NCBI GenBank assembly: GCA_029242945.1
Contig: JAQWSZ010000017.1
Coordinates: 14,970 to 78,969, forward strand
Direction of reading: 5' to 3'
Origin: Gammaproteobacteria bacterium
GTDB lineage: Bacteria; Pseudomonadota; Gammaproteobacteria; Steroidobacterales; UBA11654
Length of the DNA: 64,000 nt
Shown here one piece after another: positions 1 through 64,000 of this stretch. How positions within the stretch are numbered: position 1 is the stretch's first letter; every line of letters begins with the position of its first letter. Both the position numbers and the translations under genes were made by a program. Below the pieces are notes generated by a model, which had not been told where the DNA came from, did no database searches, and saw nothing but the letters and a program-made list of their open reading frames with translations.

Positions 1-1
1 A

Positions 2-175
2 GGACCCATTGCAAAACCTGATGAAATCAGATATTCAGATAACTTACCAAAAACTCGATCAGGAAAAATTATGAGGCGATTACTCAGATCTATAGCAAGG
101 GATGAGGCAATTACTCAAGATATTTCAACTCTGGAAGATGAAAGTATTATCGAGCAATTACAAGGCAAAGATTAA
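2..175 (+). CDS. acs: acetyl-CoA synthetase, C-terminal fragment (5' end outside window)
   Basis: Frame 2 reads [32 protein letters not shown]...STLED, containing the Acs [12 protein letters not shown] motif. TAA at 173-175. Confidence 0.92.
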
Positions 176-1533
176 GGAAGTTTCTCATTGCTAATCACCA
201 GCTTTCTAAAAACAATCTTATACCAAATAACTCCAATTATACCTGCTAATACATTCGAAATAACTTGACCTATAAAAACTCCTTTAATTCCATACAAATA
301 AGCAAGAAAGTAAGCCATTGGCACATAGAAAACCAGTGTTCTTGATATGGATATAGTCATTGCAGGCATTGGTTTTCCGAATGCATTAAATGACCCATTA
401 CACATAGCAGCCAACCCCAAAAAACCATAGCCCAAGGGACAAATCATTAACTGCATTTTAGCGATGAGAATAACTTCGTTATCTTTCGTAAAAAAATGCA
501 GTACAGGTTCAGAAAAATAATAGAAAAAACCAATACAAAACAGAGCATAGACTAATGATAATCTTGCAGAGAATTTAAACCCAGATCTAAGCCGATCAAA
601 TCTTTTGGCTCCAAAATTTTGTCCAACATATGGCGTTGTTGCACCACCCAGCGCCATAAATAAAACAATAATAAAAGCCTCAATTCTTCCTGCTAAGCCA
701 ACCGCTGCAACCGCTGCTTGACCATAACTACTGACTAACGCTAACACGAGAGCGGAAGATACAGGGGCTATTAAATTGCTGGCAATGGCAGGTATTCCCA
801 CATGAAGTATTTTTTTCCAAGAATTAAATAATGCTTTAGTACTATGGTTTTTAAATTGTATCAAGCGATCTCTGTAAATCAGGACAGCGAGTGATGCAAT
901 GAGAAATATAATGTTTGCAATGACGCTAGCCAAGGCAGCTCCTTGAACCCCTAGTGCAGGCACTCCAAGCCATCCGAAAATAAGTATTGGATCTAATACC
1001 GCATTGATGACAGCTGACATCGCCATTAAAACAGAGGGCGTTTTTGCATCTCCTAATGCTCTTAGAACGGAGTTTCCAATTATTGGGACAGTCATAAAGA
1101 GTCCTCCCCAATAGTAGACTTTCATATACTCTTGCACATAAGGCATGGTTTCTTCATTTGCTCCCAATAAACCAAATAAAGAATCGATAGAAGATAGCCC
1201 TGCTAGAATTACAAAAAAGCCAGTTAATACTGCCAGAATTATAGAGTGTGTTGCAATTTCAGTTACTGAGTTTCTGTCATCAGAACCAATTGCTCTTGAT
1301 ACTAATGATGAGGTTCCCACCCCAAGCCCCATAACAATGCCACTGACTATAAACCAAACAGGAAACGCATAACTGACTGCAGCTAGTTGAGCATATCCGA
1401 GCTTTCCGACAAAATAAGCATCCACCAAGCCATTGCCTATCATCACTAGTAAACCAATAACCATAGGAGCCATCATTGAGATAATCGCTGTAGAGGGTTT
1501 TCCTTGAACTAATTTTGCTTTATTGGATTCCAT
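172..1533 (-). CDS. MATE family efflux transporter
   Basis: 453 aa, ~12 TM segments, with [28 protein letters not shown] and [12 protein letters not shown] motifs. Confidence 0.93.
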
Positions 1534-1593
1534 AATTTTAAGCCATGAAATTTGCTGAATAATACAGTGGTGAGCTTTTAAAGTAATTAGTAA

Positions 1594-3051
1594 TTACTCA
1601 TCAACCCCAGCGACTGATATATATTTTATTTCTAGGTAGTCATCCATGCCATACTTTGAGCCTTCTCTACCTATACCTGATTCTTTTATCCCACCGAAGG
1701 GAGCCATTTCTGTGGAAATGATTCCAGTGTTTAGGCCGACCATTCCATACTCAAGTTGTTCAGAAACCCTCCAGCTTCTAGCCAAATCCTTGGTATAGAA
1801 ATATGAAGCAAGTCCATAAGGAGAGTTGTTTGCTCTTACAAGCACTTCTTTTTCAGTATCAAAAGAAAAAATAGGAGCAACTGGCCCAAAGGTTTCCTCG
1901 TTAGATATCAGCATGTCATCATTAGCATTGGTAATAATTGTTGGTTCAAAAAACAGTCCACCTAGTTTATGGGGATTGCCTCCCAAGGCAATATCACCGC
2001 CAAGCTCTTTGGCATTTTTGATATGATTATTGACCTTGTTTAAAGCATTTTGATCAATCAATGGACCTTGATCAATGCCGCTATCCATACCATTGCCTGT
2101 CTTTATTGATTTCACTTTTTCGATAAACCTTATGCAGAATTTTTTATAAATGTTTGATTGCACATAAATTCGGTTTGCGCAAACACAAGTCTGTCCAGTA
2201 TTTCTATACTTTGCTGCGACCGCCCCTTCAATTGCTGAATCAATATCAGCATCATCGAATACTATAAAAGGTGCATGACCACCTAGTTCAAGAGATACTC
2301 TTTTGACTGTATTAGCAGAGGCTTTAAGTAATTTCTTTCCAGTCACGGTAGATCCCGTGAAAGTTAATTTTTTCACTTCTGAGCTTGATAATAATTCATT
2401 TCCAAAGCTCTCAGCATCACTAATAACCACATTAAATAAACCCCCTGGAAGACCAGCTTCTTTTGACAAATAAGCCAATGCCAATGCAGAAAAAGGTGTT
2501 TGAGGTGCTGGTTTACAAACCATAGCACAGCCAGAGGCCAGAGCTGGACCCATTTTTCTAGCCAGCATTGCTGAGGGGAAATTCCATGGAGTAATACATC
2601 CAACAACTCCTATTGGTTGCTTTATAACAATTGTTCTTCTGTCACCCATGTGTCCAGGTATGATATCTCCATAAACTCTTTTCGCCTCTTCTGCAAACCA
2701 CTGAATGAAAGAAGCCCCATATAAAACTTCACCCCTTGATTCTAGTAAGGGTTTACCTTGTTCATAAGTAATGATTCTTGCTAAGTCTTCTTGGTTTTCT
2801 AACATCAATAAATAGAGTTTATTCAGCACTTCTGATTTTTCTTTTGAGGGCGTTTTAGCCCATTTTTTTTGAGCAATCACAGCAGCTTTAATTGCTTTAT
2901 TTGTCTCGATAGCTCCACCATTAGAAACAACACCCAACTCTTCTTGGTTAGCCGGATTAAGAATTTTTGTTATTGAACCATCTGAAGCCTTCAGCCATTT
3001 TCCATCGACATAACAAGAGTTGTTTATGAGTTTTGTATTTGATAGTTCCAT
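1594..3051 (-). CDS. gabD: NAD(P)-dependent succinate-semialdehyde dehydrogenase
   Basis: ALDH motifs ITPWNFP, FTGST, LELGGHAPFIVFDDAD, GQTCVC, EETFGP and GREGSKYG, typical of GabD. Confidence 0.9.
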   Translation of the reverse strand: MELSNTKLINNSCYVDGKWLKASDGSITKILNPANQEELGVVSNGGAIETNKAIKAAVIAQKKWAKTPSKEKSEVLNKLYLLMLENQEDLARIITYEQGKPLLESRGEVLYGASFIQWFAEEAKRVYGDIIPGHMGDRRTIVIKQPIGVVGCITPWNFPSAMLARKMGPALASGCAMVCKPAPQTPFSALALAYLSKEAGLPGGLFNVVISDAESFGNELLSSSEVKKLTFTGSTVTGKKLLKASANTVKRVSLELGGHAPFIVFDDADIDSAIEGAVAAKYRNTGQTCVCANRIYVQSNIYKKFCIRFIEKVKSIKTGNGMDSGIDQGPLIDQNALNKVNNHIKNAKELGGDIALGGNPHKLGGLFFEPTIITNANDDMLISNEETFGPVAPIFSFDTEKEVLVRANNSPYGLASYFYTKDLARSWRVSEQLEYGMVGLNTGIISTEMAPFGGIKESGIGREGSKYGMDDYLEIKYISVAGVDE

Positions 3052-3100
3052 TATTTAGGGATGGGTTTATTGTAAATTAAGGGATATTAGGGAGTTATGT

Positions 3101-3925
3101 TTAACCGCCACTTCTGAAGCGTTCCATAACCTCAGGGTCCATACCAACTGATTTAGCAAGTTCGGTAAAAATCTCTGAAGTCACAACTTTTTCTTTTTTT
3201 TCAATAGCATGCTCTTCAGTGCTTCCTATAACCATTTTTCTCAGTGGAGGAGGAACATTCATCAACATTTTCATAGCTTCTTTATCCCATTCCATATTTG
3301 TAACTGCATCTGCTCCTTGCATAGCATTTTTTGGTTGTCCTAGCCTATGCTTTGTTAGTTCTCCTACGGTTGCATGGTAATAATCTTGTCTTGCTTCATC
3401 TCCTAAACCAATAGGAAGATTCATTGTTTTTATTCTTTCTTCTCTGCCCATTGTCTCAAGCTCCTCATCGACCACAATAGCTTGTATTGTCCCGATGACA
3501 ATTCCTGTACTTTTTTCAAGTTTGACAATTTCGTCAACCGTACATTCTGCAATCTGAGGACACTCTTTTAAGCTAGGAGGCTTTACTTTTAATGATGGAA
3601 TTTGGGTAAATTTTGTAAACTCTAATTCATTAACACCTTCTGGATAAAATTTAGCTGTTTCCATCATGTCATCTAAGTGAGAAGCGCTGGGACAATTAAT
3701 GACAAATTCTCCTGTGTCACAAATATTGACAAAAGAATGGGAGTCTTGACGAAACCCAACAATCATTCTTGGGTTTTTTGTCATAACGTCATATTGCATA
3801 ATATGAGAGTAAGGGCCAGCATTGACATTTCCCTCTTTGTCTAATGTTGTGATAATTGTGATCAGCTTTGGAAATAACCAAATATCTGAGTACCAAAAAG
3901 GCTTAATTTTAATTTCTTTTTTCAT
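3101..3925 (-). CDS. flavin reductase-like (FMN split-barrel) protein with a C-terminal PCP_red-like domain
   Basis: N-terminal ITTLDKEGNVNAGPYS / TGEFVIN / SLKVKPPSLKEC pattern. C-terminal MEWDKEAMKMLMNVPPPLRKMV...EEHA...VT resembles the PCP reductase C-terminal domain. Confidence 0.75.
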   Translation of the reverse strand: MKKEIKIKPFWYSDIWLFPKLITIITTLDKEGNVNAGPYSHIMQYDVMTKNPRMIVGFRQDSHSFVNICDTGEFVINCPSASHLDDMMETAKFYPEGVNELEFTKFTQIPSLKVKPPSLKECPQIAECTVDEIVKLEKSTGIVIGTIQAIVVDEELETMGREERIKTMNLPIGLGDEARQDYYHATVGELTKHRLGQPKNAMQGADAVTNMEWDKEAMKMLMNVPPPLRKMVIGSTEEHAIEKKEKVVTSEIFTELAKSVGMDPEVMERFRSGG

Positions 3926-3928
3926 ATT

Positions 3929-5587
3929 CTAGCTCCTAGTGAATTCACCAGATTTTAATTTTTGTATGTAGTCTTTATAAGATGACATAGCTTGATAACC
4001 AAACAACCAAATAATAGGTAGGTTGGCTACAATGCAGAAGCCCGTTCCAAGATTAGCAAACATATTCAGTTCGGCATCAGTTTTAATGAACCCAGTAGTG
4101 GATAGAATCGCAAGAATGCAAAACATGATCCTATAGAGGAAGACTCTTTTTTCTCCCATCAAGTAAACAACTCCTTTTTCTCCATAGTAACTCCATGAAA
4201 TCATAGTGGAAATAGCAAATAACCAAGAGGCCAGAGTAACAAGCCATTTACCTAAACCCGGCAATACTTTATCAAAAGACGCAGCAGTTAATGTTGCTCC
4301 TACATAATCTAGGTAGATTCCTTTATTATTAGCAATAGGCTTGCTATTGCTTCTAATGGAGTTCCATGAAATCGAATTAATGCCATTGGTTTGTGTGACT
4401 GTTCCATAAACTTTCTGCAATGTATTTCCAGTCTCAGGGTTAGGATTGCCTTCATATATAAAAAATACTCTTTGACCATCTTGGAGCGAACTCATTTGTG
4501 AGCCATTACTCTTTAGTGACCATGTATTTTCTAAAGTTTGGGTAAAGGTAGCTTGATCAAGGTTAATTTCAGCTGGTCTATTCCATATGCCTGTAACAAG
4601 AATTACCAAAGCGCTCATAGTGCAAACCACAATAGTATCGATAAAGGGCTCTAGTCCTGCAACAACACCTTCCCTAATTGGTTCTTCAGTTTTAGCAGCC
4701 GAATGAGCAATAGCTGAAGAGCCTTGACCTGCTTCATTTGAGAATAGAGCTCTTTGCATTCCGTACATAAAGGCATAACCCGCTGTACCTCCAATAAAAG
4801 CATTACTCGCCTCTAACGGTGCAAATGCTGAAGTAACGATTAAGGACAACATGCTCGGTATTTGACTTATATTGACTGTGAGTACAAAGATGCATGCCAA
4901 CACATATAATAAGAGCATGAATGGAACTAATTTTGATGTAACAGCGCCAATCCTTTTAATGCCACCAATTATGACAGCGCCAACTAAAATAGCTAAAACG
5001 CATCCAGTAACTATGGTAGGAACACCAAAATAGGATTGAGTCAGGTTTGCTACATTCCATGCTTGAAACATATTGCCAGCTGTTATTGTATTAAGTATTA
5101 GTGCAGCACAGAACACTCCTGCAATTAATTTGCCAAAAAAAACAATTATAGATGATTTATTTTTTAGGTTTTTTTCTACCACCCACATTGGCCCACCGTT
5201 GGGGTTTTCTCTATCTGATGTGTCTCTATGAATCATAGCCAATGAAACTTCTGTAAGTTTTATGGCCATACCAAGAAAACCAACAACCCACATCCAGAAT
5301 ACTGCTCCAGGACCACCTAGAGATATTGCAAGCGCTACTCCACCAATATTGCCCAACCCTACAGTTGCTGATAATGCAGTAGATAGTGCTTGAAAATGAG
5401 TAATCGCACCTGGATCACTCGCTTTATCAAAATCACCTCTGATGACTTTCACACCATGTGTTAGAGCATAGTATTGTGAGAAGCCACTCCACACAGTGAA
5501 GATTACTCCAGTTAGAAGAAGCGCGTAAAGGGTGTAATCATTCCATAGTATAGAATTAAGGGTCGTAATAAAGCTGAATTCATTCAT
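3929..5587 (-). CDS. alanine/glycine:cation symporter (AgcS family)
   Basis: TVGLGNIGGVA, GGPGAVFWMW, FSNEAGQGS, FIDTIVVC and SWSYYGE motifs. Start moved to the ATG of MNEFSF at 5587. Confidence 0.92.
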   Translation of the reverse strand: MNEFSFITTLNSILWNDYTLYALLLTGVIFTVWSGFSQYYALTHGVKVIRGDFDKASDPGAITHFQALSTALSATVGLGNIGGVALAISLGGPGAVFWMWVVGFLGMAIKLTEVSLAMIHRDTSDRENPNGGPMWVVEKNLKNKSSIIVFFGKLIAGVFCAALILNTITAGNMFQAWNVANLTQSYFGVPTIVTGCVLAILVGAVIIGGIKRIGAVTSKLVPFMLLLYVLACIFVLTVNISQIPSMLSLIVTSAFAPLEASNAFIGGTAGYAFMYGMQRALFSNEAGQGSSAIAHSAAKTEEPIREGVVAGLEPFIDTIVVCTMSALVILVTGIWNRPAEINLDQATFTQTLENTWSLKSNGSQMSSLQDGQRVFFIYEGNPNPETGNTLQKVYGTVTQTNGINSISWNSIRSNSKPIANNKGIYLDYVGATLTAASFDKVLPGLGKWLVTLASWLFAISTMISWSYYGEKGVVYLMGEKRVFLYRIMFCILAILSTTGFIKTDAELNMFANLGTGFCIVANLPIIWLFGYQAMSSYKDYIQKLKSGEFTRS

Positions 5588-5757
5588 TTTATTCCTTGTT
5601 AAAACGGCAGGGAAGTTATATGCATATAATACATAGCTTAGAGAAAAAATTTTCAAAAAATGATATGATGGTTTTAGTTGTTCTTGATATACGATTTATT
5701 TTCTAAATTGTTAATACTAGGTTTTTCCAAAAGAACTATTAAAAAGCTAAATTATCT

Positions 5758-8700
5758 ATGTACTTTAAACCACAAAATAAGGTTGGACTTTATGACTCTC
5801 AGTTTGAGAAAGACAACTGTGGGCTAGGCTTTGTTGCAAATATTGAAGGTCACCAAAGCAGAACTATTGTCACAGATGCCCTGACTGTATTAGAAAATAT
5901 GGATCATAGGGGAGCGAGAGGCGCCGAAAGAAATACTGGAGATGGTGCAGGTATATCGACTGGTATGCCTTTATTTTTTTTAAAAAAAATACTCAAGGTT
6001 AACTTTGATATAGAGGCAACTGACCCTGACCTATATGCAACTGGTATTATCTTTCTTCCACGAGAACAGAAAGAAAAGGAGTATTGCAAGAAAAAAATAG
6101 AACAACAATGTAATGAATATAATTTAAAATACTTAGGTTGGAGAAAAGTACCTCTTGATATTAAGGGTGCGAACCTAGGGGACTCAGCAATTTCAGCAAT
6201 GCCTGATATAGAGCAACTACTCATTCATAATAGCCAAGGAATTAAGCAGGAAGAGTTTGAACAAAAACTGTATTTGATTAGAAAAAATACCAGTAATCAA
6301 CTGAGAATGAGTCAACAACTAAAGCAGGCGGATCTATTTTATATTTGTAGCCTTTCATCAAAAATAATTGTGTACAAGGGAATGCTCACCTGCGATCAGC
6401 TATCTAGATTTTATTTAGATCTTCAAGATCAAGATTATCAATCTCATTTTGGCATGGTTCATTCTCGTTTTTCTACCAATACTTTTCCTAGTTGGGATAG
6501 AGCAATGCCGAATCGATTGATTTCTCATAATGGAGAAATTAATACCATTAAAGGAAACAACAATTGGATGAAAGCTAGAGAAGGAAATATTTCATCTAAA
6601 ATATTTGGCGAGAATACTTCTGATCTTTTTCCAATAATAGAGCCTAATTGTTCTGACTCTGGTAATTTTGATAATGCCCTTGAGTTTCTCTATATGAATG
6701 GTAGAAGCATTGAAGAGTCAATTTTAATGATGATTCCAGAAGCCTGGCAAAAAAAGAAAACATTATCGGATGAAAGAAAGGCTTATTATGAATTTCAATC
6801 CACTCTTATGGAGCCTTGGGATGGACCTGCTTGCATAACGTTTACTAATGGAGATGTTATTGGATCGATTCTAGATAGAAATGGACTCAGACCCAGTCGA
6901 TATTATATTACAAAAGATAACAAAGTAATTATGGCTAGTGAGGTAGGTGTCTTACCGGTCCCTGATAATGATATTTTGGTTAAAGGTAGATTGGAGCCGG
7001 GTAAAATTTTCTTGATTGATTTTAAGAAAGGTACAGTTCTTTCTGATAATGAGGTGAAAGATCCACTTATTGAAAAACATCCTTACAGAGATTGGCTGGT
7101 TCATAACCGACTTATTTTTAGAAACATTAAAACTAGCAGGGTCCCTGTAAGATATTCTCAGGAAGAGCTGTTGCAAAGAATGAGGGCTTTCGGCTACACT
7201 TCTGAGACTCTTGAGTTTATTCTTTTGCCTATGGTCCATGATTTAAGGGATCCACTGGGTTCGATGGGCAATGACTCAGCACTAGCTGTTTTAAGCGATA
7301 AACCACGGCTACTTTTTGATTACTTTAAACAATTATTTGCCCAAGTATCTAATCCTGCCATAGATTCAATTAGAGAAAAAATTATCATGTCGTTGGAGTG
7401 TTATATTGGCCCTGAAAAAAACTTAGTGGATGCAACCCAAGAGCACGCAGCCAGGTTATTAGTAGAAAACCCAATACTTACAGACACAGCTCTTGCCGCA
7501 ATTAAACACTTAGATCATGTTGGTCAACGGACAAAAACAATTGATATTACATTTGATATTTCTAAAGATTCAAATGAGCCTTTTCAAAGAACCATTAAAC
7601 AAATATGCAGCGAGGTAGAAGATGCCGTTGATCAAGGTTTCAGTTTTGTAGTTTTAACTGACCGAAAGATCGATAGAAATAGAGCCTCAATACCTATGTT
7701 AATGGCCTGTGGAGCAGTTCATCATCATTTGGTGAAGACTGCTAAAAGAACCCAGATAGGGATTGTTATAGAATCAGCTGAAGCTAGAGAGGTACATCAT
7801 TTTTGCCTCTTGTTTGGTTATGGCGCAGATGCAATTAACCCTTATCTAACCTATGGAGCATTGTTACAGGCAAGAGACGATGGACTAATAGGACATTCAC
7901 ACCATCATAGGGGGCCAGAAAATAGAATACCTCTAACAGACGATATTGACCTCATTGATGCCTATAGACAAGCTGCTGTTAAGGGTATATTAAAGGTTAT
8001 GGGTAAAATGGGTATTTCAACCCTTCAGTCTTACAAAGGTGCACAAATATTTGAAGCGGTAGGGTTAGCCAATAATGTTATTGAACTATGTTTTAATGGA
8101 ACTGCCTCTCGAGTGGAGGGCTCTGGGTTCAACATTTTGAAAGATGAAGCTATTAGAAGGCATAGTTTAGGATTCCCAAATAATAAAACAATCAGTAGTT
8201 TAAGCCTGCCTAATCCAGGAGAGTATCATTGGAGAAGCGAGGGAGAGAAAAAAGCTTGGAATCCAGAAGCTGTTTGGTCTCTTCAGTATGCAGCTAGAAC
8301 GAATGATAAGTCTGCCTATAAAAAATTTGCACGAATAGCTAATGCACAAGCTGAAGAATCTTTGAGCTTGAGAGGTTTATTGTGTTTTAAAAAGATCGCA
8401 TCAGATCAGCACATCGATCTTTCAGAGGTAGAGCCAGCCAGCTCAATTGTTAAGCGTTTTAATACAGGCGCTATGAGCTTTGGATCCATCTCTTCAGAGG
8501 CGCATGAAACTTTAGCTATCGCAATGAACCGAATCGGCGGAAAAAGCAACAGTGGTGAAGGCGGCGAAGATCCCAATCGATTTAAACCTCTAAGTAATGG
8601 GGACTCCAAGTCGTCTGCAATTAAGCAAATTGCTTCTGGACGATTTGGCGTCACAGCATCTTATATTGCCAGTGCAAAGCAACTGCAAATAAAAATTGCA

Positions 8701-10389
8701 CAAGGGGCTAAGCCAGGAGAAGGAGGAGAATTACCAGGAAGGAAGGTGGATGAAAAGATTGCTTCAATAAGGTATTCAACGCCAGGGGTAGGCTTGATTA
8801 GCCCGCCTCCACATCATGATATTTATTCAATTGAAGATTTGTCACAGTTAATATTTGATTTGAAAAATGCAAATAGAAGTGCAGAAGTGAGTGTTAAATT
8901 AGTCTCTGAAGTTGGTATCGGTACTATTGCGGCAGGCGTTGTAAAAGCACATGCAGATCACATAGTTGTTTCAGGTGATGTTGGTGGTACAGGAGCTTCT
9001 CCACTCACAAGTATAAAGAATGCGGGGCTACCTTGGGAATTAGGTGTAGCAGAGGTTCACCAAACACTTGTATTAAATAATCTGAGAAGCCGCGTTAAAA
9101 TACAAACTGATGGCGGCCTTAAAACAGGTAGAGATATTATTATTGCTGCTCTGCTAGGAGCTGAGGAAATGGGATTTTCTACCGCACCTTTAATTACTAT
9201 GGGCTGCATTATGATGAGGAAGTGCCATCTGAATACTTGTCCTGTTGGTATTGCTACACAGGATAAAATCCTAAGAGAAAAATTTACAGGCCAACCGGAA
9301 CATGTGATTAATTATCTATTTATGGTTGCAGAAGAAGCACGTGAAATAATGTCAACATTGGGAGTAAAAACTTTTGATGAGTTAGTAGGTAGAGTGGATT
9401 TGTTGGTGTCTAATACTGCTATTAATCATTGGAAAGGAAGTCATCTCGACCTTAGTTTGCTGCTTCAGAAAGCAACAGATTTAAGACCTAATACAGGTGT
9501 TGTTAAATCAATGGAGCAAGATCATGATATAAAAAATGTTCTTGATCGTCATTTAATTAAGTCCTCTAAAGCCTCAATAAAGTCGAAAGACAAAATTGAA
9601 ATATCTCTTCCTATTAATAACCTGAATAGAGCCACAGGCGCGATGTTAAGCCATGAGGTGGTTAAAGCATGGGGTGAAGAAGCATTACCAAACGATACTA
9701 TTAATGTTCATTTTGAAGGATCAGCAGGACAAAGTTTTGGTGCTTTTTTATCAAAGGGGATTAGTTTTACTCTCAGTGGGGACTCTAATGATTATGTTGG
9801 TAAAGGTCTATCAGGTGGAAAAATAATAGTCAAACCCCCTAAAGGCAGTTCATTTAAGGCAGAAAATAATATTATTATTGGTAACGTTGCAATGTATGGA
9901 GCAACCTCTGGAATTGGTTTTTTTAGAGGTAAGGCAGCAGAGAGGTTTTGTGTTAGAAATAGTGGCGCTAGAGCCGTGGTAGAGGGTGTTGGCGACCATG
10001 CTTGTGAGTATATGACAGGTGGGCGCGTTGTTATTCTTGGTCCCACAGGAGTTAATTTTGGTGCTGGTATGTCAGGCGGTATTGCTTATATTTATGATCC
10101 TGATAGTAGCTTTGAGTCGAATTGTAATACTGGAATGGTTGAATTAGAAATGGTTGATGATAAAGAAAGTATTGCAGAGCTTTTGAGACTGATCGAACTT
10201 CATCATCGTTATACATCCTCAGAAAATGCTGAAAATATCCTTAATGAATGGCCAAGCGTTTTGTCTGATTTTGTTAAAGTGATGCCAACTGATTATAAGA
10301 GAGTATTACAAGAAAGAACGGAGCATAACGAAGAAATAGAATCTATTTTTGATATTGAGGATAGAAAATCAAAAAGGCGGGGAAATTAA
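5758..10389 (+). CDS. gltB: glutamate synthase large subunit
   Basis: EKDNCGLGF amidotransferase start, HSRFSTNTFPSW, QGAKPGEGG, CIMMRKCHLNTC and C-terminal GXGXG repeats. Confidence 0.98.
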   Translation: MYFKPQNKVGLYDSQFEKDNCGLGFVANIEGHQSRTIVTDALTVLENMDHRGARGAERNTGDGAGISTGMPLFFLKKILKVNFDIEATDPDLYATGIIFLPREQKEKEYCKKKIEQQCNEYNLKYLGWRKVPLDIKGANLGDSAISAMPDIEQLLIHNSQGIKQEEFEQKLYLIRKNTSNQLRMSQQLKQADLFYICSLSSKIIVYKGMLTCDQLSRFYLDLQDQDYQSHFGMVHSRFSTNTFPSWDRAMPNRLISHNGEINTIKGNNNWMKAREGNISSKIFGENTSDLFPIIEPNCSDSGNFDNALEFLYMNGRSIEESILMMIPEAWQKKKTLSDERKAYYEFQSTLMEPWDGPACITFTNGDVIGSILDRNGLRPSRYYITKDNKVIMASEVGVLPVPDNDILVKGRLEPGKIFLIDFKKGTVLSDNEVKDPLIEKHPYRDWLVHNRLIFRNIKTSRVPVRYSQEELLQRMRAFGYTSETLEFILLPMVHDLRDPLGSMGNDSALAVLSDKPRLLFDYFKQLFAQVSNPAIDSIREKIIMSLECYIGPEKNLVDATQEHAARLLVENPILTDTALAAIKHLDHVGQRTKTIDITFDISKDSNEPFQRTIKQICSEVEDAVDQGFSFVVLTDRKIDRNRASIPMLMACGAVHHHLVKTAKRTQIGIVIESAEAREVHHFCLLFGYGADAINPYLTYGALLQARDDGLIGHSHHHRGPENRIPLTDDIDLIDAYRQAAVKGILKVMGKMGISTLQSYKGAQIFEAVGLANNVIELCFNGTASRVEGSGFNILKDEAIRRHSLGFPNNKTISSLSLPNPGEYHWRSEGEKKAWNPEAVWSLQYAARTNDKSAYKKFARIANAQAEESLSLRGLLCFKKIASDQHIDLSEVEPASSIVKRFNTGAMSFGSISSEAHETLAIAMNRIGGKSNSGEGGEDPNRFKPLSNGDSKSSAIKQIASGRFGVTASYIASAKQLQIKIAQGAKPGEGGELPGRKVDEKIASIRYSTPGVGLISPPPHHDIYSIEDLSQLIFDLKNANRSAEVSVKLVSEVGIGTIAAGVVKAHADHIVVSGDVGGTGASPLTSIKNAGLPWELGVAEVHQTLVLNNLRSRVKIQTDGGLKTGRDIIIAALLGAEEMGFSTAPLITMGCIMMRKCHLNTCPVGIATQDKILREKFTGQPEHVINYLFMVAEEAREIMSTLGVKTFDELVGRVDLLVSNTAINHWKGSHLDLSLLLQKATDLRPNTGVVKSMEQDHDIKNVLDRHLIKSSKASIKSKDKIEISLPINNLNRATGAMLSHEVVKAWGEEALPNDTINVHFEGSAGQSFGAFLSKGISFTLSGDSNDYVGKGLSGGKIIVKPPKGSSFKAENNIIIGNVAMYGATSGIGFFRGKAAERFCVRNSGARAVVEGVGDHACEYMTGGRVVILGPTGVNFGAGMSGGIAYIYDPDSSFESNCNTGMVELEMVDDKESIAELLRLIELHHRYTSSENAENILNEWPSVLSDFVKVMPTDYKRVLQERTEHNEEIESIFDIEDRKSKRRGN

Positions 10390-10390
10390 G

Positions 10391-11884
10391 ATGGGTAAAC
10401 CAACAGGATTTATGGAGTTTCCTAGGCTAAAAAGGAAATGGAGAGATGCATCTGAGAGAAGCCTCGATTATTATGAAATTTATACTCCACCACAAAAAGA
10501 TAAATTAAAATTACAAGGCGCTCGATGCATGAATTGTGGCGTTCCATTTTGTGAATCAGATCATGGTTGTCCCATCGATAATCTGATTCCTGAATGGAAT
10601 GATTTGGTGTATAAAGGGCGTTGGCAAGAAGCATTACAGCGATTGTCAAAAACTAATAATTTTCCAGAATTCACAGGCCGAGTATGTCCAGCTCCATGCG
10701 AAGGTGCTTGCGTTCTCGGTATTAATGAGCCAGCAGTAACAATTAAAGATATTGAAAACTCAATAGTCGATATTGGTTTTGAAGAAGGCTGGATAAGACC
10801 TAATATCCCTGATAAAAGAACAGGCAAATCTATTGCTATTATAGGCTCAGGACCAACGGGACTAACTGCTGCAGATCAGCTCAATGGTGTTGGACATTCT
10901 GTCACTGTATTTGAAAGAGAAGATCGTATTGGAGGTTTGCTTATGTATGGCATCCCTAATATGAAGTTATCTAAAAGTTTGGTTAACAGGAGAATAAGAC
11001 TTTTGGAGGGTTCAGGTATTGTTTTTATGACCAATACCAATATAGGTGTTGATTTAGAATCTGAGAAACTCCTCCAATCATTTGATGCCGTTTTGGTCGC
11101 TACTGGCTCTACTATACCAAGAGATCTAGAAATACCTGGAAGAGATAGCAAGAACATTTATTTTGCTATGGATTTTCTAACACAGAATACCAAAAGCCTT
11201 TTAAACAGCTCTCTTACTGATGATAATTATATTAATGCAAAAGATAAAAATGTCATTGTAATTGGGGGTGGAGATACTGGCACAGATTGCATTGCCACAG
11301 CTATTAGGCATGGTTGTAAAAGTCTGATAAATATAGAGTTGCTTGACCAATCTCCGATAGAAAGAGATTCGATTAATCCATGGCCATTATGGCCTTTAAT
11401 ACATAGGACTGATTATGGACATGAAGAAGCGATAAAGCGCTTTGGTGATGACCCAAGAGAATATGCAACCTTAAGCCAAGAATTTACCTTTGATAATAAA
11501 CATAATGTCACTGGTTTAAAAACAAACGAAGTAGAGTGGGAAAAAAATAATGGGAACTTCAAAATGAATATTGTTGAGGGTAAAACAAAATATTGGGAGG
11601 CAGATTTGGTATTTTTGGCTCTTGGTTTCATTGGACCCGATCAAAAAGTGATCAAAGAAATGGGGATTAATTTGGATGAGAGAGGTAATATTTCTGCAAC
11701 CCATGGTTCATTTGAAACCAACAAAGAAGGAATTTTTGCAGCAGGCGACTGTAGACGGGGGCAATCTTTAGTGGTGTGGGCTATGAATGAAGGTAGAGGA
11801 GCTGCTTTATCTATAGATCGTTATCTTCAAGGCACCAGCAGCTTATCCGCGCCAACAATCAAACTTGGTTCTGAAGATAACTAA
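10391..11884 (+). CDS. gltD: glutamate synthase small subunit
   Basis: MGKPTGF start (ATG 10391), RCMNCGVPFC, GRVCPAPCEGAC, GGGDTGTDC and AAGDCRRGQSLVVWA. Follows gltB. Confidence 0.97.
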   Translation: MGKPTGFMEFPRLKRKWRDASERSLDYYEIYTPPQKDKLKLQGARCMNCGVPFCESDHGCPIDNLIPEWNDLVYKGRWQEALQRLSKTNNFPEFTGRVCPAPCEGACVLGINEPAVTIKDIENSIVDIGFEEGWIRPNIPDKRTGKSIAIIGSGPTGLTAADQLNGVGHSVTVFEREDRIGGLLMYGIPNMKLSKSLVNRRIRLLEGSGIVFMTNTNIGVDLESEKLLQSFDAVLVATGSTIPRDLEIPGRDSKNIYFAMDFLTQNTKSLLNSSLTDDNYINAKDKNVIVIGGGDTGTDCIATAIRHGCKSLINIELLDQSPIERDSINPWPLWPLIHRTDYGHEEAIKRFGDDPREYATLSQEFTFDNKHNVTGLKTNEVEWEKNNGNFKMNIVEGKTKYWEADLVFLALGFIGPDQKVIKEMGINLDERGNISATHGSFETNKEGIFAAGDCRRGQSLVVWAMNEGRGAALSIDRYLQGTSSLSAPTIKLGSEDN

Positions 11885-11889
11885 TATGT

Positions 11890-12564
11890 CTAAAGGAGTT
11901 CAAAGGTAAATTTTTGTATCTTATGGCCTAATTTTAAACCTCTTTTTTCAAATTTTGTTTTCATACTAAGGTTAAAATTAGTTTTCTTAAAACAACCATT
12001 CTCGTTGAACTCATGGATGATTTGTTCTGCATAATCAGTCCAATCAGTAGCTATATTAATGCACCCACCTTTCTTTAATTTTTGTTGCATTAGAAGAATA
12101 AAATTCTTATCAATCAACCTCCTTTTATGATGCCTTTTTTTTGGCCAAGGGTCAGGAAAAAAGATATTAATTTGATCAATTATTTGATCATTGAGATTAT
12201 TGTTTAAAACTTTCTTTGCATCTTCATTAATTAATTTTACATTGGTTAGTCTTTTATCTGATAGATTGATTAAGCATTGTCCAATGCCTGATTCATAAAC
12301 TTCAATACCTATGAAATTACTACCTGGGTATTGTAGAGCGTTATCAATTAAGATTTCTCCATTGCCAAAACCAATTTCAATTATTAGTTTTTTATTGGAA
12401 TTATTAAAAATTTCATCTGCATTAAAAATGTCTTTTGTATTTTTAATTCCAAATAATCGCCAATATTTTTCCCAAGCATTTTTTTGCCCAGAGGTTATTC
12501 TTCCAGCTCTTCGGACGTAGCTTGTGATTTCTCTTTTATGATTAAGCTTGGGTGAAGGATTCAC
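11890..12564 (-). CDS. trmB: tRNA (guanine-N7)-methyltransferase
   Basis: EIGFGNG, FFPDPWPKKRHHKRR, ATDW and TKFEKRG motifs. Confidence 0.96.
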   Translation of the reverse strand: MNPSPKLNHKREITSYVRRAGRITSGQKNAWEKYWRLFGIKNTKDIFNADEIFNNSNKKLIIEIGFGNGEILIDNALQYPGSNFIGIEVYESGIGQCLINLSDKRLTNVKLINEDAKKVLNNNLNDQIIDQINIFFPDPWPKKRHHKRRLIDKNFILLMQQKLKKGGCINIATDWTDYAEQIIHEFNENGCFKKTNFNLSMKTKFEKRGLKLGHKIQKFTFELL

Positions 12565-13399
12565 GAAGCTTTATAATCGCATTCTCTTCTATCTGCCTTA
12601 CTCTTTCTAAGGAGATGTTATATTTTTTAGCCAATGCTTTTAGCGTTAGTTTATCATCGCTCAACCATCGAGCAGTGAGAATTTCTTTGCTTCTTATATC
12701 TAGTTTTTCCATAGCTTGAGCTAGCAGTTCTGTATTTTGTTCAAGCCAGTTGTAGCTTTCAATCGTTTCAGCAGGATCAGAATCAGGTGCAGGCAGGAAA
12801 CCTGATGGCGAGATAAAATCATCTTCAGTATCTTTACCATCAAAAGCCATATCTTTAGAGGCGAACCTTTGTTCCATAGTGGATACTTCTTTGGGCTTTA
12901 CACCAAGATCTCTCGCTATAGATTCTGTTTCTTGTTGTGTTAACCACCCCAAGTTCTTTTTTGATTTTCTCAAATTAAAGAATAATTTTCTTTGTGCTTT
13001 GGTAGTAGCAACCTTAACTAGTTTCCAATTGCTAAAAATAAACTCATGAATTTCTGCTCTTATCCAATGAACAGCATAAGTAACCAATCTGACACCACGA
13101 TCAGCATCAAATTTTTTCACAGCTTTCATGAGTCCAATATTGCCTTCTTGTATAAGATCAGCAAGGGATAAACCATAACCATTGTAGCTTCTAGCAATAT
13201 GTACTACAAAACGGAGTTGTGACATGATAAGTTTTCTCGCAGCATCCAGATCATTATGATGTTGATATCGATAAGCGAGTTCTCTTTCTTCATCTCTTGA
13301 GAGAAGAGGAGCTTGGTTAACAATACCAATATAAGCTTCCAGGCTCCCCATTGGACCTGCTAGCATCAGTTCATTTTTTAATGTTAGTTCTGTAGTCAT
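12542..13399 (-). CDS. rpoH: RNA polymerase sigma factor RpoH (sigma-32)
   Basis: RpoH box QRKLFFNLR, DLIQEGNIGLMKAV and ERVRQIE. Confidence 0.97.
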   Translation of the reverse strand: MTTELTLKNELMLAGPMGSLEAYIGIVNQAPLLSRDEERELAYRYQHHNDLDAARKLIMSQLRFVVHIARSYNGYGLSLADLIQEGNIGLMKAVKKFDADRGVRLVTYAVHWIRAEIHEFIFSNWKLVKVATTKAQRKLFFNLRKSKKNLGWLTQQETESIARDLGVKPKEVSTMEQRFASKDMAFDGKDTEDDFISPSGFLPAPDSDPAETIESYNWLEQNTELLAQAMEKLDIRSKEILTARWLSDDKLTLKALAKKYNISLERVRQIEENAIIKLRESFTQA

Positions 13400-13423
13400 A
13401 ATTTCTTAAAATACAAGATAATT

Positions 13424-13450
13424 TTAGCACTCTTGTACCTAGAGTGCTAA
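13424..13450. promoter_or_regulatory. CIRCE element (HrcA operator) upstream of rpoH
   Basis: Exact TTAGCACTC-ttgtaccta-GAGTGCTAA (9-nt spacer), 24 nt upstream of the rpoH ATG. Confidence 0.93.
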
Positions 13451-13562
13451 AAATAATGATAAAAAATGATAAAACATCCTATAAATCAATAATTTATGAA
13501 TTATAGAAGAATCAAAAATATTAAGTTATTTAGTATAAAAATGCGCTATATAATAGAATGGT

Positions 13563-14123
13563 ATGAATAAGTCTAAAACAATTAGAATCATAGGTGGATC
13601 ACTTAAAAATAGCAAAATCAGGATAGTCGAAGAAGGGATCAAGCCAACGACTGACAGGGTTCGGGTCACATTGTTTAATTGGTTGCATGCACGGATTGCC
13701 AATAAGAGAGTGTTAGATTTATTTGCAGGGTCAGGTATTTTAGGTCTCGAGGCATTATCTAGAGACTCAGAAGAAGTTATATTTATTGAGAGATCTAAAA
13801 AAGCTAGCATGGCACTTGATCAACAGCTGGCTAAGTTTCAAATCGATAATTATAAAAATAAGCAAGTGGATGCAATTCAGTTTCTTAAGCAGAAAAATAA
13901 AGAAGCTAGATTTGATATTATTTTTTTAGATCCGCCTTATGGGAGTTATGCAATTAATGAAATCTTAAGTTTGATTATCATAAATAATTGGATCGTAAAA
14001 AAAGGCTATGTGTTCTATGAATCAAATGTTCCTTTAGACTTAAAGGTAGTTGAACCTTTATGGAACATATATAGAAAATCAAAAGCTGGAAAGGTATATT
14101 ATTATCTACTTTGTTGTAATTAG
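13563..14123 (+). CDS. rsmD: 16S rRNA m2G966 methyltransferase
   Basis: IRIIGG, PTTDRVRVTLFNWL, LDLFAGSGILGLEALSR and FLDPPY. Confidence 0.95.
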   Translation: MNKSKTIRIIGGSLKNSKIRIVEEGIKPTTDRVRVTLFNWLHARIANKRVLDLFAGSGILGLEALSRDSEEVIFIERSKKASMALDQQLAKFQIDNYKNKQVDAIQFLKQKNKEARFDIIFLDPPYGSYAINEILSLIIINNWIVKKGYVFYESNVPLDLKVVEPLWNIYRKSKAGKVYYYLLCCN

Positions 14124-14142
14124 TTATTAAAAGGAGAGAAAA

Positions 14143-14619
14143 ATGATCGCAGTGTATCCGGGTACTTTTGATCCAATTACCAATGGTCATTTTGAGATTA
14201 TCAGAAGGGCCTCAACACTCTTCGAGACTTTATTGGTTGCAGTTGCTTCTAGTCCAGAAAAAAGTCCACTATTTGATATTGATGAAAGATTGAACATGGT
14301 GAATGAAGTTTTAAATGCTTTTAGCAACATTGAGGTACAAAAGTACAGCGGGTTAACAATCAATTTTGCTAAACAATCAGATGCACATGTTATTGTTCGT
14401 GGCTTAAGATCGCCTGCTGATGGTCAGTATGAGTTTGAGCTTGCAAGCATGAATAAAAGATTGGCAGATGATATTGAAACTATATTTCTAAGTAGCGGCG
14501 ATCAAAATGCCTTTATATCTTCCTCCTTGATCAGGCAGATCGCCCAAGAAGGGGGAGACATTACTGGTTTTGTTCACCCCATCGTTCAGAGCGCATTAAA
14601 TAAAAAATATGGCAAATAA
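14143..14619 (+). CDS. coaD: pantetheine-phosphate adenylyltransferase
   Basis: YPGTFDPITNGH, VRGLR and ISSSL. Confidence 0.97.
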   Translation: MIAVYPGTFDPITNGHFEIIRRASTLFETLLVAVASSPEKSPLFDIDERLNMVNEVLNAFSNIEVQKYSGLTINFAKQSDAHVIVRGLRSPADGQYEFELASMNKRLADDIETIFLSSGDQNAFISSSLIRQIAQEGGDITGFVHPIVQSALNKKYGK

Positions 14620-14623
14620 TTAG

Positions 14624-16321
14624 ATGTTTAGAATCATTAATCACCTCAAATATTTCATCATTTTATCTCATGTTATTTCTTGGACCGCTTCTGCTGACAG
14701 TATCGCACCGGTTCATCCAGCAATTGCATCAGCACATCCTCTAGCAACTCAAGCTGGCTATGATATTTTAAGCCAAGGAGGCAATGCTTTTGATGCAGCT
14801 GTTGCAGTCAGCGCTGCTTTATCAGTGGTAGAGCCTTATAGCTCTGGTATTGGTGGAGGAGCCTTTTTCCTTCTGCATCGAGCATCTGATAGTTTTGAGG
14901 TTTTTGTTGATGCTAGAGAGAAGGCACCCGGAAAATCTGATTCAGATATGTATCTAGACGAAAATAGCAACGTCGTGCCTAGAGTGTCCCTTGATGGTGC
15001 ATTAGCAGCTGGCATACCAGGTTTAGCTGCAGGCTTAACACATGTTTCAGAGAAATATGGAGTATTGCCACTTGATCAAGTCTTAGCTCCCGCTATTTCA
15101 TTAGCAGAGAATGGATTTTCTGTTTATGAGAGATTCAATACAGCCTTGAAGGTTGCTATTGCAATAGATGTAATGTCACCAAAATTTTTAGAGACTTTTA
15201 CTATTGATGGTGAAACCCCTAAGGTTGGAACATTGATAAAGCAGCCCGAGCTTGCCACTACATTGAGAGTCATTGCTAGGCAAGGACATGATGGTTTTTA
15301 TAAGAGTCAATTCACTCGTACTATGGTTGAAGAATCCAACAAGAATGGATCTATATGGACCACAGATGATTTTGCAAATTATTCGATTGTGGAAAGAAAA
15401 CCTCTTAAGGTGCAGTTTTCTGACTATCAGTTAACTCTAGCTCCGCCTCCTTCATCAGGAGGAACCACAATTGCAACAATCTTAAATATTATCTCAGAAT
15501 ATAATTATAGAGATATGAATACAGATGCATTTGTTCATTTGATCACGGAGGCAATGAGAAGAGCCTATAAGGATCGATCAGAATTTCTAGGCGACCCTGA
15601 TTTTGTAGAAGTTCCAACTTTAAAACTCATTAGTCACAATAATGCAATTAAGCATTCTTCTTCTATCAACTTAGATCGAGCTACGCCGAGCAAACAGATG
15701 GGAGAAAATGATGGAAAAGATTCTAAAGAAAAAGGTACTGAGACAACTCATTTTTCTATTTTAGACAAAGATGGTAACCGAGTGGCTACCACCCAAACAA
15801 TTAATACCTGGTTTGGTTCAGGTTATATGCTTCCATCTGCAGGATTTATTTTAAACAATGAAATGGATGATTTTTCTGCTAAAGCTTTTGCTCCCAATAG
15901 ATATGGCTTGGTCCATGGTGAAGCTAATTCGATAGAGCCAAACAAAAGAATGCTTTCAAGTATGAGCCCTACTTTTATTGAATCCAATGATGATCTTGCT
16001 ATTTTAGGGACACCTGGAGGCTCAAAAATTATTACGATGGTGTTGTTGTCTTTAATTTCATGGACGGAGGGAGCTGATGCCAACCAAATGACATCTGGAA
16101 AAAGATTCCATCATCAGTATTTACCAGATGAAATTCATCATGAGAAAGATGCTTTCAGTCAGGAAGTTATTAATAGTCTTTTATCTAAGGGCCATTCTTT
16201 GAAAGAAATTGGTGATTATGGAAATATGCAGGTTGTCACGTATAAAAAATCTGATGGCTCAGTAAAAGCATCATCGGACCCAAGAGCATTAATTGGTAAT
16301 TCAGAAATAGATTTTTACTAG
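14624..16321 (+). CDS. ggt: gamma-glutamyltransferase
   Basis: GGNAFDAAVA, nucleophile motif ETTHFS, LNNEMDDF, SSMSPT and GTPGGS. N-terminal signal peptide. Confidence 0.95.
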   Translation: MFRIINHLKYFIILSHVISWTASADSIAPVHPAIASAHPLATQAGYDILSQGGNAFDAAVAVSAALSVVEPYSSGIGGGAFFLLHRASDSFEVFVDAREKAPGKSDSDMYLDENSNVVPRVSLDGALAAGIPGLAAGLTHVSEKYGVLPLDQVLAPAISLAENGFSVYERFNTALKVAIAIDVMSPKFLETFTIDGETPKVGTLIKQPELATTLRVIARQGHDGFYKSQFTRTMVEESNKNGSIWTTDDFANYSIVERKPLKVQFSDYQLTLAPPPSSGGTTIATILNIISEYNYRDMNTDAFVHLITEAMRRAYKDRSEFLGDPDFVEVPTLKLISHNNAIKHSSSINLDRATPSKQMGENDGKDSKEKGTETTHFSILDKDGNRVATTQTINTWFGSGYMLPSAGFILNNEMDDFSAKAFAPNRYGLVHGEANSIEPNKRMLSSMSPTFIESNDDLAILGTPGGSKIITMVLLSLISWTEGADANQMTSGKRFHHQYLPDEIHHEKDAFSQEVINSLLSKGHSLKEIGDYGNMQVVTYKKSDGSVKASSDPRALIGNSEIDFY

Positions 16322-16325
16322 TGCT

Positions 16326-17147
16326 TTAATGCTGACATTGAACACAATAGAAAGTGCTTCTACCTAATTGAATGATTCTTTTAATGGTTCCATCGCAGCG
16401 CTTACATTTTTTGTTTTCTCTATCATATACAAACAAACTTTGCTTAAAGTAGCCAACCTTTTTTTCTTGATAGGTAAAGGAGAAATCTCGTAGGGAAGTC
16501 CCACCCTGCTTGATGGAGTTTTGTAAGACTTTTTTTATTGATTGAGATAAAACAATGTATCTATTTTTAGAAATATTTTTTGCCATTCTTTTGGGGCTAA
16601 TACCGCTGATGAACAGTGATTCATTGGCATAAATATTTCCTACACCCACAACAATAGAGGCATTCATAATAAAGGATTTAATGGAAGTCTGTCTGTTACG
16701 GCTAATTTGATATAAATAACTTCCAGTAAATTCTTGCTCTAAAGGTTCCAGACCTAAATGTGAGATTAATCTATGGTTTTCTGGTGTTTTACCTGCCCAT
16801 TCAAAGCAGCCAAACCTCCTAGGATCATTGAATCTAATTATTTTTTGATTTTGCAGCTGAATATCAAAATGGTCGTGTTTTTCTGGAGCACTGTTTCGAT
16901 CCAAGACACCTAAACTACCCGACATACCTAAATGAATCATGGCAGTACCTGACTCACTATTGATAAATATATACTTTCCTCTTCTAGACAGAGAAATAAC
17001 TTTTTTATTTTCTAGTTTTTTTAATAAGCAGTAATTAATGGGCCACCTGAGACGATGATTCCTAATAATTATTTTCTTGATTATTTCGTCTACTATATGA
17101 GGCTCTAAAGCTCTTTTAGTTACTTCAACTTCAGGCAGTTCTGGCAT
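16326..17147 (-). CDS. mutM: formamidopyrimidine-DNA glycosylase
   Basis: MPELPEVE, HLGMSG, GVGNIYANE and a C-terminal CxxC...CxxCQ zinc finger. Confidence 0.97.
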   Translation of the reverse strand: MPELPEVEVTKRALEPHIVDEIIKKIIIRNHRLRWPINYCLLKKLENKKVISLSRRGKYIFINSESGTAMIHLGMSGSLGVLDRNSAPEKHDHFDIQLQNQKIIRFNDPRRFGCFEWAGKTPENHRLISHLGLEPLEQEFTGSYLYQISRNRQTSIKSFIMNASIVVGVGNIYANESLFISGISPKRMAKNISKNRYIVLSQSIKKVLQNSIKQGGTSLRDFSFTYQEKKVGYFKQSLFVYDRENKKCKRCDGTIKRIIQLGRSTFYCVQCQH

Positions 17148-17183
17148 ATTGATAATTATGCCTATAATTTGAAGAGAGTTGAA

Positions 17184-17339
17184 TTATTTGATCTTAGATT
17201 CTTTATAAAGAACATGTTTTCTAATAGTTGGATCAAATTTTTTAGTTTCCATTTTATCAGGATGTTCTTTCTTATTTTTGGTCGTTGTATAGTAATGACC
17301 TGTCTTTGCTGATGAGACGAGTTTTATTTTTTCGCGCAT
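17184..17339 (-). CDS. rpmG: 50S ribosomal protein L33
   Basis: Not in the ORF track. Reads [51 protein letters not shown] (51 aa). ATG overlaps the rpmB stop (TAATG). Confidence 0.96.
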
Positions 17340-17575
17340 TATCCTTTCTCCCCAAATTCTTTTAGGTTTGAGAGTACATGATCAATACCTAATTTATCTA
17401 TGGTTCTAAGTCCTTTTTTTGTTATTCGTAATTTTACAAATTTATTTTGACTCTCAACCCAAATACGATGCGTATGTAGGTTTGGAAAAAACTTTCTCCG
17501 AGTCCTATTATTCGCATGCGAAACGTTGTTACCGCTTGATGTTTTCTTGCCTGTGACTTGACATACTTTAGACAT
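17339..17575 (-). CDS. rpmB: 50S ribosomal protein L28
   Basis: [10 protein letters not shown]...[19 protein letters not shown]. Start set at ATG 17575. Confidence 0.97.
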
Positions 17576-17712
17576 TTCTCTTGCTTCCATGAAAAATTTG
17601 ATTCTAGGACAGGTTTTATACCAAGAGAAGGTTAACATAGCAACCCCTGTTGAAAAAAAGATTGTTTATATGTTTCTAGAGAGATTAAGATAAAAATATT
17701 AAAATAATACCT

Positions 17713-18171
17713 ATGAAAAAAACTATCGACTTAAAAGTTCTTGATTCTAGGATCAGTAAAGAATTTAATTTACCTGAATATCAAACAGCTGGATCAGCTG
17801 GAATCGACTTGCAGGCATGTATTGACAAGAGTATTGAGCTAAAACCAGGTATGACAGAACTAATACCCAGTGGAATAGCAATTCATATTAATGACCACAG
17901 TCTTGCGGCTGTTTTATTGCCACGATCTGGACTAGGACATAAAAAAGGATTGGTTCTGGGAAATCTTGTTGGATTAATTGATTCAGATTACCAAGGCCAG
18001 ATTTATATTTCATGTTGGAACCGTGGCAAAGAAACAATACTTATAGAGCCGGGTTTACGATTAGCTCAAATGGTTTTCATTCCTGTTGAACAAGTTCAGT
18101 TTAGAGTGGTTGAAGAGTTTGATGAATCGGAGAGAGGCGATGGAGGTTTTGGCCATACTGGAAAATCCTAA
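17713..18171 (+). CDS. dut: dUTP diphosphatase
   Basis: [20 protein letters not shown] and [10 protein letters not shown] motifs. Confidence 0.97.
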
Positions 18172-18818
18172 GCATTAATTCCATACTGCTCTCGATAATT
18201 ACGAATTTGATCTAAAAACTTATTAAGTTCTCCACCATCATCAATAATGTATTCAATAATATCATTCAATGTCACGATTGATATAACGGGGACATTAAGC
18301 GTTTGCGATACTTCCTCTACAGCTGATAGCTCTCCTTGGCCTTTTTCTTGTCTGTCTAGTGAAATCAATATTCCTACCACTTCGCCATTAAGTTCTGAAA
18401 TCAAATTACTGGCTTCATGTATAGCAGTTCCTGCTGTAATCACATCATCAACAATCAGTACTTTTCCTTCAATTGGAGCCCCAACAAGCTGACCTTTTTC
18501 TCCATGATCTTTTGTTTCTTTTCTATTAAATGTGAAAGGTTTATTTATGTTATGGTTTTTCGACAAGGAGCTAGCTAGAGATGTCACAATTGGAATGCCT
18601 TTATAGGCAGGACCAAATAATAAATCAAAGTTTTTTTCTTTGTTTACCAATGCTTGGGCATAAAAATCCCCAAGTTTTGCAATAGTGCTTCCTGTGTTAA
18701 AGAGACCCATATTAAAAAAATAAGGACTTATTCTTCCTGACTTCAGTTCAAATTCACCAAACTTAAGCACACCTTGATTCAGTGAAAATTTAATAAATTC
18801 TTGTTTGTAGTTTTCCAT
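18168..18818 (-). CDS. pyrE: orotate phosphoribosyltransferase
   Basis: [31 protein letters not shown] and VDDVITAGT. Confidence 0.97.
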
Positions 18819-18875
18819 TCGATATAAACTTAAATAGTGTATAAATAGTTTACCACTACATAGATATTTTTAGTT

Positions 18876-19649
18876 ATGAAGATTATCACTTTGAATGTTA
18901 ATGGCATCAGAGCCTCTGCAAAAAAAGGCCTATTTGATTGGTTTAAGAAAGAAGATCCTGACTTAATTTGCCTACAAGAGGTGAGAGCACAGTTGGGGGA
19001 TATTCAGGACACTATTTTTTGGCCCGAGGCATACCAGTGCTTTCATCATACCGCAGAGAAAAAAGGCTATAGTGGTGTTGCAATATTTTCAAAAAAGAAA
19101 CCCAATAAAATCATAGAAGGATTAGGTTCAAAAGAATTTGACCGTGAAGGGAGGTATATTGAATGCAGTTTTGATAACTTTAATATTGCTTCTGTTTATT
19201 TTCCCTCTGGTACCACGGGCACAATAAGACAAGATCTGAAATATCAATTTTTGGATGAATTTAGCGATTTACTAAAGAAAAAAATCAATAGTAAAAGGCC
19301 TTATATATTTTGTGGTGATATCAATATTGTTCATAAAGAAATAGATATAAAAAACTGGAAAGCCAACCAGAAGAATTCTGGTTGCTTGCCTAAAGAGCGA
19401 GCCTGGCTAGATTTTATTTTTGATGATTTGTCTTGTATTGATAGTTTTCGTACAGTCAATCAAAATGATCATGAATATACTTGGTGGTCTAATAGAGGTA
19501 AAGCCTATCAAAATAATGTTGGGTGGCGTATTGATTATCAGATTCTAACAAGTCATTTTGAACGAAGTATTCTGGATTCTTATGTTTATAAAGATCAAAG
19601 GTTCTCCGATCATGCTCCCTTAGTTAATCAGTACGATTATGAATTCTAG
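18876..19649 (+). CDS. xth: exodeoxyribonuclease III / AP endonuclease
   Basis: NVNGIRA, CLQE, GYSGVA, GDINIVH, GWRIDY and SDHAP catalytic motifs intact. Confidence 0.88.
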   Translation: MKIITLNVNGIRASAKKGLFDWFKKEDPDLICLQEVRAQLGDIQDTIFWPEAYQCFHHTAEKKGYSGVAIFSKKKPNKIIEGLGSKEFDREGRYIECSFDNFNIASVYFPSGTTGTIRQDLKYQFLDEFSDLLKKKINSKRPYIFCGDINIVHKEIDIKNWKANQKNSGCLPKERAWLDFIFDDLSCIDSFRTVNQNDHEYTWWSNRGKAYQNNVGWRIDYQILTSHFERSILDSYVYKDQRFSDHAPLVNQYDYEF

Positions 19650-20916
19650 TAAGCAAGAATTGCAACAGTTAGGTCTAAAGGTCTATTTGAGGCCAGAAGT
19701 CATTCGTATGATTTTTTTAGGATTTTCTGCAGGGTTGCCTCACCCATTACTGTTTGCCAGTCTTTCTGCTTGGTTGGCTTCAGTTAAGATTAGTATGACC
19801 GACCTTACCATGTTTGCATGGGTGGGCATTATTTATGCAATTAAATTTTTATGGGCTCCCTTACTTGATAATGTGTCTATTAAATACTTATCACAAGTTA
19901 TGGGACAAAGAAGGTCATGGATAATTGTGACACAAACTATGATTTTTGTTGGTTTGCTTTTCATTCCTAATATAGATCCTCAAACTGAGCTTGGCCTTTT
20001 GGCAATTATAAGCGTAGGAATAGCAATTGCGTCAGCTAGTCAAGACATTGCTATTGATGCTTATCGGGTTGAAATTATAAGTAATAAATATCAAGGCGCT
20101 ATGGGTGCTAGTTATCAATTGGGGTATAGAATTTCGTATTTATTTTCTGCTGCAGGAGCTTTATATTTAGCTGATTATTATTCATGGAAAATTGCTTATC
20201 AAGCTTTAGCGCCTTTGATGATAGTTGGCATAATAACAGTGTTGTTAATCCCTGAGCCTTTCAAAAAAAAATCATTAGATAAAGAGGGATATTCATTTAG
20301 GAAGTCTATTGTAGAGCCATTCATGGAGTTTTTTCGAAGGAATGGCAGTTGGTCCTTGATGTTGATTATATTTATTGGGGTGTATCGTATGAGTGATTTA
20401 TTGGTTAATGTTGTTGCGAATCCTTTTTATATTGATATAGGTTTTGATTTGAGCGAAATTGCAACTATTACAAAGGTATTTGGTTTTGCAGTGACTGTTT
20501 TAGGAACATTTATTGGAGGGCTTTCGGTCGTCCGATATGGTATACCCAAGCCCTTAATTATAAGCAGTATTTTATTGGCATTTACCAACCTATTTTTTTT
20601 ATTACTCGAGAGTATGGGTCCCAATATTCAGATTTTAATTCTTACTATTAGTGCTGATAATTTTGCTCTAGGATTTTCTGGATCTATCTTTATAGCGTTT
20701 CTTTCTAGCCTTACAAATAGAAATTATGCTGCATCACAATATGCCTTGTTTACATCAATCATGTTTTTATTAGGGATTATACTGAGCGGTTTTTCAGGCC
20801 AACTTGTTGATAATTATGGTTGGTCTAATTTCTTTTTGTTGGCTGCCTTTATGGGCATCCCTTCAATACTATTTTCATTCATTATTGTAAGGAAGGGATG
20901 GCAAGAGCAGGACTAG
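19639..20916 (+). CDS. ampG: AmpG-family muropeptide MFS permease
   Basis: LGFSAGLP, KFLWAPLLD, RRSWI, SASQDIAIDAYR and QYALFTS. Confidence 0.88.
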   Translation: MNSSKQELQQLGLKVYLRPEVIRMIFLGFSAGLPHPLLFASLSAWLASVKISMTDLTMFAWVGIIYAIKFLWAPLLDNVSIKYLSQVMGQRRSWIIVTQTMIFVGLLFIPNIDPQTELGLLAIISVGIAIASASQDIAIDAYRVEIISNKYQGAMGASYQLGYRISYLFSAAGALYLADYYSWKIAYQALAPLMIVGIITVLLIPEPFKKKSLDKEGYSFRKSIVEPFMEFFRRNGSWSLMLIIFIGVYRMSDLLVNVVANPFYIDIGFDLSEIATITKVFGFAVTVLGTFIGGLSVVRYGIPKPLIISSILLAFTNLFFLLLESMGPNIQILILTISADNFALGFSGSIFIAFLSSLTNRNYAASQYALFTSIMFLLGIILSGFSGQLVDNYGWSNFFLLAAFMGIPSILFSFIIVRKGWQEQD

Positions 20917-20930
20917 AAAAAACAGATGAT

Positions 20931-21788
20931 TTATGCAGTATAGAGAGATCTATGTTCTTCAATAAAGTCCTCTAATGATCTAGGAGGGGTTCCAATAAGA
21001 TCTTCAAATGTATCTGTTTTATATTCAATTCCACCTTCCGCAATTCCACCAAAGAGATCGATGACTGAGTCCAAATGCCATTGATTAGTTAGGAATTGGG
21101 ATAAGATATTTTTATATGCATCTATAGGCATATCAATATATAAAACTTCTCGTTTTAAAACAGAGCTAAATTTTTCAGCAACATCATAAAATGATAAAAT
21201 TTCTGGGCCAGTTATTTGATAACTCTGACCTTCATGGCCTTCTTCTGAAAGAACTTTAGCAATAACCTTCCCTACATCTCGAGTATCAATCATTCCTGTT
21301 TTTCCTTCACTCATAGGAAGAAAGAATTTATTTTGTTCAACAATAGTTTTAGATGAGCCAATAAAATTCTGCATATAAAAATTAGGCTTAATCATGGTCC
21401 AATGCATACCAGAATTTTTTATATAGACCTCAGTGTCCCAATGCAATTTAGGTATTGGGCTAGAGCATTCTTCATCAGCTTCTACAGAAGACATATATAC
21501 AATGTGTTGAACACCTTCTATTTTTGCTGAATCCACTAATTGTGTTTCCATTTCTAGTTGATTTTCACAATTGGGTAGAATAATCAGTAGTTTTTCAACA
21601 CCAATCATAGCTTGGTCAATAGTCTCTCTATCTTCAGCTGAACCAATAATAACTTCTCCTCCCAAAGCCTCTATTTGAGCACGCTTTTCTTCGCTTCTTA
21701 TAAGTGCTCTAAAGGGCACATTTAGATTGGATAATTCTATTGCTGTTGCAGATCCTGTTTTACCAGTAGCACCTGTTAGTAAAATCAT
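20931..21788 (-). CDS. NmrA-like / atypical SDR NAD(P)-binding oxidoreductase
   Basis: ILLTGATGKTG Rossmann motif, IKPNFYMQN, IDTRDVG and YQITGPE. Confidence 0.85.
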   Translation of the reverse strand: MILLTGATGKTGSATAIELSNLNVPFRALIRSEEKRAQIEALGGEVIIGSAEDRETIDQAMIGVEKLLIILPNCENQLEMETQLVDSAKIEGVQHIVYMSSVEADEECSSPIPKLHWDTEVYIKNSGMHWTMIKPNFYMQNFIGSSKTIVEQNKFFLPMSEGKTGMIDTRDVGKVIAKVLSEEGHEGQSYQITGPEILSFYDVAEKFSSVLKREVLYIDMPIDAYKNILSQFLTNQWHLDSVIDLFGGIAEGGIEYKTDTFEDLIGTPPRSLEDFIEEHRSLYTA

Positions 21789-21789
21789 T

Positions 21790-22818
21790 TTATACTCCTT
21801 TGCTTATTTTTTTTATTAACAAATCATGAAAAAAAGCTACGCTCGCTTCATACTTCATGCTTAAAGGACCAGTGTTATATATTCCTGATTGTAAATTTTG
21901 TTGAATGTCCGGAATTAAATTCTGATCTTCTAGACTTACCTCTAATTGATATTTCCCTTCATTGGATTCAAAATCATCAGATGACACATCTAGCGGTCTA
22001 AATAAATTATAAACCACTCTACACCATTTTGGTTTAATTGGCTCAATTCTTTGAAAGACAATCCCCCTACCGTATACATTGAAAATAAAATTCGGAAATG
22101 TCCAACCAAAACTGCCGGGTTGTTTACTGTTAGCTCTCTCTGGTACTGAATGAACACTGGAGCTTCCATTATTTTCAATAGAGTACTCTTCCCAGATTAC
22201 ATCTCGGTTTAATTGAGGGTGAACTGATGGTATGTGATAGCCCTCTTGATAATTATCAACATATGTTTTCCAATTTGCATGAACGTCAAAAGATAGTTCA
22301 TTATGAAAAATAAGATCATCCTTATAATGTTGGTTAATAGTTTTTGAAAAAATACCCAACCATTCATTGAGTGCTAGAGATTTAGAATCTAGATTAGCAA
22401 AAATTAAACCATATTTTTCTTCAACACTAATTGGAAAAAGTGAATGATTCTTATGATTAAAATCAGCCGATCCAAAAAAGTTAGAAGGGTTTGAGAGTTT
22501 GCCATCTAGGTCGTAGTTCCAACCATGATATGGACATATAATTTTTTTACAATTTCCTTCAGATTGAAGAATAACTTTTGACGCACGATGTCTGCAAACA
22601 TTATGAAATCCTAAGGTTTTGTTTGATTTATTTTTAATAAGAATAATTGGGTAATCTACTATCTTAGTCGCGATAAAGTCACCAGGTTTTTTTAATGATT
22701 CAGACCTCCCCACCCATTGCCATTCTTTTTTGAAAATAGTTTCTACTTCTTTATTAAAGAAACCTTCATCATGATAGCAAGAGGCTTTAATTGTTTTGGT
22801 TCTCATATTATTGTTCAT
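21790..22818 (-). CDS. Rieske non-heme iron oxygenase alpha subunit (choline monooxygenase/CntA-like group)
   Basis: CRHR...CPYHGW Rieske site, NWKTYVDNYQEGYHIPSVHP mononuclear Fe site and a late ED motif. Confidence 0.88.
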   Translation of the reverse strand: MNNNMRTKTIKASCYHDEGFFNKEVETIFKKEWQWVGRSESLKKPGDFIATKIVDYPIILIKNKSNKTLGFHNVCRHRASKVILQSEGNCKKIICPYHGWNYDLDGKLSNPSNFFGSADFNHKNHSLFPISVEEKYGLIFANLDSKSLALNEWLGIFSKTINQHYKDDLIFHNELSFDVHANWKTYVDNYQEGYHIPSVHPQLNRDVIWEEYSIENNGSSSVHSVPERANSKQPGSFGWTFPNFIFNVYGRGIVFQRIEPIKPKWCRVVYNLFRPLDVSSDDFESNEGKYQLEVSLEDQNLIPDIQQNLQSGIYNTGPLSMKYEASVAFFHDLLIKKISKGV

Positions 22819-22923
22819 AAATTAAAATAACTATTTTCATATGCTATATTCATGGTAGTTAATAATCATGAGTATTAAAACTAGAATACGAACAATAACT
22901 TGCAAAAATAAATAATTAATCAT

Positions 22924-23679
22924 ATGTCAGTATTAGAAAATAGAATTGCAATAATAACAGGATCATCTTCGGGAATTGGGGCTGGAGTTGCAGAAGCGTT
23001 TGCAACTGAAGGAGCCACAGTAATCATTAATTACCCAGATGAGTCAGAGCTTCAGAACGCTCAAAATACACTCAATAAAATCATCCATTTGTCACCCCAA
23101 TCTCAGATTATTCAGGCGAATGTTTCAAGCGAGGATGAAGTTATATCTATGATTAATGAAATTAATAGCATTCATGGAACCATTGACATATTAGTTAACA
23201 ATGCAGGAATAGCAACTAGTGCTCCAGTTCATGAGATGACATCTAGTATGTGGGACGAACTTATCTCTATACATCTAAAAGGAACATTCTTGTGTACCAG
23301 AGAAGTACTAAAAATTATGTATAAGAAGAATTACGGAAAGATAATAAATACAGCATCACAACTGGCCTACAAAGGAAGTGCTGGATTCTCACATTATACT
23401 GCTGCTAAGGGAGCAATACTTTCATTTACTAGATCTCTCTCATTAGAAATTGGTTCTAAAAATATACGTGCAAACTGTGTTGCGCCAGGAGCTACAGAAA
23501 CTAGGATGTTAGCAGATGTACCAATAGAAATATTAAATGATATTAAATCAGATATACCTAAAGGGGAACTTGCAAATGTGAGTGATATAGTACCCTCTTA
23601 TGTATTTCTGGCTTCTGACGCTGCAAATCATTTTGTTGGACAATGTCTAAGCCCTAATGGCGGCGATGTTTTCTTATAG
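22924..23679 (+). CDS. short-chain dehydrogenase/reductase (FabG-like)
   Basis: TGSSSGIG, NNAG, YTAAK and NCVAPG. Confidence 0.92.
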   Translation: MSVLENRIAIITGSSSGIGAGVAEAFATEGATVIINYPDESELQNAQNTLNKIIHLSPQSQIIQANVSSEDEVISMINEINSIHGTIDILVNNAGIATSAPVHEMTSSMWDELISIHLKGTFLCTREVLKIMYKKNYGKIINTASQLAYKGSAGFSHYTAAKGAILSFTRSLSLEIGSKNIRANCVAPGATETRMLADVPIEILNDIKSDIPKGELANVSDIVPSYVFLASDAANHFVGQCLSPNGGDVFL

Positions 23680-23687
23680 AACATATT
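23678..23687 (+). repeat. 10-bp direct repeat AGAACATATT, left copy
   Basis: Identical copy at 25134-25143. The two copies bound the AT-rich integrase block. Confidence 0.55.
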
Positions 23688-23768
23688 TTATCAATAATAA
23701 TAATATATAATTAAAAGTATATAAAAATCATATAGATAATAAAACATAGATATTATATATGTAATATA

Positions 23769-25064
23769 GTGTATGCTATATATATGAATATTACCTCAGA
23801 TGTACTAGATAATGAATTTTTAGATACAATTGTTTTAAAAGATAGTCCTTATTTTATTACTTTTAGTAAATATCCTGGCTTTAGGTTAAAAGTAAACCCA
23901 AAGGGAAGAATTTCATATATTACATATGGAAGAATACGTTTTGGTGGAAATCCAAGAACAATCACCCATGGAACAACTGTCAAGCTAAGTATTTCAGAGG
24001 CCATTGATAAGCATTTTCAAACACTAAAAATATTATCCAAAGGTTTAGATCCAAATCTGATAAAAAAAACAAAAACTATACAATTTACTGACTCTTTAAT
24101 ATTCAGAGACATTGCAATTCAATTCTTAACTGAAAAAAAGAATAATAAAGAATACTCAGAACTGTATTTTAACCATTGTAAAAATTATCTATTAGGAAAT
24201 AAGTTAAGAGCATTTCATAAACTAAATATCATGTCTATTACTCATAATTTTATCAATGAATGGTATGAGTCTAAATCTAACACCCCCTCTTCTGCTAATA
24301 GTGCAATGAGTTTGTTAGCAAGTATTTTTTCATTTGCTGTAACTAAAAATCTTATAGACTTTCACTCTAATCCTATTAATTTAGTCAATCGCATACAGCT
24401 GAAGTACAGCAATAAGAAAAATAATATTCAAATGGATTTGAAACAGGAGCTACCTAAATTCATTTATCAACTATGGGATCCTTTAAATGTTAATAATGTT
24501 CATGCAATTACTAGGTATGCAATATATATGATGTTAATTACTGGTATGAAGAAAAATGATGTTTTGAAAATGAAATGGAGTCAAGTGAGAGATATGAAAT
24601 TTATTAATATCAAAAAAAAGAATTTCAATCAGCTATTTCCAATTAATAATCATGTTGAGGATATTTTAAAAAAGATGTTATTACTCAGAAGTAAAAGTTT
24701 ACTTCGGAATAAAGGTGATTTTATTTTTTATAATCCTAATGAACCAAGAAAACCACTTTCAAATATTAGAAAATCACTTATTAAATACTCAGTAGATCTT
24801 GATTGGGTTGTATATCCTGAAGCAATCAGGAAAACATTTACTAAAATCATTAATGAGTCATCAATACCAACTCACCACTATTATTACTTACTTGGATTAA
24901 ATAATAAGACTTCATCTTTTAATAGTCTTTCTAATTATAATATTAGCACTATAGAGCTTTCAAGATCCTTAGATGCAGTACATAAAAGATTAGAAAGGCA
25001 TTCACCAATGAACCTCCCTGGTATTGATGAACCCTTAAGATACTTTATAAGTAAAATCACGTAA
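23769..25064 (+). CDS. tyrosine recombinase/phage integrase-like protein with arm-DNA-binding domain and degenerate catalytic residues
   Basis: N-terminal PGFRLKVNPKGRISY...ITHG...LSISEA arm-binding pattern. Box I TGMKKND, box II PEAIRKTF and LLGL...Y. Start may be ATG 23784. Confidence 0.75.
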   Translation: MYAIYMNITSDVLDNEFLDTIVLKDSPYFITFSKYPGFRLKVNPKGRISYITYGRIRFGGNPRTITHGTTVKLSISEAIDKHFQTLKILSKGLDPNLIKKTKTIQFTDSLIFRDIAIQFLTEKKNNKEYSELYFNHCKNYLLGNKLRAFHKLNIMSITHNFINEWYESKSNTPSSANSAMSLLASIFSFAVTKNLIDFHSNPINLVNRIQLKYSNKKNNIQMDLKQELPKFIYQLWDPLNVNNVHAITRYAIYMMLITGMKKNDVLKMKWSQVRDMKFINIKKKNFNQLFPINNHVEDILKKMLLLRSKSLLRNKGDFIFYNPNEPRKPLSNIRKSLIKYSVDLDWVVYPEAIRKTFTKIINESSIPTHHYYYLLGLNNKTSSFNSLSNYNISTIELSRSLDAVHKRLERHSPMNLPGIDEPLRYFISKIT

Positions 25065-25133
25065 TCTACGTATGCTATGTAAATAAAGTAATAAAAAATA
25101 AATAAAAAACTATATATATCAGTTATATATATA

Positions 25134-25143
25134 AGAACATATT
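25134..25143 (+). repeat. 10-bp direct repeat AGAACATATT, right copy
   Basis: Identical to 23678-23687. Ends 1 nt before the frmA stop codon. Confidence 0.55.
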
Positions 25144-25144
25144 A

Positions 25145-26251
25145 TTAATATAAAACGACAGATCGTATTGATTTACCTTCATGCATTAAGTGAAACGCAT
25201 TATTAATTTCATCTAAAGGCATTGTATGTGTAATCAAATCATCAATATTGATCTTTCCTTGCATATACCAATCAACTATTGTTGGAACATCACTCCTTCC
25301 TCTGGCTCCGCCAAAAGCTGAGCCTCTCCATACTCTTCCTGTTACTAACTGAAATGGTCTAGTTGAAATTTCTTGTCCTGCTCCGGCTACACCGATTATT
25401 ATTGATTCTCCCCATCCTTTATGACAGGATTCAAGAGCTTGTCTCATGGTGTTCACATTGCCTATACATTCGAAAGTATAATCAGCACCGCCGTTAGTTA
25501 GATCAATTATTGCTTCTACTACATCATCAACATTATTTGGATTAATAAAGTCTGTCATTCCAAATTTTGTTGCAAGATTTGTTTTATCTTCATTGATATC
25601 AATCCCAATAATCTTGTTTGCGCCCACCATTTGTGCACCTTGAATTACATTTAAACCAATTCCTCCTAATCCAAAAACAACAACGTTAGATCCCGCCTCG
25701 ACTTTGGCATCAAATACAACTGCACCTATACCTGTAGTTACGCCACAACCGATGTAACAAACTTTTTCAAAAGGGGCATCTTCACGAATTTTAGCAACTG
25801 CTATTTCAGGCAACACTGTAAAATTAGAAAATGTTGAGCAGCCCATGTAATGGTAAATGCTTTCACCTTGTAATTTAAATCTAGAAGTGCCATCTGGCAT
25901 CAGTCCTTGTCCTTGTGTTTCTCTAATTGATTGACATAGGTTTGTTTTTGGATTGATGCAAAAATTACATTCTCTGCATTCAGGTGTGTAAAGAGGGATA
26001 ACATGATCACCTACTTTAACACTATTAACACCTTTTCCGATCTCTCTAACTATCCCAGCGCCTTCATGTCCTAATATAGCTGGAAATATACCTTCAGGGT
26101 CATCTCCTGAAAGAGTAAATGCATCGGTATGACAAATGCCTGTAGCCATAATCTCAATTAAAACTTCTCCTTCACGAGGACCCTCTAAGTCAACTTCCTC
26201 TATAACTAAATCTTCACCAGCTTTTAGAGCTAATGCTGCTTTTGTTTTCAT
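25145..26251 (-). CDS. frmA: S-(hydroxymethyl)glutathione dehydrogenase / class III alcohol dehydrogenase
   Basis: [37 protein letters not shown] and [10 protein letters not shown]. Confidence 0.96.
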
Positions 26252-26400
26252 AATAAATCCTTTATCTTATTCTTCTGTATCACTAGATTATCAATAGATA
26301 AACAATTTTCATAGATACATTTTTAATAAACTAAAAGATAAGCTATTAGCTAATTTATTAACCGTATTGTAAGCTAGGAAAATCATAAAATGAGATAAAA

Positions 26401-27795
26401 ATGACAAACAGAAATTTTAGAGAAGTGCTTGATCTTTTGGACCAAAAAGGAGACTTAATCCGAATATCTAAGGAAGTAGATCCTAAATTTGAAATGCCTG
26501 CTTTAATGAAACAATTGGAAGAAGAGGGTAAAGCTTTTATTTTTGAAAATGTAAAAGGTTCGAAGCACCCATCAGTTGGCGGTATTTTTACGACCATGGA
26601 TCGATATGGCTTAATCTTTAATGCTGATGCTTCTGAAAAATATACTTTTGATGAAGCAGGAGGAAGGGTTTTAAGCGGCATTGCACACCCAATAGAAAAT
26701 ATTGTTCTTGATAAAGGGCCTATTTCAGAAGAGAAATTTTTTGATGATGCTATTAATCTAAAGGATTTTCCAGTAGCTACTTTTTTTGAGTTAGATTCGG
26801 GGCCATTCATTACTTCTGCTGTAGGTATTTTTAAAAAACCAAATGGCGTTATTAATGTAGGGTTCTATCGTTGTATGATTGTTGATAGAAATCATCTTCT
26901 GATTAATGCTAGTGGCCTGAGTGATCTTAGAAAAAGCTATGATTGGCATCGAGAAAACAACAAAGAAATGTCAGTAGCTATGGTTATTGGTGCACCTCCA
27001 CCTCTTCTTATGGCGGCAGCTTCTAAATGTCCAGATGATATTTCAGAACTAGAGGTTGCTGGTGGAATGATTGGAAAAGGTATTGAAACAATACTCAGTC
27101 CAAACAGCGGTTTACCGATACCTATAGATTCTGAAATAGTAATTGAGGCAAAAGTTGATTTGCATAATATGGTGGAAAATACTCTCGGTGAATTTGGAAA
27201 CCAGTATGGGACTGAAGTTGCTCCAATGTGTGAAGTGACTTCCATTATGAAGAGAAAAGATGCAATGTTTTATAATGTCATGGCAGGGAGAGCCAAGGAA
27301 CATAATAACTTAGGGTACCTAACTATTTATGGTCTTTCTAAGGGTGTTTGTACAAAAATAAAAGAGAGCTTTTCTTTTGTTAAGGATGTTGCTATTCATT
27401 TTGATACAAAAATAGGACCCTTAATGCATGTTGTTATAGCTATTGAGAAATCTTCAGATAATCAGCCTGAAAAGATTATTAATGAGGCATTTAATTTAAA
27501 TCTAGGCTTCTTTAATCTCTCTTGGATGGCCAAAAGAGTGATAATTGTTGATGATGATATCGATATTAATAATATGGATGATGTCGAGTGGGCTACCTGG
27601 ACCCGCATGGGAAGAGCAGAAAAAATGCATTTATTCTCAGATTTTATTACATGGGAAATAGATAGAGCAGCCTTGCCTGATAAAACCTCTCTTAGAGTAG
27701 GGGTAGATGCTACAAAAGATATGGATTATTTTGATGACCTAGTAAAACCAATAGTGCCAGGTATTGATCAAATTAATTTAAAAGATTATCTTTAA
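26401..27795 (+). CDS. UbiD-family (prFMN-dependent) decarboxylase
   Basis: DSGPFIT, NVGFYR, ENTLGEF (ExxxGE catalytic Glu pair), IIVDDDIDI..DVEWA and GVDAT. Confidence 0.88.
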   Translation: MTNRNFREVLDLLDQKGDLIRISKEVDPKFEMPALMKQLEEEGKAFIFENVKGSKHPSVGGIFTTMDRYGLIFNADASEKYTFDEAGGRVLSGIAHPIENIVLDKGPISEEKFFDDAINLKDFPVATFFELDSGPFITSAVGIFKKPNGVINVGFYRCMIVDRNHLLINASGLSDLRKSYDWHRENNKEMSVAMVIGAPPPLLMAAASKCPDDISELEVAGGMIGKGIETILSPNSGLPIPIDSEIVIEAKVDLHNMVENTLGEFGNQYGTEVAPMCEVTSIMKRKDAMFYNVMAGRAKEHNNLGYLTIYGLSKGVCTKIKESFSFVKDVAIHFDTKIGPLMHVVIAIEKSSDNQPEKIINEAFNLNLGFFNLSWMAKRVIIVDDDIDINNMDDVEWATWTRMGRAEKMHLFSDFITWEIDRAALPDKTSLRVGVDATKDMDYFDDLVKPIVPGIDQINLKDYL

Positions 27796-27815
27796 TGAAT
27801 TAAAGTGAGATACAA

Positions 27816-28874
27816 ATGATTGATCCATATTTAGCAGTAGGCCTGCAAACAAAAGTAAAGCACGTATCAAATCGTGATGACGTTCATATAAACCTCAAGC
27901 ATATAGGCAATATGATCGATATGGTCACACACATGTGTTCACTTGAATTACCTGTTCGTTTAATTGCACTAGGCGAGGGAGCTATACAAGGGTTTGTTGA
28001 TGAGATTCTGGATATGGATCAATCACAATACGCAAATACTATGGCGGCAGAAATACCTGGTTTTGAGACTGACTTCTTAGGCAAATATGCAAAATCCAAA
28101 AAGACTTTTATTATTGGACAACTCAAAGAAAGGCTACCTGAATATAAAGATAGATTTTTCAATACTGTTTTTATTATAGATGACAATGGAGATGTCATTT
28201 ATAAACATCATAAAAATATTGTAGTTTTTGTCGAGCATTCAACAACACCTCATGATGTTTATGATCAATGGATAGAGCAACATGGAGATTCCTTAGAGGC
28301 TTTCTTTCCTGTTGCAAAAACAAAGATAGGAAATATTGCTGGTACAGTGGGTGTTGAGGGTTCATTTCCTGAAGTATTTCGTGCATTTGCCTTAAATGGA
28401 GCAGAAATTTTATATAGAGCATCATTGCCTGAGCCATGGGTATCAAGAGAGATATTTGAAGTGCAGAATAGGTCAAGAGCGATAGATAATACTGCATATA
28501 TGATTGCCCCCAATACGGGTTCCTTAATTATGCCAGGAGAGGATAATGAATCCCCAACAGTCATTGATGGCGCTTTAGGAGGTAGATCATCGATTGTTGA
28601 TTATAAAGGTACTATTTTGGCCAGCAATGATATTGTTGGAGATACCTATGTTGCATCAGAAATTAATATTGATGCATTGAGACATTATAGGGAAAATGCT
28701 CGATTCCAAAATTGGATCCCATATTTAAAAACTGAAATTTTCAGCAAAATGTATGAACAAAAAATTTGGCCAAAAAATTTACCACCAATGAAACATGCTG
28801 ATGCTGGAAAAGTTTTTAAAGAGACTATCAAGAATCTTATTGATAGAGGGACTTACTCTAAAAGAAAAAAATAA
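27816..28874 (+). CDS. nitrilase/carbon-nitrogen hydrolase family protein with catalytic Cys replaced by Gly
   Basis: ALGEGA (Glu), FNTVFIID, KHHK (Lys) and GTVGVEGSFPE...LNGAEI. Clear paralogue of 29643-30782. Confidence 0.82.
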   Translation: MIDPYLAVGLQTKVKHVSNRDDVHINLKHIGNMIDMVTHMCSLELPVRLIALGEGAIQGFVDEILDMDQSQYANTMAAEIPGFETDFLGKYAKSKKTFIIGQLKERLPEYKDRFFNTVFIIDDNGDVIYKHHKNIVVFVEHSTTPHDVYDQWIEQHGDSLEAFFPVAKTKIGNIAGTVGVEGSFPEVFRAFALNGAEILYRASLPEPWVSREIFEVQNRSRAIDNTAYMIAPNTGSLIMPGEDNESPTVIDGALGGRSSIVDYKGTILASNDIVGDTYVASEINIDALRHYRENARFQNWIPYLKTEIFSKMYEQKIWPKNLPPMKHADAGKVFKETIKNLIDRGTYSKRKK

Positions 28875-28877
28875 ACT

Positions 28878-29633
28878 GTGTTACCAAAAGAATTTAAGCC
28901 TAAAGCATCTTATGAGCTTATTCGTTTAGGCAAAGATAACGATGGTGGTTACTTAGTTGAACTAAATTCTATTAAACAATCTAAAAGCTTAATTGCTATG
29001 GGCATGGGTAGGGATTGTTCATTTGAAAATGATTTTATGACAATACAAAATTCTATCATTCATGCTTATGACTATACTGTCACTCCTGTTTTCTGGTTGA
29101 AATATTTTATTAGAAGGATTTTAGCTATTTTTATAGGTAGGATATATGAGCCTTATCAAGGTTTAAAAAATTATTTCAATTACAAATCATTTTTTAAAGA
29201 CCATGCTATTTTTTTTAAAGAAAAGATTGGTTCAGGAGAGAACAATACTACTTCAATATCTGATGCATTTAATAGACTCGGTGAAGAGCAGTTTCCAGTT
29301 TTTTTGAAAATAGATATTGAAGGCTCAGAATATGAAATATTAGAGGAATTGATTTCACTGACTCAAAAAATTTCTGGAATGGTCATTGAATTTCATCAAA
29401 CGGATAAAAAAAGAGATCTTATTAAATCTTTTATAGAAGATGTAGATCTTGAGTTGACTCATATTCATCCTAATAATAATCGAGTTGATGCAAACGGAGA
29501 CCCACTTGCACTTGAGATGACGTTTTCAAGACAGCCTAATAAACTCAGCGATACAGTCACTTTTCCTCATTCTTTGGATCAAATAAACGTTCCTAGAAAA
29601 AATGAAATAAGTCTTAATTTTTTAACTGAGTAA
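28878..29633 (+). CDS. FkbM-like SAM-dependent methyltransferase
   Basis: LIRLGKDNDGGY, FLKIDIEGSEY, IEFH and HIHPNN. Confidence 0.7.
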   Translation: MLPKEFKPKASYELIRLGKDNDGGYLVELNSIKQSKSLIAMGMGRDCSFENDFMTIQNSIIHAYDYTVTPVFWLKYFIRRILAIFIGRIYEPYQGLKNYFNYKSFFKDHAIFFKEKIGSGENNTTSISDAFNRLGEEQFPVFLKIDIEGSEYEILEELISLTQKISGMVIEFHQTDKKRDLIKSFIEDVDLELTHIHPNNNRVDANGDPLALEMTFSRQPNKLSDTVTFPHSLDQINVPRKNEISLNFLTE

Positions 29634-29642
29634 TTCTTAGCT

Positions 29643-30782
29643 TTAGACTTCTTTAGCTTTTTTTATTCGTTTTGTGATTTCTTCACTTACTTCGAATGGT
29701 TTCCAATCAGGAGGAGGAGTGTAAATTCCCATATCAACCATTTTATTGACTTGGTTTTTTACTAATTCCAGCTGACCTTCCTCCGTTAAAGGTGGCTCTT
29801 CAATACATAGATTTTTTGGGTAAATCCCACCTTTTGCCATCATTGCATCATAAATAATTTTGTATTCTTCAACTCTCATATCTTTAGCTAAATTTTGCCA
29901 TTGCCCCCTTACTCTAAAATCACGTAGACCATCTATATTAAGTATGCCACTCACCAAGGCTTCTCCTCCACTCAGATATTCAGAAATAACTTGGCCTCGA
30001 TAATCAATTATTTGACTGCGACCGTTACTCATTTTGAAGTCTTCTCCTCCAGGCATATAAATACCTCCTATATTAGGGGCTACTACATAGCAGGTATTAA
30101 AGATTGCATGAGATTGATTTTGAATCTGATTCATTTGATTACCCATCCATGGCTCAGGATATTGTGATCGATAGATGATTTCAGCTCCATTTAATGCAAG
30201 GCCTCTTGCTGCCTCTGGATAGCTACCTTCAGCACAGATTAGTGTACCAATGTTACCAATTTCAGTTCGTGCAACTGGGTATAATGCTTCTAATAACTTT
30301 TCTGGATCATCCCCATACCTTTCTATGTAAACTTTCCATATATCACTTGGTGCAGTATTAGTTTCTCTCTGGTAGAAAGAAGTTTTGATATGCTGATGAA
30401 TAACATCACCATTGGGGTCAATAATAAAAGCAATATTGAAAATTCTGTCTTTCATGATATCTGGTGCTTTCGCTATCATTTGTGCAATAAGAAAAATGCC
30501 ATGTTCTTTACATATTTTTCCTAAAAACTCAGTTTCTTTTCCTGGGATTTCGGGAACCACTTCTCGAGCAATCCGAATATGTTCATCACCGCCTCCTAAG
30601 CACCAACCCCCAATACCACCCTCTGAAATAGTCACTAATTTTACTGGAAGATCTAGGCTGCAATTCCATACAGCATAACCAATACTTGTTTCTAATCTTT
30701 CTAAGTCTTTCCAATAGTCACTAATATCCAGTGCCATATGGGACTCATTTTGTATTCCTACTGCTGAATATTGAAGCATCAT
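29643..30782 (-). CDS. nitrilase/carbon-nitrogen hydrolase family protein (E-K-C triad intact)
   Basis: TISEGG, FNIAFIIDPNG, HIKT and TLICAEGSYPEAARGLALNGAE. Confidence 0.88.
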   Translation of the reverse strand: MMLQYSAVGIQNESHMALDISDYWKDLERLETSIGYAVWNCSLDLPVKLVTISEGGIGGWCLGGGDEHIRIAREVVPEIPGKETEFLGKICKEHGIFLIAQMIAKAPDIMKDRIFNIAFIIDPNGDVIHQHIKTSFYQRETNTAPSDIWKVYIERYGDDPEKLLEALYPVARTEIGNIGTLICAEGSYPEAARGLALNGAEIIYRSQYPEPWMGNQMNQIQNQSHAIFNTCYVVAPNIGGIYMPGGEDFKMSNGRSQIIDYRGQVISEYLSGGEALVSGILNIDGLRDFRVRGQWQNLAKDMRVEEYKIIYDAMMAKGGIYPKNLCIEEPPLTEEGQLELVKNQVNKMVDMGIYTPPPDWKPFEVSEEITKRIKKAKEV

Positions 30783-30889
30783 AATTTCCTTTTTTTTTAA
30801 TAATAAATAATAAAAATATAGCGTTAACTTGTTAGTATTATTAAAACATATATTAGTGAGTTAACAAGACATACATAATTGAGGATCTT

Positions 30890-32158
30890 ATGAATCAAGA
30901 AAATAGTAATAGTAATCAGGAAAATAATTTAATGCAGTCTTTTCGGCAAATACCAGGATCGTCTTACAAGGTCTTTTTTATCTGCTTAATTGGGGTGACA
31001 TTTGCAAATTTAGATCACTCCATATTTATTTTAGTGAGCGAAAAATTCCAAGAAGATTTTGGCTGGGCACTTACTGATGTGGGATGGTATGTTGCAATCA
31101 CATTTTTTATTTCAGGAATACTTTGCACCCAAGTAGGTGTACTAACTGATCGTATTGGTAGGAAAAAATCATTACTTATTTCAACTTTTTTAACTCCTAT
31201 TTTTGTTGCATACCTAGCTATTGCTCCCAATACACTAGCGGTATTGGCTGCCAGAACATTGGGCTTTACTGCGGCAGGAGCTCAATCTCCCATTACACTA
31301 ACCACAGTAACAGAGTCTTCACCACCAAGATTTAGAGGTCTATTTACAGGAATTCTACAAATTGGTTTTCCATTGGGTTGGTTTTTTGCATCAATCTTAG
31401 TGGTTTTTATGATTGATACTTTAGGAATTAACTGGAGGTATACATTCCTTTTAGCATTTTTATTTGTCCCTTATGGTTGGATTATCCATAAGTATCTACC
31501 TGAATCTAAAGCATGGCTTGCAGCTCAAGATAAAAAAACTGATGATCAACCGGAGCCTAGTACCCTGATATTATTTAATAAAAAATTCAGAAGAAAGACT
31601 TTACTTTTATTCTCTGGCCAATTTTTATATGCATTTGCTTATGGTAGTACCTTAATGTTAGTGCTGTATTTTACACAATCAAGAAATTGGGAAATTGTAG
31701 ATGCAATTAAGATAGTAGGGCTTTCTTATGGAATAGGCTCATTTGGTTATATTGCAGCAGCAATTGTTGGAGAGTTTTTCTTAATAAGAAGAAATACAAT
31801 CATTTTATGGGCACTGCTAGGCGGGCTAGCTTTTATTTATTTAATTTGGTTTGCTGATTCTTGGAATAAGGTTTTGATTAGTTATGGGGTGATGACTTTA
31901 TTTTTTTATGGTGCTTACGCAGTGATGGCAACTTTTATTGCTGAAAACTTTCCAGCTGAGGTTAGAGCAACAGGAGCCAGTTTTTGTGGAACATTGGGGA
32001 TTAATTTAGGCTTCGGTTTAGGCCCACTAGCTATAACATATGCTGCTGTCGCCTATGGTTGGAATATGGCATATACAATAGTTGGCATTATACCTATAAT
32101 TCTTGCAGCTCTTATTTTTCTATTTTTGAAACCTGTGCCAAGAGAGGAAGTATTTTAA
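30890..32158 (+). CDS. MFS transporter (resembles aromatic acid:H+ symporter type)
   Basis: TDRIGRKK motif A, ESSPPRFRG, LPES and AENFPAEVRATG. ~12 TM segments. Confidence 0.88.
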   Translation: MNQENSNSNQENNLMQSFRQIPGSSYKVFFICLIGVTFANLDHSIFILVSEKFQEDFGWALTDVGWYVAITFFISGILCTQVGVLTDRIGRKKSLLISTFLTPIFVAYLAIAPNTLAVLAARTLGFTAAGAQSPITLTTVTESSPPRFRGLFTGILQIGFPLGWFFASILVVFMIDTLGINWRYTFLLAFLFVPYGWIIHKYLPESKAWLAAQDKKTDDQPEPSTLILFNKKFRRKTLLLFSGQFLYAFAYGSTLMLVLYFTQSRNWEIVDAIKIVGLSYGIGSFGYIAAAIVGEFFLIRRNTIILWALLGGLAFIYLIWFADSWNKVLISYGVMTLFFYGAYAVMATFIAENFPAEVRATGASFCGTLGINLGFGLGPLAITYAAVAYGWNMAYTIVGIIPIILAALIFLFLKPVPREEVF

Positions 32159-32191
32159 ATAAAGCTATTTTACTTAGGGATTGAACTGAAT

Positions 32192-33670
32192 TTACGGCTG
32201 TAAGCTTGCTGGTCTCAGTGGCTCAACATGCAGTTCCCAAGCTTCATGATCACCTGGCCCTTGGGGTCCAATTTTACCCTCAGCAGATTGGAGCAATACT
32301 TCTGGATGATGAATTACACCGCCTTTAATTATTAATTTGATATTCCTTGTAGCCTTGATATCTTCAAGTGGATTCCCCTTGATAACGAGGATATCTGCTA
32401 GTTTTCCAGATTCTATAGATCCAATCTTATCGGCAACACCAAGTGCTTTTGCCCCGTTAATTGTAGCTGCTTTTAACACAGCAATATTTGGTAAGCCAGC
32501 GTGCACCATTGCATAGAGTTCACGATGATATGCAAACCCTGGCAATAGAGTTGTATAGACCGGTTCATCCGTTCCTACAATAAGAAGGTTTTCACCGCCA
32601 AACTCATACAGTTTATTCAGCTCAAGGACACGTTGAGCATACTCTATTACATCCGATTCGGGTGGTAGCTCACCTCTTCTCTTAAGCAATTCTTGTGCGT
32701 AGGGTGTAAAGTATTTTGCCTCATTGGTCCAAACCATCTCTGCGCCAAGCTCTTTTCTTAGATTAACTCCTCCATACATTTGCAAGTTAGCGTCATAATA
32801 AACTTGATATTGTAGAATCAAATCAATCATTTGTTCCATATCAGCGCTTTCTTCACCGCCGCTACCCAACGTAATCTGATGTTCAAGACGATCTAGCCCC
32901 ATTAAAATCGCATCTCTAGGATGCACATCATATTCCCATTCATAATTGGCCAGATGTCCTGTTGTTGTCATACCATTTTTATGTGCTTGTTCGATTAAAA
33001 TTTTGGTTTCACCGGGCGTAGCTTGTTTGATTTTGATACTGATGACGCCATGTTTTGACCATTTATCAACTTCAGAACGTATCTCTTTTTCTGAGATATC
33101 ATTTGGCCAAGCAGAGCAATCATCTTCTGCGGTTTTAACACTGTATTCGCATCTAAATCCACCAAAATAGGGTCCGGAAGCGAAAAGCCTCGGACCAATT
33201 GCTTTACCATTGTCTATCAAGTCTCGCTGTTTAAGAACTCGTTCGGGGTAATATTCACCAGCAGACCAGGTTGATGTCACGCCATTTGCCAAGAATATAA
33301 TGCCATTGTTGATCACTTCTTCAGCGCGACCAACATCGACGAGATCAAAATTATAGTGTGCGTGCAGATCAATCATGCCAGGTAAAATCGTTTCAGAGTC
33401 AGCCAGGTCTATAATGTTAGTTTCTAAAAGAACATTCTCATCTATATTTGCATCAATGCTAATAATTTTTCCCTCTCGAATCATAATACCTTTATTTTTT
33501 TTGAGAGAATTACTGATACCATCGAACAACCAACCTCCTCTAATTAAGGTGTCATCTGATGGCGGAATTGACCATTGTGCATATGCATTAGATGATAATA
33601 AGAATAGAATGAGAGCTGATGTATTGATTAACTGAGTAATCAAAAAGTTAATTCTGTAATTAGGCTTCAA
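32192..33670 (-). CDS. secreted amidohydrolase-family metallohydrolase
   Basis: LPGMIDLHAH, GVTS, IKIK, LEH, GTD and GSIESGKLADILV. Probable TTG start at 33670 overlaps the upstream stop and gives a signal peptide ending AYA-Q. Start uncertain. Confidence 0.82.
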   Translation of the reverse strand: MKPNYRINFLITQLINTSALILFLLSSNAYAQWSIPPSDDTLIRGGWLFDGISNSLKKNKGIMIREGKIISIDANIDENVLLETNIIDLADSETILPGMIDLHAHYNFDLVDVGRAEEVINNGIIFLANGVTSTWSAGEYYPERVLKQRDLIDNGKAIGPRLFASGPYFGGFRCEYSVKTAEDDCSAWPNDISEKEIRSEVDKWSKHGVISIKIKQATPGETKILIEQAHKNGMTTTGHLANYEWEYDVHPRDAILMGLDRLEHQITLGSGGEESADMEQMIDLILQYQVYYDANLQMYGGVNLRKELGAEMVWTNEAKYFTPYAQELLKRRGELPPESDVIEYAQRVLELNKLYEFGGENLLIVGTDEPVYTTLLPGFAYHRELYAMVHAGLPNIAVLKAATINGAKALGVADKIGSIESGKLADILVIKGNPLEDIKATRNIKLIIKGGVIHHPEVLLQSAEGKIGPQGPGDHEAWELHVEPLRPASLQP

Positions 33671-36416
33671 TATATTTTTCAAAATCGCATGTGTAGTCAT
33701 GAAAAGTATGATTAGGTTCATAGCCAAAAGGTTTCCAGCCTATATGACCATAGCCTCCAGCAATAGATGTCGGCTTAATTAGCCCACCTGTTTGAACTAC
33801 TGCACCAAAATTTTGTCTATTCCTAAACATCATTGGGTCCCAGCCATGATACATATAAAGCATATTTGGCCCCATGGCTGAAGTGACATGAGCCTGTGCT
33901 ATAAATGAACCAGCCTTATTGTGAACTTTAATGAGTTCACCATCGCTTACCCCTTTATTTTTTGCATCATCAGGGTTTATATAAATATCAGGCTCTCCTC
34001 TTTGTAAGCTGAGTAAGAAACTATCATCTCTCCACATACTATGAATACCATGTCTTGCATGACCCATAAGCATCTTCATGGGATAACCTTTATTAACAAG
34101 TGCATCCTTATGTCTGGGTAAAACTTCATCAAACTCAAAAAACCATTCATGATCAATATAAAATTGTTGTCGATGAGTAAGGGTTTTATAACCAATTTTT
34201 TCATTGACGCTGTCAAAAATATCTGAGTAATAGGGTGATTCCTTACTGTGCATCGTTGTTTCTGAACCCTTGTTTCTAATAAAACCTTTTTCAGCAAGCT
34301 CATCATAAGAGACATTTTGTATGCCACTGGTATTATTGAGAAGAAATTGAATCACTTCCTTAACGGATGTGATGGCTCCATTATCAGTGTAATCATCATG
34401 ATATTTTTTAAAGTCTCTTTTGATTGGAACTCCTATGACATTATCGTCAATTGGTTGGAGATTTCTCTCTTTTGCCCTTTGAGCTATAGCTTTTGTCAGC
34501 TTTTCATAAGCAGCCCAATCATCTATGCATTCTCCTAAGGGTTCAACCGCCTTATCAATCACTTGCATAAAAGGCGTTCTAGGTTCTAAATGAAAATCAT
34601 GTTTTTCATAATGATGTGCTATTGGTAGAACGTAGTCTGAGTACATTGCTGTTGTTCCCATATCAGTTGCAAAAGTGACTATTGTATCTAGTTTACCAAA
34701 GGCAGTTTCCCTCCATCGTTTTCCAGATGAACGCCACGCCGCTGCATTAGTTCCTGAAAATATTCCCATCTTCCATGGAACTTTTGAGTAGTCTGGAAAC
34801 CAACCATTTTTGACAGATTGATTAAAGTAATCATCCATCTCTCCTGCTAACTCTTTGCCATAAATATCTTCATTAAATTCTTTCATATTGGCATGAACAT
34901 AATCCCATCTCGAGAGAGTTGCCACTCTAAAAGCAGCAGCCGGATTTTTCATTGCAAATGGAAATACCGCATCGTCTTTTGCAAGATTTGTAATCGTGAG
35001 GCCTCCACCTTCTTTACCTGTATTACCTGTAATACAGAGTAATAAAAAGAAAGCTCTCTGCAGAAGGTCGCCATGAATATATTTTGAAGCACGATATCCA
35101 GCATAAATCATACTAGGCTTTGCTTTTGCAAATTTTCTAGCTACCTCTCTGATTACTTCAGCATTAATACCGGTAACCTCTTCCGCCATTTCTGGTGTAT
35201 GTTCAGCCGCTCTCCTTTTGGTTAATTCGAAGATGGTTGTCACTTCTACAGGGCCATTATTAGTTTCAACCGTCCATTCTCCTTCTAAAGCTGGATTTAT
35301 GCCTTCCAAGGCAATTGAAGGCATTTCAATCAGATGTTCCGGTGTTCCAGGTGCAACTGGTGGCGTTCCTGTTCCTGGTGCAGCGACTAAAGATTTACTG
35401 GCAAGGTCCCAAACATAGAATAGATTATCTTTTGCATCAGTTGAGCTTCTCAAATCTGTTTCTCTTAAGTATTTAAGATTATCCTTTCTCACCAAAAAGG
35501 GCAGATCTGATTGTTCTTTCATATAAGCAGTGTCGTAAGTTTTATCTTCTAATATCGTATTAACCATAGCCATGGCTAAAGCAATATCACTGCCAGGTTT
35601 AGGATTTAACCACTTACTTGCATGCATTGCAGTAGCATTGAAGTCAGGCGATATTGAAATAACTTCAGTACCATTATATTTGGCTTCCCAGAAAAAATGA
35701 GAATCTGGAATACGAGTTACAGCAGGATTACAAAACCAAATTAAACAGCATTTTGATTTATAGATTTCAGCCATGGTATTGCCCAAAGTGACATGACCAA
35801 ATGTAATGTGTGCACCTGAGAATAAGTCACCAACACCTGCAAATGCTTCAGGCATTTGCACTCCACTGATATTCGCAAATCTTAGTAAGCTAGCATAGGA
35901 TGCTCTTTTCATAACCATTTGCGTACCGAGGCCACAGGTTATGGATTCCGGTCCATGTTCAATACTGTAATCTAGAAATTTATCCGCTACTTCTAACATG
36001 GCCTGATTCCATGTAATTCTTTCCCATTTCCCTTCACCTCTATCACCTACGCGTTTTAGCGGGTAGAGAATCCTTTGTTTGCCATACATGTATCTGGAAT
36101 GGCTCAAACCTTTCTGACAACCTCGGGGACCGTAATCAGGTGCATCACTGGATGTTCCATATTCTCCTTGTTGTTCCTCTCTCCAAACAACCCCGTTCTT
36201 CACAAAAACATTGAATGCGCATTGACCTGTGCAATTGGTTCCATGTGTTGAATGAGTAATGCTATCCCAGGTCCATTTTTTTCTAGCAATGTCTTCCCAG
36301 GATCTGTAATTAATGTTTTTATCTTGAGCAATTACAGCATTCGAATAGTGAAGAGATAGTCCAGCGCCTGCTCCGAGTAAAAAATTTCTTCTAGAGGTTT
36401 TTATCTGTTTATCCAT
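33660..36416 (-). CDS. Tat-exported molybdopterin oxidoreductase alpha subunit, DMSO reductase family type II (EbdA/S25dA/DdhA/SerA/PcrA-like)
   Basis: SRRNFL Tat motif, HGTNCTGQC...PRGCQKG FS0 ligands, GD (Asp Mo ligand), NPAVTRIPDSHF and HGIHS. Confidence 0.9.
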   Translation of the reverse strand: MDKQIKTSRRNFLLGAGAGLSLHYSNAVIAQDKNINYRSWEDIARKKWTWDSITHSTHGTNCTGQCAFNVFVKNGVVWREEQQGEYGTSSDAPDYGPRGCQKGLSHSRYMYGKQRILYPLKRVGDRGEGKWERITWNQAMLEVADKFLDYSIEHGPESITCGLGTQMVMKRASYASLLRFANISGVQMPEAFAGVGDLFSGAHITFGHVTLGNTMAEIYKSKCCLIWFCNPAVTRIPDSHFFWEAKYNGTEVISISPDFNATAMHASKWLNPKPGSDIALAMAMVNTILEDKTYDTAYMKEQSDLPFLVRKDNLKYLRETDLRSSTDAKDNLFYVWDLASKSLVAAPGTGTPPVAPGTPEHLIEMPSIALEGINPALEGEWTVETNNGPVEVTTIFELTKRRAAEHTPEMAEEVTGINAEVIREVARKFAKAKPSMIYAGYRASKYIHGDLLQRAFFLLLCITGNTGKEGGGLTITNLAKDDAVFPFAMKNPAAAFRVATLSRWDYVHANMKEFNEDIYGKELAGEMDDYFNQSVKNGWFPDYSKVPWKMGIFSGTNAAAWRSSGKRWRETAFGKLDTIVTFATDMGTTAMYSDYVLPIAHHYEKHDFHLEPRTPFMQVIDKAVEPLGECIDDWAAYEKLTKAIAQRAKERNLQPIDDNVIGVPIKRDFKKYHDDYTDNGAITSVKEVIQFLLNNTSGIQNVSYDELAEKGFIRNKGSETTMHSKESPYYSDIFDSVNEKIGYKTLTHRQQFYIDHEWFFEFDEVLPRHKDALVNKGYPMKMLMGHARHGIHSMWRDDSFLLSLQRGEPDIYINPDDAKNKGVSDGELIKVHNKAGSFIAQAHVTSAMGPNMLYMYHGWDPMMFRNRQNFGAVVQTGGLIKPTSIAGGYGHIGWKPFGYEPNHTFHDYTCDFEKYIEA

Positions 36417-36442
36417 AAAGCTAATTTAACATAAAGTTCCTT

Positions 36443-37084
36443 TTAAGAGTTATGTTGCCCAGGAATAACTAATATTTTTCCGCTTGCTTGACCAATTGCA
36501 AACTCAACTAAATTCATTCGATCATTGCCAAAAAACATTTTATCTTCAACAAACATAGTAGGTGAGCCAAAACCACCTCTATTAATTAATTCTTGAGCAT
36601 TACTTTTTAATTCTTTTTCATAATGACCAGTTTCAATTACCGCTCTAAATTCTTTTTTATTCAAATCTAATTTTTCAGCTATTTCTAGTAATATCTCTAT
36701 ATTTGAAATATCTAAAGACTCTCCAAAATAAGACTGGAATACCAACCCACTGTATTTGTAGATCTTTCCTTTTTCTATTGCGTAGAGAGCACCTTGGAGT
36801 GCTTTTTTTGAAACTTCATGTCCTATATCTTTTTGTATTTTAATTTTTAGACTGCAATAATTGGCCCAATCTTGAAGGTCTTTGGTTTGATAATTAGACA
36901 CTGCTGGAAGAGTCTCTGTTAGTTTTTTCTTAATCAATGAACGGATTAGAGTGATTTCAATTGGTTTCCAGTTTATTAGAGATGCAGTTCTTAAAACAGT
37001 TTGGTTGAGTCTTTTGTAGCTGAGATATGTCCATGGACAAGAGTAATCATAGTAATAATCAACTGTAATTTGTTTTTCAGCCAT
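36443..37084 (-). CDS. DsbA-like kappa-class GST / 2-hydroxychromene-2-carboxylate isomerase family protein
   Basis: YYDYSCPWTYL and RGGFGSPTMFV...FFGNDRM. Confidence 0.85.
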   Translation of the reverse strand: MAEKQITVDYYYDYSCPWTYLSYKRLNQTVLRTASLINWKPIEITLIRSLIKKKLTETLPAVSNYQTKDLQDWANYCSLKIKIQKDIGHEVSKKALQGALYAIEKGKIYKYSGLVFQSYFGESLDISNIEILLEIAEKLDLNKKEFRAVIETGHYEKELKSNAQELINRGGFGSPTMFVEDKMFFGNDRMNLVEFAIGQASGKILVIPGQHNS

Positions 37085-38616
37085 CAGCTTATTTTTCTTA
37101 ATTCTGTTTTTAATACTTTTCCATTGGCATTTCTTGGTATTGAGTCAATATGAGAAATGATTTTAGGAATTTTAATTTTCGAAATCTTGCCTTTGCAGAA
37201 TTTTTCTAAATCTTCTTGTTTAAGGGGTTTTTTATTTTTTGTTACAACAAAAGCTTTCAATGATTCACCCCATTTTTCATCAGCAATACCAACAACAGCA
37301 ACATCTGTAATATCAGGATGATCATATATTACTTCCTCTATTTCCCTAGGGTAGATATTGATCCCCCCTGAGATAACCATATCTTTCTTGCGGTCAACAA
37401 TATAGAGATAACCGTCCTCATCTTTTTTAGCCAGATCACCCACCGTAAGCCATCCTGACTGAATCGCTTCGTCAGTTTCTTCTGGTCTATTCCAATAACC
37501 ATTGAATAAATAAGGGCTAGTTGAAAATAGTTCTCCAACTTCTTCAGGACCACATTCTTCGCCTTCTTCATTGAGAATCTTTATCGATGTTAATGGAAAA
37601 GCTTGGCCAACACATTGTTGTTTTCTTAATTGATCTTTTGGTCGGAGATTGGATATGATTCCTCCTTCAGTTGAACCATAGGTTTCATGAAGCATTCCTT
37701 CTCCAAATGTTTCAACTATATCTTCTTTAATTTTTTGTGGAAGAGCAGCAGCATTTGAAATAATGGTAGATAAAGATTCACTATAGTTATTAGTCAGCAA
37801 GTTTTTTTCTAAACCAAGGATTCCATGAAAATGCGTAGGAACTCCAAAAAACCCCGTGATGTTTTCTTCTTTGAAGGTTTTAACTATGAGTTCAGGGTTA
37901 AACCCATCCATAATTTGTGCGTAACCTCCGAAGAAAATTGGTGCCAATGAAAATATCATTCCAGCACCATGACACATAGGAGCTATAGCTAAAAATCTAT
38001 CATCAGGAGAATAACATCCATATTCAACAGCCATTGCAAATAAAGTGAGGATTCTGGATCGGTGAGGAACTAAAACACCTTTTGGCTTTCCTGTTGTGCC
38101 TGATGTATAAGGCATAGTAAAAACATCCCATTCTTGAACAAGAGGTATTTCATTATTTGGTCTTGATAGTTGCATCCAGTTTTCAAGTTGAGTTTCAATA
38201 ATTATAATTTTCTTAACGGTTTCAAAGTCATAATCCAGAAGCGAGGCTGAATTAGCTTGATCTGTAAACAGTATATTGGCCTGCGCATCATCACAAATGG
38301 CCTTAATTTCTGGTGCTGAAAGTTTAGGGTTAATGGTAGCTATTGGCACGCCTGCTTGTGACGCACCTAAAATAATTTCCATATATTCAATTGAGTTGCT
38401 AGCAACAATCGCGATGTTATCTTCACTGCTCAAGTTAAAATCATGTATTAAGCCATTAGTAATAATATCCATTCTATTAACAAGAGCACGATAAGTTCTT
38501 TCATTGTCCCAATGCTTTAAAGCAATTTTTTCAGGGTTTCTTGACATAGCCGCTCTAATGCCACCAGCAATGGATAAATGTCTGAATGTTTTGGGTATTT
38601 GGGTCAAGTCAGCCAT
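37084..38616 (-). CDS. acyl/aryl-CoA ligase (ANL adenylate-forming family)
   Basis: YTSGTTGKPKG, YGSTEG, TVGDLA, DRKKDMVISGGINIYPREIE and PRNANGK. Confidence 0.92.
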   Translation of the reverse strand: MADLTQIPKTFRHLSIAGGIRAAMSRNPEKIALKHWDNERTYRALVNRMDIITNGLIHDFNLSSEDNIAIVASNSIEYMEIILGASQAGVPIATINPKLSAPEIKAICDDAQANILFTDQANSASLLDYDFETVKKIIIIETQLENWMQLSRPNNEIPLVQEWDVFTMPYTSGTTGKPKGVLVPHRSRILTLFAMAVEYGCYSPDDRFLAIAPMCHGAGMIFSLAPIFFGGYAQIMDGFNPELIVKTFKEENITGFFGVPTHFHGILGLEKNLLTNNYSESLSTIISNAAALPQKIKEDIVETFGEGMLHETYGSTEGGIISNLRPKDQLRKQQCVGQAFPLTSIKILNEEGEECGPEEVGELFSTSPYLFNGYWNRPEETDEAIQSGWLTVGDLAKKDEDGYLYIVDRKKDMVISGGINIYPREIEEVIYDHPDITDVAVVGIADEKWGESLKAFVVTKNKKPLKQEDLEKFCKGKISKIKIPKIISHIDSIPRNANGKVLKTELRKIS

Positions 38617-38622
38617 AATTAA

Positions 38623-39477
38623 TTAATCAAGGTTAAATACTTTTATAGCATTGTCTCTCAGCATCAGTTGTTTTGATTCTTCTTTCAGGTTTAAGTTATC
38701 AACCTCCTCAATTGCTCGAATGGGGTCAATCACTGGCCAGTCTGTGCCAAACATTACCTTATGGCTTCCATATGAGTTTGCATAATGAACAAAAGATTTA
38801 GGCCAATATTTAGGAGCATAAGCATCGCCTGCTGTATATATGTTTTCATGCTTCCAGCACATAGAAATCATTTCTTCTGTCCAAGGTATACCTATATGAA
38901 TTCCAATCAATTTAAGTTCTGGGAAATCAATAGCAACTTGATCTAGTAATATGGGCCTAGCTACGCTTGGCAGTCTTCTGTTTTTGGAATAGATTAGATT
39001 ATGACCAACTTGCATCATAATAGGGATATTAAGTTCACAGCACTTTGCATAATAGGGATAATACTTTCTATGATCCGGTGGTAATTCACACCAATGTGGG
39101 TAGAGATGAGCTCCAACAAAACCAAATTCATTAACAGCTTTCTCTAAATCTTTGAGGCCAGACATTCCTCTAAAAGGGTCTATTCCTGCTAAACCAGAGA
39201 ATCGTTCTGGGTGTTTAGTACAAACTTCATGCACTCTTTCATAAGGCACTTCAAATGATTCCGGCATTCTGATATCGCCAGCTCGAACAGCAATCAAAAG
39301 AGATCTTTCTATGCCTGCTGTATCCATCTTTTCTAGATACTGATCAACACTAACACCGCCTCTCATCTCTTTAGGCATTCTTACTTGTTCTTTAAAGTTT
39401 TCGTCTAAACCCGTTTGTCCAAGTTTAACTTCTTGTGGTGTATATAGGTTAACAACAATGTCAATTGTTCCGCTCAT
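38623..39477 (-). CDS. amidohydrolase_2 family protein
   Basis: HPERFSGLAGIDP, YYPYYAKC.EL.IP, FPELKLIGIHIGIPW and KVMFGTDWP. The usual N-terminal HxH is replaced by DIVVN. Confidence 0.85.
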   Translation of the reverse strand: MSGTIDIVVNLYTPQEVKLGQTGLDENFKEQVRMPKEMRGGVSVDQYLEKMDTAGIERSLLIAVRAGDIRMPESFEVPYERVHEVCTKHPERFSGLAGIDPFRGMSGLKDLEKAVNEFGFVGAHLYPHWCELPPDHRKYYPYYAKCCELNIPIMMQVGHNLIYSKNRRLPSVARPILLDQVAIDFPELKLIGIHIGIPWTEEMISMCWKHENIYTAGDAYAPKYWPKSFVHYANSYGSHKVMFGTDWPVIDPIRAIEEVDNLNLKEESKQLMLRDNAIKVFNLD

Positions 39478-39504
39478 GATAAAAATTCCAAGTATTTAAG
39501 GACT

Positions 39505-39542
39505 AAATTATAATACTTATCAAGTGATAAGTATTATAATTT
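39505..39542. repeat. perfect 18-bp inverted repeat (2-nt spacer)
   Basis: AAATTATAATACTTATCA-ag-TGATAAGTATTATAATTT in the 80-bp gap between the cupin and amidohydrolase genes. Confidence 0.85.
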
Positions 39543-39557
39543 CTTAATAGTTTCTTA

Positions 39558-40463
39558 TTATTGACCGTCTAGATCCCATGGACCTGTTGATTTGGAACGC
39601 ACTGGCAATCCTGCCATAACAGGACCTTGTGTTTTAGGATCATAATTAACCGCATCGCCTTTTACGATGACTTGTGAATTTAGAGTTACCCAATTGATAA
39701 GAGCACCATCTAGCCTAAATATCCAGCTTGCTCCCATTTCCTCACCAGTAACAAAATGGCCATGTTTAACTTTAGCAGGTCTGAAAAAATAGGTTCCTGG
39801 TGTAAATCGACCAAAATTGTAATCAAGGTGTCCAGTTAAAGTATAAGCTTCTTCAAAAATTGGATGATGGATTAGCCTATCATCTGTCCAACCAGGGGGA
39901 GCCCAACCAAGCATGGTAATAAAACCTTTTTCATTTTCACCTTCTGGTGAAGGATCATGATAGAGAATTTTCAGCTGAAGGAATCGTTGCGTATCACCTT
40001 CATAGATATTATCCATCCAATCCATTTTTGTAGAGTCACATATAGTTAAGCTTCCATGTTGATCTGAGCCAGTGTTTCCTCCCTCAGGGATAAATTCACT
40101 TTGATTGGCTTCTGAGACAGAGAAACCCCAATCTCCATATTCTCTAAAGAGAAGTATTTCTGTTCCTGCATCAACGGATATTTCAGGGACTCTAAGGCCA
40201 GCAGGAGCTCTCCAATACATTCCAGGCCCAAATATTTGATCGCCCATTTTAACTTTACCTTCAAGTACGAACCATTCAGTATCAGCTTCATGATAACCAC
40301 CCGGTCTATCCCATACGGTCTCAAATATAATTTTTGTTGAGCATGACCCATCTTCTTCATCATAAGAAAGATTTCGTTGCATTGCTCTTCCTGTTCCCCC
40401 ATGCATTTCTGCAGGGTGCCAACATAGATCACTTTGCTGTATCAGTTCTACATGTGGTCTCAT
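39558..40463 (-). CDS. bicupin protein (DUF4437/ChrR-like cupin)
   Basis: Two cupin repeats: GYHEADTEWFVLEG...GMYWRAPAG and HHPIFEEAYTLTG...PGTYFFRPAKVKHG. Confidence 0.7.
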   Translation of the reverse strand: MRPHVELIQQSDLCWHPAEMHGGTGRAMQRNLSYDEEDGSCSTKIIFETVWDRPGGYHEADTEWFVLEGKVKMGDQIFGPGMYWRAPAGLRVPEISVDAGTEILLFREYGDWGFSVSEANQSEFIPEGGNTGSDQHGSLTICDSTKMDWMDNIYEGDTQRFLQLKILYHDPSPEGENEKGFITMLGWAPPGWTDDRLIHHPIFEEAYTLTGHLDYNFGRFTPGTYFFRPAKVKHGHFVTGEEMGASWIFRLDGALINWVTLNSQVIVKGDAVNYDPKTQGPVMAGLPVRSKSTGPWDLDGQ

Positions 40464-40525
40464 AATATTTCCTTTTTGAAATTAAGTAAGGTTAGAATAT
40501 ATTAAACTTTTTATTTGATAAAGAG

Positions 40526-40554
40526 TTGTCAAAATATTTTCATTAAATGATAAT
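40526..40554 (+). promoter_or_regulatory. candidate sigma70 promoter for the 40585 ORF
   Basis: TTGTCA-17 nt-GATAAT, followed by GGAG before the ATG at 40585. Confidence 0.45.
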
Positions 40555-40584
40555 CATATATATTGATAATTTTGGAGTAAAAAA

Positions 40585-40860
40585 ATGTCAGAACAAAATC
40601 TTTCCTGGTCTGGTGTCAATGTAACAGTCACAGAGGAGTATCTAGATTTAACTCGCGTTTCAGTCAGTATGGAGCAAAGCAGAGCTTTTAGAGCATGGCG
40701 AATTCCTAGAGCAATAGAATTAGCTCAGAGAAATTTGGAAGCACTTGAGGCTGATAATACATCTGAAGAAGCACAAGCCATGTTAACTATGTATATTGGA
40801 GAACTCTTTTGTTGGCAAGAGGATGGCGAATTAGTAGAGCCTAAAGTCACGACAAACTAA
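40585..40860 (+). CDS. hypothetical acidic protein (91 aa)
   Basis: GGAG RBS, fills the gap between neighbours, no family recognised. Confidence 0.7.
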   Translation: MSEQNLSWSGVNVTVTEEYLDLTRVSVSMEQSRAFRAWRIPRAIELAQRNLEALEADNTSEEAQAMLTMYIGELFCWQEDGELVEPKVTTN

Positions 40861-40882
40861 AAATAATTGGGGGAGATTGAAG

Positions 40883-41551
40883 ATGGAAGAATATGAGATT
40901 TGGAAGTTTTTACATATCTGTATGTTTGTTTTCTGGTTGGGTACCGATGTTGGAGTAATGCTTTGCAGTAAGAAATCAACAGACCCTACTTTGGGAGTTG
41001 AAGCTAGATTTAAGATGTTGGAGATGGCTCTAATTATTGAGCTTTTACCAAGAGTCATGTGGGTTATGGCATTACCTTTAGGCGTTCATCTATCAAAATC
41101 TCTTGGCTACCTGGATCCAAGCATTACAACATTAGTAATGATGTGGGCGTTTATTATTGTCTGGTTGATCGTGAATGTAGGTGGAGCCGCTAATCTTGAA
41201 AAGCCATGGGGCCAGCAGCTGTCTAAAATTAATAGAATTATAATCGCTTCCCTAGGAGTGGGTTTAATTATAGTGTCCATTTCATCTTTCATGGGTATGG
41301 GACCTTATGAGGCAAACTCTATTGCACTAAAAGTAGGATTATATGGTCTTGTTAATATTACAATTCTAGGCATTGAGATTGCATTCTTTCCACTTGGCTT
41401 AGCTTTTGAAAGACTGGCATCTGAAGGCTCAAGCCCTGATATCGAAGAGTCTATTAGTTCAGGAATGAGAAAAACATTGGCTTGGGTCCATACAACTTAT
41501 TTTTTAATCTTTATAGTTGCATTTATTGGCGTTACTAAAATAGTGGGTTAA
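40883..41551 (+). CDS. hypothetical multi-pass membrane protein
   Basis: ~6 hydrophobic segments with KFLHI...WLGTDVG at the N-terminus. GGGGAG RBS favours ATG 40883. Confidence 0.8.
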   Translation: MEEYEIWKFLHICMFVFWLGTDVGVMLCSKKSTDPTLGVEARFKMLEMALIIELLPRVMWVMALPLGVHLSKSLGYLDPSITTLVMMWAFIIVWLIVNVGGAANLEKPWGQQLSKINRIIIASLGVGLIIVSISSFMGMGPYEANSIALKVGLYGLVNITILGIEIAFFPLGLAFERLASEGSSPDIEESISSGMRKTLAWVHTTYFLIFIVAFIGVTKIVG

Positions 41552-41561
41552 GTCATCTTTT

Positions 41562-42608
41562 TTGGAACAAGATTATCAAAAGATAATATCTAAGCCATTA
41601 CTCAAATGGTGGAAGATCCATGGCAGAAAAAATCTACCCTGGCAAAAAAATCCGTCCCTATATAAAACTTGGGTTTCTGAAATTATGCTTCAGCAAACCC
41701 AAGTAAAAACAGTGATAGATTATTTTGAAAGATTTATTAAAAGGTTTCCATATTTGAAAACTTTAGCAGAAGGGAACATTGATGATGTTTTATTTCTATG
41801 GTCAGGTTTGGGTTATTATTCAAGAGCTAGAAATCTTCATCTTACTGCCAATATTATTAAAGATGAATTTAAAGGACGTTTTCCTAGAAATTTTGAAACC
41901 CTCATTGCATTACCTGGTATCGGTCCTTCTACGGCAGGCGCAATTTTATCTCTTTCTAATATTCAGTCAGTGCCAATACTAGATGGCAACGTTAAAAGAG
42001 TTCTAGCTCGTTACTTTGGTGTATATGGTCACTACAGCAAGTCTGCTGTTAATAAAAAGCTCTGGGAATTATCAGCATTAACTACACCAAAAGAAGATTA
42101 TGCAATATACACGCAAGCAATTATGGATTTAGGGGCAACTATTTGTCTGCCACGCAATCCTAACTGTAAAAAATGCCCATGCATTATTGATTGCTTTGCT
42201 TATCAAGAAGACTTAACTGATAGTCTTCCTACTAAGAAAGTAAGTAAAGAAAAAAAGTCAGTATCGGAGAATATTTTAATCATAAAATTTGAGGATGGGA
42301 GTTTTCTATTAGAAAAAAGGCACAATGATGGAATATGGGGAGGGCTATGGTCATTGCCTCAATTAAATATAAAAGAGGATCCACTTATATGGTGTAAAAA
42401 TAATTTGAGCAATCGTGTCATTCTTAGCAAGAAGCTAGAAGCAATAAAGCATACTTTTTCTCATTATCATTTAAACATGCATCCCACTGAAATTAATTTA
42501 GAAGGTAAATTCACAAATCCGAACAAAAGAATACAATCTTTTAAGAAGAGTGATATAAACAAACTTGGGTTAGCAGCACCCATAAAAAAAATAATAAATA
42601 GTTTATAA
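41562..42608 (+). CDS. mutY: A/G-specific adenine glycosylase
   Basis: WVSEIMLQQTQV, WSGLGYYSRARNL, LPGIGPSTAGAI, DGNVKRV and the CxxxxxxCxxCxxxxxC cluster motif. Confidence 0.97.
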   Translation: MEQDYQKIISKPLLKWWKIHGRKNLPWQKNPSLYKTWVSEIMLQQTQVKTVIDYFERFIKRFPYLKTLAEGNIDDVLFLWSGLGYYSRARNLHLTANIIKDEFKGRFPRNFETLIALPGIGPSTAGAILSLSNIQSVPILDGNVKRVLARYFGVYGHYSKSAVNKKLWELSALTTPKEDYAIYTQAIMDLGATICLPRNPNCKKCPCIIDCFAYQEDLTDSLPTKKVSKEKKSVSENILIIKFEDGSFLLEKRHNDGIWGGLWSLPQLNIKEDPLIWCKNNLSNRVILSKKLEAIKHTFSHYHLNMHPTEINLEGKFTNPNKRIQSFKKSDINKLGLAAPIKKIINSL

Positions 42609-42615
42609 TTTACTA

Positions 42616-42888
42616 ATGAATGAAAAAATAATATGCAGTTATTTCAAGGATGAAAGGGAAGTGATGGATCGAGTTCCATATCCTGGTGAATTAGGTGAAA
42701 AAATCTACAAAGAAATTTCAAAGGAAGCATGGCAATTATGGCTCGAGCATCAGACAATGTTGATCAATGAGAATCGACTTTCAATGGTTGACCCAGAGGC
42801 AAGGAAATATCTTCAAAATGAAATGAAAAAATTTTTATTCGAAGGGCATTCTTCAAAGCCAACAGAATATGTTCCAGTACAGGAGTAA
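42616..42888 (+). CDS. yggX: Fe(II)-trafficking / oxidative damage protection protein
   Basis: PYPGELGEKIY..ISKEAW..WL.HQTMLINENRL. Conserved position after mutY. Confidence 0.94.
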   Translation: MNEKIICSYFKDEREVMDRVPYPGELGEKIYKEISKEAWQLWLEHQTMLINENRLSMVDPEARKYLQNEMKKFLFEGHSSKPTEYVPVQE

Positions 42889-42935
42889 AAATTTTATCAA
42901 TTATATTTTTTTTTCTATAAAATAATGCAACCAAT

Positions 42936-43011
<76 letters not shown>

Positions 43012-43369
43012 TTTCTTTTCTATCTATTTCTATACATCTAATTTTAGAACGAGTCTAAAAAGCGCAATAATTAATCTCAATTTAGATGTTTTGAATATTT
43101 TTAATAAAATAACTAAATATATTCATATAAATCAAATAGATAGTATAGAAAAATAAAAAAAAAGTACATAAGCTATTTTTATACATATCAATGCTAAGGT
43201 CGATTCACAAAGAGATAGAGGGTTGCTGCCAAATGTTGTATAAAAACAAATATCATAAGTCTTTTTGACACATCTAGGTGCATTTGGTTGTATGGAATTT
43301 CTTTCTTTTTTTAATTTTCAATTGGGAAAGGGAGAAATAATATTAACCTAATTAGGGGAGGATTTTATC

Positions 43370-43591
43370 ATGGGTAAAATCAAAGGTTGGATCGGAGAAC
43401 TAACTGAAATAGCTGTAGCTTTAGTAGCACTAGGTGTTGCCGCAGGCGTTGTATTTGGAGCTGATGTTCCATTTGTAGGCGCTGTGCTAGGCAACTTGGT
43501 TGATTTAATTAATCAACTAGGTGATGCAGGAGTTGTAGGTATTATTGTACTTGCGATCCTCTCAGGAATGTACGGCTCACGCGGTATGTAA
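43370..43591 (+). CDS. small Gly/Val/Ala-rich hydrophobic protein of unknown function (73 aa)
   Basis: Strong GGGGAGG RBS, its own terminator, and two hydrophobic helices separated by an amphipathic segment. Confidence 0.88.
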   Translation: MGKIKGWIGELTEIAVALVALGVAAGVVFGADVPFVGAVLGNLVDLINQLGDAGVVGIIVLAILSGMYGSRGM

Positions 43592-43637
43592 ATGAGAAAA
43601 AAGCTTTTAAAGTTTTATACTTTTTAAAAAGCAATAG

Positions 43638-43668
43638 AAAGGGCTCTTGTAAAAGAGCCCTTTTTTTT
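43638..43668 (+). terminator. Rho-independent terminator
   Basis: AAAGGGCTCTT-GTAA-AAGAGCCCTTT stem-loop running into a T8 tract. Confidence 0.9.
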
Positions 43669-43709
43669 CTAAATTGGTTATAGTTCTAGTTCAATAGAGG
43701 TCAAATAGA

Positions 43710-44309
43710 GTGTTCAAAAATTTCTTAACTCAACTTACTAAAGTCACTGACTTCTTTATCATTATTGCAACAGTATTTGTAGTTCTTGCTTTTCTCACTC
43801 CGGCAGAGGTTTCAATTCAACCATCGATTAACATAGCTGAGCTGAGTCTTAAGAAAGCTATCAATGATAGGTCACAAATAAATTCAAAATTGGATTCATT
43901 AAGAGAGGAAGAAGTATTATTAAATAAAGAGTTCATGACATTGATTAATCAACCAACAATGGCAATAGATACAGTGACTGGAGAAGCTACAGAAATAATT
44001 ATAGACACCTCAACAGTGGAAGCTCAGATTACTCAAATTAAGCAGCAAATTGATACATCTGTTATGAAACTACAAACACTCAATAATGATGTAATAAAAT
44101 CGGAACAAGAAATCGAAGCTCTTGAGTTAAAAGCGCAATCATCTAAGTCGATTAGTTGGTTGCAGCCGATACGAAAGAATACAATGATTCTGATTAATGC
44201 TGGCGGTGTTGATGGTTTGATTGCTGGATTTGCCTCTCTTATTTTTTGTTTGGTGTATAAAAGAAGAAGAGGTTGGTTTAGGAATGTGTTTGGTATTCGC
44301 CTAAAATAA
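43710..44309 (+). CDS. membrane protein with long coiled-coil insert; probable paralogue of the 73-aa protein
   Basis: GTG start with upstream GAGG. N- and C-terminal hydrophobic helices flank a heptad-rich region. C-terminal part aligns without gaps to the 73-aa protein. Confidence 0.78.
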   Translation: MFKNFLTQLTKVTDFFIIIATVFVVLAFLTPAEVSIQPSINIAELSLKKAINDRSQINSKLDSLREEEVLLNKEFMTLINQPTMAIDTVTGEATEIIIDTSTVEAQITQIKQQIDTSVMKLQTLNNDVIKSEQEIEALELKAQSSKSISWLQPIRKNTMILINAGGVDGLIAGFASLIFCLVYKRRRGWFRNVFGIRLK

Positions 44310-44368
44310 ATTTTAGTTCTTTAAAGTTTATAAAGTAATTTGTTCAAAAGATATAAAGGGTATTTTGT

Positions 44369-45271
44369 ATGAAAACACAAAGGTTTGGCGATATATCTGT
44401 CCAAAAGGTTTTAGATGGAGTGGAGAACTTTAAAGCTGTTGTAGCATTCCCAAATATTAATTTAGAAGTTTTTGAAGAGCACAAGAATTGGATTGAGCCT
44501 TTTTATAATTTTACTACCGAAACAATCCGAATAAGCATGCATTCTTATGTCATCAGCACACCAGAAATAAATATTCTTGTTGATACTTGTATAGGCAATG
44601 ATAAAAATAGAGTTGGTAATGGTCCTATATATAAGGCTAATGCGGATGTTTTGTCGCATTGGAATTTAAGGGATAGTGCCTATCTTAAGAACTTGAGTGA
44701 TATCAGGATACATCCAGAAGAAATAGATTATGTTATGTGCACTCACCTTCATGCAGATCATGTTGGATGGAATACTAAACTAGATAATGGAAGGTGGGTG
44801 CCCACATTTCCGAATGCTAAATATTTATTTTCACCAGTGGAGCTGGCTAATATTACAAAAGAAGCTAACAATCCATATGATCAATATGTAAAACTGATGT
44901 ACGAAGACAGCATATTGCCAGTCATTCAATCAGGCCAATCTGTGTTAATTGACAATAGTTTGGATCTGGGGAAAGGAATTAATTTATTGCCTACACCTGG
45001 CCATAGTCCTGGGCATTATTGTATAGAAATAGAATCAGCAAAGCGTAAAGGAATTCTAACAGGAGATATATTACATAATCCCATACAGGTGAATTATCCA
45101 GAGTTATCCACTATGTTTTGTGCTGATAAGATAAAATCTAATGAGCAAAGAATAAAATTAGTTGATGACTTAACAGATACTGAAACTATTATTCTTGCTG
45201 CACATTTTGGAGGATCAACTGCTGGTAAAATAATTAGTAGTAAAGATTCAAGGGAGTTCTTTTTGATATGA
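44369..45271 (+). CDS. metallo-beta-lactamase-fold hydrolase
   Basis: THLHADHVGWN, TPGHSPGH, GDILH and AHF. Confidence 0.92.
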   Translation: MKTQRFGDISVQKVLDGVENFKAVVAFPNINLEVFEEHKNWIEPFYNFTTETIRISMHSYVISTPEINILVDTCIGNDKNRVGNGPIYKANADVLSHWNLRDSAYLKNLSDIRIHPEEIDYVMCTHLHADHVGWNTKLDNGRWVPTFPNAKYLFSPVELANITKEANNPYDQYVKLMYEDSILPVIQSGQSVLIDNSLDLGKGINLLPTPGHSPGHYCIEIESAKRKGILTGDILHNPIQVNYPELSTMFCADKIKSNEQRIKLVDDLTDTETIILAAHFGGSTAGKIISSKDSREFFLI

Positions 45272-45675
45272 GCAATCAAGATTATTCAGCTAATAATTGT
45301 TTTGTTTGTGGTCCCGATAATCCAATTGGTTTGAGAATTCAATTTCATATGCATAATGATATTTGCCATGGTTCTTTTACACCATCAGAGAATCATATGG
45401 GCTATAAGAATGTTACGCATGGAGGTATTGTTTTTAGTTTACTTGATGATGTGATGGCAAATTGGCTATTTTTGCAGAATAAAGTTGCTCAAACGGCAAA
45501 ATGTGACTTGAGGTATAGAAAGCCACTACCAATTAATACTAAAGTTAATCTTGAGGGTACATGTATCAAGCAAAAGGGAAAAGTTGCTTTTATGTATGGA
45601 AAGGTCATTTCAGACATCAATGACGAGTTGATTGCTGAAAGCCATGCAAAATTTATGATTATTTCAGATCTTTAA
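45268..45675 (+). CDS. PaaI-family hotdog thioesterase
   Basis: CFVCGPDNPIGL and HGGIVFSLLDDVM. Confidence 0.9.
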   Translation: MSNQDYSANNCFVCGPDNPIGLRIQFHMHNDICHGSFTPSENHMGYKNVTHGGIVFSLLDDVMANWLFLQNKVAQTAKCDLRYRKPLPINTKVNLEGTCIKQKGKVAFMYGKVISDINDELIAESHAKFMIISDL

Positions 45676-45783
45676 AGAATGTAACATTTTGTAACCAATT
45701 GAGATATGTCATAGTCTTTTCTTTAGCATTCATAGACTGTTTATGAGAAATCTATATAAACAGTAAGAACGAATGATATATAT

Positions 45784-46902
45784 ATGATAAATCTAATAAA
45801 AAATCGTATTCTTGGATTGCAAAAATCAACCAAGTCAATGCTAATATTACTTAGCTTTACATTTATAGTGATCTTTTATCTAGCTGCTTCAAAACCGGAG
45901 GCAGAATTGCTTATGATTGAAGAGAAGGTCTGGCCTGTTGCAGCACAGATAGTTAAACATGCTGATGTTCAACCTCAATTAAAATTATTCGGTGAAATCT
46001 TATCTTCAAGGAGAAGTGAGTTAAGAGCCTTTGTCGGTGGCCAAGTGATCCAAGTGAGCAATAGTTTTAAAGAAGGTGCGGTGGTCAAAGAAGGCGAACT
46101 ACTTCTTGCCATTGATGATTTTGAGTATAGAAATGATGTCATCGAACAAAAGGCTAAGTTCGAGATATTAAAAAGAGATTTTGAGAGAGCAGAAGAACTT
46201 TATAATCAAGGCAATATTTCAGAACAATTCAGGGACAATGCTTTGTTAGAAAAAACACAGCAAGAAATCGTCTTAGCTGAAGCTGAGAAAGACCTTAGAG
46301 ACACAAAATTATATGCTCCTTATGATGGAGTAATTAATGATATTTCAGCTAGTCTTGGGAAACAGGTAAGTACTTTTAATGATAAAATTGCTGAAATTAT
46401 TGATATTAAGAATCTCGAAGTTAGGTTCTCATTGTCCAAAGCACAATACGGAAGATTGCTGGAAGATGAGCTATCGGTCATAGGTAGGCCAGTATCAATT
46501 CAATGGTCTGCTGGTAAAAAAACAATACCTTTTAGAGCTATTGTTAGTCGAATAGGTGCAGAAATAACATCCAACACAGGCGGAGTGGATGTTTTTGCAA
46601 CTCTTTTACTCGATGATGATGACATTTCATTAATTCGGCCTGGGGCATTTGTCAGGCTTGGAGTTCCTGATAAAGTTTATAAATCAGTCATGGTTGTGCC
46701 CGATACATCGGTGTATGAAGATTCTTATGTATTTGTAATAAAACAATCACGTTTAGAAAAACGCTTCATTGAAATATTGGGTTACGATGGAAGCTATGCC
46801 CTGATTAAGGCTAAAGACTCATCGGAGATCAAGGATGGCGATCAACTAATCACTAACCAACTCAGAGAAGCAGGCGAAGGAGTCAAAGTTAAAGTTTTAT
46901 AA
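45784..46902 (+). CDS. RND efflux periplasmic adaptor (MFP)
   Basis: N-terminal anchor, lipoyl halves (GGQVIQV..GAVVKEGELL; LYAPYDGVI) and RPGAFV. Confidence 0.9.
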   Translation: MINLIKNRILGLQKSTKSMLILLSFTFIVIFYLAASKPEAELLMIEEKVWPVAAQIVKHADVQPQLKLFGEILSSRRSELRAFVGGQVIQVSNSFKEGAVVKEGELLLAIDDFEYRNDVIEQKAKFEILKRDFERAEELYNQGNISEQFRDNALLEKTQQEIVLAEAEKDLRDTKLYAPYDGVINDISASLGKQVSTFNDKIAEIIDIKNLEVRFSLSKAQYGRLLEDELSVIGRPVSIQWSAGKKTIPFRAIVSRIGAEITSNTGGVDVFATLLLDDDDISLIRPGAFVRLGVPDKVYKSVMVVPDTSVYEDSYVFVIKQSRLEKRFIEILGYDGSYALIKAKDSSEIKDGDQLITNQLREAGEGVKVKVL

Positions 46903-46904
46903 TA

Positions 46905-49900
46905 ATGTATAAGAACTACAGTCAAAAAAATAAGGTTTCATCAAATAAAGATAAACATACACCCAGGATAGGAGTAATTGCTTTTTTTAGCGGGCATAAA
47001 GTTGCGGGCAATCTTTTAATGATATTAATGATACTTTTTGGGATATTTGGTCTCACACAACTCAAAAGACAATTAATGCCAGATTTTGGAATAGAGATTA
47101 TTAGTATTAATATTCAATGGCCCGGAGCAAGCGCAGAAGATGTTGAGGAAAATATTATCAATGCAATAGAACCAGAAGTCAGGTTTATCAATGGCGTTGA
47201 TGATGTTGATGCATTTGCTTATGAAGGCAGAGGAAAAATTAGTGTAGGGTTTAATGATAGTACATCGATGTCAAAAGCTCTCACTGATGTTCAATCTGCT
47301 GTTGCTAGGATATCAACCTTTCCAAAAGATATTGAAAAGCCTGTTATCTCTCAAGTCATTCAAAGAGATGAAGTATGTCGTATTGATATTTCAGGTCCTT
47401 TTTCAAATAAAACACTTAAATATTTTGCAAGACAAATGCGTGATGACCTGATCAATATGGGACTTTCTAGTGTTGAGTTTGAGGGCGCTAGAGATCAAGA
47501 AATCTGGATTGAAGTTCCATCCGATAATCTAAGAGAACTGGATCTTTCATTAGAGGATATTTCAAATAGACTGGCTGCTTCCAGTATAGATTTACCTTCA
47601 GGGAGCATCAATGCTGGTGGCACTTCTAGGCAAATAAGAAGTGAACAGCTGGCGAGAAGCCCTAATGAACTGAGAAAGATAGAGGTTCTGTCCAAATCAT
47701 CAGGAGAAAAACTCTACTTAAAAGACATCGCTAATGTTTATGAAACATTTGAGGAAAATTCTGCATATCGAATCAATAGTAAGGGTCCTTCTATAGGCTT
47801 GGTGGTTTATAGAAATCAAGGTGCTGACTCATTGACTTCTCAACAGCGAGTTGAAGAATATATGGAGAGTATTAGTAGCAAGTACCCGCAGTCACTAGAA
47901 ATTGTTCTTTATGATGTTTTTGCTGATTCAGTAAGACAGAGAATCAATATGCTTATTGATAATGGAGCGACAGGCTTAATTTTAGTACTGATTGTTTTGT
48001 TCTTTTTTCTCAATGGAAGAATTGCACTTTGGGTTGCTTTAGGGATTCCTGTAGCTTTTCTAGCAGCTCTTGGCGGAATGAATGCCATGGGGTTATCTCT
48101 GGATATGATTAGTATGTTTGCTCTTATTATGGGTATTGGCATTGTTGTGGATGATGCAATCGTTGTGTCAGAGCATTCTACAACTCTACATCGTAGGGGT
48201 ATGAACTATAAAGATGCTTCTAGAATTGGAGCACAAAGGATGTTCCCCCCTGTTCTAGCTGCTTGCCTTACGACGGTTGCCGCTTTTTTGCCCGTCCTCA
48301 TGATAGGAAGTGATGTTGGTCAAATAATAGCGCCAGTACCCATCACTCTTTCTCTAATTATTATTGCAAGCCTTATTGAATGTTTCTTAATTCTTCCTAT
48401 GCACCTTAGACATTCTATGAAGAAAATTACACAAACGGAACAAACAAAAATTAGGAAATTTGATATTTATTTCAATAAGTTTAGAGACGAACAAGTCTTG
48501 CCATTGGTTAGTAAAACTTATGCAACAAAAAAATTTACAGTAATAGCAACAATTTGTTTATTTCTAATTTCAGTTAGTTTGTTATTCACTGGTCGAGTTA
48601 ATTTTGAATTTTTTGATACTCCTGAGAGCGACACTATTCATGCTAATTTTTCATTTTCACCAGGGACACCGGAAGATACTACTGAGTTGATGGTAAAAGA
48701 GCTTGGAAGAGCGGCTCTAGAGGCTGAAAGATTAACCACAAGTTTTATTGGTGAAGAGGTGGTCAAGTATGGCATTGGCAATATTGGTGCATCGGATACA
48801 GGCAGAGGCAATCTTCTTACCAACACAACTGGTTCACATATTGGATCTTATACTGTTGAGCTGGTTTCCGGAGATAAAAGAGATGTTAGGAATATGGAGT
48901 TTATTAAGGCATGGGAAAGCGCAACAAAGCTAATGCCTGGTATTGAAAGCTTCATTGTATTTGAGGGTCAAACAGGAGGACCTCCAGGAAGAGATCTTGA
49001 TATAAGACTTTCAAGTGATGATTTGCAAACGATGAAGCGTGCGGCATTAGTGCTTCGAAATGAGTTAAGAGCATTGCCTGGTTTGCTGGCTGTGGAAGAT
49101 GATTTTCCTTTTGGCAAACAAGAAATTCTTTTGGAAATTACACCTGAGGGCGAAGCAATGGGGTTCACAGCAGAAAATGTTGCACGACAAGTACGCAATG
49201 CTTTTTCAGGCTCTATTGCTAAACGTTTTTCTCAAGATACAGAAGAAGTATTAGTTCGAGTGAAGCTTCCTACTGAGGAAACAAGTAATCAAACTATTCG
49301 AGACATATATTTACTTACTCCAGATAATAATAATGTATTACTTTCCGAAGTGGTTTTGTTAAAACAAAGACTTGGTTTTACAAAAATTAGAAAAGAAGGC
49401 GGGGTTAGAAAGGCTTCAGTCACTGCTGATGTAGATCCATCTATAACCACTACCAATAAGGTACTGCAGTTGGTTAGGAAAAATATTGCCCCAAAATTAG
49501 AACAAGAGTTCAATGTTAAAGTGGAATTCAAAGGAAAGGCTGAGGAGCAATCCGAAGCTTTAGGTGATTTGACTCTAGCCTTAATTATCACACTAGCCTC
49601 TATTTATATTATTCTAGCGTGGCTATTCTCAAGTTATACCACACCTTTGTTAATTATGACTGTTGTGCCTTTTGGTTTAATTGGAGCAATTATTGGGCAT
49701 TATATTTTAGGATTTAATCTCAGTATGTTTAGTCTAATGGCGTTTTTTGGACTGACCGGTGTTTTGGTCAATGATTCTATAATTTTAGTTAAAACTATTA
49801 AAGAAGCTATAGCTGATGGCTATCAATTAAGCCAAGCAGTTGTTGAAGGTGTGAGAGAGCGATTGAGGCCTGTGATGTTAACCACTATTACAACGATTGT

Positions 49901-50105
49901 AGGGTTAATGCCAATTTTATTTGAACAAAGTTTGCAAGCTAGATTGGTCCAACCCTTAGCCGTTACTTTTATTTTTGGAATGATATTTGTTCCCTATCTA
50001 GTGCTTATATTTATTCCTTCTATGATGGGCATTGCTGATGGATTAAAATTAAGAATCAGAAACCTAGCTAATATAATTGGATTTCATAAAGGCCAATACG
50101 AGTAG
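46905..50105 (+). CDS. RND efflux permease (AcrB/AcrD/AcrF family)
   Basis: WPGASAEDVE, GIVVDDAIVVSE, GVLVNDSI and RLRPVMLTTITT. 1066 aa. Confidence 0.95.
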   Translation: MYKNYSQKNKVSSNKDKHTPRIGVIAFFSGHKVAGNLLMILMILFGIFGLTQLKRQLMPDFGIEIISINIQWPGASAEDVEENIINAIEPEVRFINGVDDVDAFAYEGRGKISVGFNDSTSMSKALTDVQSAVARISTFPKDIEKPVISQVIQRDEVCRIDISGPFSNKTLKYFARQMRDDLINMGLSSVEFEGARDQEIWIEVPSDNLRELDLSLEDISNRLAASSIDLPSGSINAGGTSRQIRSEQLARSPNELRKIEVLSKSSGEKLYLKDIANVYETFEENSAYRINSKGPSIGLVVYRNQGADSLTSQQRVEEYMESISSKYPQSLEIVLYDVFADSVRQRINMLIDNGATGLILVLIVLFFFLNGRIALWVALGIPVAFLAALGGMNAMGLSLDMISMFALIMGIGIVVDDAIVVSEHSTTLHRRGMNYKDASRIGAQRMFPPVLAACLTTVAAFLPVLMIGSDVGQIIAPVPITLSLIIIASLIECFLILPMHLRHSMKKITQTEQTKIRKFDIYFNKFRDEQVLPLVSKTYATKKFTVIATICLFLISVSLLFTGRVNFEFFDTPESDTIHANFSFSPGTPEDTTELMVKELGRAALEAERLTTSFIGEEVVKYGIGNIGASDTGRGNLLTNTTGSHIGSYTVELVSGDKRDVRNMEFIKAWESATKLMPGIESFIVFEGQTGGPPGRDLDIRLSSDDLQTMKRAALVLRNELRALPGLLAVEDDFPFGKQEILLEITPEGEAMGFTAENVARQVRNAFSGSIAKRFSQDTEEVLVRVKLPTEETSNQTIRDIYLLTPDNNNVLLSEVVLLKQRLGFTKIRKEGGVRKASVTADVDPSITTTNKVLQLVRKNIAPKLEQEFNVKVEFKGKAEEQSEALGDLTLALIITLASIYIILAWLFSSYTTPLLIMTVVPFGLIGAIIGHYILGFNLSMFSLMAFFGLTGVLVNDSIILVKTIKEAIADGYQLSQAVVEGVRERLRPVMLTTITTIVGLMPILFEQSLQARLVQPLAVTFIFGMIFVPYLVLIFIPSMMGIADGLKLRIRNLANIIGFHKGQYE

Positions 50106-50144
50106 CCAAAGTAGATACTGAACAGTAAAATAGAACTATATTTT

Positions 50145-50903
50145 ATGAGCTCTATCAAAAAACCATTAATTGGAATTGTTTGCTGTAAGCGCAAGCAAGA
50201 CGGCCATTATTTTCATATGGTTGGAGAGAAATACATCAATGCTATTAATAATCACTCAGGCTGCACTGGTGTTTTAGTTCCAATTGACCAGGAAGAAGAT
50301 ATTAATCTTTCTATTATAGAAAAGGTGGACGGTTTTTTATTAACAGGAAGCTTGTCGAATGTTCATCCCAAGATGTATCAAGAGAATCTCATTAATGCAG
50401 AGATGATGTTAGATGAGTCTAGAGATCAATTTGTTTTTTCAATGATTAGAACAATTATAAAAAAACATATACCTCTCTTAGCGATATGCAGAGGTTTTCA
50501 AGAAATGAATGTAGCTTTTGGAGGAAAACTTTATCAGGATCTTGAGCTTGAATCAAACCATACAGGACATGACTTTGATCGAAATCAATCGCATGATATT
50601 CAATATGGATTCAGTCACGAAGTGAAGCTATCAAATAATGGATTACTTCATAATTTAACTGGACTTGATAAGGCAGAAGTGAATTCACTTCACACACAAG
50701 GAGTTAAACAATTAGGCGAAGGGCTTATGATTGAAGCGGTAAGCCATGAAGGCCTGGTAGAAGCCTTTACTGTCGAAGAAGCTGAGAGTTTTAACCTTTC
50801 TGTTCAATGGCATCCTGAATGGCAGCCTCATAATAGCTTTCTTTCTCAAGCAATTTTTGATGCTTTTGGAGTAGCCTGTAGAGATTTTCAAAACCAATCA
50901 TGA
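50145..50903 (+). CDS. puuD: gamma-glutamyl-gamma-aminobutyrate hydrolase (peptidase C26)
   Basis: LLTGSLSNVHP, AICRGFQEMNV, VNSLHTQG and VQWHPE. Polyamine cluster context. Confidence 0.88.
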   Translation: MSSIKKPLIGIVCCKRKQDGHYFHMVGEKYINAINNHSGCTGVLVPIDQEEDINLSIIEKVDGFLLTGSLSNVHPKMYQENLINAEMMLDESRDQFVFSMIRTIIKKHIPLLAICRGFQEMNVAFGGKLYQDLELESNHTGHDFDRNQSHDIQYGFSHEVKLSNNGLLHNLTGLDKAEVNSLHTQGVKQLGEGLMIEAVSHEGLVEAFTVEEAESFNLSVQWHPEWQPHNSFLSQAIFDAFGVACRDFQNQS

Positions 50904-52237
50904 AAGATAAAGAGTTATCCAGTTGGTTTAATGAGTATTCTATTCAGGAAGTGGAGGTTATCGTTCCCGATATGGCAGGAATTGCTAGAGGCAAAATGCT
51001 GCCTGCTGAAAAATTTATAAAACAATCTGAAATGCGTTTGCCTGAATCTGTTTTTATCCAAACTGTCACAGGCGAGTTTATCAATGAGCCGGTCATTAAT
51101 CCTGCAGACAGGGATATAATAGTTAGGCCAGATCTAAACACACTTAGAAGATTACCTTGGGCTAAAGAAGCAGCGGCATCTGTGATTAATGATTGTTTTT
51201 ATGAAGATGGATCTGCTGTGAATATTTCACCAAGACAGGTGTTAAAAAATGTACTGCAAGCCTATAAAGATAAAAATATGGTTCCAGTTGTTGCCCCAGA
51301 ACTTGAGTTTTATCTAGTCAAAAGAAATACAGAGCCCAATATGGAGGTTGAACCTCCCATTGGTCGTTCGGGTAGGCAAGAAACCGTTCGTCAGCCATTT
51401 AGTATAGATGCATTGGATGAGTTTGAACCAGTTATTGATGAGATTCATCGATATGCTGAGGCAATGAATATCAAGATTGATACTTTAGAGCATGAAATGG
51501 GAACAGCCCAATTGGAGATCAATTTTGAGCATGGAGATCCACTCTATATATGCGATCAAGTTTTGATGTTCAAAAGAATCGTTAAAGAGGCAGCAATGCG
51601 TCATAATATTTATGCTACCTTTATGTCCAAGCCTATGCAGTTTGAGCCCGGGAGTGCGATGCATTGGCATATATCAGTTGTAAATAAAGAAAGTGGTGAG
51701 AATGTGTTTAATGATGAAAAAGATCAGGAAACTGATTTATTTAAACACTTCATTGGTGGATTACAAAAATACATTCCAGAATCCATCGTGTTTAATGCAC
51801 CTTATGTAAACTCATACCGACGATTTACAAGATGGCAAAATGCACCGATTAATCTTTATTGGGGTTATGATAATAGAACAACAGGTCTGAGAGTTCCTTC
51901 TTCCTCTCCTGCTAATAGACGTATCGAAAATAGAATTGGCGGAGCAGACGTTAATCCATATTTATCCATTGCAGCTTCTTTAGCATGTGGTTTTTTAGGA
52001 ATGAAAGAAAAGATAGAGCCAAGCATGCCTGAGGATTCAAATGCTTATAACTTACCTTTTAAATTGCCCCAGAATTTATCATCAGCTACTGATATGCTAG
52101 AACAAAGCGAGGCTATGCAGATGCTGATGGGTGACCGTTTTTTACAAGTTTATATAGCTATAAAAAGATATGAATACAATAAGTATTTCGAAGTGATTAG
52201 TCCTTGGGAGCGAGAATATTTACTATTGAGTGTATAG
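50900..52237 (+). CDS. puuA: glutamate-putrescine ligase (glutamine synthetase-like, PuuA/SpuI type)
   Basis: PDMAGIARGK, APELEFY, HEMGTAQLEIN, FMSKP..PGSAMH and RIENRIGGADVNPY. Cluster context. Confidence 0.82.
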   Translation: MKDKELSSWFNEYSIQEVEVIVPDMAGIARGKMLPAEKFIKQSEMRLPESVFIQTVTGEFINEPVINPADRDIIVRPDLNTLRRLPWAKEAAASVINDCFYEDGSAVNISPRQVLKNVLQAYKDKNMVPVVAPELEFYLVKRNTEPNMEVEPPIGRSGRQETVRQPFSIDALDEFEPVIDEIHRYAEAMNIKIDTLEHEMGTAQLEINFEHGDPLYICDQVLMFKRIVKEAAMRHNIYATFMSKPMQFEPGSAMHWHISVVNKESGENVFNDEKDQETDLFKHFIGGLQKYIPESIVFNAPYVNSYRRFTRWQNAPINLYWGYDNRTTGLRVPSSSPANRRIENRIGGADVNPYLSIAASLACGFLGMKEKIEPSMPEDSNAYNLPFKLPQNLSSATDMLEQSEAMQMLMGDRFLQVYIAIKRYEYNKYFEVISPWEREYLLLSV

Positions 52238-52239
52238 GT

Positions 52240-53598
52240 ATGAAAGAAGAACTACATAATTGGCAACAAATGGATAGCGATCATTTCTTACATCCATTCA
52301 CCGACCATAATGATTTATCTAAAAAAGGGACCAGAGTTATTACCAAAGGGGATGGGATATATATTTGGGATTCCGAAGGGAATAAAATTTTAGATGGAAT
52401 GTCTGGTCTGTGGTGCGTTAGTTTAGGCTATGGCAATAATGAGCTTATAGAAGCTGCATATAATCAAATGAAAGAATTACCTTACTACAATAGTTTTTTT
52501 CAGTGCGCTCATCCACCTGCTATTGAGCTCAGTCAGAAAATAAGCAGCATTGCTCCTGAATCACTCAACCATGTTTTTTTTACAGGCTCTGGCTCTGAAG
52601 CAAACGATACCATGGTTAGAATGGCTAGGCGTTATTGGCAATTACAAGGGAAACCAGAAAAACAAATTATCATAGCTAGAAACAATGCTTATCATGGCAG
52701 CACAGTTGCGGGCGCTAGTCTGGGCGGTATGACAGGTATGCATGAGCAGGGCGGATTGCCCATTCCAAATATCCAACATATATCACAGCCTTATTGGTTT
52801 GAAGAAGGCGGCGATTTGGATCAAGATTCTTTTGGTTTGAAAGTAGCAAGAGATCTAGAGCAAGCCATTGTTGAGTATGGAATTGATAATATTGCTGCTT
52901 TCATTGCCGAACCTATTCAAGGAGCTGGCGGTGTTATTATTCCACCAGAGACCTACTGGCCAGAGATACAGAGAATCTGTGATGATTATGAAATACTATT
53001 AGTAGCCGACGAGGTCATTACTGGCTTTGGCAGAATGGGTGATTGGTTTGCAACTGAAACATATAATATAAAGCCGGACTTTATACCATTCGCTAAAGGA
53101 GTGACATCTGGTTATTTGCCCCTAGGAGGTTTACTGGTCAGTGATCGTGTCGCTGATATTATCATTAGCAAAGGTGGAGAATTTACACATGGGTTTACTT
53201 ACTCAGGACATCCAGCTGCTTGTGCAGTTGCTATTGCGACCATAAACTTTATTGAAAGAGAGAATGTACTAGAAACAGTCAAACACCAAACAGCGCCTTA
53301 TCTAAAAGAACAATGGGAATCTCTAAGTACTCATGAATTAGTCGGAGAAGCCAGAATCAAGGGCATGGTTGCTGCCATTGAATTAACAAAAGAACATAGA
53401 ACAAGGTATGCATCAACGATAGCGGCAGGCTCGGTTTGTAGAGATTTAGCAATTGATCATGGATTGGTCATGAGGGCAGTTGGCGACACTATGATTATAG
53501 CACCGCCACTCATCATTACTGAGCAACAAATAGATGAGTTGATTGATAAAACCAGAAATACTCTTGATGCAACTTTAAAAATGATAAAGTCACTATAA
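52240..53598 (+). CDS. spuC: class III aminotransferase, putrescine:pyruvate type
   Basis: HFLHPFTD, DGMSGLWC, AEPIQGAGG, DEVITGFGR, AKG and HGFTYSGHP. Start ATG 52240. Confidence 0.85.
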   Translation: MKEELHNWQQMDSDHFLHPFTDHNDLSKKGTRVITKGDGIYIWDSEGNKILDGMSGLWCVSLGYGNNELIEAAYNQMKELPYYNSFFQCAHPPAIELSQKISSIAPESLNHVFFTGSGSEANDTMVRMARRYWQLQGKPEKQIIIARNNAYHGSTVAGASLGGMTGMHEQGGLPIPNIQHISQPYWFEEGGDLDQDSFGLKVARDLEQAIVEYGIDNIAAFIAEPIQGAGGVIIPPETYWPEIQRICDDYEILLVADEVITGFGRMGDWFATETYNIKPDFIPFAKGVTSGYLPLGGLLVSDRVADIIISKGGEFTHGFTYSGHPAACAVAIATINFIERENVLETVKHQTAPYLKEQWESLSTHELVGEARIKGMVAAIELTKEHRTRYASTIAAGSVCRDLAIDHGLVMRAVGDTMIIAPPLIITEQQIDELIDKTRNTLDATLKMIKSL

Positions 53599-53614
53599 GT
53601 CCAATTGCTCAGTC

Positions 53615-54901
53615 ATGAATAATCAGTCAGAGAGTCCCGATTCATACTACTTGCATTCAGCAAATAACATTACAACTCGTAGACAATTAACAGAGTCAGT
53701 TGATGCAGATGTGTGTGTCATAGGAGGCGGTTATACAGGGCTATTGACGGCACTCAATTTGGCAGAGAAAAATTATAAGGTAGTATTGCTCGAAGCGAGA
53801 AAGGTCGGTTGGGGAGCTTCCGGAAGGAATGGAGGTCAGGTGGGCAGTGGTCATAATAAAAAAATTAATGATTTAGAGAATGATTATGGAAAAGATCTTG
53901 CAACTCGTCTTTGGGATCTTGCAGAAGATGCTAAAGAGATAGTTCGTAATAGAATTGAACAACATAAAATTGATTGCGATCTCTGCTATGGGAATATGGC
54001 AGTATCAGATGATATAAGAGATCAAAAGAAGCATCAGGAGTATGTCGATAAGCTCAATCATGATTATGATTATGATTTGATTTCGTACCTCAGTGAGCAA
54101 GAAGTTTATGATATGTTTCATAGCCCATTTTTTAAAGGAGGAGGCTCTTTGGATATGGGAGGCATGCATCTGCATCCACTCAACTATGCATTGGGGCTTG
54201 CTGAAGCTGCAGAAAGAGCAGGGGTAATGATTTTTGAAGAGTCAGAAGTCATTGATTATCAAGGACAAGAAAAAAAGGTTGTTTATACAAAGAAAGGACA
54301 AGTTAATACCAGTACCATAGTTTTAGCCTGCAATGCGTATCTTGAGAAACTAGAAAAAAAGATTGCGGGTAAGATTATGCCCATTAATAATTTTATGTTA
54401 GCAACAGAACCATTGGACGAGGATGAAGCTCGTTACATCAATAAAGATAATGTTTGTGCTCATGATAATAAGTTTCATGTTCACTATTTTAGAATGTCCC
54501 AAGATAATCGACTTTTATTTGGTGGTGGTGAAAATTACACCACAAAATTTCCTAGTAATCTTAAATCCTATGTCAGAAATACAATGCTTGATGTATTTCC
54601 AAAACTTGAGAAAAAGAAAATTGATTTCGCTTGGGGTGGGACCATTGCTGTGACTGTCAATAGGATGCCACATATTGGTAAGCTGGACTCTGGCGTTTAT
54701 TTTTCACATGGATTTTCTGGCCATGGTGTTGCTATGGCCTCCTTGGCAGGAACAATTATGGCTGAGGCAATAGATGGATTGTCTAAACGTTTTGATGTTT
54801 TTAATGAGGTTAAGATACATACCTATCCAGGCGGGACTTTACTTCGATGGCCAGGTTTTTATTTAGGCATGCTGTATTTTTCCCTACGAGATAGGCTATG
54901 A
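53615..54901 (+). CDS. puuB: gamma-glutamylputrescine oxidase-like FAD oxidoreductase
   Basis: GGGYTG, GASGRNGGQ, HLHPLNYALGLA and GFSGHGV. Cluster context. Confidence 0.82.
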   Translation: MNNQSESPDSYYLHSANNITTRRQLTESVDADVCVIGGGYTGLLTALNLAEKNYKVVLLEARKVGWGASGRNGGQVGSGHNKKINDLENDYGKDLATRLWDLAEDAKEIVRNRIEQHKIDCDLCYGNMAVSDDIRDQKKHQEYVDKLNHDYDYDLISYLSEQEVYDMFHSPFFKGGGSLDMGGMHLHPLNYALGLAEAAERAGVMIFEESEVIDYQGQEKKVVYTKKGQVNTSTIVLACNAYLEKLEKKIAGKIMPINNFMLATEPLDEDEARYINKDNVCAHDNKFHVHYFRMSQDNRLLFGGGENYTTKFPSNLKSYVRNTMLDVFPKLEKKKIDFAWGGTIAVTVNRMPHIGKLDSGVYFSHGFSGHGVAMASLAGTIMAEAIDGLSKRFDVFNEVKIHTYPGGTLLRWPGFYLGMLYFSLRDRL

Positions 54902-55992
54902 AAAAAGTTTTAGTATTTTTTTGTCTGACATTCATTATTTTTTTTAATTCTACCTCTGCTGTTACTAATGAGGTGAGAGTTTATAACTGGTCTGATTATA
55001 TTGATAATTCGGTCATTGATGACTTTGAGTCAATGACAGGGATTAAAGTTATTTATGATGTGTTTGATAGTAATGAGGTGCTTGAAGGAAAATTACTTGC
55101 CGGCAATACTGGTTATGACATCGTCGGTCCCAGTATTGAATATCTGGGTCGTCAGGTCATTGCAGGAGTTCATCAAAGACTGAACAAGGAATTCATTCCG
55201 AATTTACGTTATTTAGAACCAGAGATGATGAAAATGTTAGCCACAATGGATCCAGGGAATGATTATGCAATTCCTTATTTATGGGGCACAACAGGGATTG
55301 GTTATAACAAAGATAAAGCAAAAGAAATCATGGGTGAAGATTTTAAGATGGACAGCTTTGATGTGATTTTTGAACCAAAAATAATTAAGCAGTTTGAGCA
55401 GTGTGGTATAGCATTTCTTGATGCACCCAGTGAAGTTTTTAAAGCTGCTTTATTTTACTTAGGATTGAATCCTAATACGAAAAACCCAAGAGATTATCAA
55501 GGTGAAGCGTATCAGCTGCTTAAGGATATTCGACCATATATCAGATATTTTCACTCATCCCAATATATCAATGATCTTGCCAATGGAGAGATTTGTTTAG
55601 TATTTGGGTGGAGTGGTGATATTTTACAATCAGGTGATCGTGCAGAAGAAGCAGGCAATGGTATTAACATTGGTTATGAGATTCCAAAAGAAGGGGCTCA
55701 AATGTGGGTGGACATGATGGCCATTCCTAATGATGCACCAAATGCTAAAAATGCACATTTATTTCTTAATTTCATTTTACAACCCAAGATGATGGCAAGA
55801 ATTTCTAATAAAGTTAAGTTTGCCAATGCAAATGAACAATCCAAAGACTTTATCTCTCAGGATATTTTGAATAATCCAACAATTTACCCTAGCCAAGAAA
55901 CAGTCAAAAAATTATTTATAGCAGAGATTGCGAATCCAAGAGTTGACCGTATGATGACTAGACAATGGATTAATATTAAAACGAATCGATGA
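54898..55992 (+). CDS. potF: putrescine/polyamine-binding periplasmic protein (PotF/SpuD)
   Basis: YNWSDYI, YDVFDSNEVLE, PYLWGTTGIGYN, GWSGD and IPKEG. Confidence 0.88.
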   Translation: MKKVLVFFCLTFIIFFNSTSAVTNEVRVYNWSDYIDNSVIDDFESMTGIKVIYDVFDSNEVLEGKLLAGNTGYDIVGPSIEYLGRQVIAGVHQRLNKEFIPNLRYLEPEMMKMLATMDPGNDYAIPYLWGTTGIGYNKDKAKEIMGEDFKMDSFDVIFEPKIIKQFEQCGIAFLDAPSEVFKAALFYLGLNPNTKNPRDYQGEAYQLLKDIRPYIRYFHSSQYINDLANGEICLVFGWSGDILQSGDRAEEAGNGINIGYEIPKEGAQMWVDMMAIPNDAPNAKNAHLFLNFILQPKMMARISNKVKFANANEQSKDFISQDILNNPTIYPSQETVKKLFIAEIANPRVDRMMTRQWINIKTNR

Positions 55993-57704
55993 AAGAAATA
56001 AATATTAGATGCTTAGTCTTATCAACCTTTATTGTTTCATGTCTATTTTTTGAAAACACCTTATCTAAGATATCGTTTAGCAAAGTAGCCTATATTAATG
56101 GCTCCATACATACTTTCAATCAAGATTTGTCTATCGTTGATTCATTATTGGTGGAGGATGGGCTTATTACCAAAGTTGGCCCTAGAGATTTAATTATTGA
56201 TGAAATTGATGAAGATACTCAAGTTATTGATTTAAATGGTAAAATGATGATGCCATCTTTTCATGATGCGCATTCTCATCCCATTTGGGATGGCATCAAT
56301 CAATTGAAATGTGTGCTGACTGATTTATATGATTTACAGAGTATTAAGGATGTACTGAGAGACTGTTTGGAGAGCGAACTGACGAAATCAACAGGATGGA
56401 TTGTAGGTTCTGGATTGAATATAGGTCTCTTTCCTTCAGGCAATCCAAATAAATCTATATTGGATGACATCAGTAAAGATATTCCTATTATTCTTTGGGC
56501 CAATGATGGCCATAGCGGACTTGCAAATAGTAAGGCTCTTGAATTAGCCAATATTACAAGTGATACAAAAGAACCTCTATATGGAGTAATTGAAAGAGAC
56601 CTCATGACTGGTGAGCCTAGTGGAACATTAAGGGAGTCATCAGCAATCAATGCAGTACTAGATCTTGCTCCAAAAGATACAGATGTTGATTATGATAAAG
56701 GATTGAGTATCGCACAGGATATGGCTCATAGTTTTGGTATTACCTCAGTACTAGAGGCAGCCGTTGGCGAACGCCATATGGCAGCCTATAAGAGAGCCGC
56801 TGAGCGAGAAGAGTTAGAGCTCAGGGTCTTTACATGCCTGGAGTATGGTAAAACTAGTTTTGCTCATGATGCGAGTACCTTTGAAGATGTGTATCAAAGA
56901 CTAGAGCAATTTAATCATCCACGACTCAATGTTAACTGTGTAAAAATATTTATTGATGGTGTTTTAGAGGGACAAACTGGTGCATTGTTGGAGCCGTACT
57001 TGGATTCAGGAAATATTGGGGAGCTTATCTTAGAAAAAGACTCTCTCAATAAGGCAGTTGCACGTTTTGATTCTGAAAATAGACAAGTGCACACACATGC
57101 TATTGGCGATCGTGCTGTTCGGGCTGCATTAGACGCATATGAATACGCTCTTAAAGAGAATGGGACTCTTGATAATCGTCATCATATTTCTCATTTGCAA
57201 ATGATTAGTAAAGTCGATATTCCAAGATTCTCTGAATTGAATGTTGCTGCCACGTTTCAAGCTGCATGGGCTATGCCTGATGAATATATCACAGGAATAA
57301 ATATTCCTGAAATTGGTATTGAGAGAGTCAATAGAATGTATCCAATTCACAGTGTTTTTCAGTCAGGGGGGTTGATTGTTGGTGGCAGTGATTGGGCTGT
57401 GACAACAATGAATCCATTCATAGCCATAGAGACTGCAATGAGAAGAGAGGATCCAGACGGAAGACTCAAAGGTATATTGAATCCAGATGAAAGAATGGGA
57501 TTAACTGAAATGTTAAAGGCATATACCATTAATGCTGCCTACATCATGCATCAAGATCATATTACAGGTTCACTGGAGGTGGGTAAGTTTGCTGATTTGA
57601 TTATTCTAGATAAAAATTTATATGATATTACACCGAATGAAATTAGTGAGGTTCGAGTTTTAGAGACAATCATAGAAGGCACAACTGTTTTCAAGATAGA
57701 ATAA
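55989..57704 (+). CDS. amidohydrolase_3 family (YtcJ-like) metallohydrolase
   Basis: PSFHDAHSH, VKIFIDG, HAIGDRA, GSDW and GSLEVGKFADL. Confidence 0.9.
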   Translation: MKEINIRCLVLSTFIVSCLFFENTLSKISFSKVAYINGSIHTFNQDLSIVDSLLVEDGLITKVGPRDLIIDEIDEDTQVIDLNGKMMMPSFHDAHSHPIWDGINQLKCVLTDLYDLQSIKDVLRDCLESELTKSTGWIVGSGLNIGLFPSGNPNKSILDDISKDIPIILWANDGHSGLANSKALELANITSDTKEPLYGVIERDLMTGEPSGTLRESSAINAVLDLAPKDTDVDYDKGLSIAQDMAHSFGITSVLEAAVGERHMAAYKRAAEREELELRVFTCLEYGKTSFAHDASTFEDVYQRLEQFNHPRLNVNCVKIFIDGVLEGQTGALLEPYLDSGNIGELILEKDSLNKAVARFDSENRQVHTHAIGDRAVRAALDAYEYALKENGTLDNRHHISHLQMISKVDIPRFSELNVAATFQAAWAMPDEYITGINIPEIGIERVNRMYPIHSVFQSGGLIVGGSDWAVTTMNPFIAIETAMRREDPDGRLKGILNPDERMGLTEMLKAYTINAAYIMHQDHITGSLEVGKFADLIILDKNLYDITPNEISEVRVLETIIEGTTVFKIE

Positions 57705-57711
57705 TTATTCA

Positions 57712-59682
57712 ATGAGAAATAAGAATAAAATTACAAGGAGAGATTTTATTAATGGCGTGAGTTATGGTTTGGCAGCTTCAGTTGCTCCCATTGATTTTTT
57801 AAATGCTAATAATATTAATCCTTATAAATATCCTCCAGCTCTAACCGGCATCAGAGGGAATCATCCCGGTTCTTTCGATCATGCTCATAGGCTGGCCTTA
57901 GCCGGTGGTAATTTCTTTGACGAGGTGATAGATCTTGGCGAGACCAATGACTTAATTGTTGTGGGGGCAGGCATATCAGGTTTGTCAGCATCACACTTTT
58001 ATAAAGAGCGAACATGCGCTAATCAAAAGATTCTTATTTTAGATAATCACGATGATTTTGGAGGCCATGCAAAACGCAATGAGTTCCAAGTGAATGGAAG
58101 GCAAATGTTAACCTATGGAGGAAGTCAATCAATAGAATCCCCAAGTTATTACCAAGAAATATCTAAACAATTAATAGCTGATCTTGGCATTGATGTTCAA
58201 AAGTTTTACAGTGCCTATGATTTTGATTATTTCAAGGAAAGAAATCTCAGATCTTCATTCTATTTTGATAAGAAAACATATGGTCAAGACAAGATTGTTC
58301 AAGATGTCCCAAGCTATAGATATGATATCGCCTATAAGACAAACACTAAGCCGGAGAATATAAAAAAAGTTGTAGCTGAGATGCCAATATCAGATCAAGC
58401 AAAGAAAGAATTTACCCAACTATTTTTAGACAAAACTGATTTTTTCCCCGACATGACTTTAGAAGAAAAATATTATTATCTAGAGAATATCAGTTATGAA
58501 GATTACTTGAGAAAGTTTCATAATGTTGGTGATGAGACTATTGGGCTTCTGCACAGAATGCTTTGGGCATTATGGGGTGTTGGAACAGAATCTATACCTG
58601 CTTTCGGTTGCTTTTCTGATGGCTTGCCAGGCTTTGCTGGCCTTGGTTTTACTGAACAAGAAGATGATTCACCAAAACCTGAAAATGAAATGTACGATCT
58701 TCCAGCCTACGATGAGACCATTGAAGAATATATGAGCAATAATGAAACTTCTGAAGAGCCATATATTTTTCATTTCCCAGACGGCAATGCAAGTATTGCA
58801 AGAATGCTTGTGAGAAAGATGATTCCAAATGCCATACCTGGAAAAACGATGGAGGATATTGTGACTGCTAAAGCTGATTATTCACAATTAGATATATCCA
58901 ACCAAAATATAAATATTCGCCTCAATAGTACCGTTATATCTGCAAGGAATGTTAAAGATGGCGTAGAAGTGATATATATAAATCAGGGCAATTTATATAA
59001 AGTTTCGGGTAAGAAGTGCATTTTAGCTTGTTACAATGGAATTATTCCTGACCTTTGCCCCCAATTACCCGAGAAGCAAAAAGAGGCTTTACAATATAAC
59101 GTTAAAGTGCCGCTGGTCTGGGTGCAAGTGGCTATGAAAAACTGGCATATGTTTGCAAAAAATGGAGTTTTTAGAGCGATTTGTCCAAACTCATTTTTTA
59201 ATAATATGTATGTAGACTTCCCAGTCAGCATTGGTGATTATCAATACCCCCAGTCTTTTGATGAACCAGTAGTCTTCATGATGAATCATGTTCCAACGAG
59301 GCCCTATGAAGGATTAACTAATAGAGAGCAACATAGAAAGGGTCGATACGACATCCTGAAGATGAGCTATCAAGATTATGAGGATAAATTATTTGATCAA
59401 TTAAAAGGTATGTTCGGTTCAGACTTTAAGGAGGAGAATGTAGCAGGAATCACTATCAATCGCTGGGCACATGGCTACTCATATGAATACAACAGTTTAT
59501 TCGACAATGCTTATTTTGGAGGACGAATGCCCGATAGCATGGATGATGAGAGATACCCTCACGTGATTGGTAGAAAACCTTTTGGAAATATATCCATTGC
59601 AAATTCCGATGCTGGTGGCTCTGCCTATGTAGATGCTGCCATCGTCCAAGCGGATAGGGCTGTGAATGAGTTATTAAGCTAA
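57712..59682 (+). CDS. spdH: spermidine dehydrogenase-like FAD protein (Tat substrate)
   Basis: ITRRDFING, YPPALTGIRGNHPGSF, DNHDDFGGHAKRNEF, HFPDGNASIAR, NRWAHGY and IANSDA. Confidence 0.82.
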   Translation: MRNKNKITRRDFINGVSYGLAASVAPIDFLNANNINPYKYPPALTGIRGNHPGSFDHAHRLALAGGNFFDEVIDLGETNDLIVVGAGISGLSASHFYKERTCANQKILILDNHDDFGGHAKRNEFQVNGRQMLTYGGSQSIESPSYYQEISKQLIADLGIDVQKFYSAYDFDYFKERNLRSSFYFDKKTYGQDKIVQDVPSYRYDIAYKTNTKPENIKKVVAEMPISDQAKKEFTQLFLDKTDFFPDMTLEEKYYYLENISYEDYLRKFHNVGDETIGLLHRMLWALWGVGTESIPAFGCFSDGLPGFAGLGFTEQEDDSPKPENEMYDLPAYDETIEEYMSNNETSEEPYIFHFPDGNASIARMLVRKMIPNAIPGKTMEDIVTAKADYSQLDISNQNINIRLNSTVISARNVKDGVEVIYINQGNLYKVSGKKCILACYNGIIPDLCPQLPEKQKEALQYNVKVPLVWVQVAMKNWHMFAKNGVFRAICPNSFFNNMYVDFPVSIGDYQYPQSFDEPVVFMMNHVPTRPYEGLTNREQHRKGRYDILKMSYQDYEDKLFDQLKGMFGSDFKEENVAGITINRWAHGYSYEYNSLFDNAYFGGRMPDSMDDERYPHVIGRKPFGNISIANSDAGGSAYVDAAIVQADRAVNELLS

Positions 59683-59685
59683 CAA

Positions 59686-61728
59686 TTAATTTTTTGCTAA
59701 ATTCTCATTGAAGAATGTTTGCATTCTAGAATACAGTTCAATTCTGTTCTCTTCCAAAACGAAACCATGACCTTCTTCTTTCTTAATTAAGACTTCATAA
59801 GGGATATTTTTTTTATCCAGGGCATCCATTAGTGTTTCCGCTTGCTCAATTCTGACATTGTAATCTTTCCTACCATGCACAATAAACAGAGGCGCTTTAA
59901 TCTTATCTATATGAAAATTCGGCGAGGTTTTTTTAAGTTGCTCAATATCTTCTTTGGGATCAATAACATGATTTTTGAACCACCGATTTAAACGCTCCAC
60001 CCATCTGCCATTTTGTTCATAGAGCATTTTCATATCCCAAATGCCAACATAATTAACTGCACAACGATACAGCTCTGGCGTTAGAGTAATTCCAGCCATA
60101 GTGGCATACCCACCATAACTGGCTCCATAAATACAAACGTGCTCAGGATCAGCTATACCTTGATCAATTGCCCATTGAACGCCGTCACTGATATCGTCTT
60201 GCATTTCAAGACCCCATCTTTTATAGCCAATTTTTTCAAAGCGTTTCCCATATCCTCCTGAACCTCTATAATTAATTTGCATGACTGCATAGCCTTGATT
60301 AGCAAAGAATTGTGTTTCAGGATTAAATCGCCATTGGTCTTGAACACCAAATGGACCTCCATGAGGATTAATAATCAGTGGTAGATCCTTTCCATTACTA
60401 TCAATCGGGACAGTCAAAAAAGCAAAAATTGTCTCACCATCTCTAGCTTCAAAAGTAATTGGTTTCATTTTAGACATCGTTTTTGGATCTATCCAAGGCC
60501 TTGTAGATCCAAGGTAAACGATGCTGTTTTTGTTGCTATCATAGAGATAATATTCACCAGGATTAGTATCGCTTGCAATCGTAAGGATCATTTTTTCTGC
60601 ATACTCGCTCATTGAAGCAATCCCTACATAATCAACCCCAAAAGCATTTTTGAATCCTTCAATAAGGCTTTCCCATTTGGTATTAATGTAATGTCTTTGA
60701 GGCTTAGTATCGATATCATTGTAAAGAATTGTGACAGGCTCTCCTGTCGGAGTGAAGCCAAGATTAGTAACATCGGTGCCTTCGTTTTCAAATACATCTT
60801 CCATGTCTCCAGTTTGAGGATCAAACAAACTAACGGAATATGTATCTTGCCCTAGGTTAGAGGTCACATAGATCTTTTCATTGTTCTCTGTAAATCCCAG
60901 TAATCCCCAACCATTTTGCATTCCTTCAAAACGATCGATTTCTGTCCAGTCTGATTCTGCATCATCTCTGTACATAATTTGTGTTTCAAAGTTCAGAGAT
61001 TCTTCATCTTGCATAGCGGCCAATCGAACGACCCCATCATTATCAGCTCCCCAACTGATTACAGGACCTGGAGGAGCAATGAGTCTTCTAAATTTACCTG
61101 TATAGACATTCATTCTATACACATCCATAATGCTTCTTTTTCGTTGATTTCTCATTACCAGAATATGTTCAGGATCAAATGGCAACAGGTTTAGTATTTC
61201 AGTTCTGATGACTTTGGAGCGAGTCACAGCATCTTCTGGTTTGACTAATTGCTTGTCTTTGGTTCCATCTTTATTGACCCCATAAATACCAATTGAATCT
61301 ATAGACCCAGTCATATCATTGAGTTGATCGCCACCAGTGGTAAAAATAATTCGATCATTGTTAGCCCAAAAGAAGCTATTCACGTTTTGACTTCTGAGTT
61401 GGGTTATACGAATTCGTTTACATTTAGAAATAATTCCATTTTGACAATCTTCATTGTCATCATTTAATGAGAAGACGATAATATTTCTTCTGCTAACATC
61501 ACAAAAATCAACTACACCTGATTTCTTTCTTCGGTTTTGTTTTCTACACTGAGCAACCGTTTCTTTATTAATATTCAATGGGGTGAGTGCAGCCATATAT
61601 TGCCCATCGGGCGATAATTGAGGACCTAGCATTGCTGGATCTTTAAAGAAATGCTCTACCGGGAATTCTTCTACAGCAACTGCACTAACGCTTAAAGTGA
61701 GTGCAAAACATAATATTAGTTTTTTCAT
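59686..61728 (-). CDS. S9 family prolyl oligopeptidase / acylaminoacyl peptidase, secreted
   Basis: Signal peptide from MKKLI (ATG 61728), PHGGP, NYRGSGGYG, GASYGG nucleophile, HGRKD and EGHGF. Confidence 0.93.
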   Translation of the reverse strand: MKKLILCFALTLSVSAVAVEEFPVEHFFKDPAMLGPQLSPDGQYMAALTPLNINKETVAQCRKQNRRKKSGVVDFCDVSRRNIIVFSLNDDNEDCQNGIISKCKRIRITQLRSQNVNSFFWANNDRIIFTTGGDQLNDMTGSIDSIGIYGVNKDGTKDKQLVKPEDAVTRSKVIRTEILNLLPFDPEHILVMRNQRKRSIMDVYRMNVYTGKFRRLIAPPGPVISWGADNDGVVRLAAMQDEESLNFETQIMYRDDAESDWTEIDRFEGMQNGWGLLGFTENNEKIYVTSNLGQDTYSVSLFDPQTGDMEDVFENEGTDVTNLGFTPTGEPVTILYNDIDTKPQRHYINTKWESLIEGFKNAFGVDYVGIASMSEYAEKMILTIASDTNPGEYYLYDSNKNSIVYLGSTRPWIDPKTMSKMKPITFEARDGETIFAFLTVPIDSNGKDLPLIINPHGGPFGVQDQWRFNPETQFFANQGYAVMQINYRGSGGYGKRFEKIGYKRWGLEMQDDISDGVQWAIDQGIADPEHVCIYGASYGGYATMAGITLTPELYRCAVNYVGIWDMKMLYEQNGRWVERLNRWFKNHVIDPKEDIEQLKKTSPNFHIDKIKAPLFIVHGRKDYNVRIEQAETLMDALDKKNIPYEVLIKKEEGHGFVLEENRIELYSRMQTFFNENLAKN

Positions 61729-61767
61729 ATAATAACCTTGTCCTAGGAACATTAAACAAAAAGATAC

Positions 61768-61780
61768 TAAAGATCTAGTT
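61768..61780. repeat. 13-bp direct repeat TAAAGATCTAGTT, copy 1
   Basis: Identical copy at 62247-62259. Confidence 0.7.
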
Positions 61781-61817
61781 GATATGTAAAATATTGATTG
61801 ATGTTTTTCTCAAAACA

Positions 61818-62213
61818 TTATCTATTATTATTTCTGTTCCAGCGAACTAAATTTTGCATTTTGATTCGTCTTAAAAATACTTTGTATTTGTAGTCTTCTT
61901 CTTGCCATTCTTTTAACCATTGCTCACCATCCCTTTCCGCATCTATAAAGACTGCATTGGTAATCATCATTGGAATTAAAATTGATCCATGGATGACAAG
62001 ACTTGCTATGATACTGTAATTAATGAAACCCAAATAATATATGGTAATTAATCCGAAGAATACACACCATATAGAAAATAAAATTAACATGAAGTATGCC
62101 TGTAGACTTGGATCAGGTACATATTTTAATGGATTGTATTTGACATCCATTACACTTCTCCAAGTATTAAGTAAAAACATGATTGTTCTTCTGAATAAGT
62201 TTGGTTTGTTCAT
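61818..62213 (-). CDS. hypothetical membrane protein (2 TM)
   Basis: GGAG RBS upstream. WRSVMDVKYNPLKYVPD is followed by two hydrophobic helices. Confidence 0.8.
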   Translation of the reverse strand: MNKPNLFRRTIMFLLNTWRSVMDVKYNPLKYVPDPSLQAYFMLILFSIWCVFFGLITIYYLGFINYSIIASLVIHGSILIPMMITNAVFIDAERDGEQWLKEWQEEDYKYKVFLRRIKMQNLVRWNRNNNR

Positions 62214-62246
62214 TTGTATCTATACTCTCCATAATGTAAAAAATAA

Positions 62247-62259
62247 TAAAGATCTAGTT
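62247..62259. repeat. 13-bp direct repeat TAAAGATCTAGTT, copy 2
   Basis: Identical to 61768-61780. Confidence 0.7.
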
Positions 62260-62289
62260 CATGATTAAAAAATTTTGTACTATTTTATA

Positions 62290-63141
62290 ATGTCACGATT
62301 AAAATCTTATCTACTCTCTTTCTTTTATTTAACTCTCACTCTATCTTTCGAAGTGAGTCAAGCTTCGGATTGCTTAAAATTAATAGAAGACAATCAATGT
62401 ATCGAAGCAGTTAATACTTGCAAGGTTGAGGCTAGTGATGGCGATCTTAATTCTCAGCTATTGTATGGCTATTTACTGAGCAAGACCTCTAATGGTGATT
62501 TTAGAAGAAATTATAAAAAGTCTGTCCAATCTATTCGTACTGCTGCAGAGCAAGATTATACGAAAGCCCAACTGGCTATGGCAGAAATGTATATGAATGG
62601 TGAGGCTTTACCAATGAATGCTAAAAAAGCGAAACAATGGTATGAAAAAGCAGCTGAGAAAGGAGATCTTGATGGCATTAATGGCTTAGCTCGATTATAT
62701 CGTTATGGCACAGGCGTTCGGAAGAATTACGAGCGATCATTCGAGCTGTATGACCAAGCAGCATCACTAAATCATATTAGGTCTCAAGTAGGATTAGGAT
62801 TATCCTATCGCGATGCTAAGGGCACAAACAAGAATTTAGTGAAAGCCTATGCTTGGTTGTCTATAGCCTCTGATAATATCAGCGATGCTTCTTTCAAAAA
62901 ACTTCAGAAAGATTATGAGGATGAAAGAAAAACCATTGATAAATCCAAATCCCAATGCAAATATATTGCAAAAATAGATGAGTTCAGCGAGAGAATGGCT
63001 ATAGGTTATGCAAAAAGAGCACTGTTTGATTTAAAGAAAAGAATGAGCTTAAAGCAGATTAAAAAAGCAAAAAACTTAGTCATAGAAATAAAAAAAGAGC
63101 GGGCTCTCACCCGCTCTTTGGATTCATCCAGCGATTCTTAA
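62290..63141 (+). CDS. Sel1-repeat periplasmic protein
   Basis: Signal peptide from MSRLK. Repeats AQLAMAEMYMNGE..A.QWYEKAAEKG, LARLYRYGTGV and LGLSYRDAKGT..AYAWLSIA. Confidence 0.88.
   Translation: MSRLKSYLLSFFYLTLTLSFEVSQASDCLKLIEDNQCIEAVNTCKVEASDGDLNSQLLYGYLLSKTSNGDFRRNYKKSVQSIRTAAEQDYTKAQLAMAEMYMNGEALPMNAKKAKQWYEKAAEKGDLDGINGLARLYRYGTGVRKNYERSFELYDQAASLNHIRSQVGLGLSYRDAKGTNKNLVKAYAWLSIASDNISDASFKKLQKDYEDERKTIDKSKSQCKYIAKIDEFSERMAIGYAKRALFDLKKRMSLKQIKKAKNLVIEIKKERALTRSLDSSSDS
63090..63119 (-). terminator. Rho-independent terminator of the TonB receptor gene, lying inside the Sel1 CDS
   Basis: The minus strand reads AAAGAGCGGG-TGAGAG-CCCGCTCTTT into a T7 tract, starting 22 nt after the receptor stop. 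Confidence 0.8.
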
Positions 63142-64000
63142 TTAAAGGCTTTGATCGTATCGGAAATAAACGACTCTTCCTCTTGAGTCATAGAGGCTGA
63201 AGTCCCAAGGCTCAAATCCATAAACATCTCCATTGATCTCAGGGTCCTCATTGCTTAGGTTTACAGCACCCACTGTTAATGATGCATTCCAAGGGAGTTG
63301 ATAACCTACTTGTAGCCCCATTTCAAAGTGGCTTCCAATATTATATTTTGTACCTGCAATCTCTTGTTCTTGGGCTGACATATAATACCCTGTTAAGGCA
63401 GCTGACCAATCGCCTTTACCCCAATATAGATGTGGATTCATTCTCAAATCAGGCAATCCTAATTCTCCTTGATACTCTATTTTTGGACTATCGGAAAAGC
63501 GTTGAGAAATATATTTAGTGTATTTCGCTGCATTCAGACCTATATCAAATCGTCCCATATTATCAGTCTCAATGATATAGGACACATCAAAGTCAATACC
63601 TTCAGCTTCTACACCTTCAAAGTTATTTCTTTCAATAGTACAGTAATCAAGTGTTCCATTGGCTTTTCTTACGCAATCATTAGGTTGCCCTGCTGCTTCA
63701 GCATTAAGCTCTCTTTGCAGAGTATTGGTTGAAATCAGATTGGTAAAATCTGTATGCCAAAATCCTACTTGAATCGTTAATGTTGGCAAAGGGGACATAA
63801 CAACACCAAATGTGTAACTTGTCGAGTACTCTGGTTTTAAGTTTTTATTACCTGTATTGATGATTCGATACTGTCTTGCACTACAGGTGACAATACCTGC
63901 TTGACACCCCTTAACATCAACTGCATAAGGAAAGCTTTCTGATGCATTACCATACAAGTCATTGTAAGCAGCAGCACGAAATCCTTCACTATAGGTTCCT
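63142..64000 (-). CDS. TonB-dependent receptor, C-terminal part (5' end outside window)
   Basis: GNKNLKPEYS, alternating beta-strands, GAVNLSNEDP and YDSRGRVVYFRYDQSL. The frame continues to the window edge. Confidence 0.92.
   Translation of the reverse strand, partial: GTYSEGFRAAAYNDLYGNASESFPYAVDVKGCQAGIVTCSARQYRIINTGNKNLKPEYSTSYTFGVVMSPLPTLTIQVGFWHTDFTNLISTNTLQRELNAEAAGQPNDCVRKANGTLDYCTIERNNFEGVEAEGIDFDVSYIIETDNMGRFDIGLNAAKYTKYISQRFSDSPKIEYQGELGLPDLRMNPHLYWGKGDWSAALTGYYMSAQEQEIAGTKYNIGSHFEMGLQVGYQLPWNASLTVGAVNLSNEDPEINGDVYGFEPWDFSLYDSRGRVVYFRYDQSL

Follow-up and report, generated by a model that had tools for sequence, protein, structure and literature searches.

A conserved molybdoenzyme, UbiD and nitrilase gene module in two families of marine Gammaproteobacteria, with a tentative role in N-heterocycle degradation

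The gene clusters for furan (hmf) and pyridine (nic/pic) catabolism follow a similar plan, with a UbiD or Amidohydro_2 decarboxylase, a CoA ligase, a molybdenum hydroxylase, a ring hydrolase, an MFS transporter and maleamate or maleate. The Mo enzymes of these clusters belong to the xanthine-oxidase family and are cytoplasmic, unlike the Mo alpha-subunit (Mo alpha) described here, and no such cluster is known to have a DUF4437 cupin, a kappa-GST-like protein or a nitrilase lacking its catalytic Cys. For the EBDH-like hydroxylase S25DH, shared use of beta and gamma subunits is documented in the accessible part of PMC6016249. In grass NIT4A/B heteromers and with engineered Cys-to-Ala subunits, a Cys-less nitrilase subunit can shape the specificity of its partner (accessible text of PMC6214922). 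The plant PAO/RCCR pathway and the bacterial pre-PcyA bilin reductases end at linear tetrapyrroles, with the pyrrole rings still closed, as far as the available portions of PMC10151467 and PMC13446030 go, and our literature search found no described microbial ring breakdown of tetrapyrroles.

We analyzed a 64,000-nucleotide stretch (the window) from a gammaproteobacterial genome that is 92% complete (G000), and compared it with relatives from its own family (f1) and from a second family (f16). The genes of interest are, in window coordinates:

26401..27795, plus strand: UbiD-family (de)carboxylase, with Pfam UbiD domains
27816..28874, plus strand: NitA, nitrilase fold without the catalytic Cys
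28878..29633, plus strand: FkbM-like methyltransferase, a variable passenger between the nitrilase genes
29643..30782, minus strand: NitB, nitrilase-family amidase-like enzyme with intact triad
30890..32158, plus strand: MFS transporter, most similar to aromatic-acid/H+ symporters, though below cut-off
32192..33727, minus strand: Amidohydro_1 protein, a passenger
33660..36416, minus strand: Mo alpha of the type II DMSO reductase family, with Tat signal
36443..37084, minus strand: DSBA/kappa-GST-like thioredoxin-fold protein
37084..38616, minus strand: AMP-forming acyl-CoA ligase, reaching no equivalog cut-off
38623..39477, minus strand: Amidohydro_2 TIM-barrel hydrolase/decarboxylase
39558..40463, minus strand: DUF4437 bicupin, first gene of the minus-strand run
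40585..40860, plus strand: 91-residue protein of no known family
40877..41551, plus strand: six-helix membrane protein, CopD/DUF2269-like

Every gene listed in an earlier, sequence-only reading of the window is real: the minus-strand run from 40463 to 32192 (bicupin, Amidohydro_2, AMP-binding ligase, DSBA/kappa-GST-like protein, type II Mo alpha, Amidohydro_1) and the flanking MFS transporter, two CN-hydrolases, UbiD and two genes without a Pfam match. The FkbM-like gene at 28878-29633 and a Cys-to-Gly change in NitA were absent from it. In line with that reading, no regulator is among the 23 window proteins scanned, and no NCBIfam equivalog cut-off for a described pathway is reached.

The term 'island' used in that reading does not hold. 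The cluster GC content is 36.4% (34.8 ± 1.8% in 193 genome windows of 15 kb) and GC3 is 0.21-0.33 (0.25 ± 0.04), and the core gene order is kept at the same site in all 14 own-family relatives fetched. Nor are the genes a random junkyard, as had been considered: the core recurs in order in 18 of 21 f16 loci, a count in which the kappa-GST slot was left unresolved by the ORF picker in three genomes. We rejected a recently transferred genomic island, for which deviant composition, patchy presence, an active integrase and att repeats were the tests; the integrase-like neighboring gene is itself inherited (40-79% identity). Core genes are under purifying selection, with dN/dS of 0.01-0.10 except for the kappa-GST-like gene (0.22), and most cluster genes are covered by RNA-library contigs from four studies. 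The cluster is an ancient, vertically kept module of about ten genes, common to two families of uncultured marine Gammaproteobacteria. The FkbM-like gene (carried by 10 of 14 own-family loci, at 48-54% identity, and seen in no f16 locus) and the Amidohydro_1 gene are variable passengers. The latter, probably exported judging its signal peptide by eye, had been counted as a cluster member and is present in 2 of 14 relatives. The MFS gene is found in all 14 own-family loci and often swapped for other MFS types in f16. The 91-residue protein occurs in the own family only (11 of 14 loci, dN/dS 0.04-0.09) and gave no match in an atlas search.

Mo alpha carries the marks of a type II enzyme, an S-R-R-N-F-L Tat leader and an H-x3-C-x3-C...C FS0 motif at position 58; its Asp197 aligns with the Mo ligand of PcrA and EbdA, and Lys445 is present. 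It scores 872 bits with TIGR03479 (curated cut-off 985) and 441 of 2000 bits with the EbdA HMM, the top PDB score is to PcrA, and sequence identity is 34% to ClrA and PcrA-like and 30-32% to EbdA-like proteins. In a tree with two unnamed EbdA-like references only and without DdhA or SerA, it forms its own clade within the Clr/Ebd lineage (support 100/100) on a long stem. A mixture model places this clade beside EbdA-like hydroxylases (84/81), and the data are also compatible with ClrA as its sister (p-AU 0.27). Membership inside the EbdA clade was considered and discarded, the alpha being at most an EbdA sister. The clade, so far uncharacterized, comprises more than 120 protein clusters at ≥56% identity, members of which may be wrongly annotated in surveys as DMS dehydrogenase or nitrate reductase. 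One database protein (P0056) fuses the C-terminal part of the CoA ligase to Mo alpha, possibly by an assembly or gene-calling artefact.

No beta, gamma or delta gene adjoins Mo alpha. Another contig of the source genome (C36) encodes a beta subunit (above cut-off), a delta subunit, moeA, a second alpha (55% identity) and an MFS-cytochrome c fusion, and the haem-b gamma subunit (EB_dh, PF09459) was not found in this 92% complete genome. Mo alpha probably borrows beta, chaperone and cytochrome c from that contig; in two f16 genomes a beta gene lies inside the cluster. The 1.5-Mb genomes encode two to three alpha paralogues with varied active-site loops.

UbiD contains three UbiD domains and scores 237 bits with TIGR00148, slightly below the cut-off of 245. 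Its top PDB match is 6h6x (E 4e-43), which we take to be the furoate decarboxylase HmfF. The Arg/Glu/Glu network of prFMN (de)carboxylases is present: Arg157 and Glu264 are kept in 31/31 orthologues and Glu259 in 23/31. A ubiX gene is indeed absent from the window, as had been noted, but the genome encodes one above cut-off (G000:C15:65418). The nitA gene lies directly behind ubiD, which is upstream in 19/19 f16 loci. Of the paired nitrilases proposed earlier both genes exist, but only NitB (Glu-Lys-Cys183, Cys in 49/49 orthologues) retains the triad; its nearest solved structures are formamidase and aliphatic amidase. NitA has Glu54, Lys133 and Gly179 at the position of the catalytic Cys, an arrangement found in 37/37 distinct orthologues (dN/dS ∼0.04), and we therefore dismissed it as a classical Glu-Lys-Cys nitrilase.

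In kappa-GST and HCCA isomerase, which share the DSBA fold, a catalytic Ser precedes a Pro. The cluster protein, with a DSBA domain and no NCBIfam match, instead has one Cys, within a C-P-W motif, and 75 of the 77 homologues aligned have it too. Amidohydro_2 is 72-78% identical across families and matches LigJ/LigY/LigW-type aromatic enzymes, among others. In the bicupin, His200, Glu204 and His234 of the C-terminal cupin are invariant; a fold search returned 2qdr as best hit and ureidoglycine aminohydrolase (4e2q) as the nearest characterized, well fitting chain. Its distant relatives sit beside imidase-like genes and, in four of five loci, adjoin maleate-isomerase-like genes, one of them also with a cyclic amidohydrolase and an isochorismatase. 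The membrane protein gene is divergent from the cupin gene in both families; the protein has a single invariant His (His13), an atlas score of 0.95 in the comparison with haem- or metal-binding membrane proteins of the HemJ/CopD/DUF2269 type and, as best fold match, a designed helical bundle (Z 12.3, r.m.s.d. 2.6, 142 residues aligned).

Bilin-reductase-fold (FDBR) or RCCR-fold genes are found in 10/21 f16 clusters. A Fe_bilin_red gene, above cut-off and with PebB/PcyA matches, directly follows alpha in 5/20 f16 genomes (two more were found via the family) and in 4/19 non-f1 metagenome loci. It is confined to one alpha sub-clade (one gain, one loss), and this adjacency thus amounts to about one event. 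An RCCR-fold gene lies at the ubiD end in 5/21 f16 genomes of four genera and 4 kb away in a sixth; its profile matches only RCCR in the PDB (E 1e-5; hhalign 97.7%). RCCR homologues occur in 13/13 f1 genomes, there outside the cluster, in 34/36 f16 genomes and in 0/400 other genomes of the phylum; family f22 also has them (16/20; two f22 genomes tested had no alpha). At one locus (L228), paralogues of the cupin, Amidohydro_2, UbiD and membrane protein flank an FDBR gene, at another (L253) an RCCR gene lies inside a ubiX/UbiD module, and the source genome has an RCCR homologue with a ferredoxin nearby. A bilin-reductase-fold gene is present in 0/55 own-family loci (14 genome, 41 metagenome), the source cluster included. 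The FDBR has no equivalent of Asp105, and in the RCCR homologue the position of Glu154 is not acidic (residue roles partly from the accessible part of PMC13446030). G000 has no match to PaO (PF08417), haem oxygenase or Fe_bilin_red, and its Rieske proteins are VanA-type, without the PaO domain. The gene set of PAO/RCCR chlorophyll catabolism, a PaO-domain Rieske oxygenase plus an RCCR with both acidic residues, is not seen in this 92% complete genome.

The degradation of an N-containing ring compound, as first suggested from the window, gains indirect support from the several C-N hydrolases, the heteroaromatic-type UbiD and the imidase/maleate-isomerase-like neighbors, from which we infer the substrate class. 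Our leading reading, a tentative one, is that the cluster degrades an N-heterocyclic carboxylic acid, with pyrrolic fragments of tetrapyrrole pigments (bilins, chlorophyll catabolites) as first candidate. Mo alpha, exported by Tat and relying on the beta subunit and chaperone from C36, would hydroxylate the substrate with water in the periplasm; a c-type cytochrome, in place of a haem-b gamma subunit, would take up the electrons. The MFS transporter would bring the product into the cell, where the CoA ligase may activate a carboxylate side chain. Amidohydro_2, bicupin and NitB could then open the ring and free ammonia via imide/maleamate-type intermediates, and the single-Cys thioredoxin-fold protein may isomerize a cis-unsaturated product. 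Removal of CO2 would fall to UbiD, its prFMN supplied through the ubiX gene elsewhere in the genome. NitA could pair with NitB or UbiD as a subunit that has no catalysis of its own.

Several observations weigh against the pyrrolic reading: the own-family loci without a bilin-reductase-fold gene, the near-single event behind the FDBR linkage, RCCR homologues in f22, the missing PaO, haem oxygenase and Fe_bilin_red matches, the loss of one acidic position each in the FDBR and the RCCR homologue, and the ClrA-sister tree, with Lys445 common to ClrA. Maleamate-type steps are also equally typical of pyridine catabolism. As the main rival, somewhat less likely than the pyrrolic reading, the same architecture might act via maleamate on a different small N-heterocyclic acid, of the pyridine or another type: picolinate, nicotinate, an N-methylpyridinium betaine, or a derivative of pyrimidine or imidazole. 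The bilin-reductase-fold genes would then be co-located members of a general catabolic guild. An Amidohydro_2 decarboxylase, a Mo hydroxylase and maleamate steps are the picolinate/nicotinate pattern; several f16 clusters include isochorismatase plus PuuE-like genes, two have a xanthine-oxidase-family Mo enzyme as a neighbor, and the imidase/isomerase neighbors and the own-family clusters without FDBR or RCCR fit as well. However, known pyridine hydroxylases are cytoplasmic xanthine-oxidase-family enzymes, not Tat type II, no nic/pic equivalog is among the NCBIfam matches, and two separate bilin-reductase-fold families in the cluster would be left unexplained.

It is improbable that the cluster consists of two functionally separate modules (cupin to Mo alpha; ubiD-nitA with nitB) that simply remain neighbors, with NitA performing Cys-independent chemistry of its own, such as tautomerization or carbamate decarboxylation. 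The halves have opposite orientations and are separated by a variable slot, some f16 genomes have ubiD-nitA far away from the cupin run, and four related nitrilase-fold proteins beside other alphas carry Ser/Arg at the Cys/Lys positions; but the halves are within ∼20 kb in most f16 and all f1 loci, and nitrilase-fold genes abut paralogous alphas in four loci, which ties the two families together. We consider it quite unlikely that Mo alpha is a sulfur or oxyanion oxo-transferase for energy (DMS dehydrogenase-, chlorate- or selenate-reductase-like) among unrelated neighbors. The higher identity to ClrA/PcrA-like proteins, the ClrA-sister topology and Lys445 favor this, whereas the paralogues with their varied loops, the missing PcrA aromatic residues before the Asp ligand and the fixed co-transcription behind a CoA ligase better suit a family acting on organic substrates. 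Least probable is that the substrate contains no nitrogen, being an aromatic or terpenoid acid of the alkyl-phenol or coumarate/furan type, and that the C-N hydrolases cleave thioester or C-C bonds instead: the EbdA-like sister clade, the aromatic-acid-type MFS, the 6h6x match and the LigJ/LigY/LigW-type matches are in line with it, but NitB, the ureidoglycine-aminohydrolase-like bicupin and the imidase/isochorismatase neighbors point to C-N cleavage.

That a genome of 1.5 Mb retains two such Mo enzymes, four UbiDs and this strongly selected module points to a common ocean substrate that pays off. Streamlined, abundant marine Gammaproteobacteria might conceivably, though this is speculative, mineralize chlorophyll- and haem-derived pyrroles, with the cluster as ring-opening core (a periplasmic Mo hydroxylase-cytochrome c system without gamma, a Cys-less nitrilase subunit, and RCCR/FDBR-fold proteins upstream). 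Were the substrate a pigment-derived pyrrole, these would be the first candidate genes for microbial tetrapyrrole ring breakdown.

Mo alpha shares with the EBDH-like hydroxylases (EbdABCD, PDB 2ivf; S25DH1-8; p-cymene dehydrogenase) the Tat alpha subunit, FS0, the Asp ligand and an Asp-bonded Lys (available text of PMC6153880). As in S25DH, the active-site His is absent, and alpha paralogues outnumber beta genes as in S. denitrificans (accessible part of PMC6016249). It differs in having no EB_dh gamma and in an operon with a cytoplasmic CoA ligase and C-N hydrolases. ClrA, PcrA (4ydd/5e7o), SerA and DdhA belong to the same lineage; unlike PcrA, Mo alpha has no aromatic residues ahead of the ligand Asp, and unlike the chlorate, perchlorate and selenate reductases and DMS dehydrogenase it is accompanied by catabolic genes and by neither gamma nor chlorite dismutase. 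Genes of the RCCR and FDBR folds, located within or close to the cluster in relatives, are reminiscent of the PAO/RCCR and pre-PcyA systems, but, compared with the accessible parts of PMC10151467 and PMC13446030, no PaO, haem oxygenase or globin/V4R context is seen here, and both proteins have kept one of two acidic catalytic positions. NitA resembles NIT4A/B and the Cys-to-Ala subunits as a Cys-less member beside an active nitrilase paralogue. In contrast to these, NitA has lost its Cys naturally, a loss that has become fixed in bacteria, and it is a candidate natural Cys-less nitrilase subunit; it shares 39-40% identity with its active paralogue and is transcribed with ubiD rather than with NitB.

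Gene calls and Pfam/NCBIfam profiles recovered every gene listed in the sequence-only reading and confirmed the family assigned to each. An FkbM-like gene missing from that list also lies inside the span, and none of the proteins in the span reached an NCBIfam equivalog cut-off. Features discussed below are:

26401..27795 (+), UbiD
27816..28874 (+), NitA, nitrilase fold with Gly179 in place of Cys
29643..30782 (-), NitB, nitrilase with Cys183
33660..36416 (-), alpha, type II Mo enzyme alpha subunit
40585..40860, orf91
40877..41551, membrane protein

We find that these genes form a real, conserved and undescribed catabolic module assembled from known families. Alpha is present in 19/19 genomes of the family of the source organism, in 2/2 genomes of a second family (f16) and in 1/1 of family f12, and is absent from the other 38 genomes searched in the order. 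Gene order is fixed across 14 fetched own-family loci as far as each contig extends: membrane protein/orf91, a five-gene run (DUF4437 bicupin, Amidohydro_2 protein, CoA ligase, DSBA/kappa-GST-like kGST and alpha), MFS transporter, nitB, then nitA-ubiD and adh3-integrase. Of 21 fetched f16 genomes, 18 retain the complete run and 3 have it broken (the ORF picker did not resolve kGST in 3, and a locus retrieved in duplicate entered the count a single time). Full-length NitA at at least 63% identity occurs in 29/36 f16 genomes, ubiD is directly followed by nitA in 19/19 f16 loci, and the same arrangement recurs in 80 metagenome loci. The loci closest by NitB (87–95% identical) come from marine metagenome-assembled Gammaproteobacteria, one labelled as an uncultured Woeseia sp. 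Compared with two relatives, dN/dS is 0.01–0.10 for the core genes and 0.22 for kGST. RNA-library contigs from four studies cover pieces of most cluster genes, many without mismatches, with a nearly empty integrase bin; such contigs give neither level nor strand, and DNA carry-over may contribute. A DNA-type run (X19) reached depth 2 over part of the stretch.

The secreted amidohydrolase, originally counted as a member, is found in only 2/14 own-family loci, and both it and the FkbM-like gene were rejected as core genes on their presence across these loci. The term 'island' likewise had to be abandoned: composition lies within the range of the source genome (1.48 Mb, 35% GC, 92% complete), no att-like repeats stand out and relatives share the order, which together led us to reject a recent genomic island. 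The reported lack of ubiX holds for the window and fails for the genome, where ubiX maps to contig C15; beta and Moco genes, too, are located elsewhere in the genome and were dropped as missing components.

Several neighboring features were recorded. Only own-family clusters are flanked by the formaldehyde dehydrogenase adh3 together with Rieske (choline/betaine monooxygenase-like), NmrA-like and SDR genes (window 20931-23679). The integrase-like gene (23769-25064) is inherited in 9/14 own-family loci (40–79% identity, dN/dS 0.15), and on visual inspection the catalytic motifs appear degenerate, which suggests a domesticated recombinase. L133 (5541-5936) and 13 other f16 loci encode c8, a small protein without a known family, either in the gap separating the two nitrilases or immediately ahead of the cupin; it is absent from the own-family cluster, and a search of the source genome gave only a weak match (E 0.002). 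Puu-like polyamine utilization genes with a long flavoprotein occupy 50145-59682, and several relatives have a paralogue of this flavoprotein in the slot that separates the two nitrilases. Window 3101-3925 encodes a flavin-reductase-like protein whose short C-terminal extension resembles a PCP_red domain by eye. The 1237-aa database protein P0056 joins the C-terminal part of a CoA ligase to a Mo alpha without kGST, a possible fusion or artefact.

NitB retains Glu-Lys-Cys in 49/49 orthologues and is nearest to formamidase and aliphatic amidase. NitA carries Gly at the site of the NitB catalytic Cys and is Glu-Lys-Gly in 37/37 distinct orthologues; it is a fixed Cys-less nitrilase. A decaying pseudogene was rejected on its dN/dS of about 0.04. 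Cys-less subunits can impose specificity on an active partner, as part of PMC6214922 describes, and NitA may bind NitB or UbiD. Four NitA-related proteins adjoining other alphas have Glu-Arg-Ser, and Cys-independent chemistry is therefore also possible for NitA. NitB relatives (35–41%) and cupin relatives (27–28%) on plasmids had uninformative contexts.

UbiD has Arg157 and Glu264 in 31/31 orthologues (best PDB match 6h6x), and UbiD enzymes active on pyrrole-2-carboxylate reportedly exist (PMC7976604). The C-terminal domain of the bicupin holds an invariant His/Glu/His set. For this protein C-N hydrolysis would be as likely as dioxygenation, because its closest well-fitting characterized structure is ureidoglycine aminohydrolase (TM 0.58, r.m.s.d. 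4.9). More distant cupin homologues (46–48%) have maleate-isomerase-like neighbors in 4/5 loci, one of which also contains a cyclic amidohydrolase and an isochorismatase.

A possible link to pigment chemistry comes from f16. A bilin reductase gene of the Fe_bilin_red family (FDBR; 51–71 bits, cut-off 31, PebB/PcyA matches) directly follows alpha in 5/20 f16 genomes that were not selected for FDBR, in two further ones that were, and in 4/19 metagenome loci from outside the own family with this slot visible; on the alpha tree the link amounts to one gain and one loss. A gene with the red chlorophyll catabolite reductase (RCCR) fold lies near the ubiD end in 5/21 f16 genomes from four genera, plus one more; singly these fall under the Pfam cut-off, and their profile matches only RCCR in the PDB. 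An FDBR- or RCCR-fold gene occurs in 10/21 f16 genomes versus 2–4% expected by random placement, a comparison among genomes that are kin and not independent. RCCR homologues are present in 13/13 own-family, 34/36 f16 and 16/20 f22 genomes and occur sporadically in another five families; a further 400 genomes from the phylum had none. The cupin family is found in every one of the 10 RCCR-positive genomes from three sporadic families, versus 23/107 genomes (about three genus-level events). Elsewhere, FDBR and RCCR genes occur together with VanA-type Rieske oxygenases and with paralogues of the window's cupin, UbiD, amidohydrolase and membrane protein and of the ubiX module.

Other observations weigh on the opposite side. 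Most fetched FDBR and RCCR loci are away from the cluster, no own-family cluster, in genome or metagenome loci, contains a bilin-reductase-fold gene, and PaO-domain Rieske oxygenase, haem oxygenase and Fe_bilin_red had no match in the source genome. Family f22 has RCCR without alpha in its two genomes tested. FDBR lacks the Asp105 equivalent and the RCCR homologue that of Glu154; some active pre-PcyA enzymes vary at such positions too, according to parts of PMC10151467 and PMC13446030.

Related loci were noted alongside. In the source genome an RCCR homologue precedes genes for a two-component system and a 2Fe-2S ferredoxin (C6:2521-5856, L271), a context kept in many f16 genomes; C5:60430-79677 (L267, L268) holds three VanA-type Rieske oxygenases with HpaB, DUF1838 and MFS genes, and on C22 (L007) a UbiD paralogue and a flavin monooxygenase accompany a fourth Rieske. 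L234 (8039-8956) and L241 (8032-8925), one from the own family, each encode a bilin-reductase-like protein that has a weak PCP_red domain at its C terminus and lies next to a VanA-type Rieske gene. L248 and L249 represent an f11 catabolic island that combines a Rieske oxygenase and MFS transporters with three genes of the RCCR fold, two of which encode RCCR homologues.

Oxidized pyrroles yield imides and maleamates, as do pyridines. The module probably breaks down an N-heterocycle, and pyrrolic pigment fragments are the leading candidate substrate, an unproven assignment that we make tentatively. Our literature search, with subscription journals and supplements outside its scope, found no description of this gene set, no paper on DUF4437 or on tetrapyrrole/porphyrin degradation in marine bacteria, nothing relevant on maleimide/chlorophyll/imidase, and no describing paper for Woeseia molybdopterin enzymes, for bacterial RCCR homologues or for pyrrole-2-carboxylate with UbiD and maleamate. 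The portions seen of a paper on planktonic Woeseiaceae (PMC12175321) contain no reference to a molybdoenzyme or to the catabolism of aromatics, and its supplements may bear on the point.

Alpha carries a Tat leader, the FS0 motif and Asp197. The 31 alphas form a single clade (support 100) on a long stem, and the best 120 database relatives are 56–100% identical and, where named, from uncultured Gammaproteobacteria. PMC10100899, in the part seen, lists no such clade; its supplements may bear on this. EB_dh gamma was not found in the 92% complete source genome. The membrane protein, considered as a gamma substitute, gave no fold match at E<=0.001 and generic bundle matches only; it is similar to CopD/DUF2269 proteins, and no viral relatives were found. 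We describe these alphas as a new Mo clade that lacks gamma. In L059 (7439-11408), L061, L062 and L063 a third alpha paralogue occurs as a pair with a Glu-Arg-Ser nitrilase-fold gene, and the FS0 His of this alpha is replaced by Arg in L059 and L061.

Among known enzymes, a mixture-model tree places the clade as sister to two unnamed EbdA-like proteins (84/81), and the alternative with ClrA as sister is not rejected (p-AU 0.27). Lys445 occupies the position of a His in NarG/PcrA; the equivalent Lys is the Asp-bonded residue in EBDH-like enzymes (PMC6153880, in part) and is also common to ClrA. A second alpha (55%) is encoded on contig C36 alongside beta, delta, an MFS-cytochrome c fusion and moeA, and moaA is on C23. 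We infer that the window alpha uses the C36 partner subunits in trans, because beta and delta are encoded there, two f16 genomes have beta and cytochrome c inside the cluster, and S25DH, as part of PMC6016249 describes, shares partner subunits among its alphas.

Follow-up and report, generated by a model that had tools for sequence, protein, structure and literature searches.

A conserved gene pair for predicted small membrane proteins, the longer with a putative coiled-coil insert, in marine Gammaproteobacteria

Type IV pilins combine an abundant small subunit with a decorated low-copy paralogue, and they are built from an N-terminal hydrophobic helix and a C-terminal head; the class III leader has a glycine at position -1 and a glutamate at position +5. 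We have analysed a gene pair in a stretch of DNA of 64,000 nucleotides (the window) that resembles this arrangement in its N-terminal hydrophobic helix and in the proposed combination of an abundant small subunit (73 aa, the short protein) with a decorated paralogue (199 aa, the long protein). It differs from pilins in that a second, C-terminal hydrophobic helix is present and that the decoration is inserted into the loop instead of forming a C-terminal head. A type IV (including Flp) pilin was rejected: no leader glycine or glutamate is conserved in an alignment of 108 short-family sequences, no pilin family occurs among the Pfam matches of these members at E 0.1, and no peptidase, ATPase or secretin was seen among the neighbours, named by inspection, of 33 loci.

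With TatA/TatB (PF02416) the pair shares the adjacency of small membrane paralogues and the succession of hydrophobic helix, FG hinge and amphipathic helix. The hhalign comparison with PF02416 gave a probability of 5% over 13 columns, and TatA/B/E produced no Pfam match; moreover, the short protein has two hydrophobic helices, not one, tatC does not adjoin, and the tatA/tatB genes of this genome are located elsewhere. VirB2/TrbC pilins (PF04956) are likewise hydrophobic subunits of about 70 residues. Here, the hhalign probability was at most 1% (the TrbC clusters are small, 6-10 sequences), there is no leader and no T4SS gene is adjacent; TrbC was not found in the window's own genome. ATP synthase subunit c (PF00137) is comparable in size, glycine-rich hydrophobic helices and a possible ring, but hhalign gave 3%, the last helix has no conserved carboxylate, and a normal atpE exists in 12 of 19 relatives. 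In the window's own assembly atpE and the neighbouring atp genes are absent; since no gene of the atp locus was found while those relatives have atpE, this is likely an assembly gap. An inovirus major coat protein was discarded, as the viral copies lie among T4-like genes and match no named PHROG. The motif GxAAGxxFG, which we take to be reminiscent of Romo1/Mgr2 and Tim17, is confined to one clade, and the 108 members are without a Pfam match to these proteins. The analogues put forward in a preliminary description of the window (pilins, filamentous coat proteins and, for membrane rings, the c-ring) all fail or lack their defining features. Its remark that no named system was recognised stands: neither protein is claimed by a known family (Pfam, NCBIfam and PHROG for both, PDB for the short one).

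Specifically, neither the short nor the long protein matched Pfam, NCBIfam or PHROG above cut-off, and the deep alignment of 108 short-family members (A3) yielded no consistent Pfam family (best 5/108), no named PHROG and no PDB sequence. A Foldseek match with E <0.001 was not obtained for the short protein, its best structural match (Z 5.6, rmsd 4.3, 72 aligned) is unrelated, and the ESM Atlas returned 'hypothetical' clusters only. Fold matches of the long protein (Z 10-12.5) are spread across unrelated generic coiled coils; those to PspA/Vipp1/ESCRT-III and HlyD-type adaptors are of this generic type, again with no Pfam match. Nothing on the short/long family was found in the literature, in a coverage that leaves out most subscription journals. 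The gene pair is real, conserved and previously undescribed; judged by failed family tests, it appears to lie outside every family tested.

The window derives from a 1.48-Mb genome that is 92% complete. The pair lies 3' of a tRNA gene (42936-43008), the sole Rfam match, and 5' of a gene for a metallo-beta-lactamase-fold protein; the nearest named loci among the matches listed belong to Woeseia, Woeseiaceae and uncultured marine Gammaproteobacteria. Both reading frames were confirmed with the start codons and boundaries given in Table 1. Further upstream (33660-36416), inspection indicated a molybdopterin oxidoreductase-like gene with a twin-arginine-like leader, adjoined by acyl-CoA ligase- and amidohydrolase-like genes.

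Table 1. Features of the short/long locus (window coordinates)
Feature	Position	Strand	Basis
Quasi-palindromic box TGTTGT-N3-AAAACAAA	43234..43250	+	likely transcription-factor site, conservation-based
Promoter-like element: TTGACA, then conserved TG..T..AT	43265..43293	+	TTGAC invariant 12/12; function inferred
Strong Shine-Dalgarno AGGGGAGG	43354..43361	+	duplex energy rank 7/1205 genes; conserved
Short ('major') family member, 73 aa, ATG	43370..43591	+	ORF, alignment, AlphaFold pLDDT 87.6
Weak AU-rich hairpin, stop codon to terminator	43603..43634	+	clade-conserved
Intrinsic-terminator-like hairpin and T-run between the two genes	43638..43668	+	folding; conserved
Long gene, 199 aa, GTG	43710..44309	+	
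Long protein residues 1-32, N-half of shared core	43710..43805	+	alone weak: hhalign P 9-12%
Long protein residues 33-146, acidic insert, 114 aa	43806..44147	+	predicted antiparallel coiled coil, small tip
Long protein residues 147-199, C-half of shared core and basic tail (KRRR...)	44148..44309	+	alignment

The short family comprises at least 238 representatives at 50% identity (238 at E <=0.001 in a search of 1.84 billion representatives). Its consensus opens with an amphipathic N-terminus and a conserved T. A hydrophobic helix, an FG..VPF.G loop and an N come next, then an amphipathic helix, LG..GLVG and, at the end, another hydrophobic helix. AlphaFold models the 73-aa protein as three helices (2-29, 36-53 and 55-69) and not as the plain hairpin initially assumed. 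The gene is patchily distributed, being present in 17 of 19 genomes of the window's family, 19 of 37 of family f153 and 2 of 400 in an even sample of the phylum, and a single match in genome G642 is not common to 60 relatives. Apart from SAR86 and SAR92, other small-genome marine lineages possess the family, and even genomes of 1.5 Mb retain the gene, frequently in 2-3 copies. At three f153 loci (L165, L167, L168), 2-3 near-identical tandem copies are located between ubiA and dapD, which suggests selection for dosage. The window's own genome has a second, divergent copy (L002:1501-1713; G000:C5:5146-5358) that is convergent with an isocitrate lyase-like gene; it is without a partner, a strong RBS or the terminator seen in other second-clade copies. 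One member, P0318, carries a C-terminal extension, presumably resembling a helix-hairpin-helix domain, and a search for longer fused forms gave one match, a 347-aa protein on short contigs.

Long-family proteins have conserved ends and a variable middle. Insert length ranges from 109 to 238 aa and net charge from -5 to -30 across all 75 distinct relatives, and the insert is often enlarged by 7-residue repeats. The two heptad-rich arms noted earlier are borne out: 83% of the a/d positions are hydrophobic compared with about 20% elsewhere (best of 7 registers), and AlphaFold predicts helical arms at residues 37-79 and 101-144, each about 6.5 nm long, with a small tip (pLDDT 76, 18 sequences). 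The short IDTVTGE turn between them does exist here, but it is special to this member, as relatives carry longer acidic repeats. Such free variation of stalk length argues against a precise ruler. In the long core the FG/PF loop residues of the short family are missing, whereas WxQP.R.N and KRR are invariant motifs of its own; the protein ends in a basic tail (4.7 K/R among the last 14 residues). Within the family, 17 of 20 genomes, including all seven of high quality, have the long gene at one locus each; 299 other genomes of the class gave one marginal match (E 6e-4), to a coiled coil of a longer frame. At one locus (L006:1818-2529) the gene is split by a frameshift within simple repeats that encode the stalk tip, due to either an assembly error or phase variation.

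The preliminary description regarded the long protein as a copy of the short one with a coiled coil spliced into its loop, on the strength of 8 identities in 36 ungapped positions. The count is correct, albeit not significant alone, and the matching hydrophobic pattern can be traced as an amphipathic/hydrophobic/amphipathic/hydrophobic alternation in both proteins. Core identity between short and long sequences is about 17-24%; BLASTP found no match between them, and hhalign with narrow alignments gave 0.4%. With deep, uncut alignments the probability was 48% and 56% (E ~1e-4), falling to 17% without context pseudocounts, and the C-halves aligned in exactly the register proposed before (D32-S147, 42 columns, E 1.9e-4). 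The uncut long family scored 23.9 versus at best 17.1 among 26 other membrane-protein clusters, a set that includes TatA/B, AtpE and TrbC as well as some spurious frames. When the stalk columns were removed, hhalign reached 89% over 71 columns (E 2.3e-6) with the best cut, which was chosen by us; seven other cuts ranged from 40 to 81% with A3, and all eight cuts from 26 to 80% with A4. None of 360 shuffles attained the best-cut score, and reversal gave 0.2%. The N-half alone is not significant (Table 1).

When 2353 ORFs of the own genome were scanned without gaps for an N-half followed by a C-half, the long protein ranked second with A3 and first with A4 if family members are set aside, and both of its matches sat at the exact termini; one decoy with 13 helices equals it under the broad profile. 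An HMM built from A3, with no long sequence inside, matched long relatives at both ends and in order (best E 3.6e-4, 3608 ORFs), and its first 70 rows comprise 67 long-family sequences and 3 short-family fragments. These long relatives are redundant, scores are weaker for the sequences closest to the window's protein (E 0.05-0.14), and the window's own long protein is a weak match (C-half rank 256/2709). N42, G51 and G54, which hardly vary in the short family, correspond in the alignment to the invariant long-family residues N157, G166 and G169. Statistical support for paralogy with loop insertion is modest though consistent; it comes from deep profiles, the HMM match, the shuffles and the membrane-cluster comparison, and not from BLASTP or narrow profiles. 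From these comparisons we consider it highly probable that the long-family core is homologous to the short family, and the long protein is likely a paralogue of the short protein with a 114-aa insert in the loop. In a tree, the very long branch of the long family (about 5 changes per site) makes placement impossible. Topology tests accepted a grouping with the second paralogue (p-AU 0.51) as well as with the first clade (0.74), and rejected only the long family with the 12 labelled first genes alone (0.015). The tree equally allows an origin from the second short paralogue or by local duplication; since it cannot place the long branch, a derivation from the second paralogue is indicated by gene position alone.

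The two genes stay together across genomes. In the window's clade the long gene directly follows the short one at 15/15 loci (three of these long genes are broken by a frameshift, Ns or the contig end). Of 80 metagenome loci fetched via the long family, 47 had sufficient upstream DNA, and all 47 have the short gene upstream. Outside the window's family, a second short paralogue fills the same slot at 27/27 loci among the matches listed (SAR86, SAR92, Porticoccaceae and unnamed Gammaproteobacteria). The cultured SAR86 HIMB1674 (locus L053) carries such a short/short pair. Because the flanking genes differ by lineage, the pair represents a conserved unit. The proposed terminator between the genes is also substantiated: a hairpin (43638-43663) precedes a T-run on the + strand, where the terminator scan listed the - strand only; the region folds with a z of -3.17, and all 28 pairs folded have a hairpin, only four of them lacking a clear U-tract. 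The short gene often occurs alone (16/16 second-clade loci, with no long gene within 1.5 kb, 16/19 f153 carrier genomes and 119/119 viral loci), so the long protein is an accessory rather than an obligate partner; by the same token, lone copies in phages and other bacteria imply that the short protein does not require a partner.

The RBS of the short gene is indeed very strong (Table 1), that of the long gene ranking 99 by genome-wide duplex energy, but this asymmetry is not general, with the first-gene RBS stronger in only 13/28 pairs. RNA contigs, which cannot rank genes and give no more than a lead, cover both genes in 4/4 runs; their depth on near-exact pieces was 452 and 187 for the short gene versus 10 for the long gene in run X1, and it was higher for the short gene in X2 and X4 and lower in X3. 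One RNA contig ends at 43642 and two start at 43684; none spans the hairpin. Codon bias carries no information on expression because EF-Tu shows none. A complex prediction for three short and one long protein gave no verdict (score 0.00).

Upstream of the short gene, the core of the quasi-palindromic box is invariant in 12/12 aligned regions. Many relatives have the form TTGTT-N7-AACAA, and the box was found in 48 distinct upstream regions of 66 scanned (duplicates counted), 13-14 nt before TTGAC; the promoter-like element of Table 1 is missing from the list of the sigma-70 scan. The exact 17-bp pattern has 18 matches in 20 family genomes and its reversed control none. Ten of them precede the short gene, seven precede TonB-dependent receptors (five orthologues of one receptor plus two others, of which one shares its box with a transporter gene in divergent orientation) and the remaining match is located where a contig ends; the box-bearing genomes are related and the counts not independent. 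A weight matrix revealed two other equally good sites in the own genome (25.9 and 25.4 bits, the next scoring 19.7). Both (L395:2454-2470 and L396:589-605) are followed after 85-113 nt by genes that encode TonB-receptor Plug and barrel domains. These receptor genes, at C46:2-2368 and C28:43218-46190, are the only 2 of the 15 Plug-domain genes of this genome with a box. Upstream of 11 other family genes checked the box was not seen; it is clade-specific. By itself, the 14-bp core TTGT-N6-ACAA is no more frequent in the window than chance predicts (2 sites, 1.9 expected); specificity resides in the 17-bp form. The box is likely a transcription-factor site and marks a candidate small, clade-specific regulon, and the pair is likely co-regulated with outer-membrane nutrient receptors; the recurrence before TonB-dependent receptor genes offers a new regulatory lead.

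Our best guess, to be taken as tentative, is an abundant inner-membrane oligomer in which a minor subunit holds a periplasmic stalk, as part of a nutrient-scavenging programme. The short protein would be the abundant, self-associating inner-membrane subunit that forms the oligomer, and the long protein would join it as a rarer subunit presenting the acidic coiled-coil stalk in the periplasm. By the positive-inside rule both ends of both proteins would be cytoplasmic: the basic termini, strongly so in the long tail, would leave the stalk on the periplasmic side, together with the loop and the amphipathic helix. The short-gene RBS together with the terminator suggests that the first protein is made in plenty and the second only sparingly, and the high major:minor ratio might be set by terminator read-through or by a weak second promoter. 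The oligomer could act as a membrane scaffold or a small conduit in uptake. The stalk would measure about 6.5 nm in the window's protein and, in the longest relatives, as much as some 17 nm; as a spacer or tether it could extend 6-17 nm in the direction of the cell wall or the outer membrane. The minor paralogue would be optional, plain in SAR86/SAR92 and stalked here, and expressed with selected outer-membrane receptors. A bolder version, which we deem unlikely, envisages a very abundant, unrecognised envelope machine in streamlined marine bacteria: a self-assembling membrane ring or tube of 70-residue subunits that minor paralogues, here with an acidic stalk spanning the periplasm, would cap or anchor. 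It would be co-expressed with TonB-dependent receptors for better nutrient capture, and T4-like phages would carry it for re-engineering the uptake of their hosts.

It is rather unlikely, yet the best of the alternatives, that the paralogues do not build a common particle. In this case the long protein would have diverged to act independently in the periplasm, as a tether, sensor or inhibitor, and its gene would have stayed beside the parent gene solely for joint transcription. The length of the long-family branch, the core without FG/PF residues and with invariant motifs of its own, and the many lone short genes would all fit separate roles. These would explain less well why the second-gene slot behind the hairpin is kept across lineages with different flanks, and why the conserved N and both glycines have invariant counterparts in the long core.

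The phage copies bear on a further alternative. Viral contigs gave 39 and 251 confirmed stretches with two queries, from which 119 loci were retained, each with a single short copy. The copies sit among the T4-like genes gp32, gp59, gp23, gp33 and RegA. Directly 3' of the short gene is csgF(-csgG) at 36 of the 119 loci, a position that recalls the Pelagimyophage curli cluster (PMC7029224). An ammonium transporter follows at 7 loci and a Bmp binding protein at 5, and further copies are near dUTPase/Hsp20 or gp23; in total, the phage gene occupies at least four unrelated contexts. In L184-L222 (e.g. L192:4001-4219), gp32, the short gene, csgF, csgG, a curlin-like and a FecR-like gene occur in this order. 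The window's own proteins and the local alignment matched no viral contig, more distant members did, and four queries against INPHARED phages and PLSDB plasmids detected no family match apart from one chance match (E 0.8). Phage curli clusters have been described with unnamed hypothetical genes; the passages on these clusters do not mention this protein, which the supplements may list (PMC7029224, PMC9599517, PMC9004378).

Conceivably, polymers of the short protein make up a surface filament or a lipid-lined tube, in the manner of major pilins, with the long protein as minor tip or decoration and its acidic stalk pointing outward. The adjoining curli export genes would agree with this, as would the small size and hydrophobicity of the subunit, its very strong RBS, its decorated paralogue, and a variable, repeat-prone insert as in surface-exposed parts. 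We nevertheless regard a filament as quite improbable, because an assembly ATPase, peptidase or secretin is missing among the conserved neighbours, neither a class III nor a VirB2-type leader is present (TrbC profile match 1%), and the phage gene lies in unrelated contexts. That the proteins are unrelated, the long one being an ordinary membrane protein of two helices with a coiled coil in the periplasm and the match reflecting just a common amphipathic/hydrophobic pattern, is very unlikely: the null results of BLASTP and narrow profiles, the loss of score without context pseudocounts and the insignificant N-half are outweighed by two halves that match in order, in one register and at exact termini, above shuffles and membrane decoys, and by the clear short paralogue in the slot at all those other loci among the matches listed.

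The inner-membrane oligomer with a stalked minor subunit remains our preferred reading. This is a widespread marine family (SAR86, SAR92, hundreds of viral contigs) that has had no name, profile or structure. The pair offers handles on it: its topology can be read from the natural insertion site, a switch of stoichiometry is predicted, and a candidate regulon connects it to outer-membrane nutrient receptors. Should the proteins assemble in the proposed way, some of the most abundant bacteria in the ocean would turn out to possess a new envelope structure.
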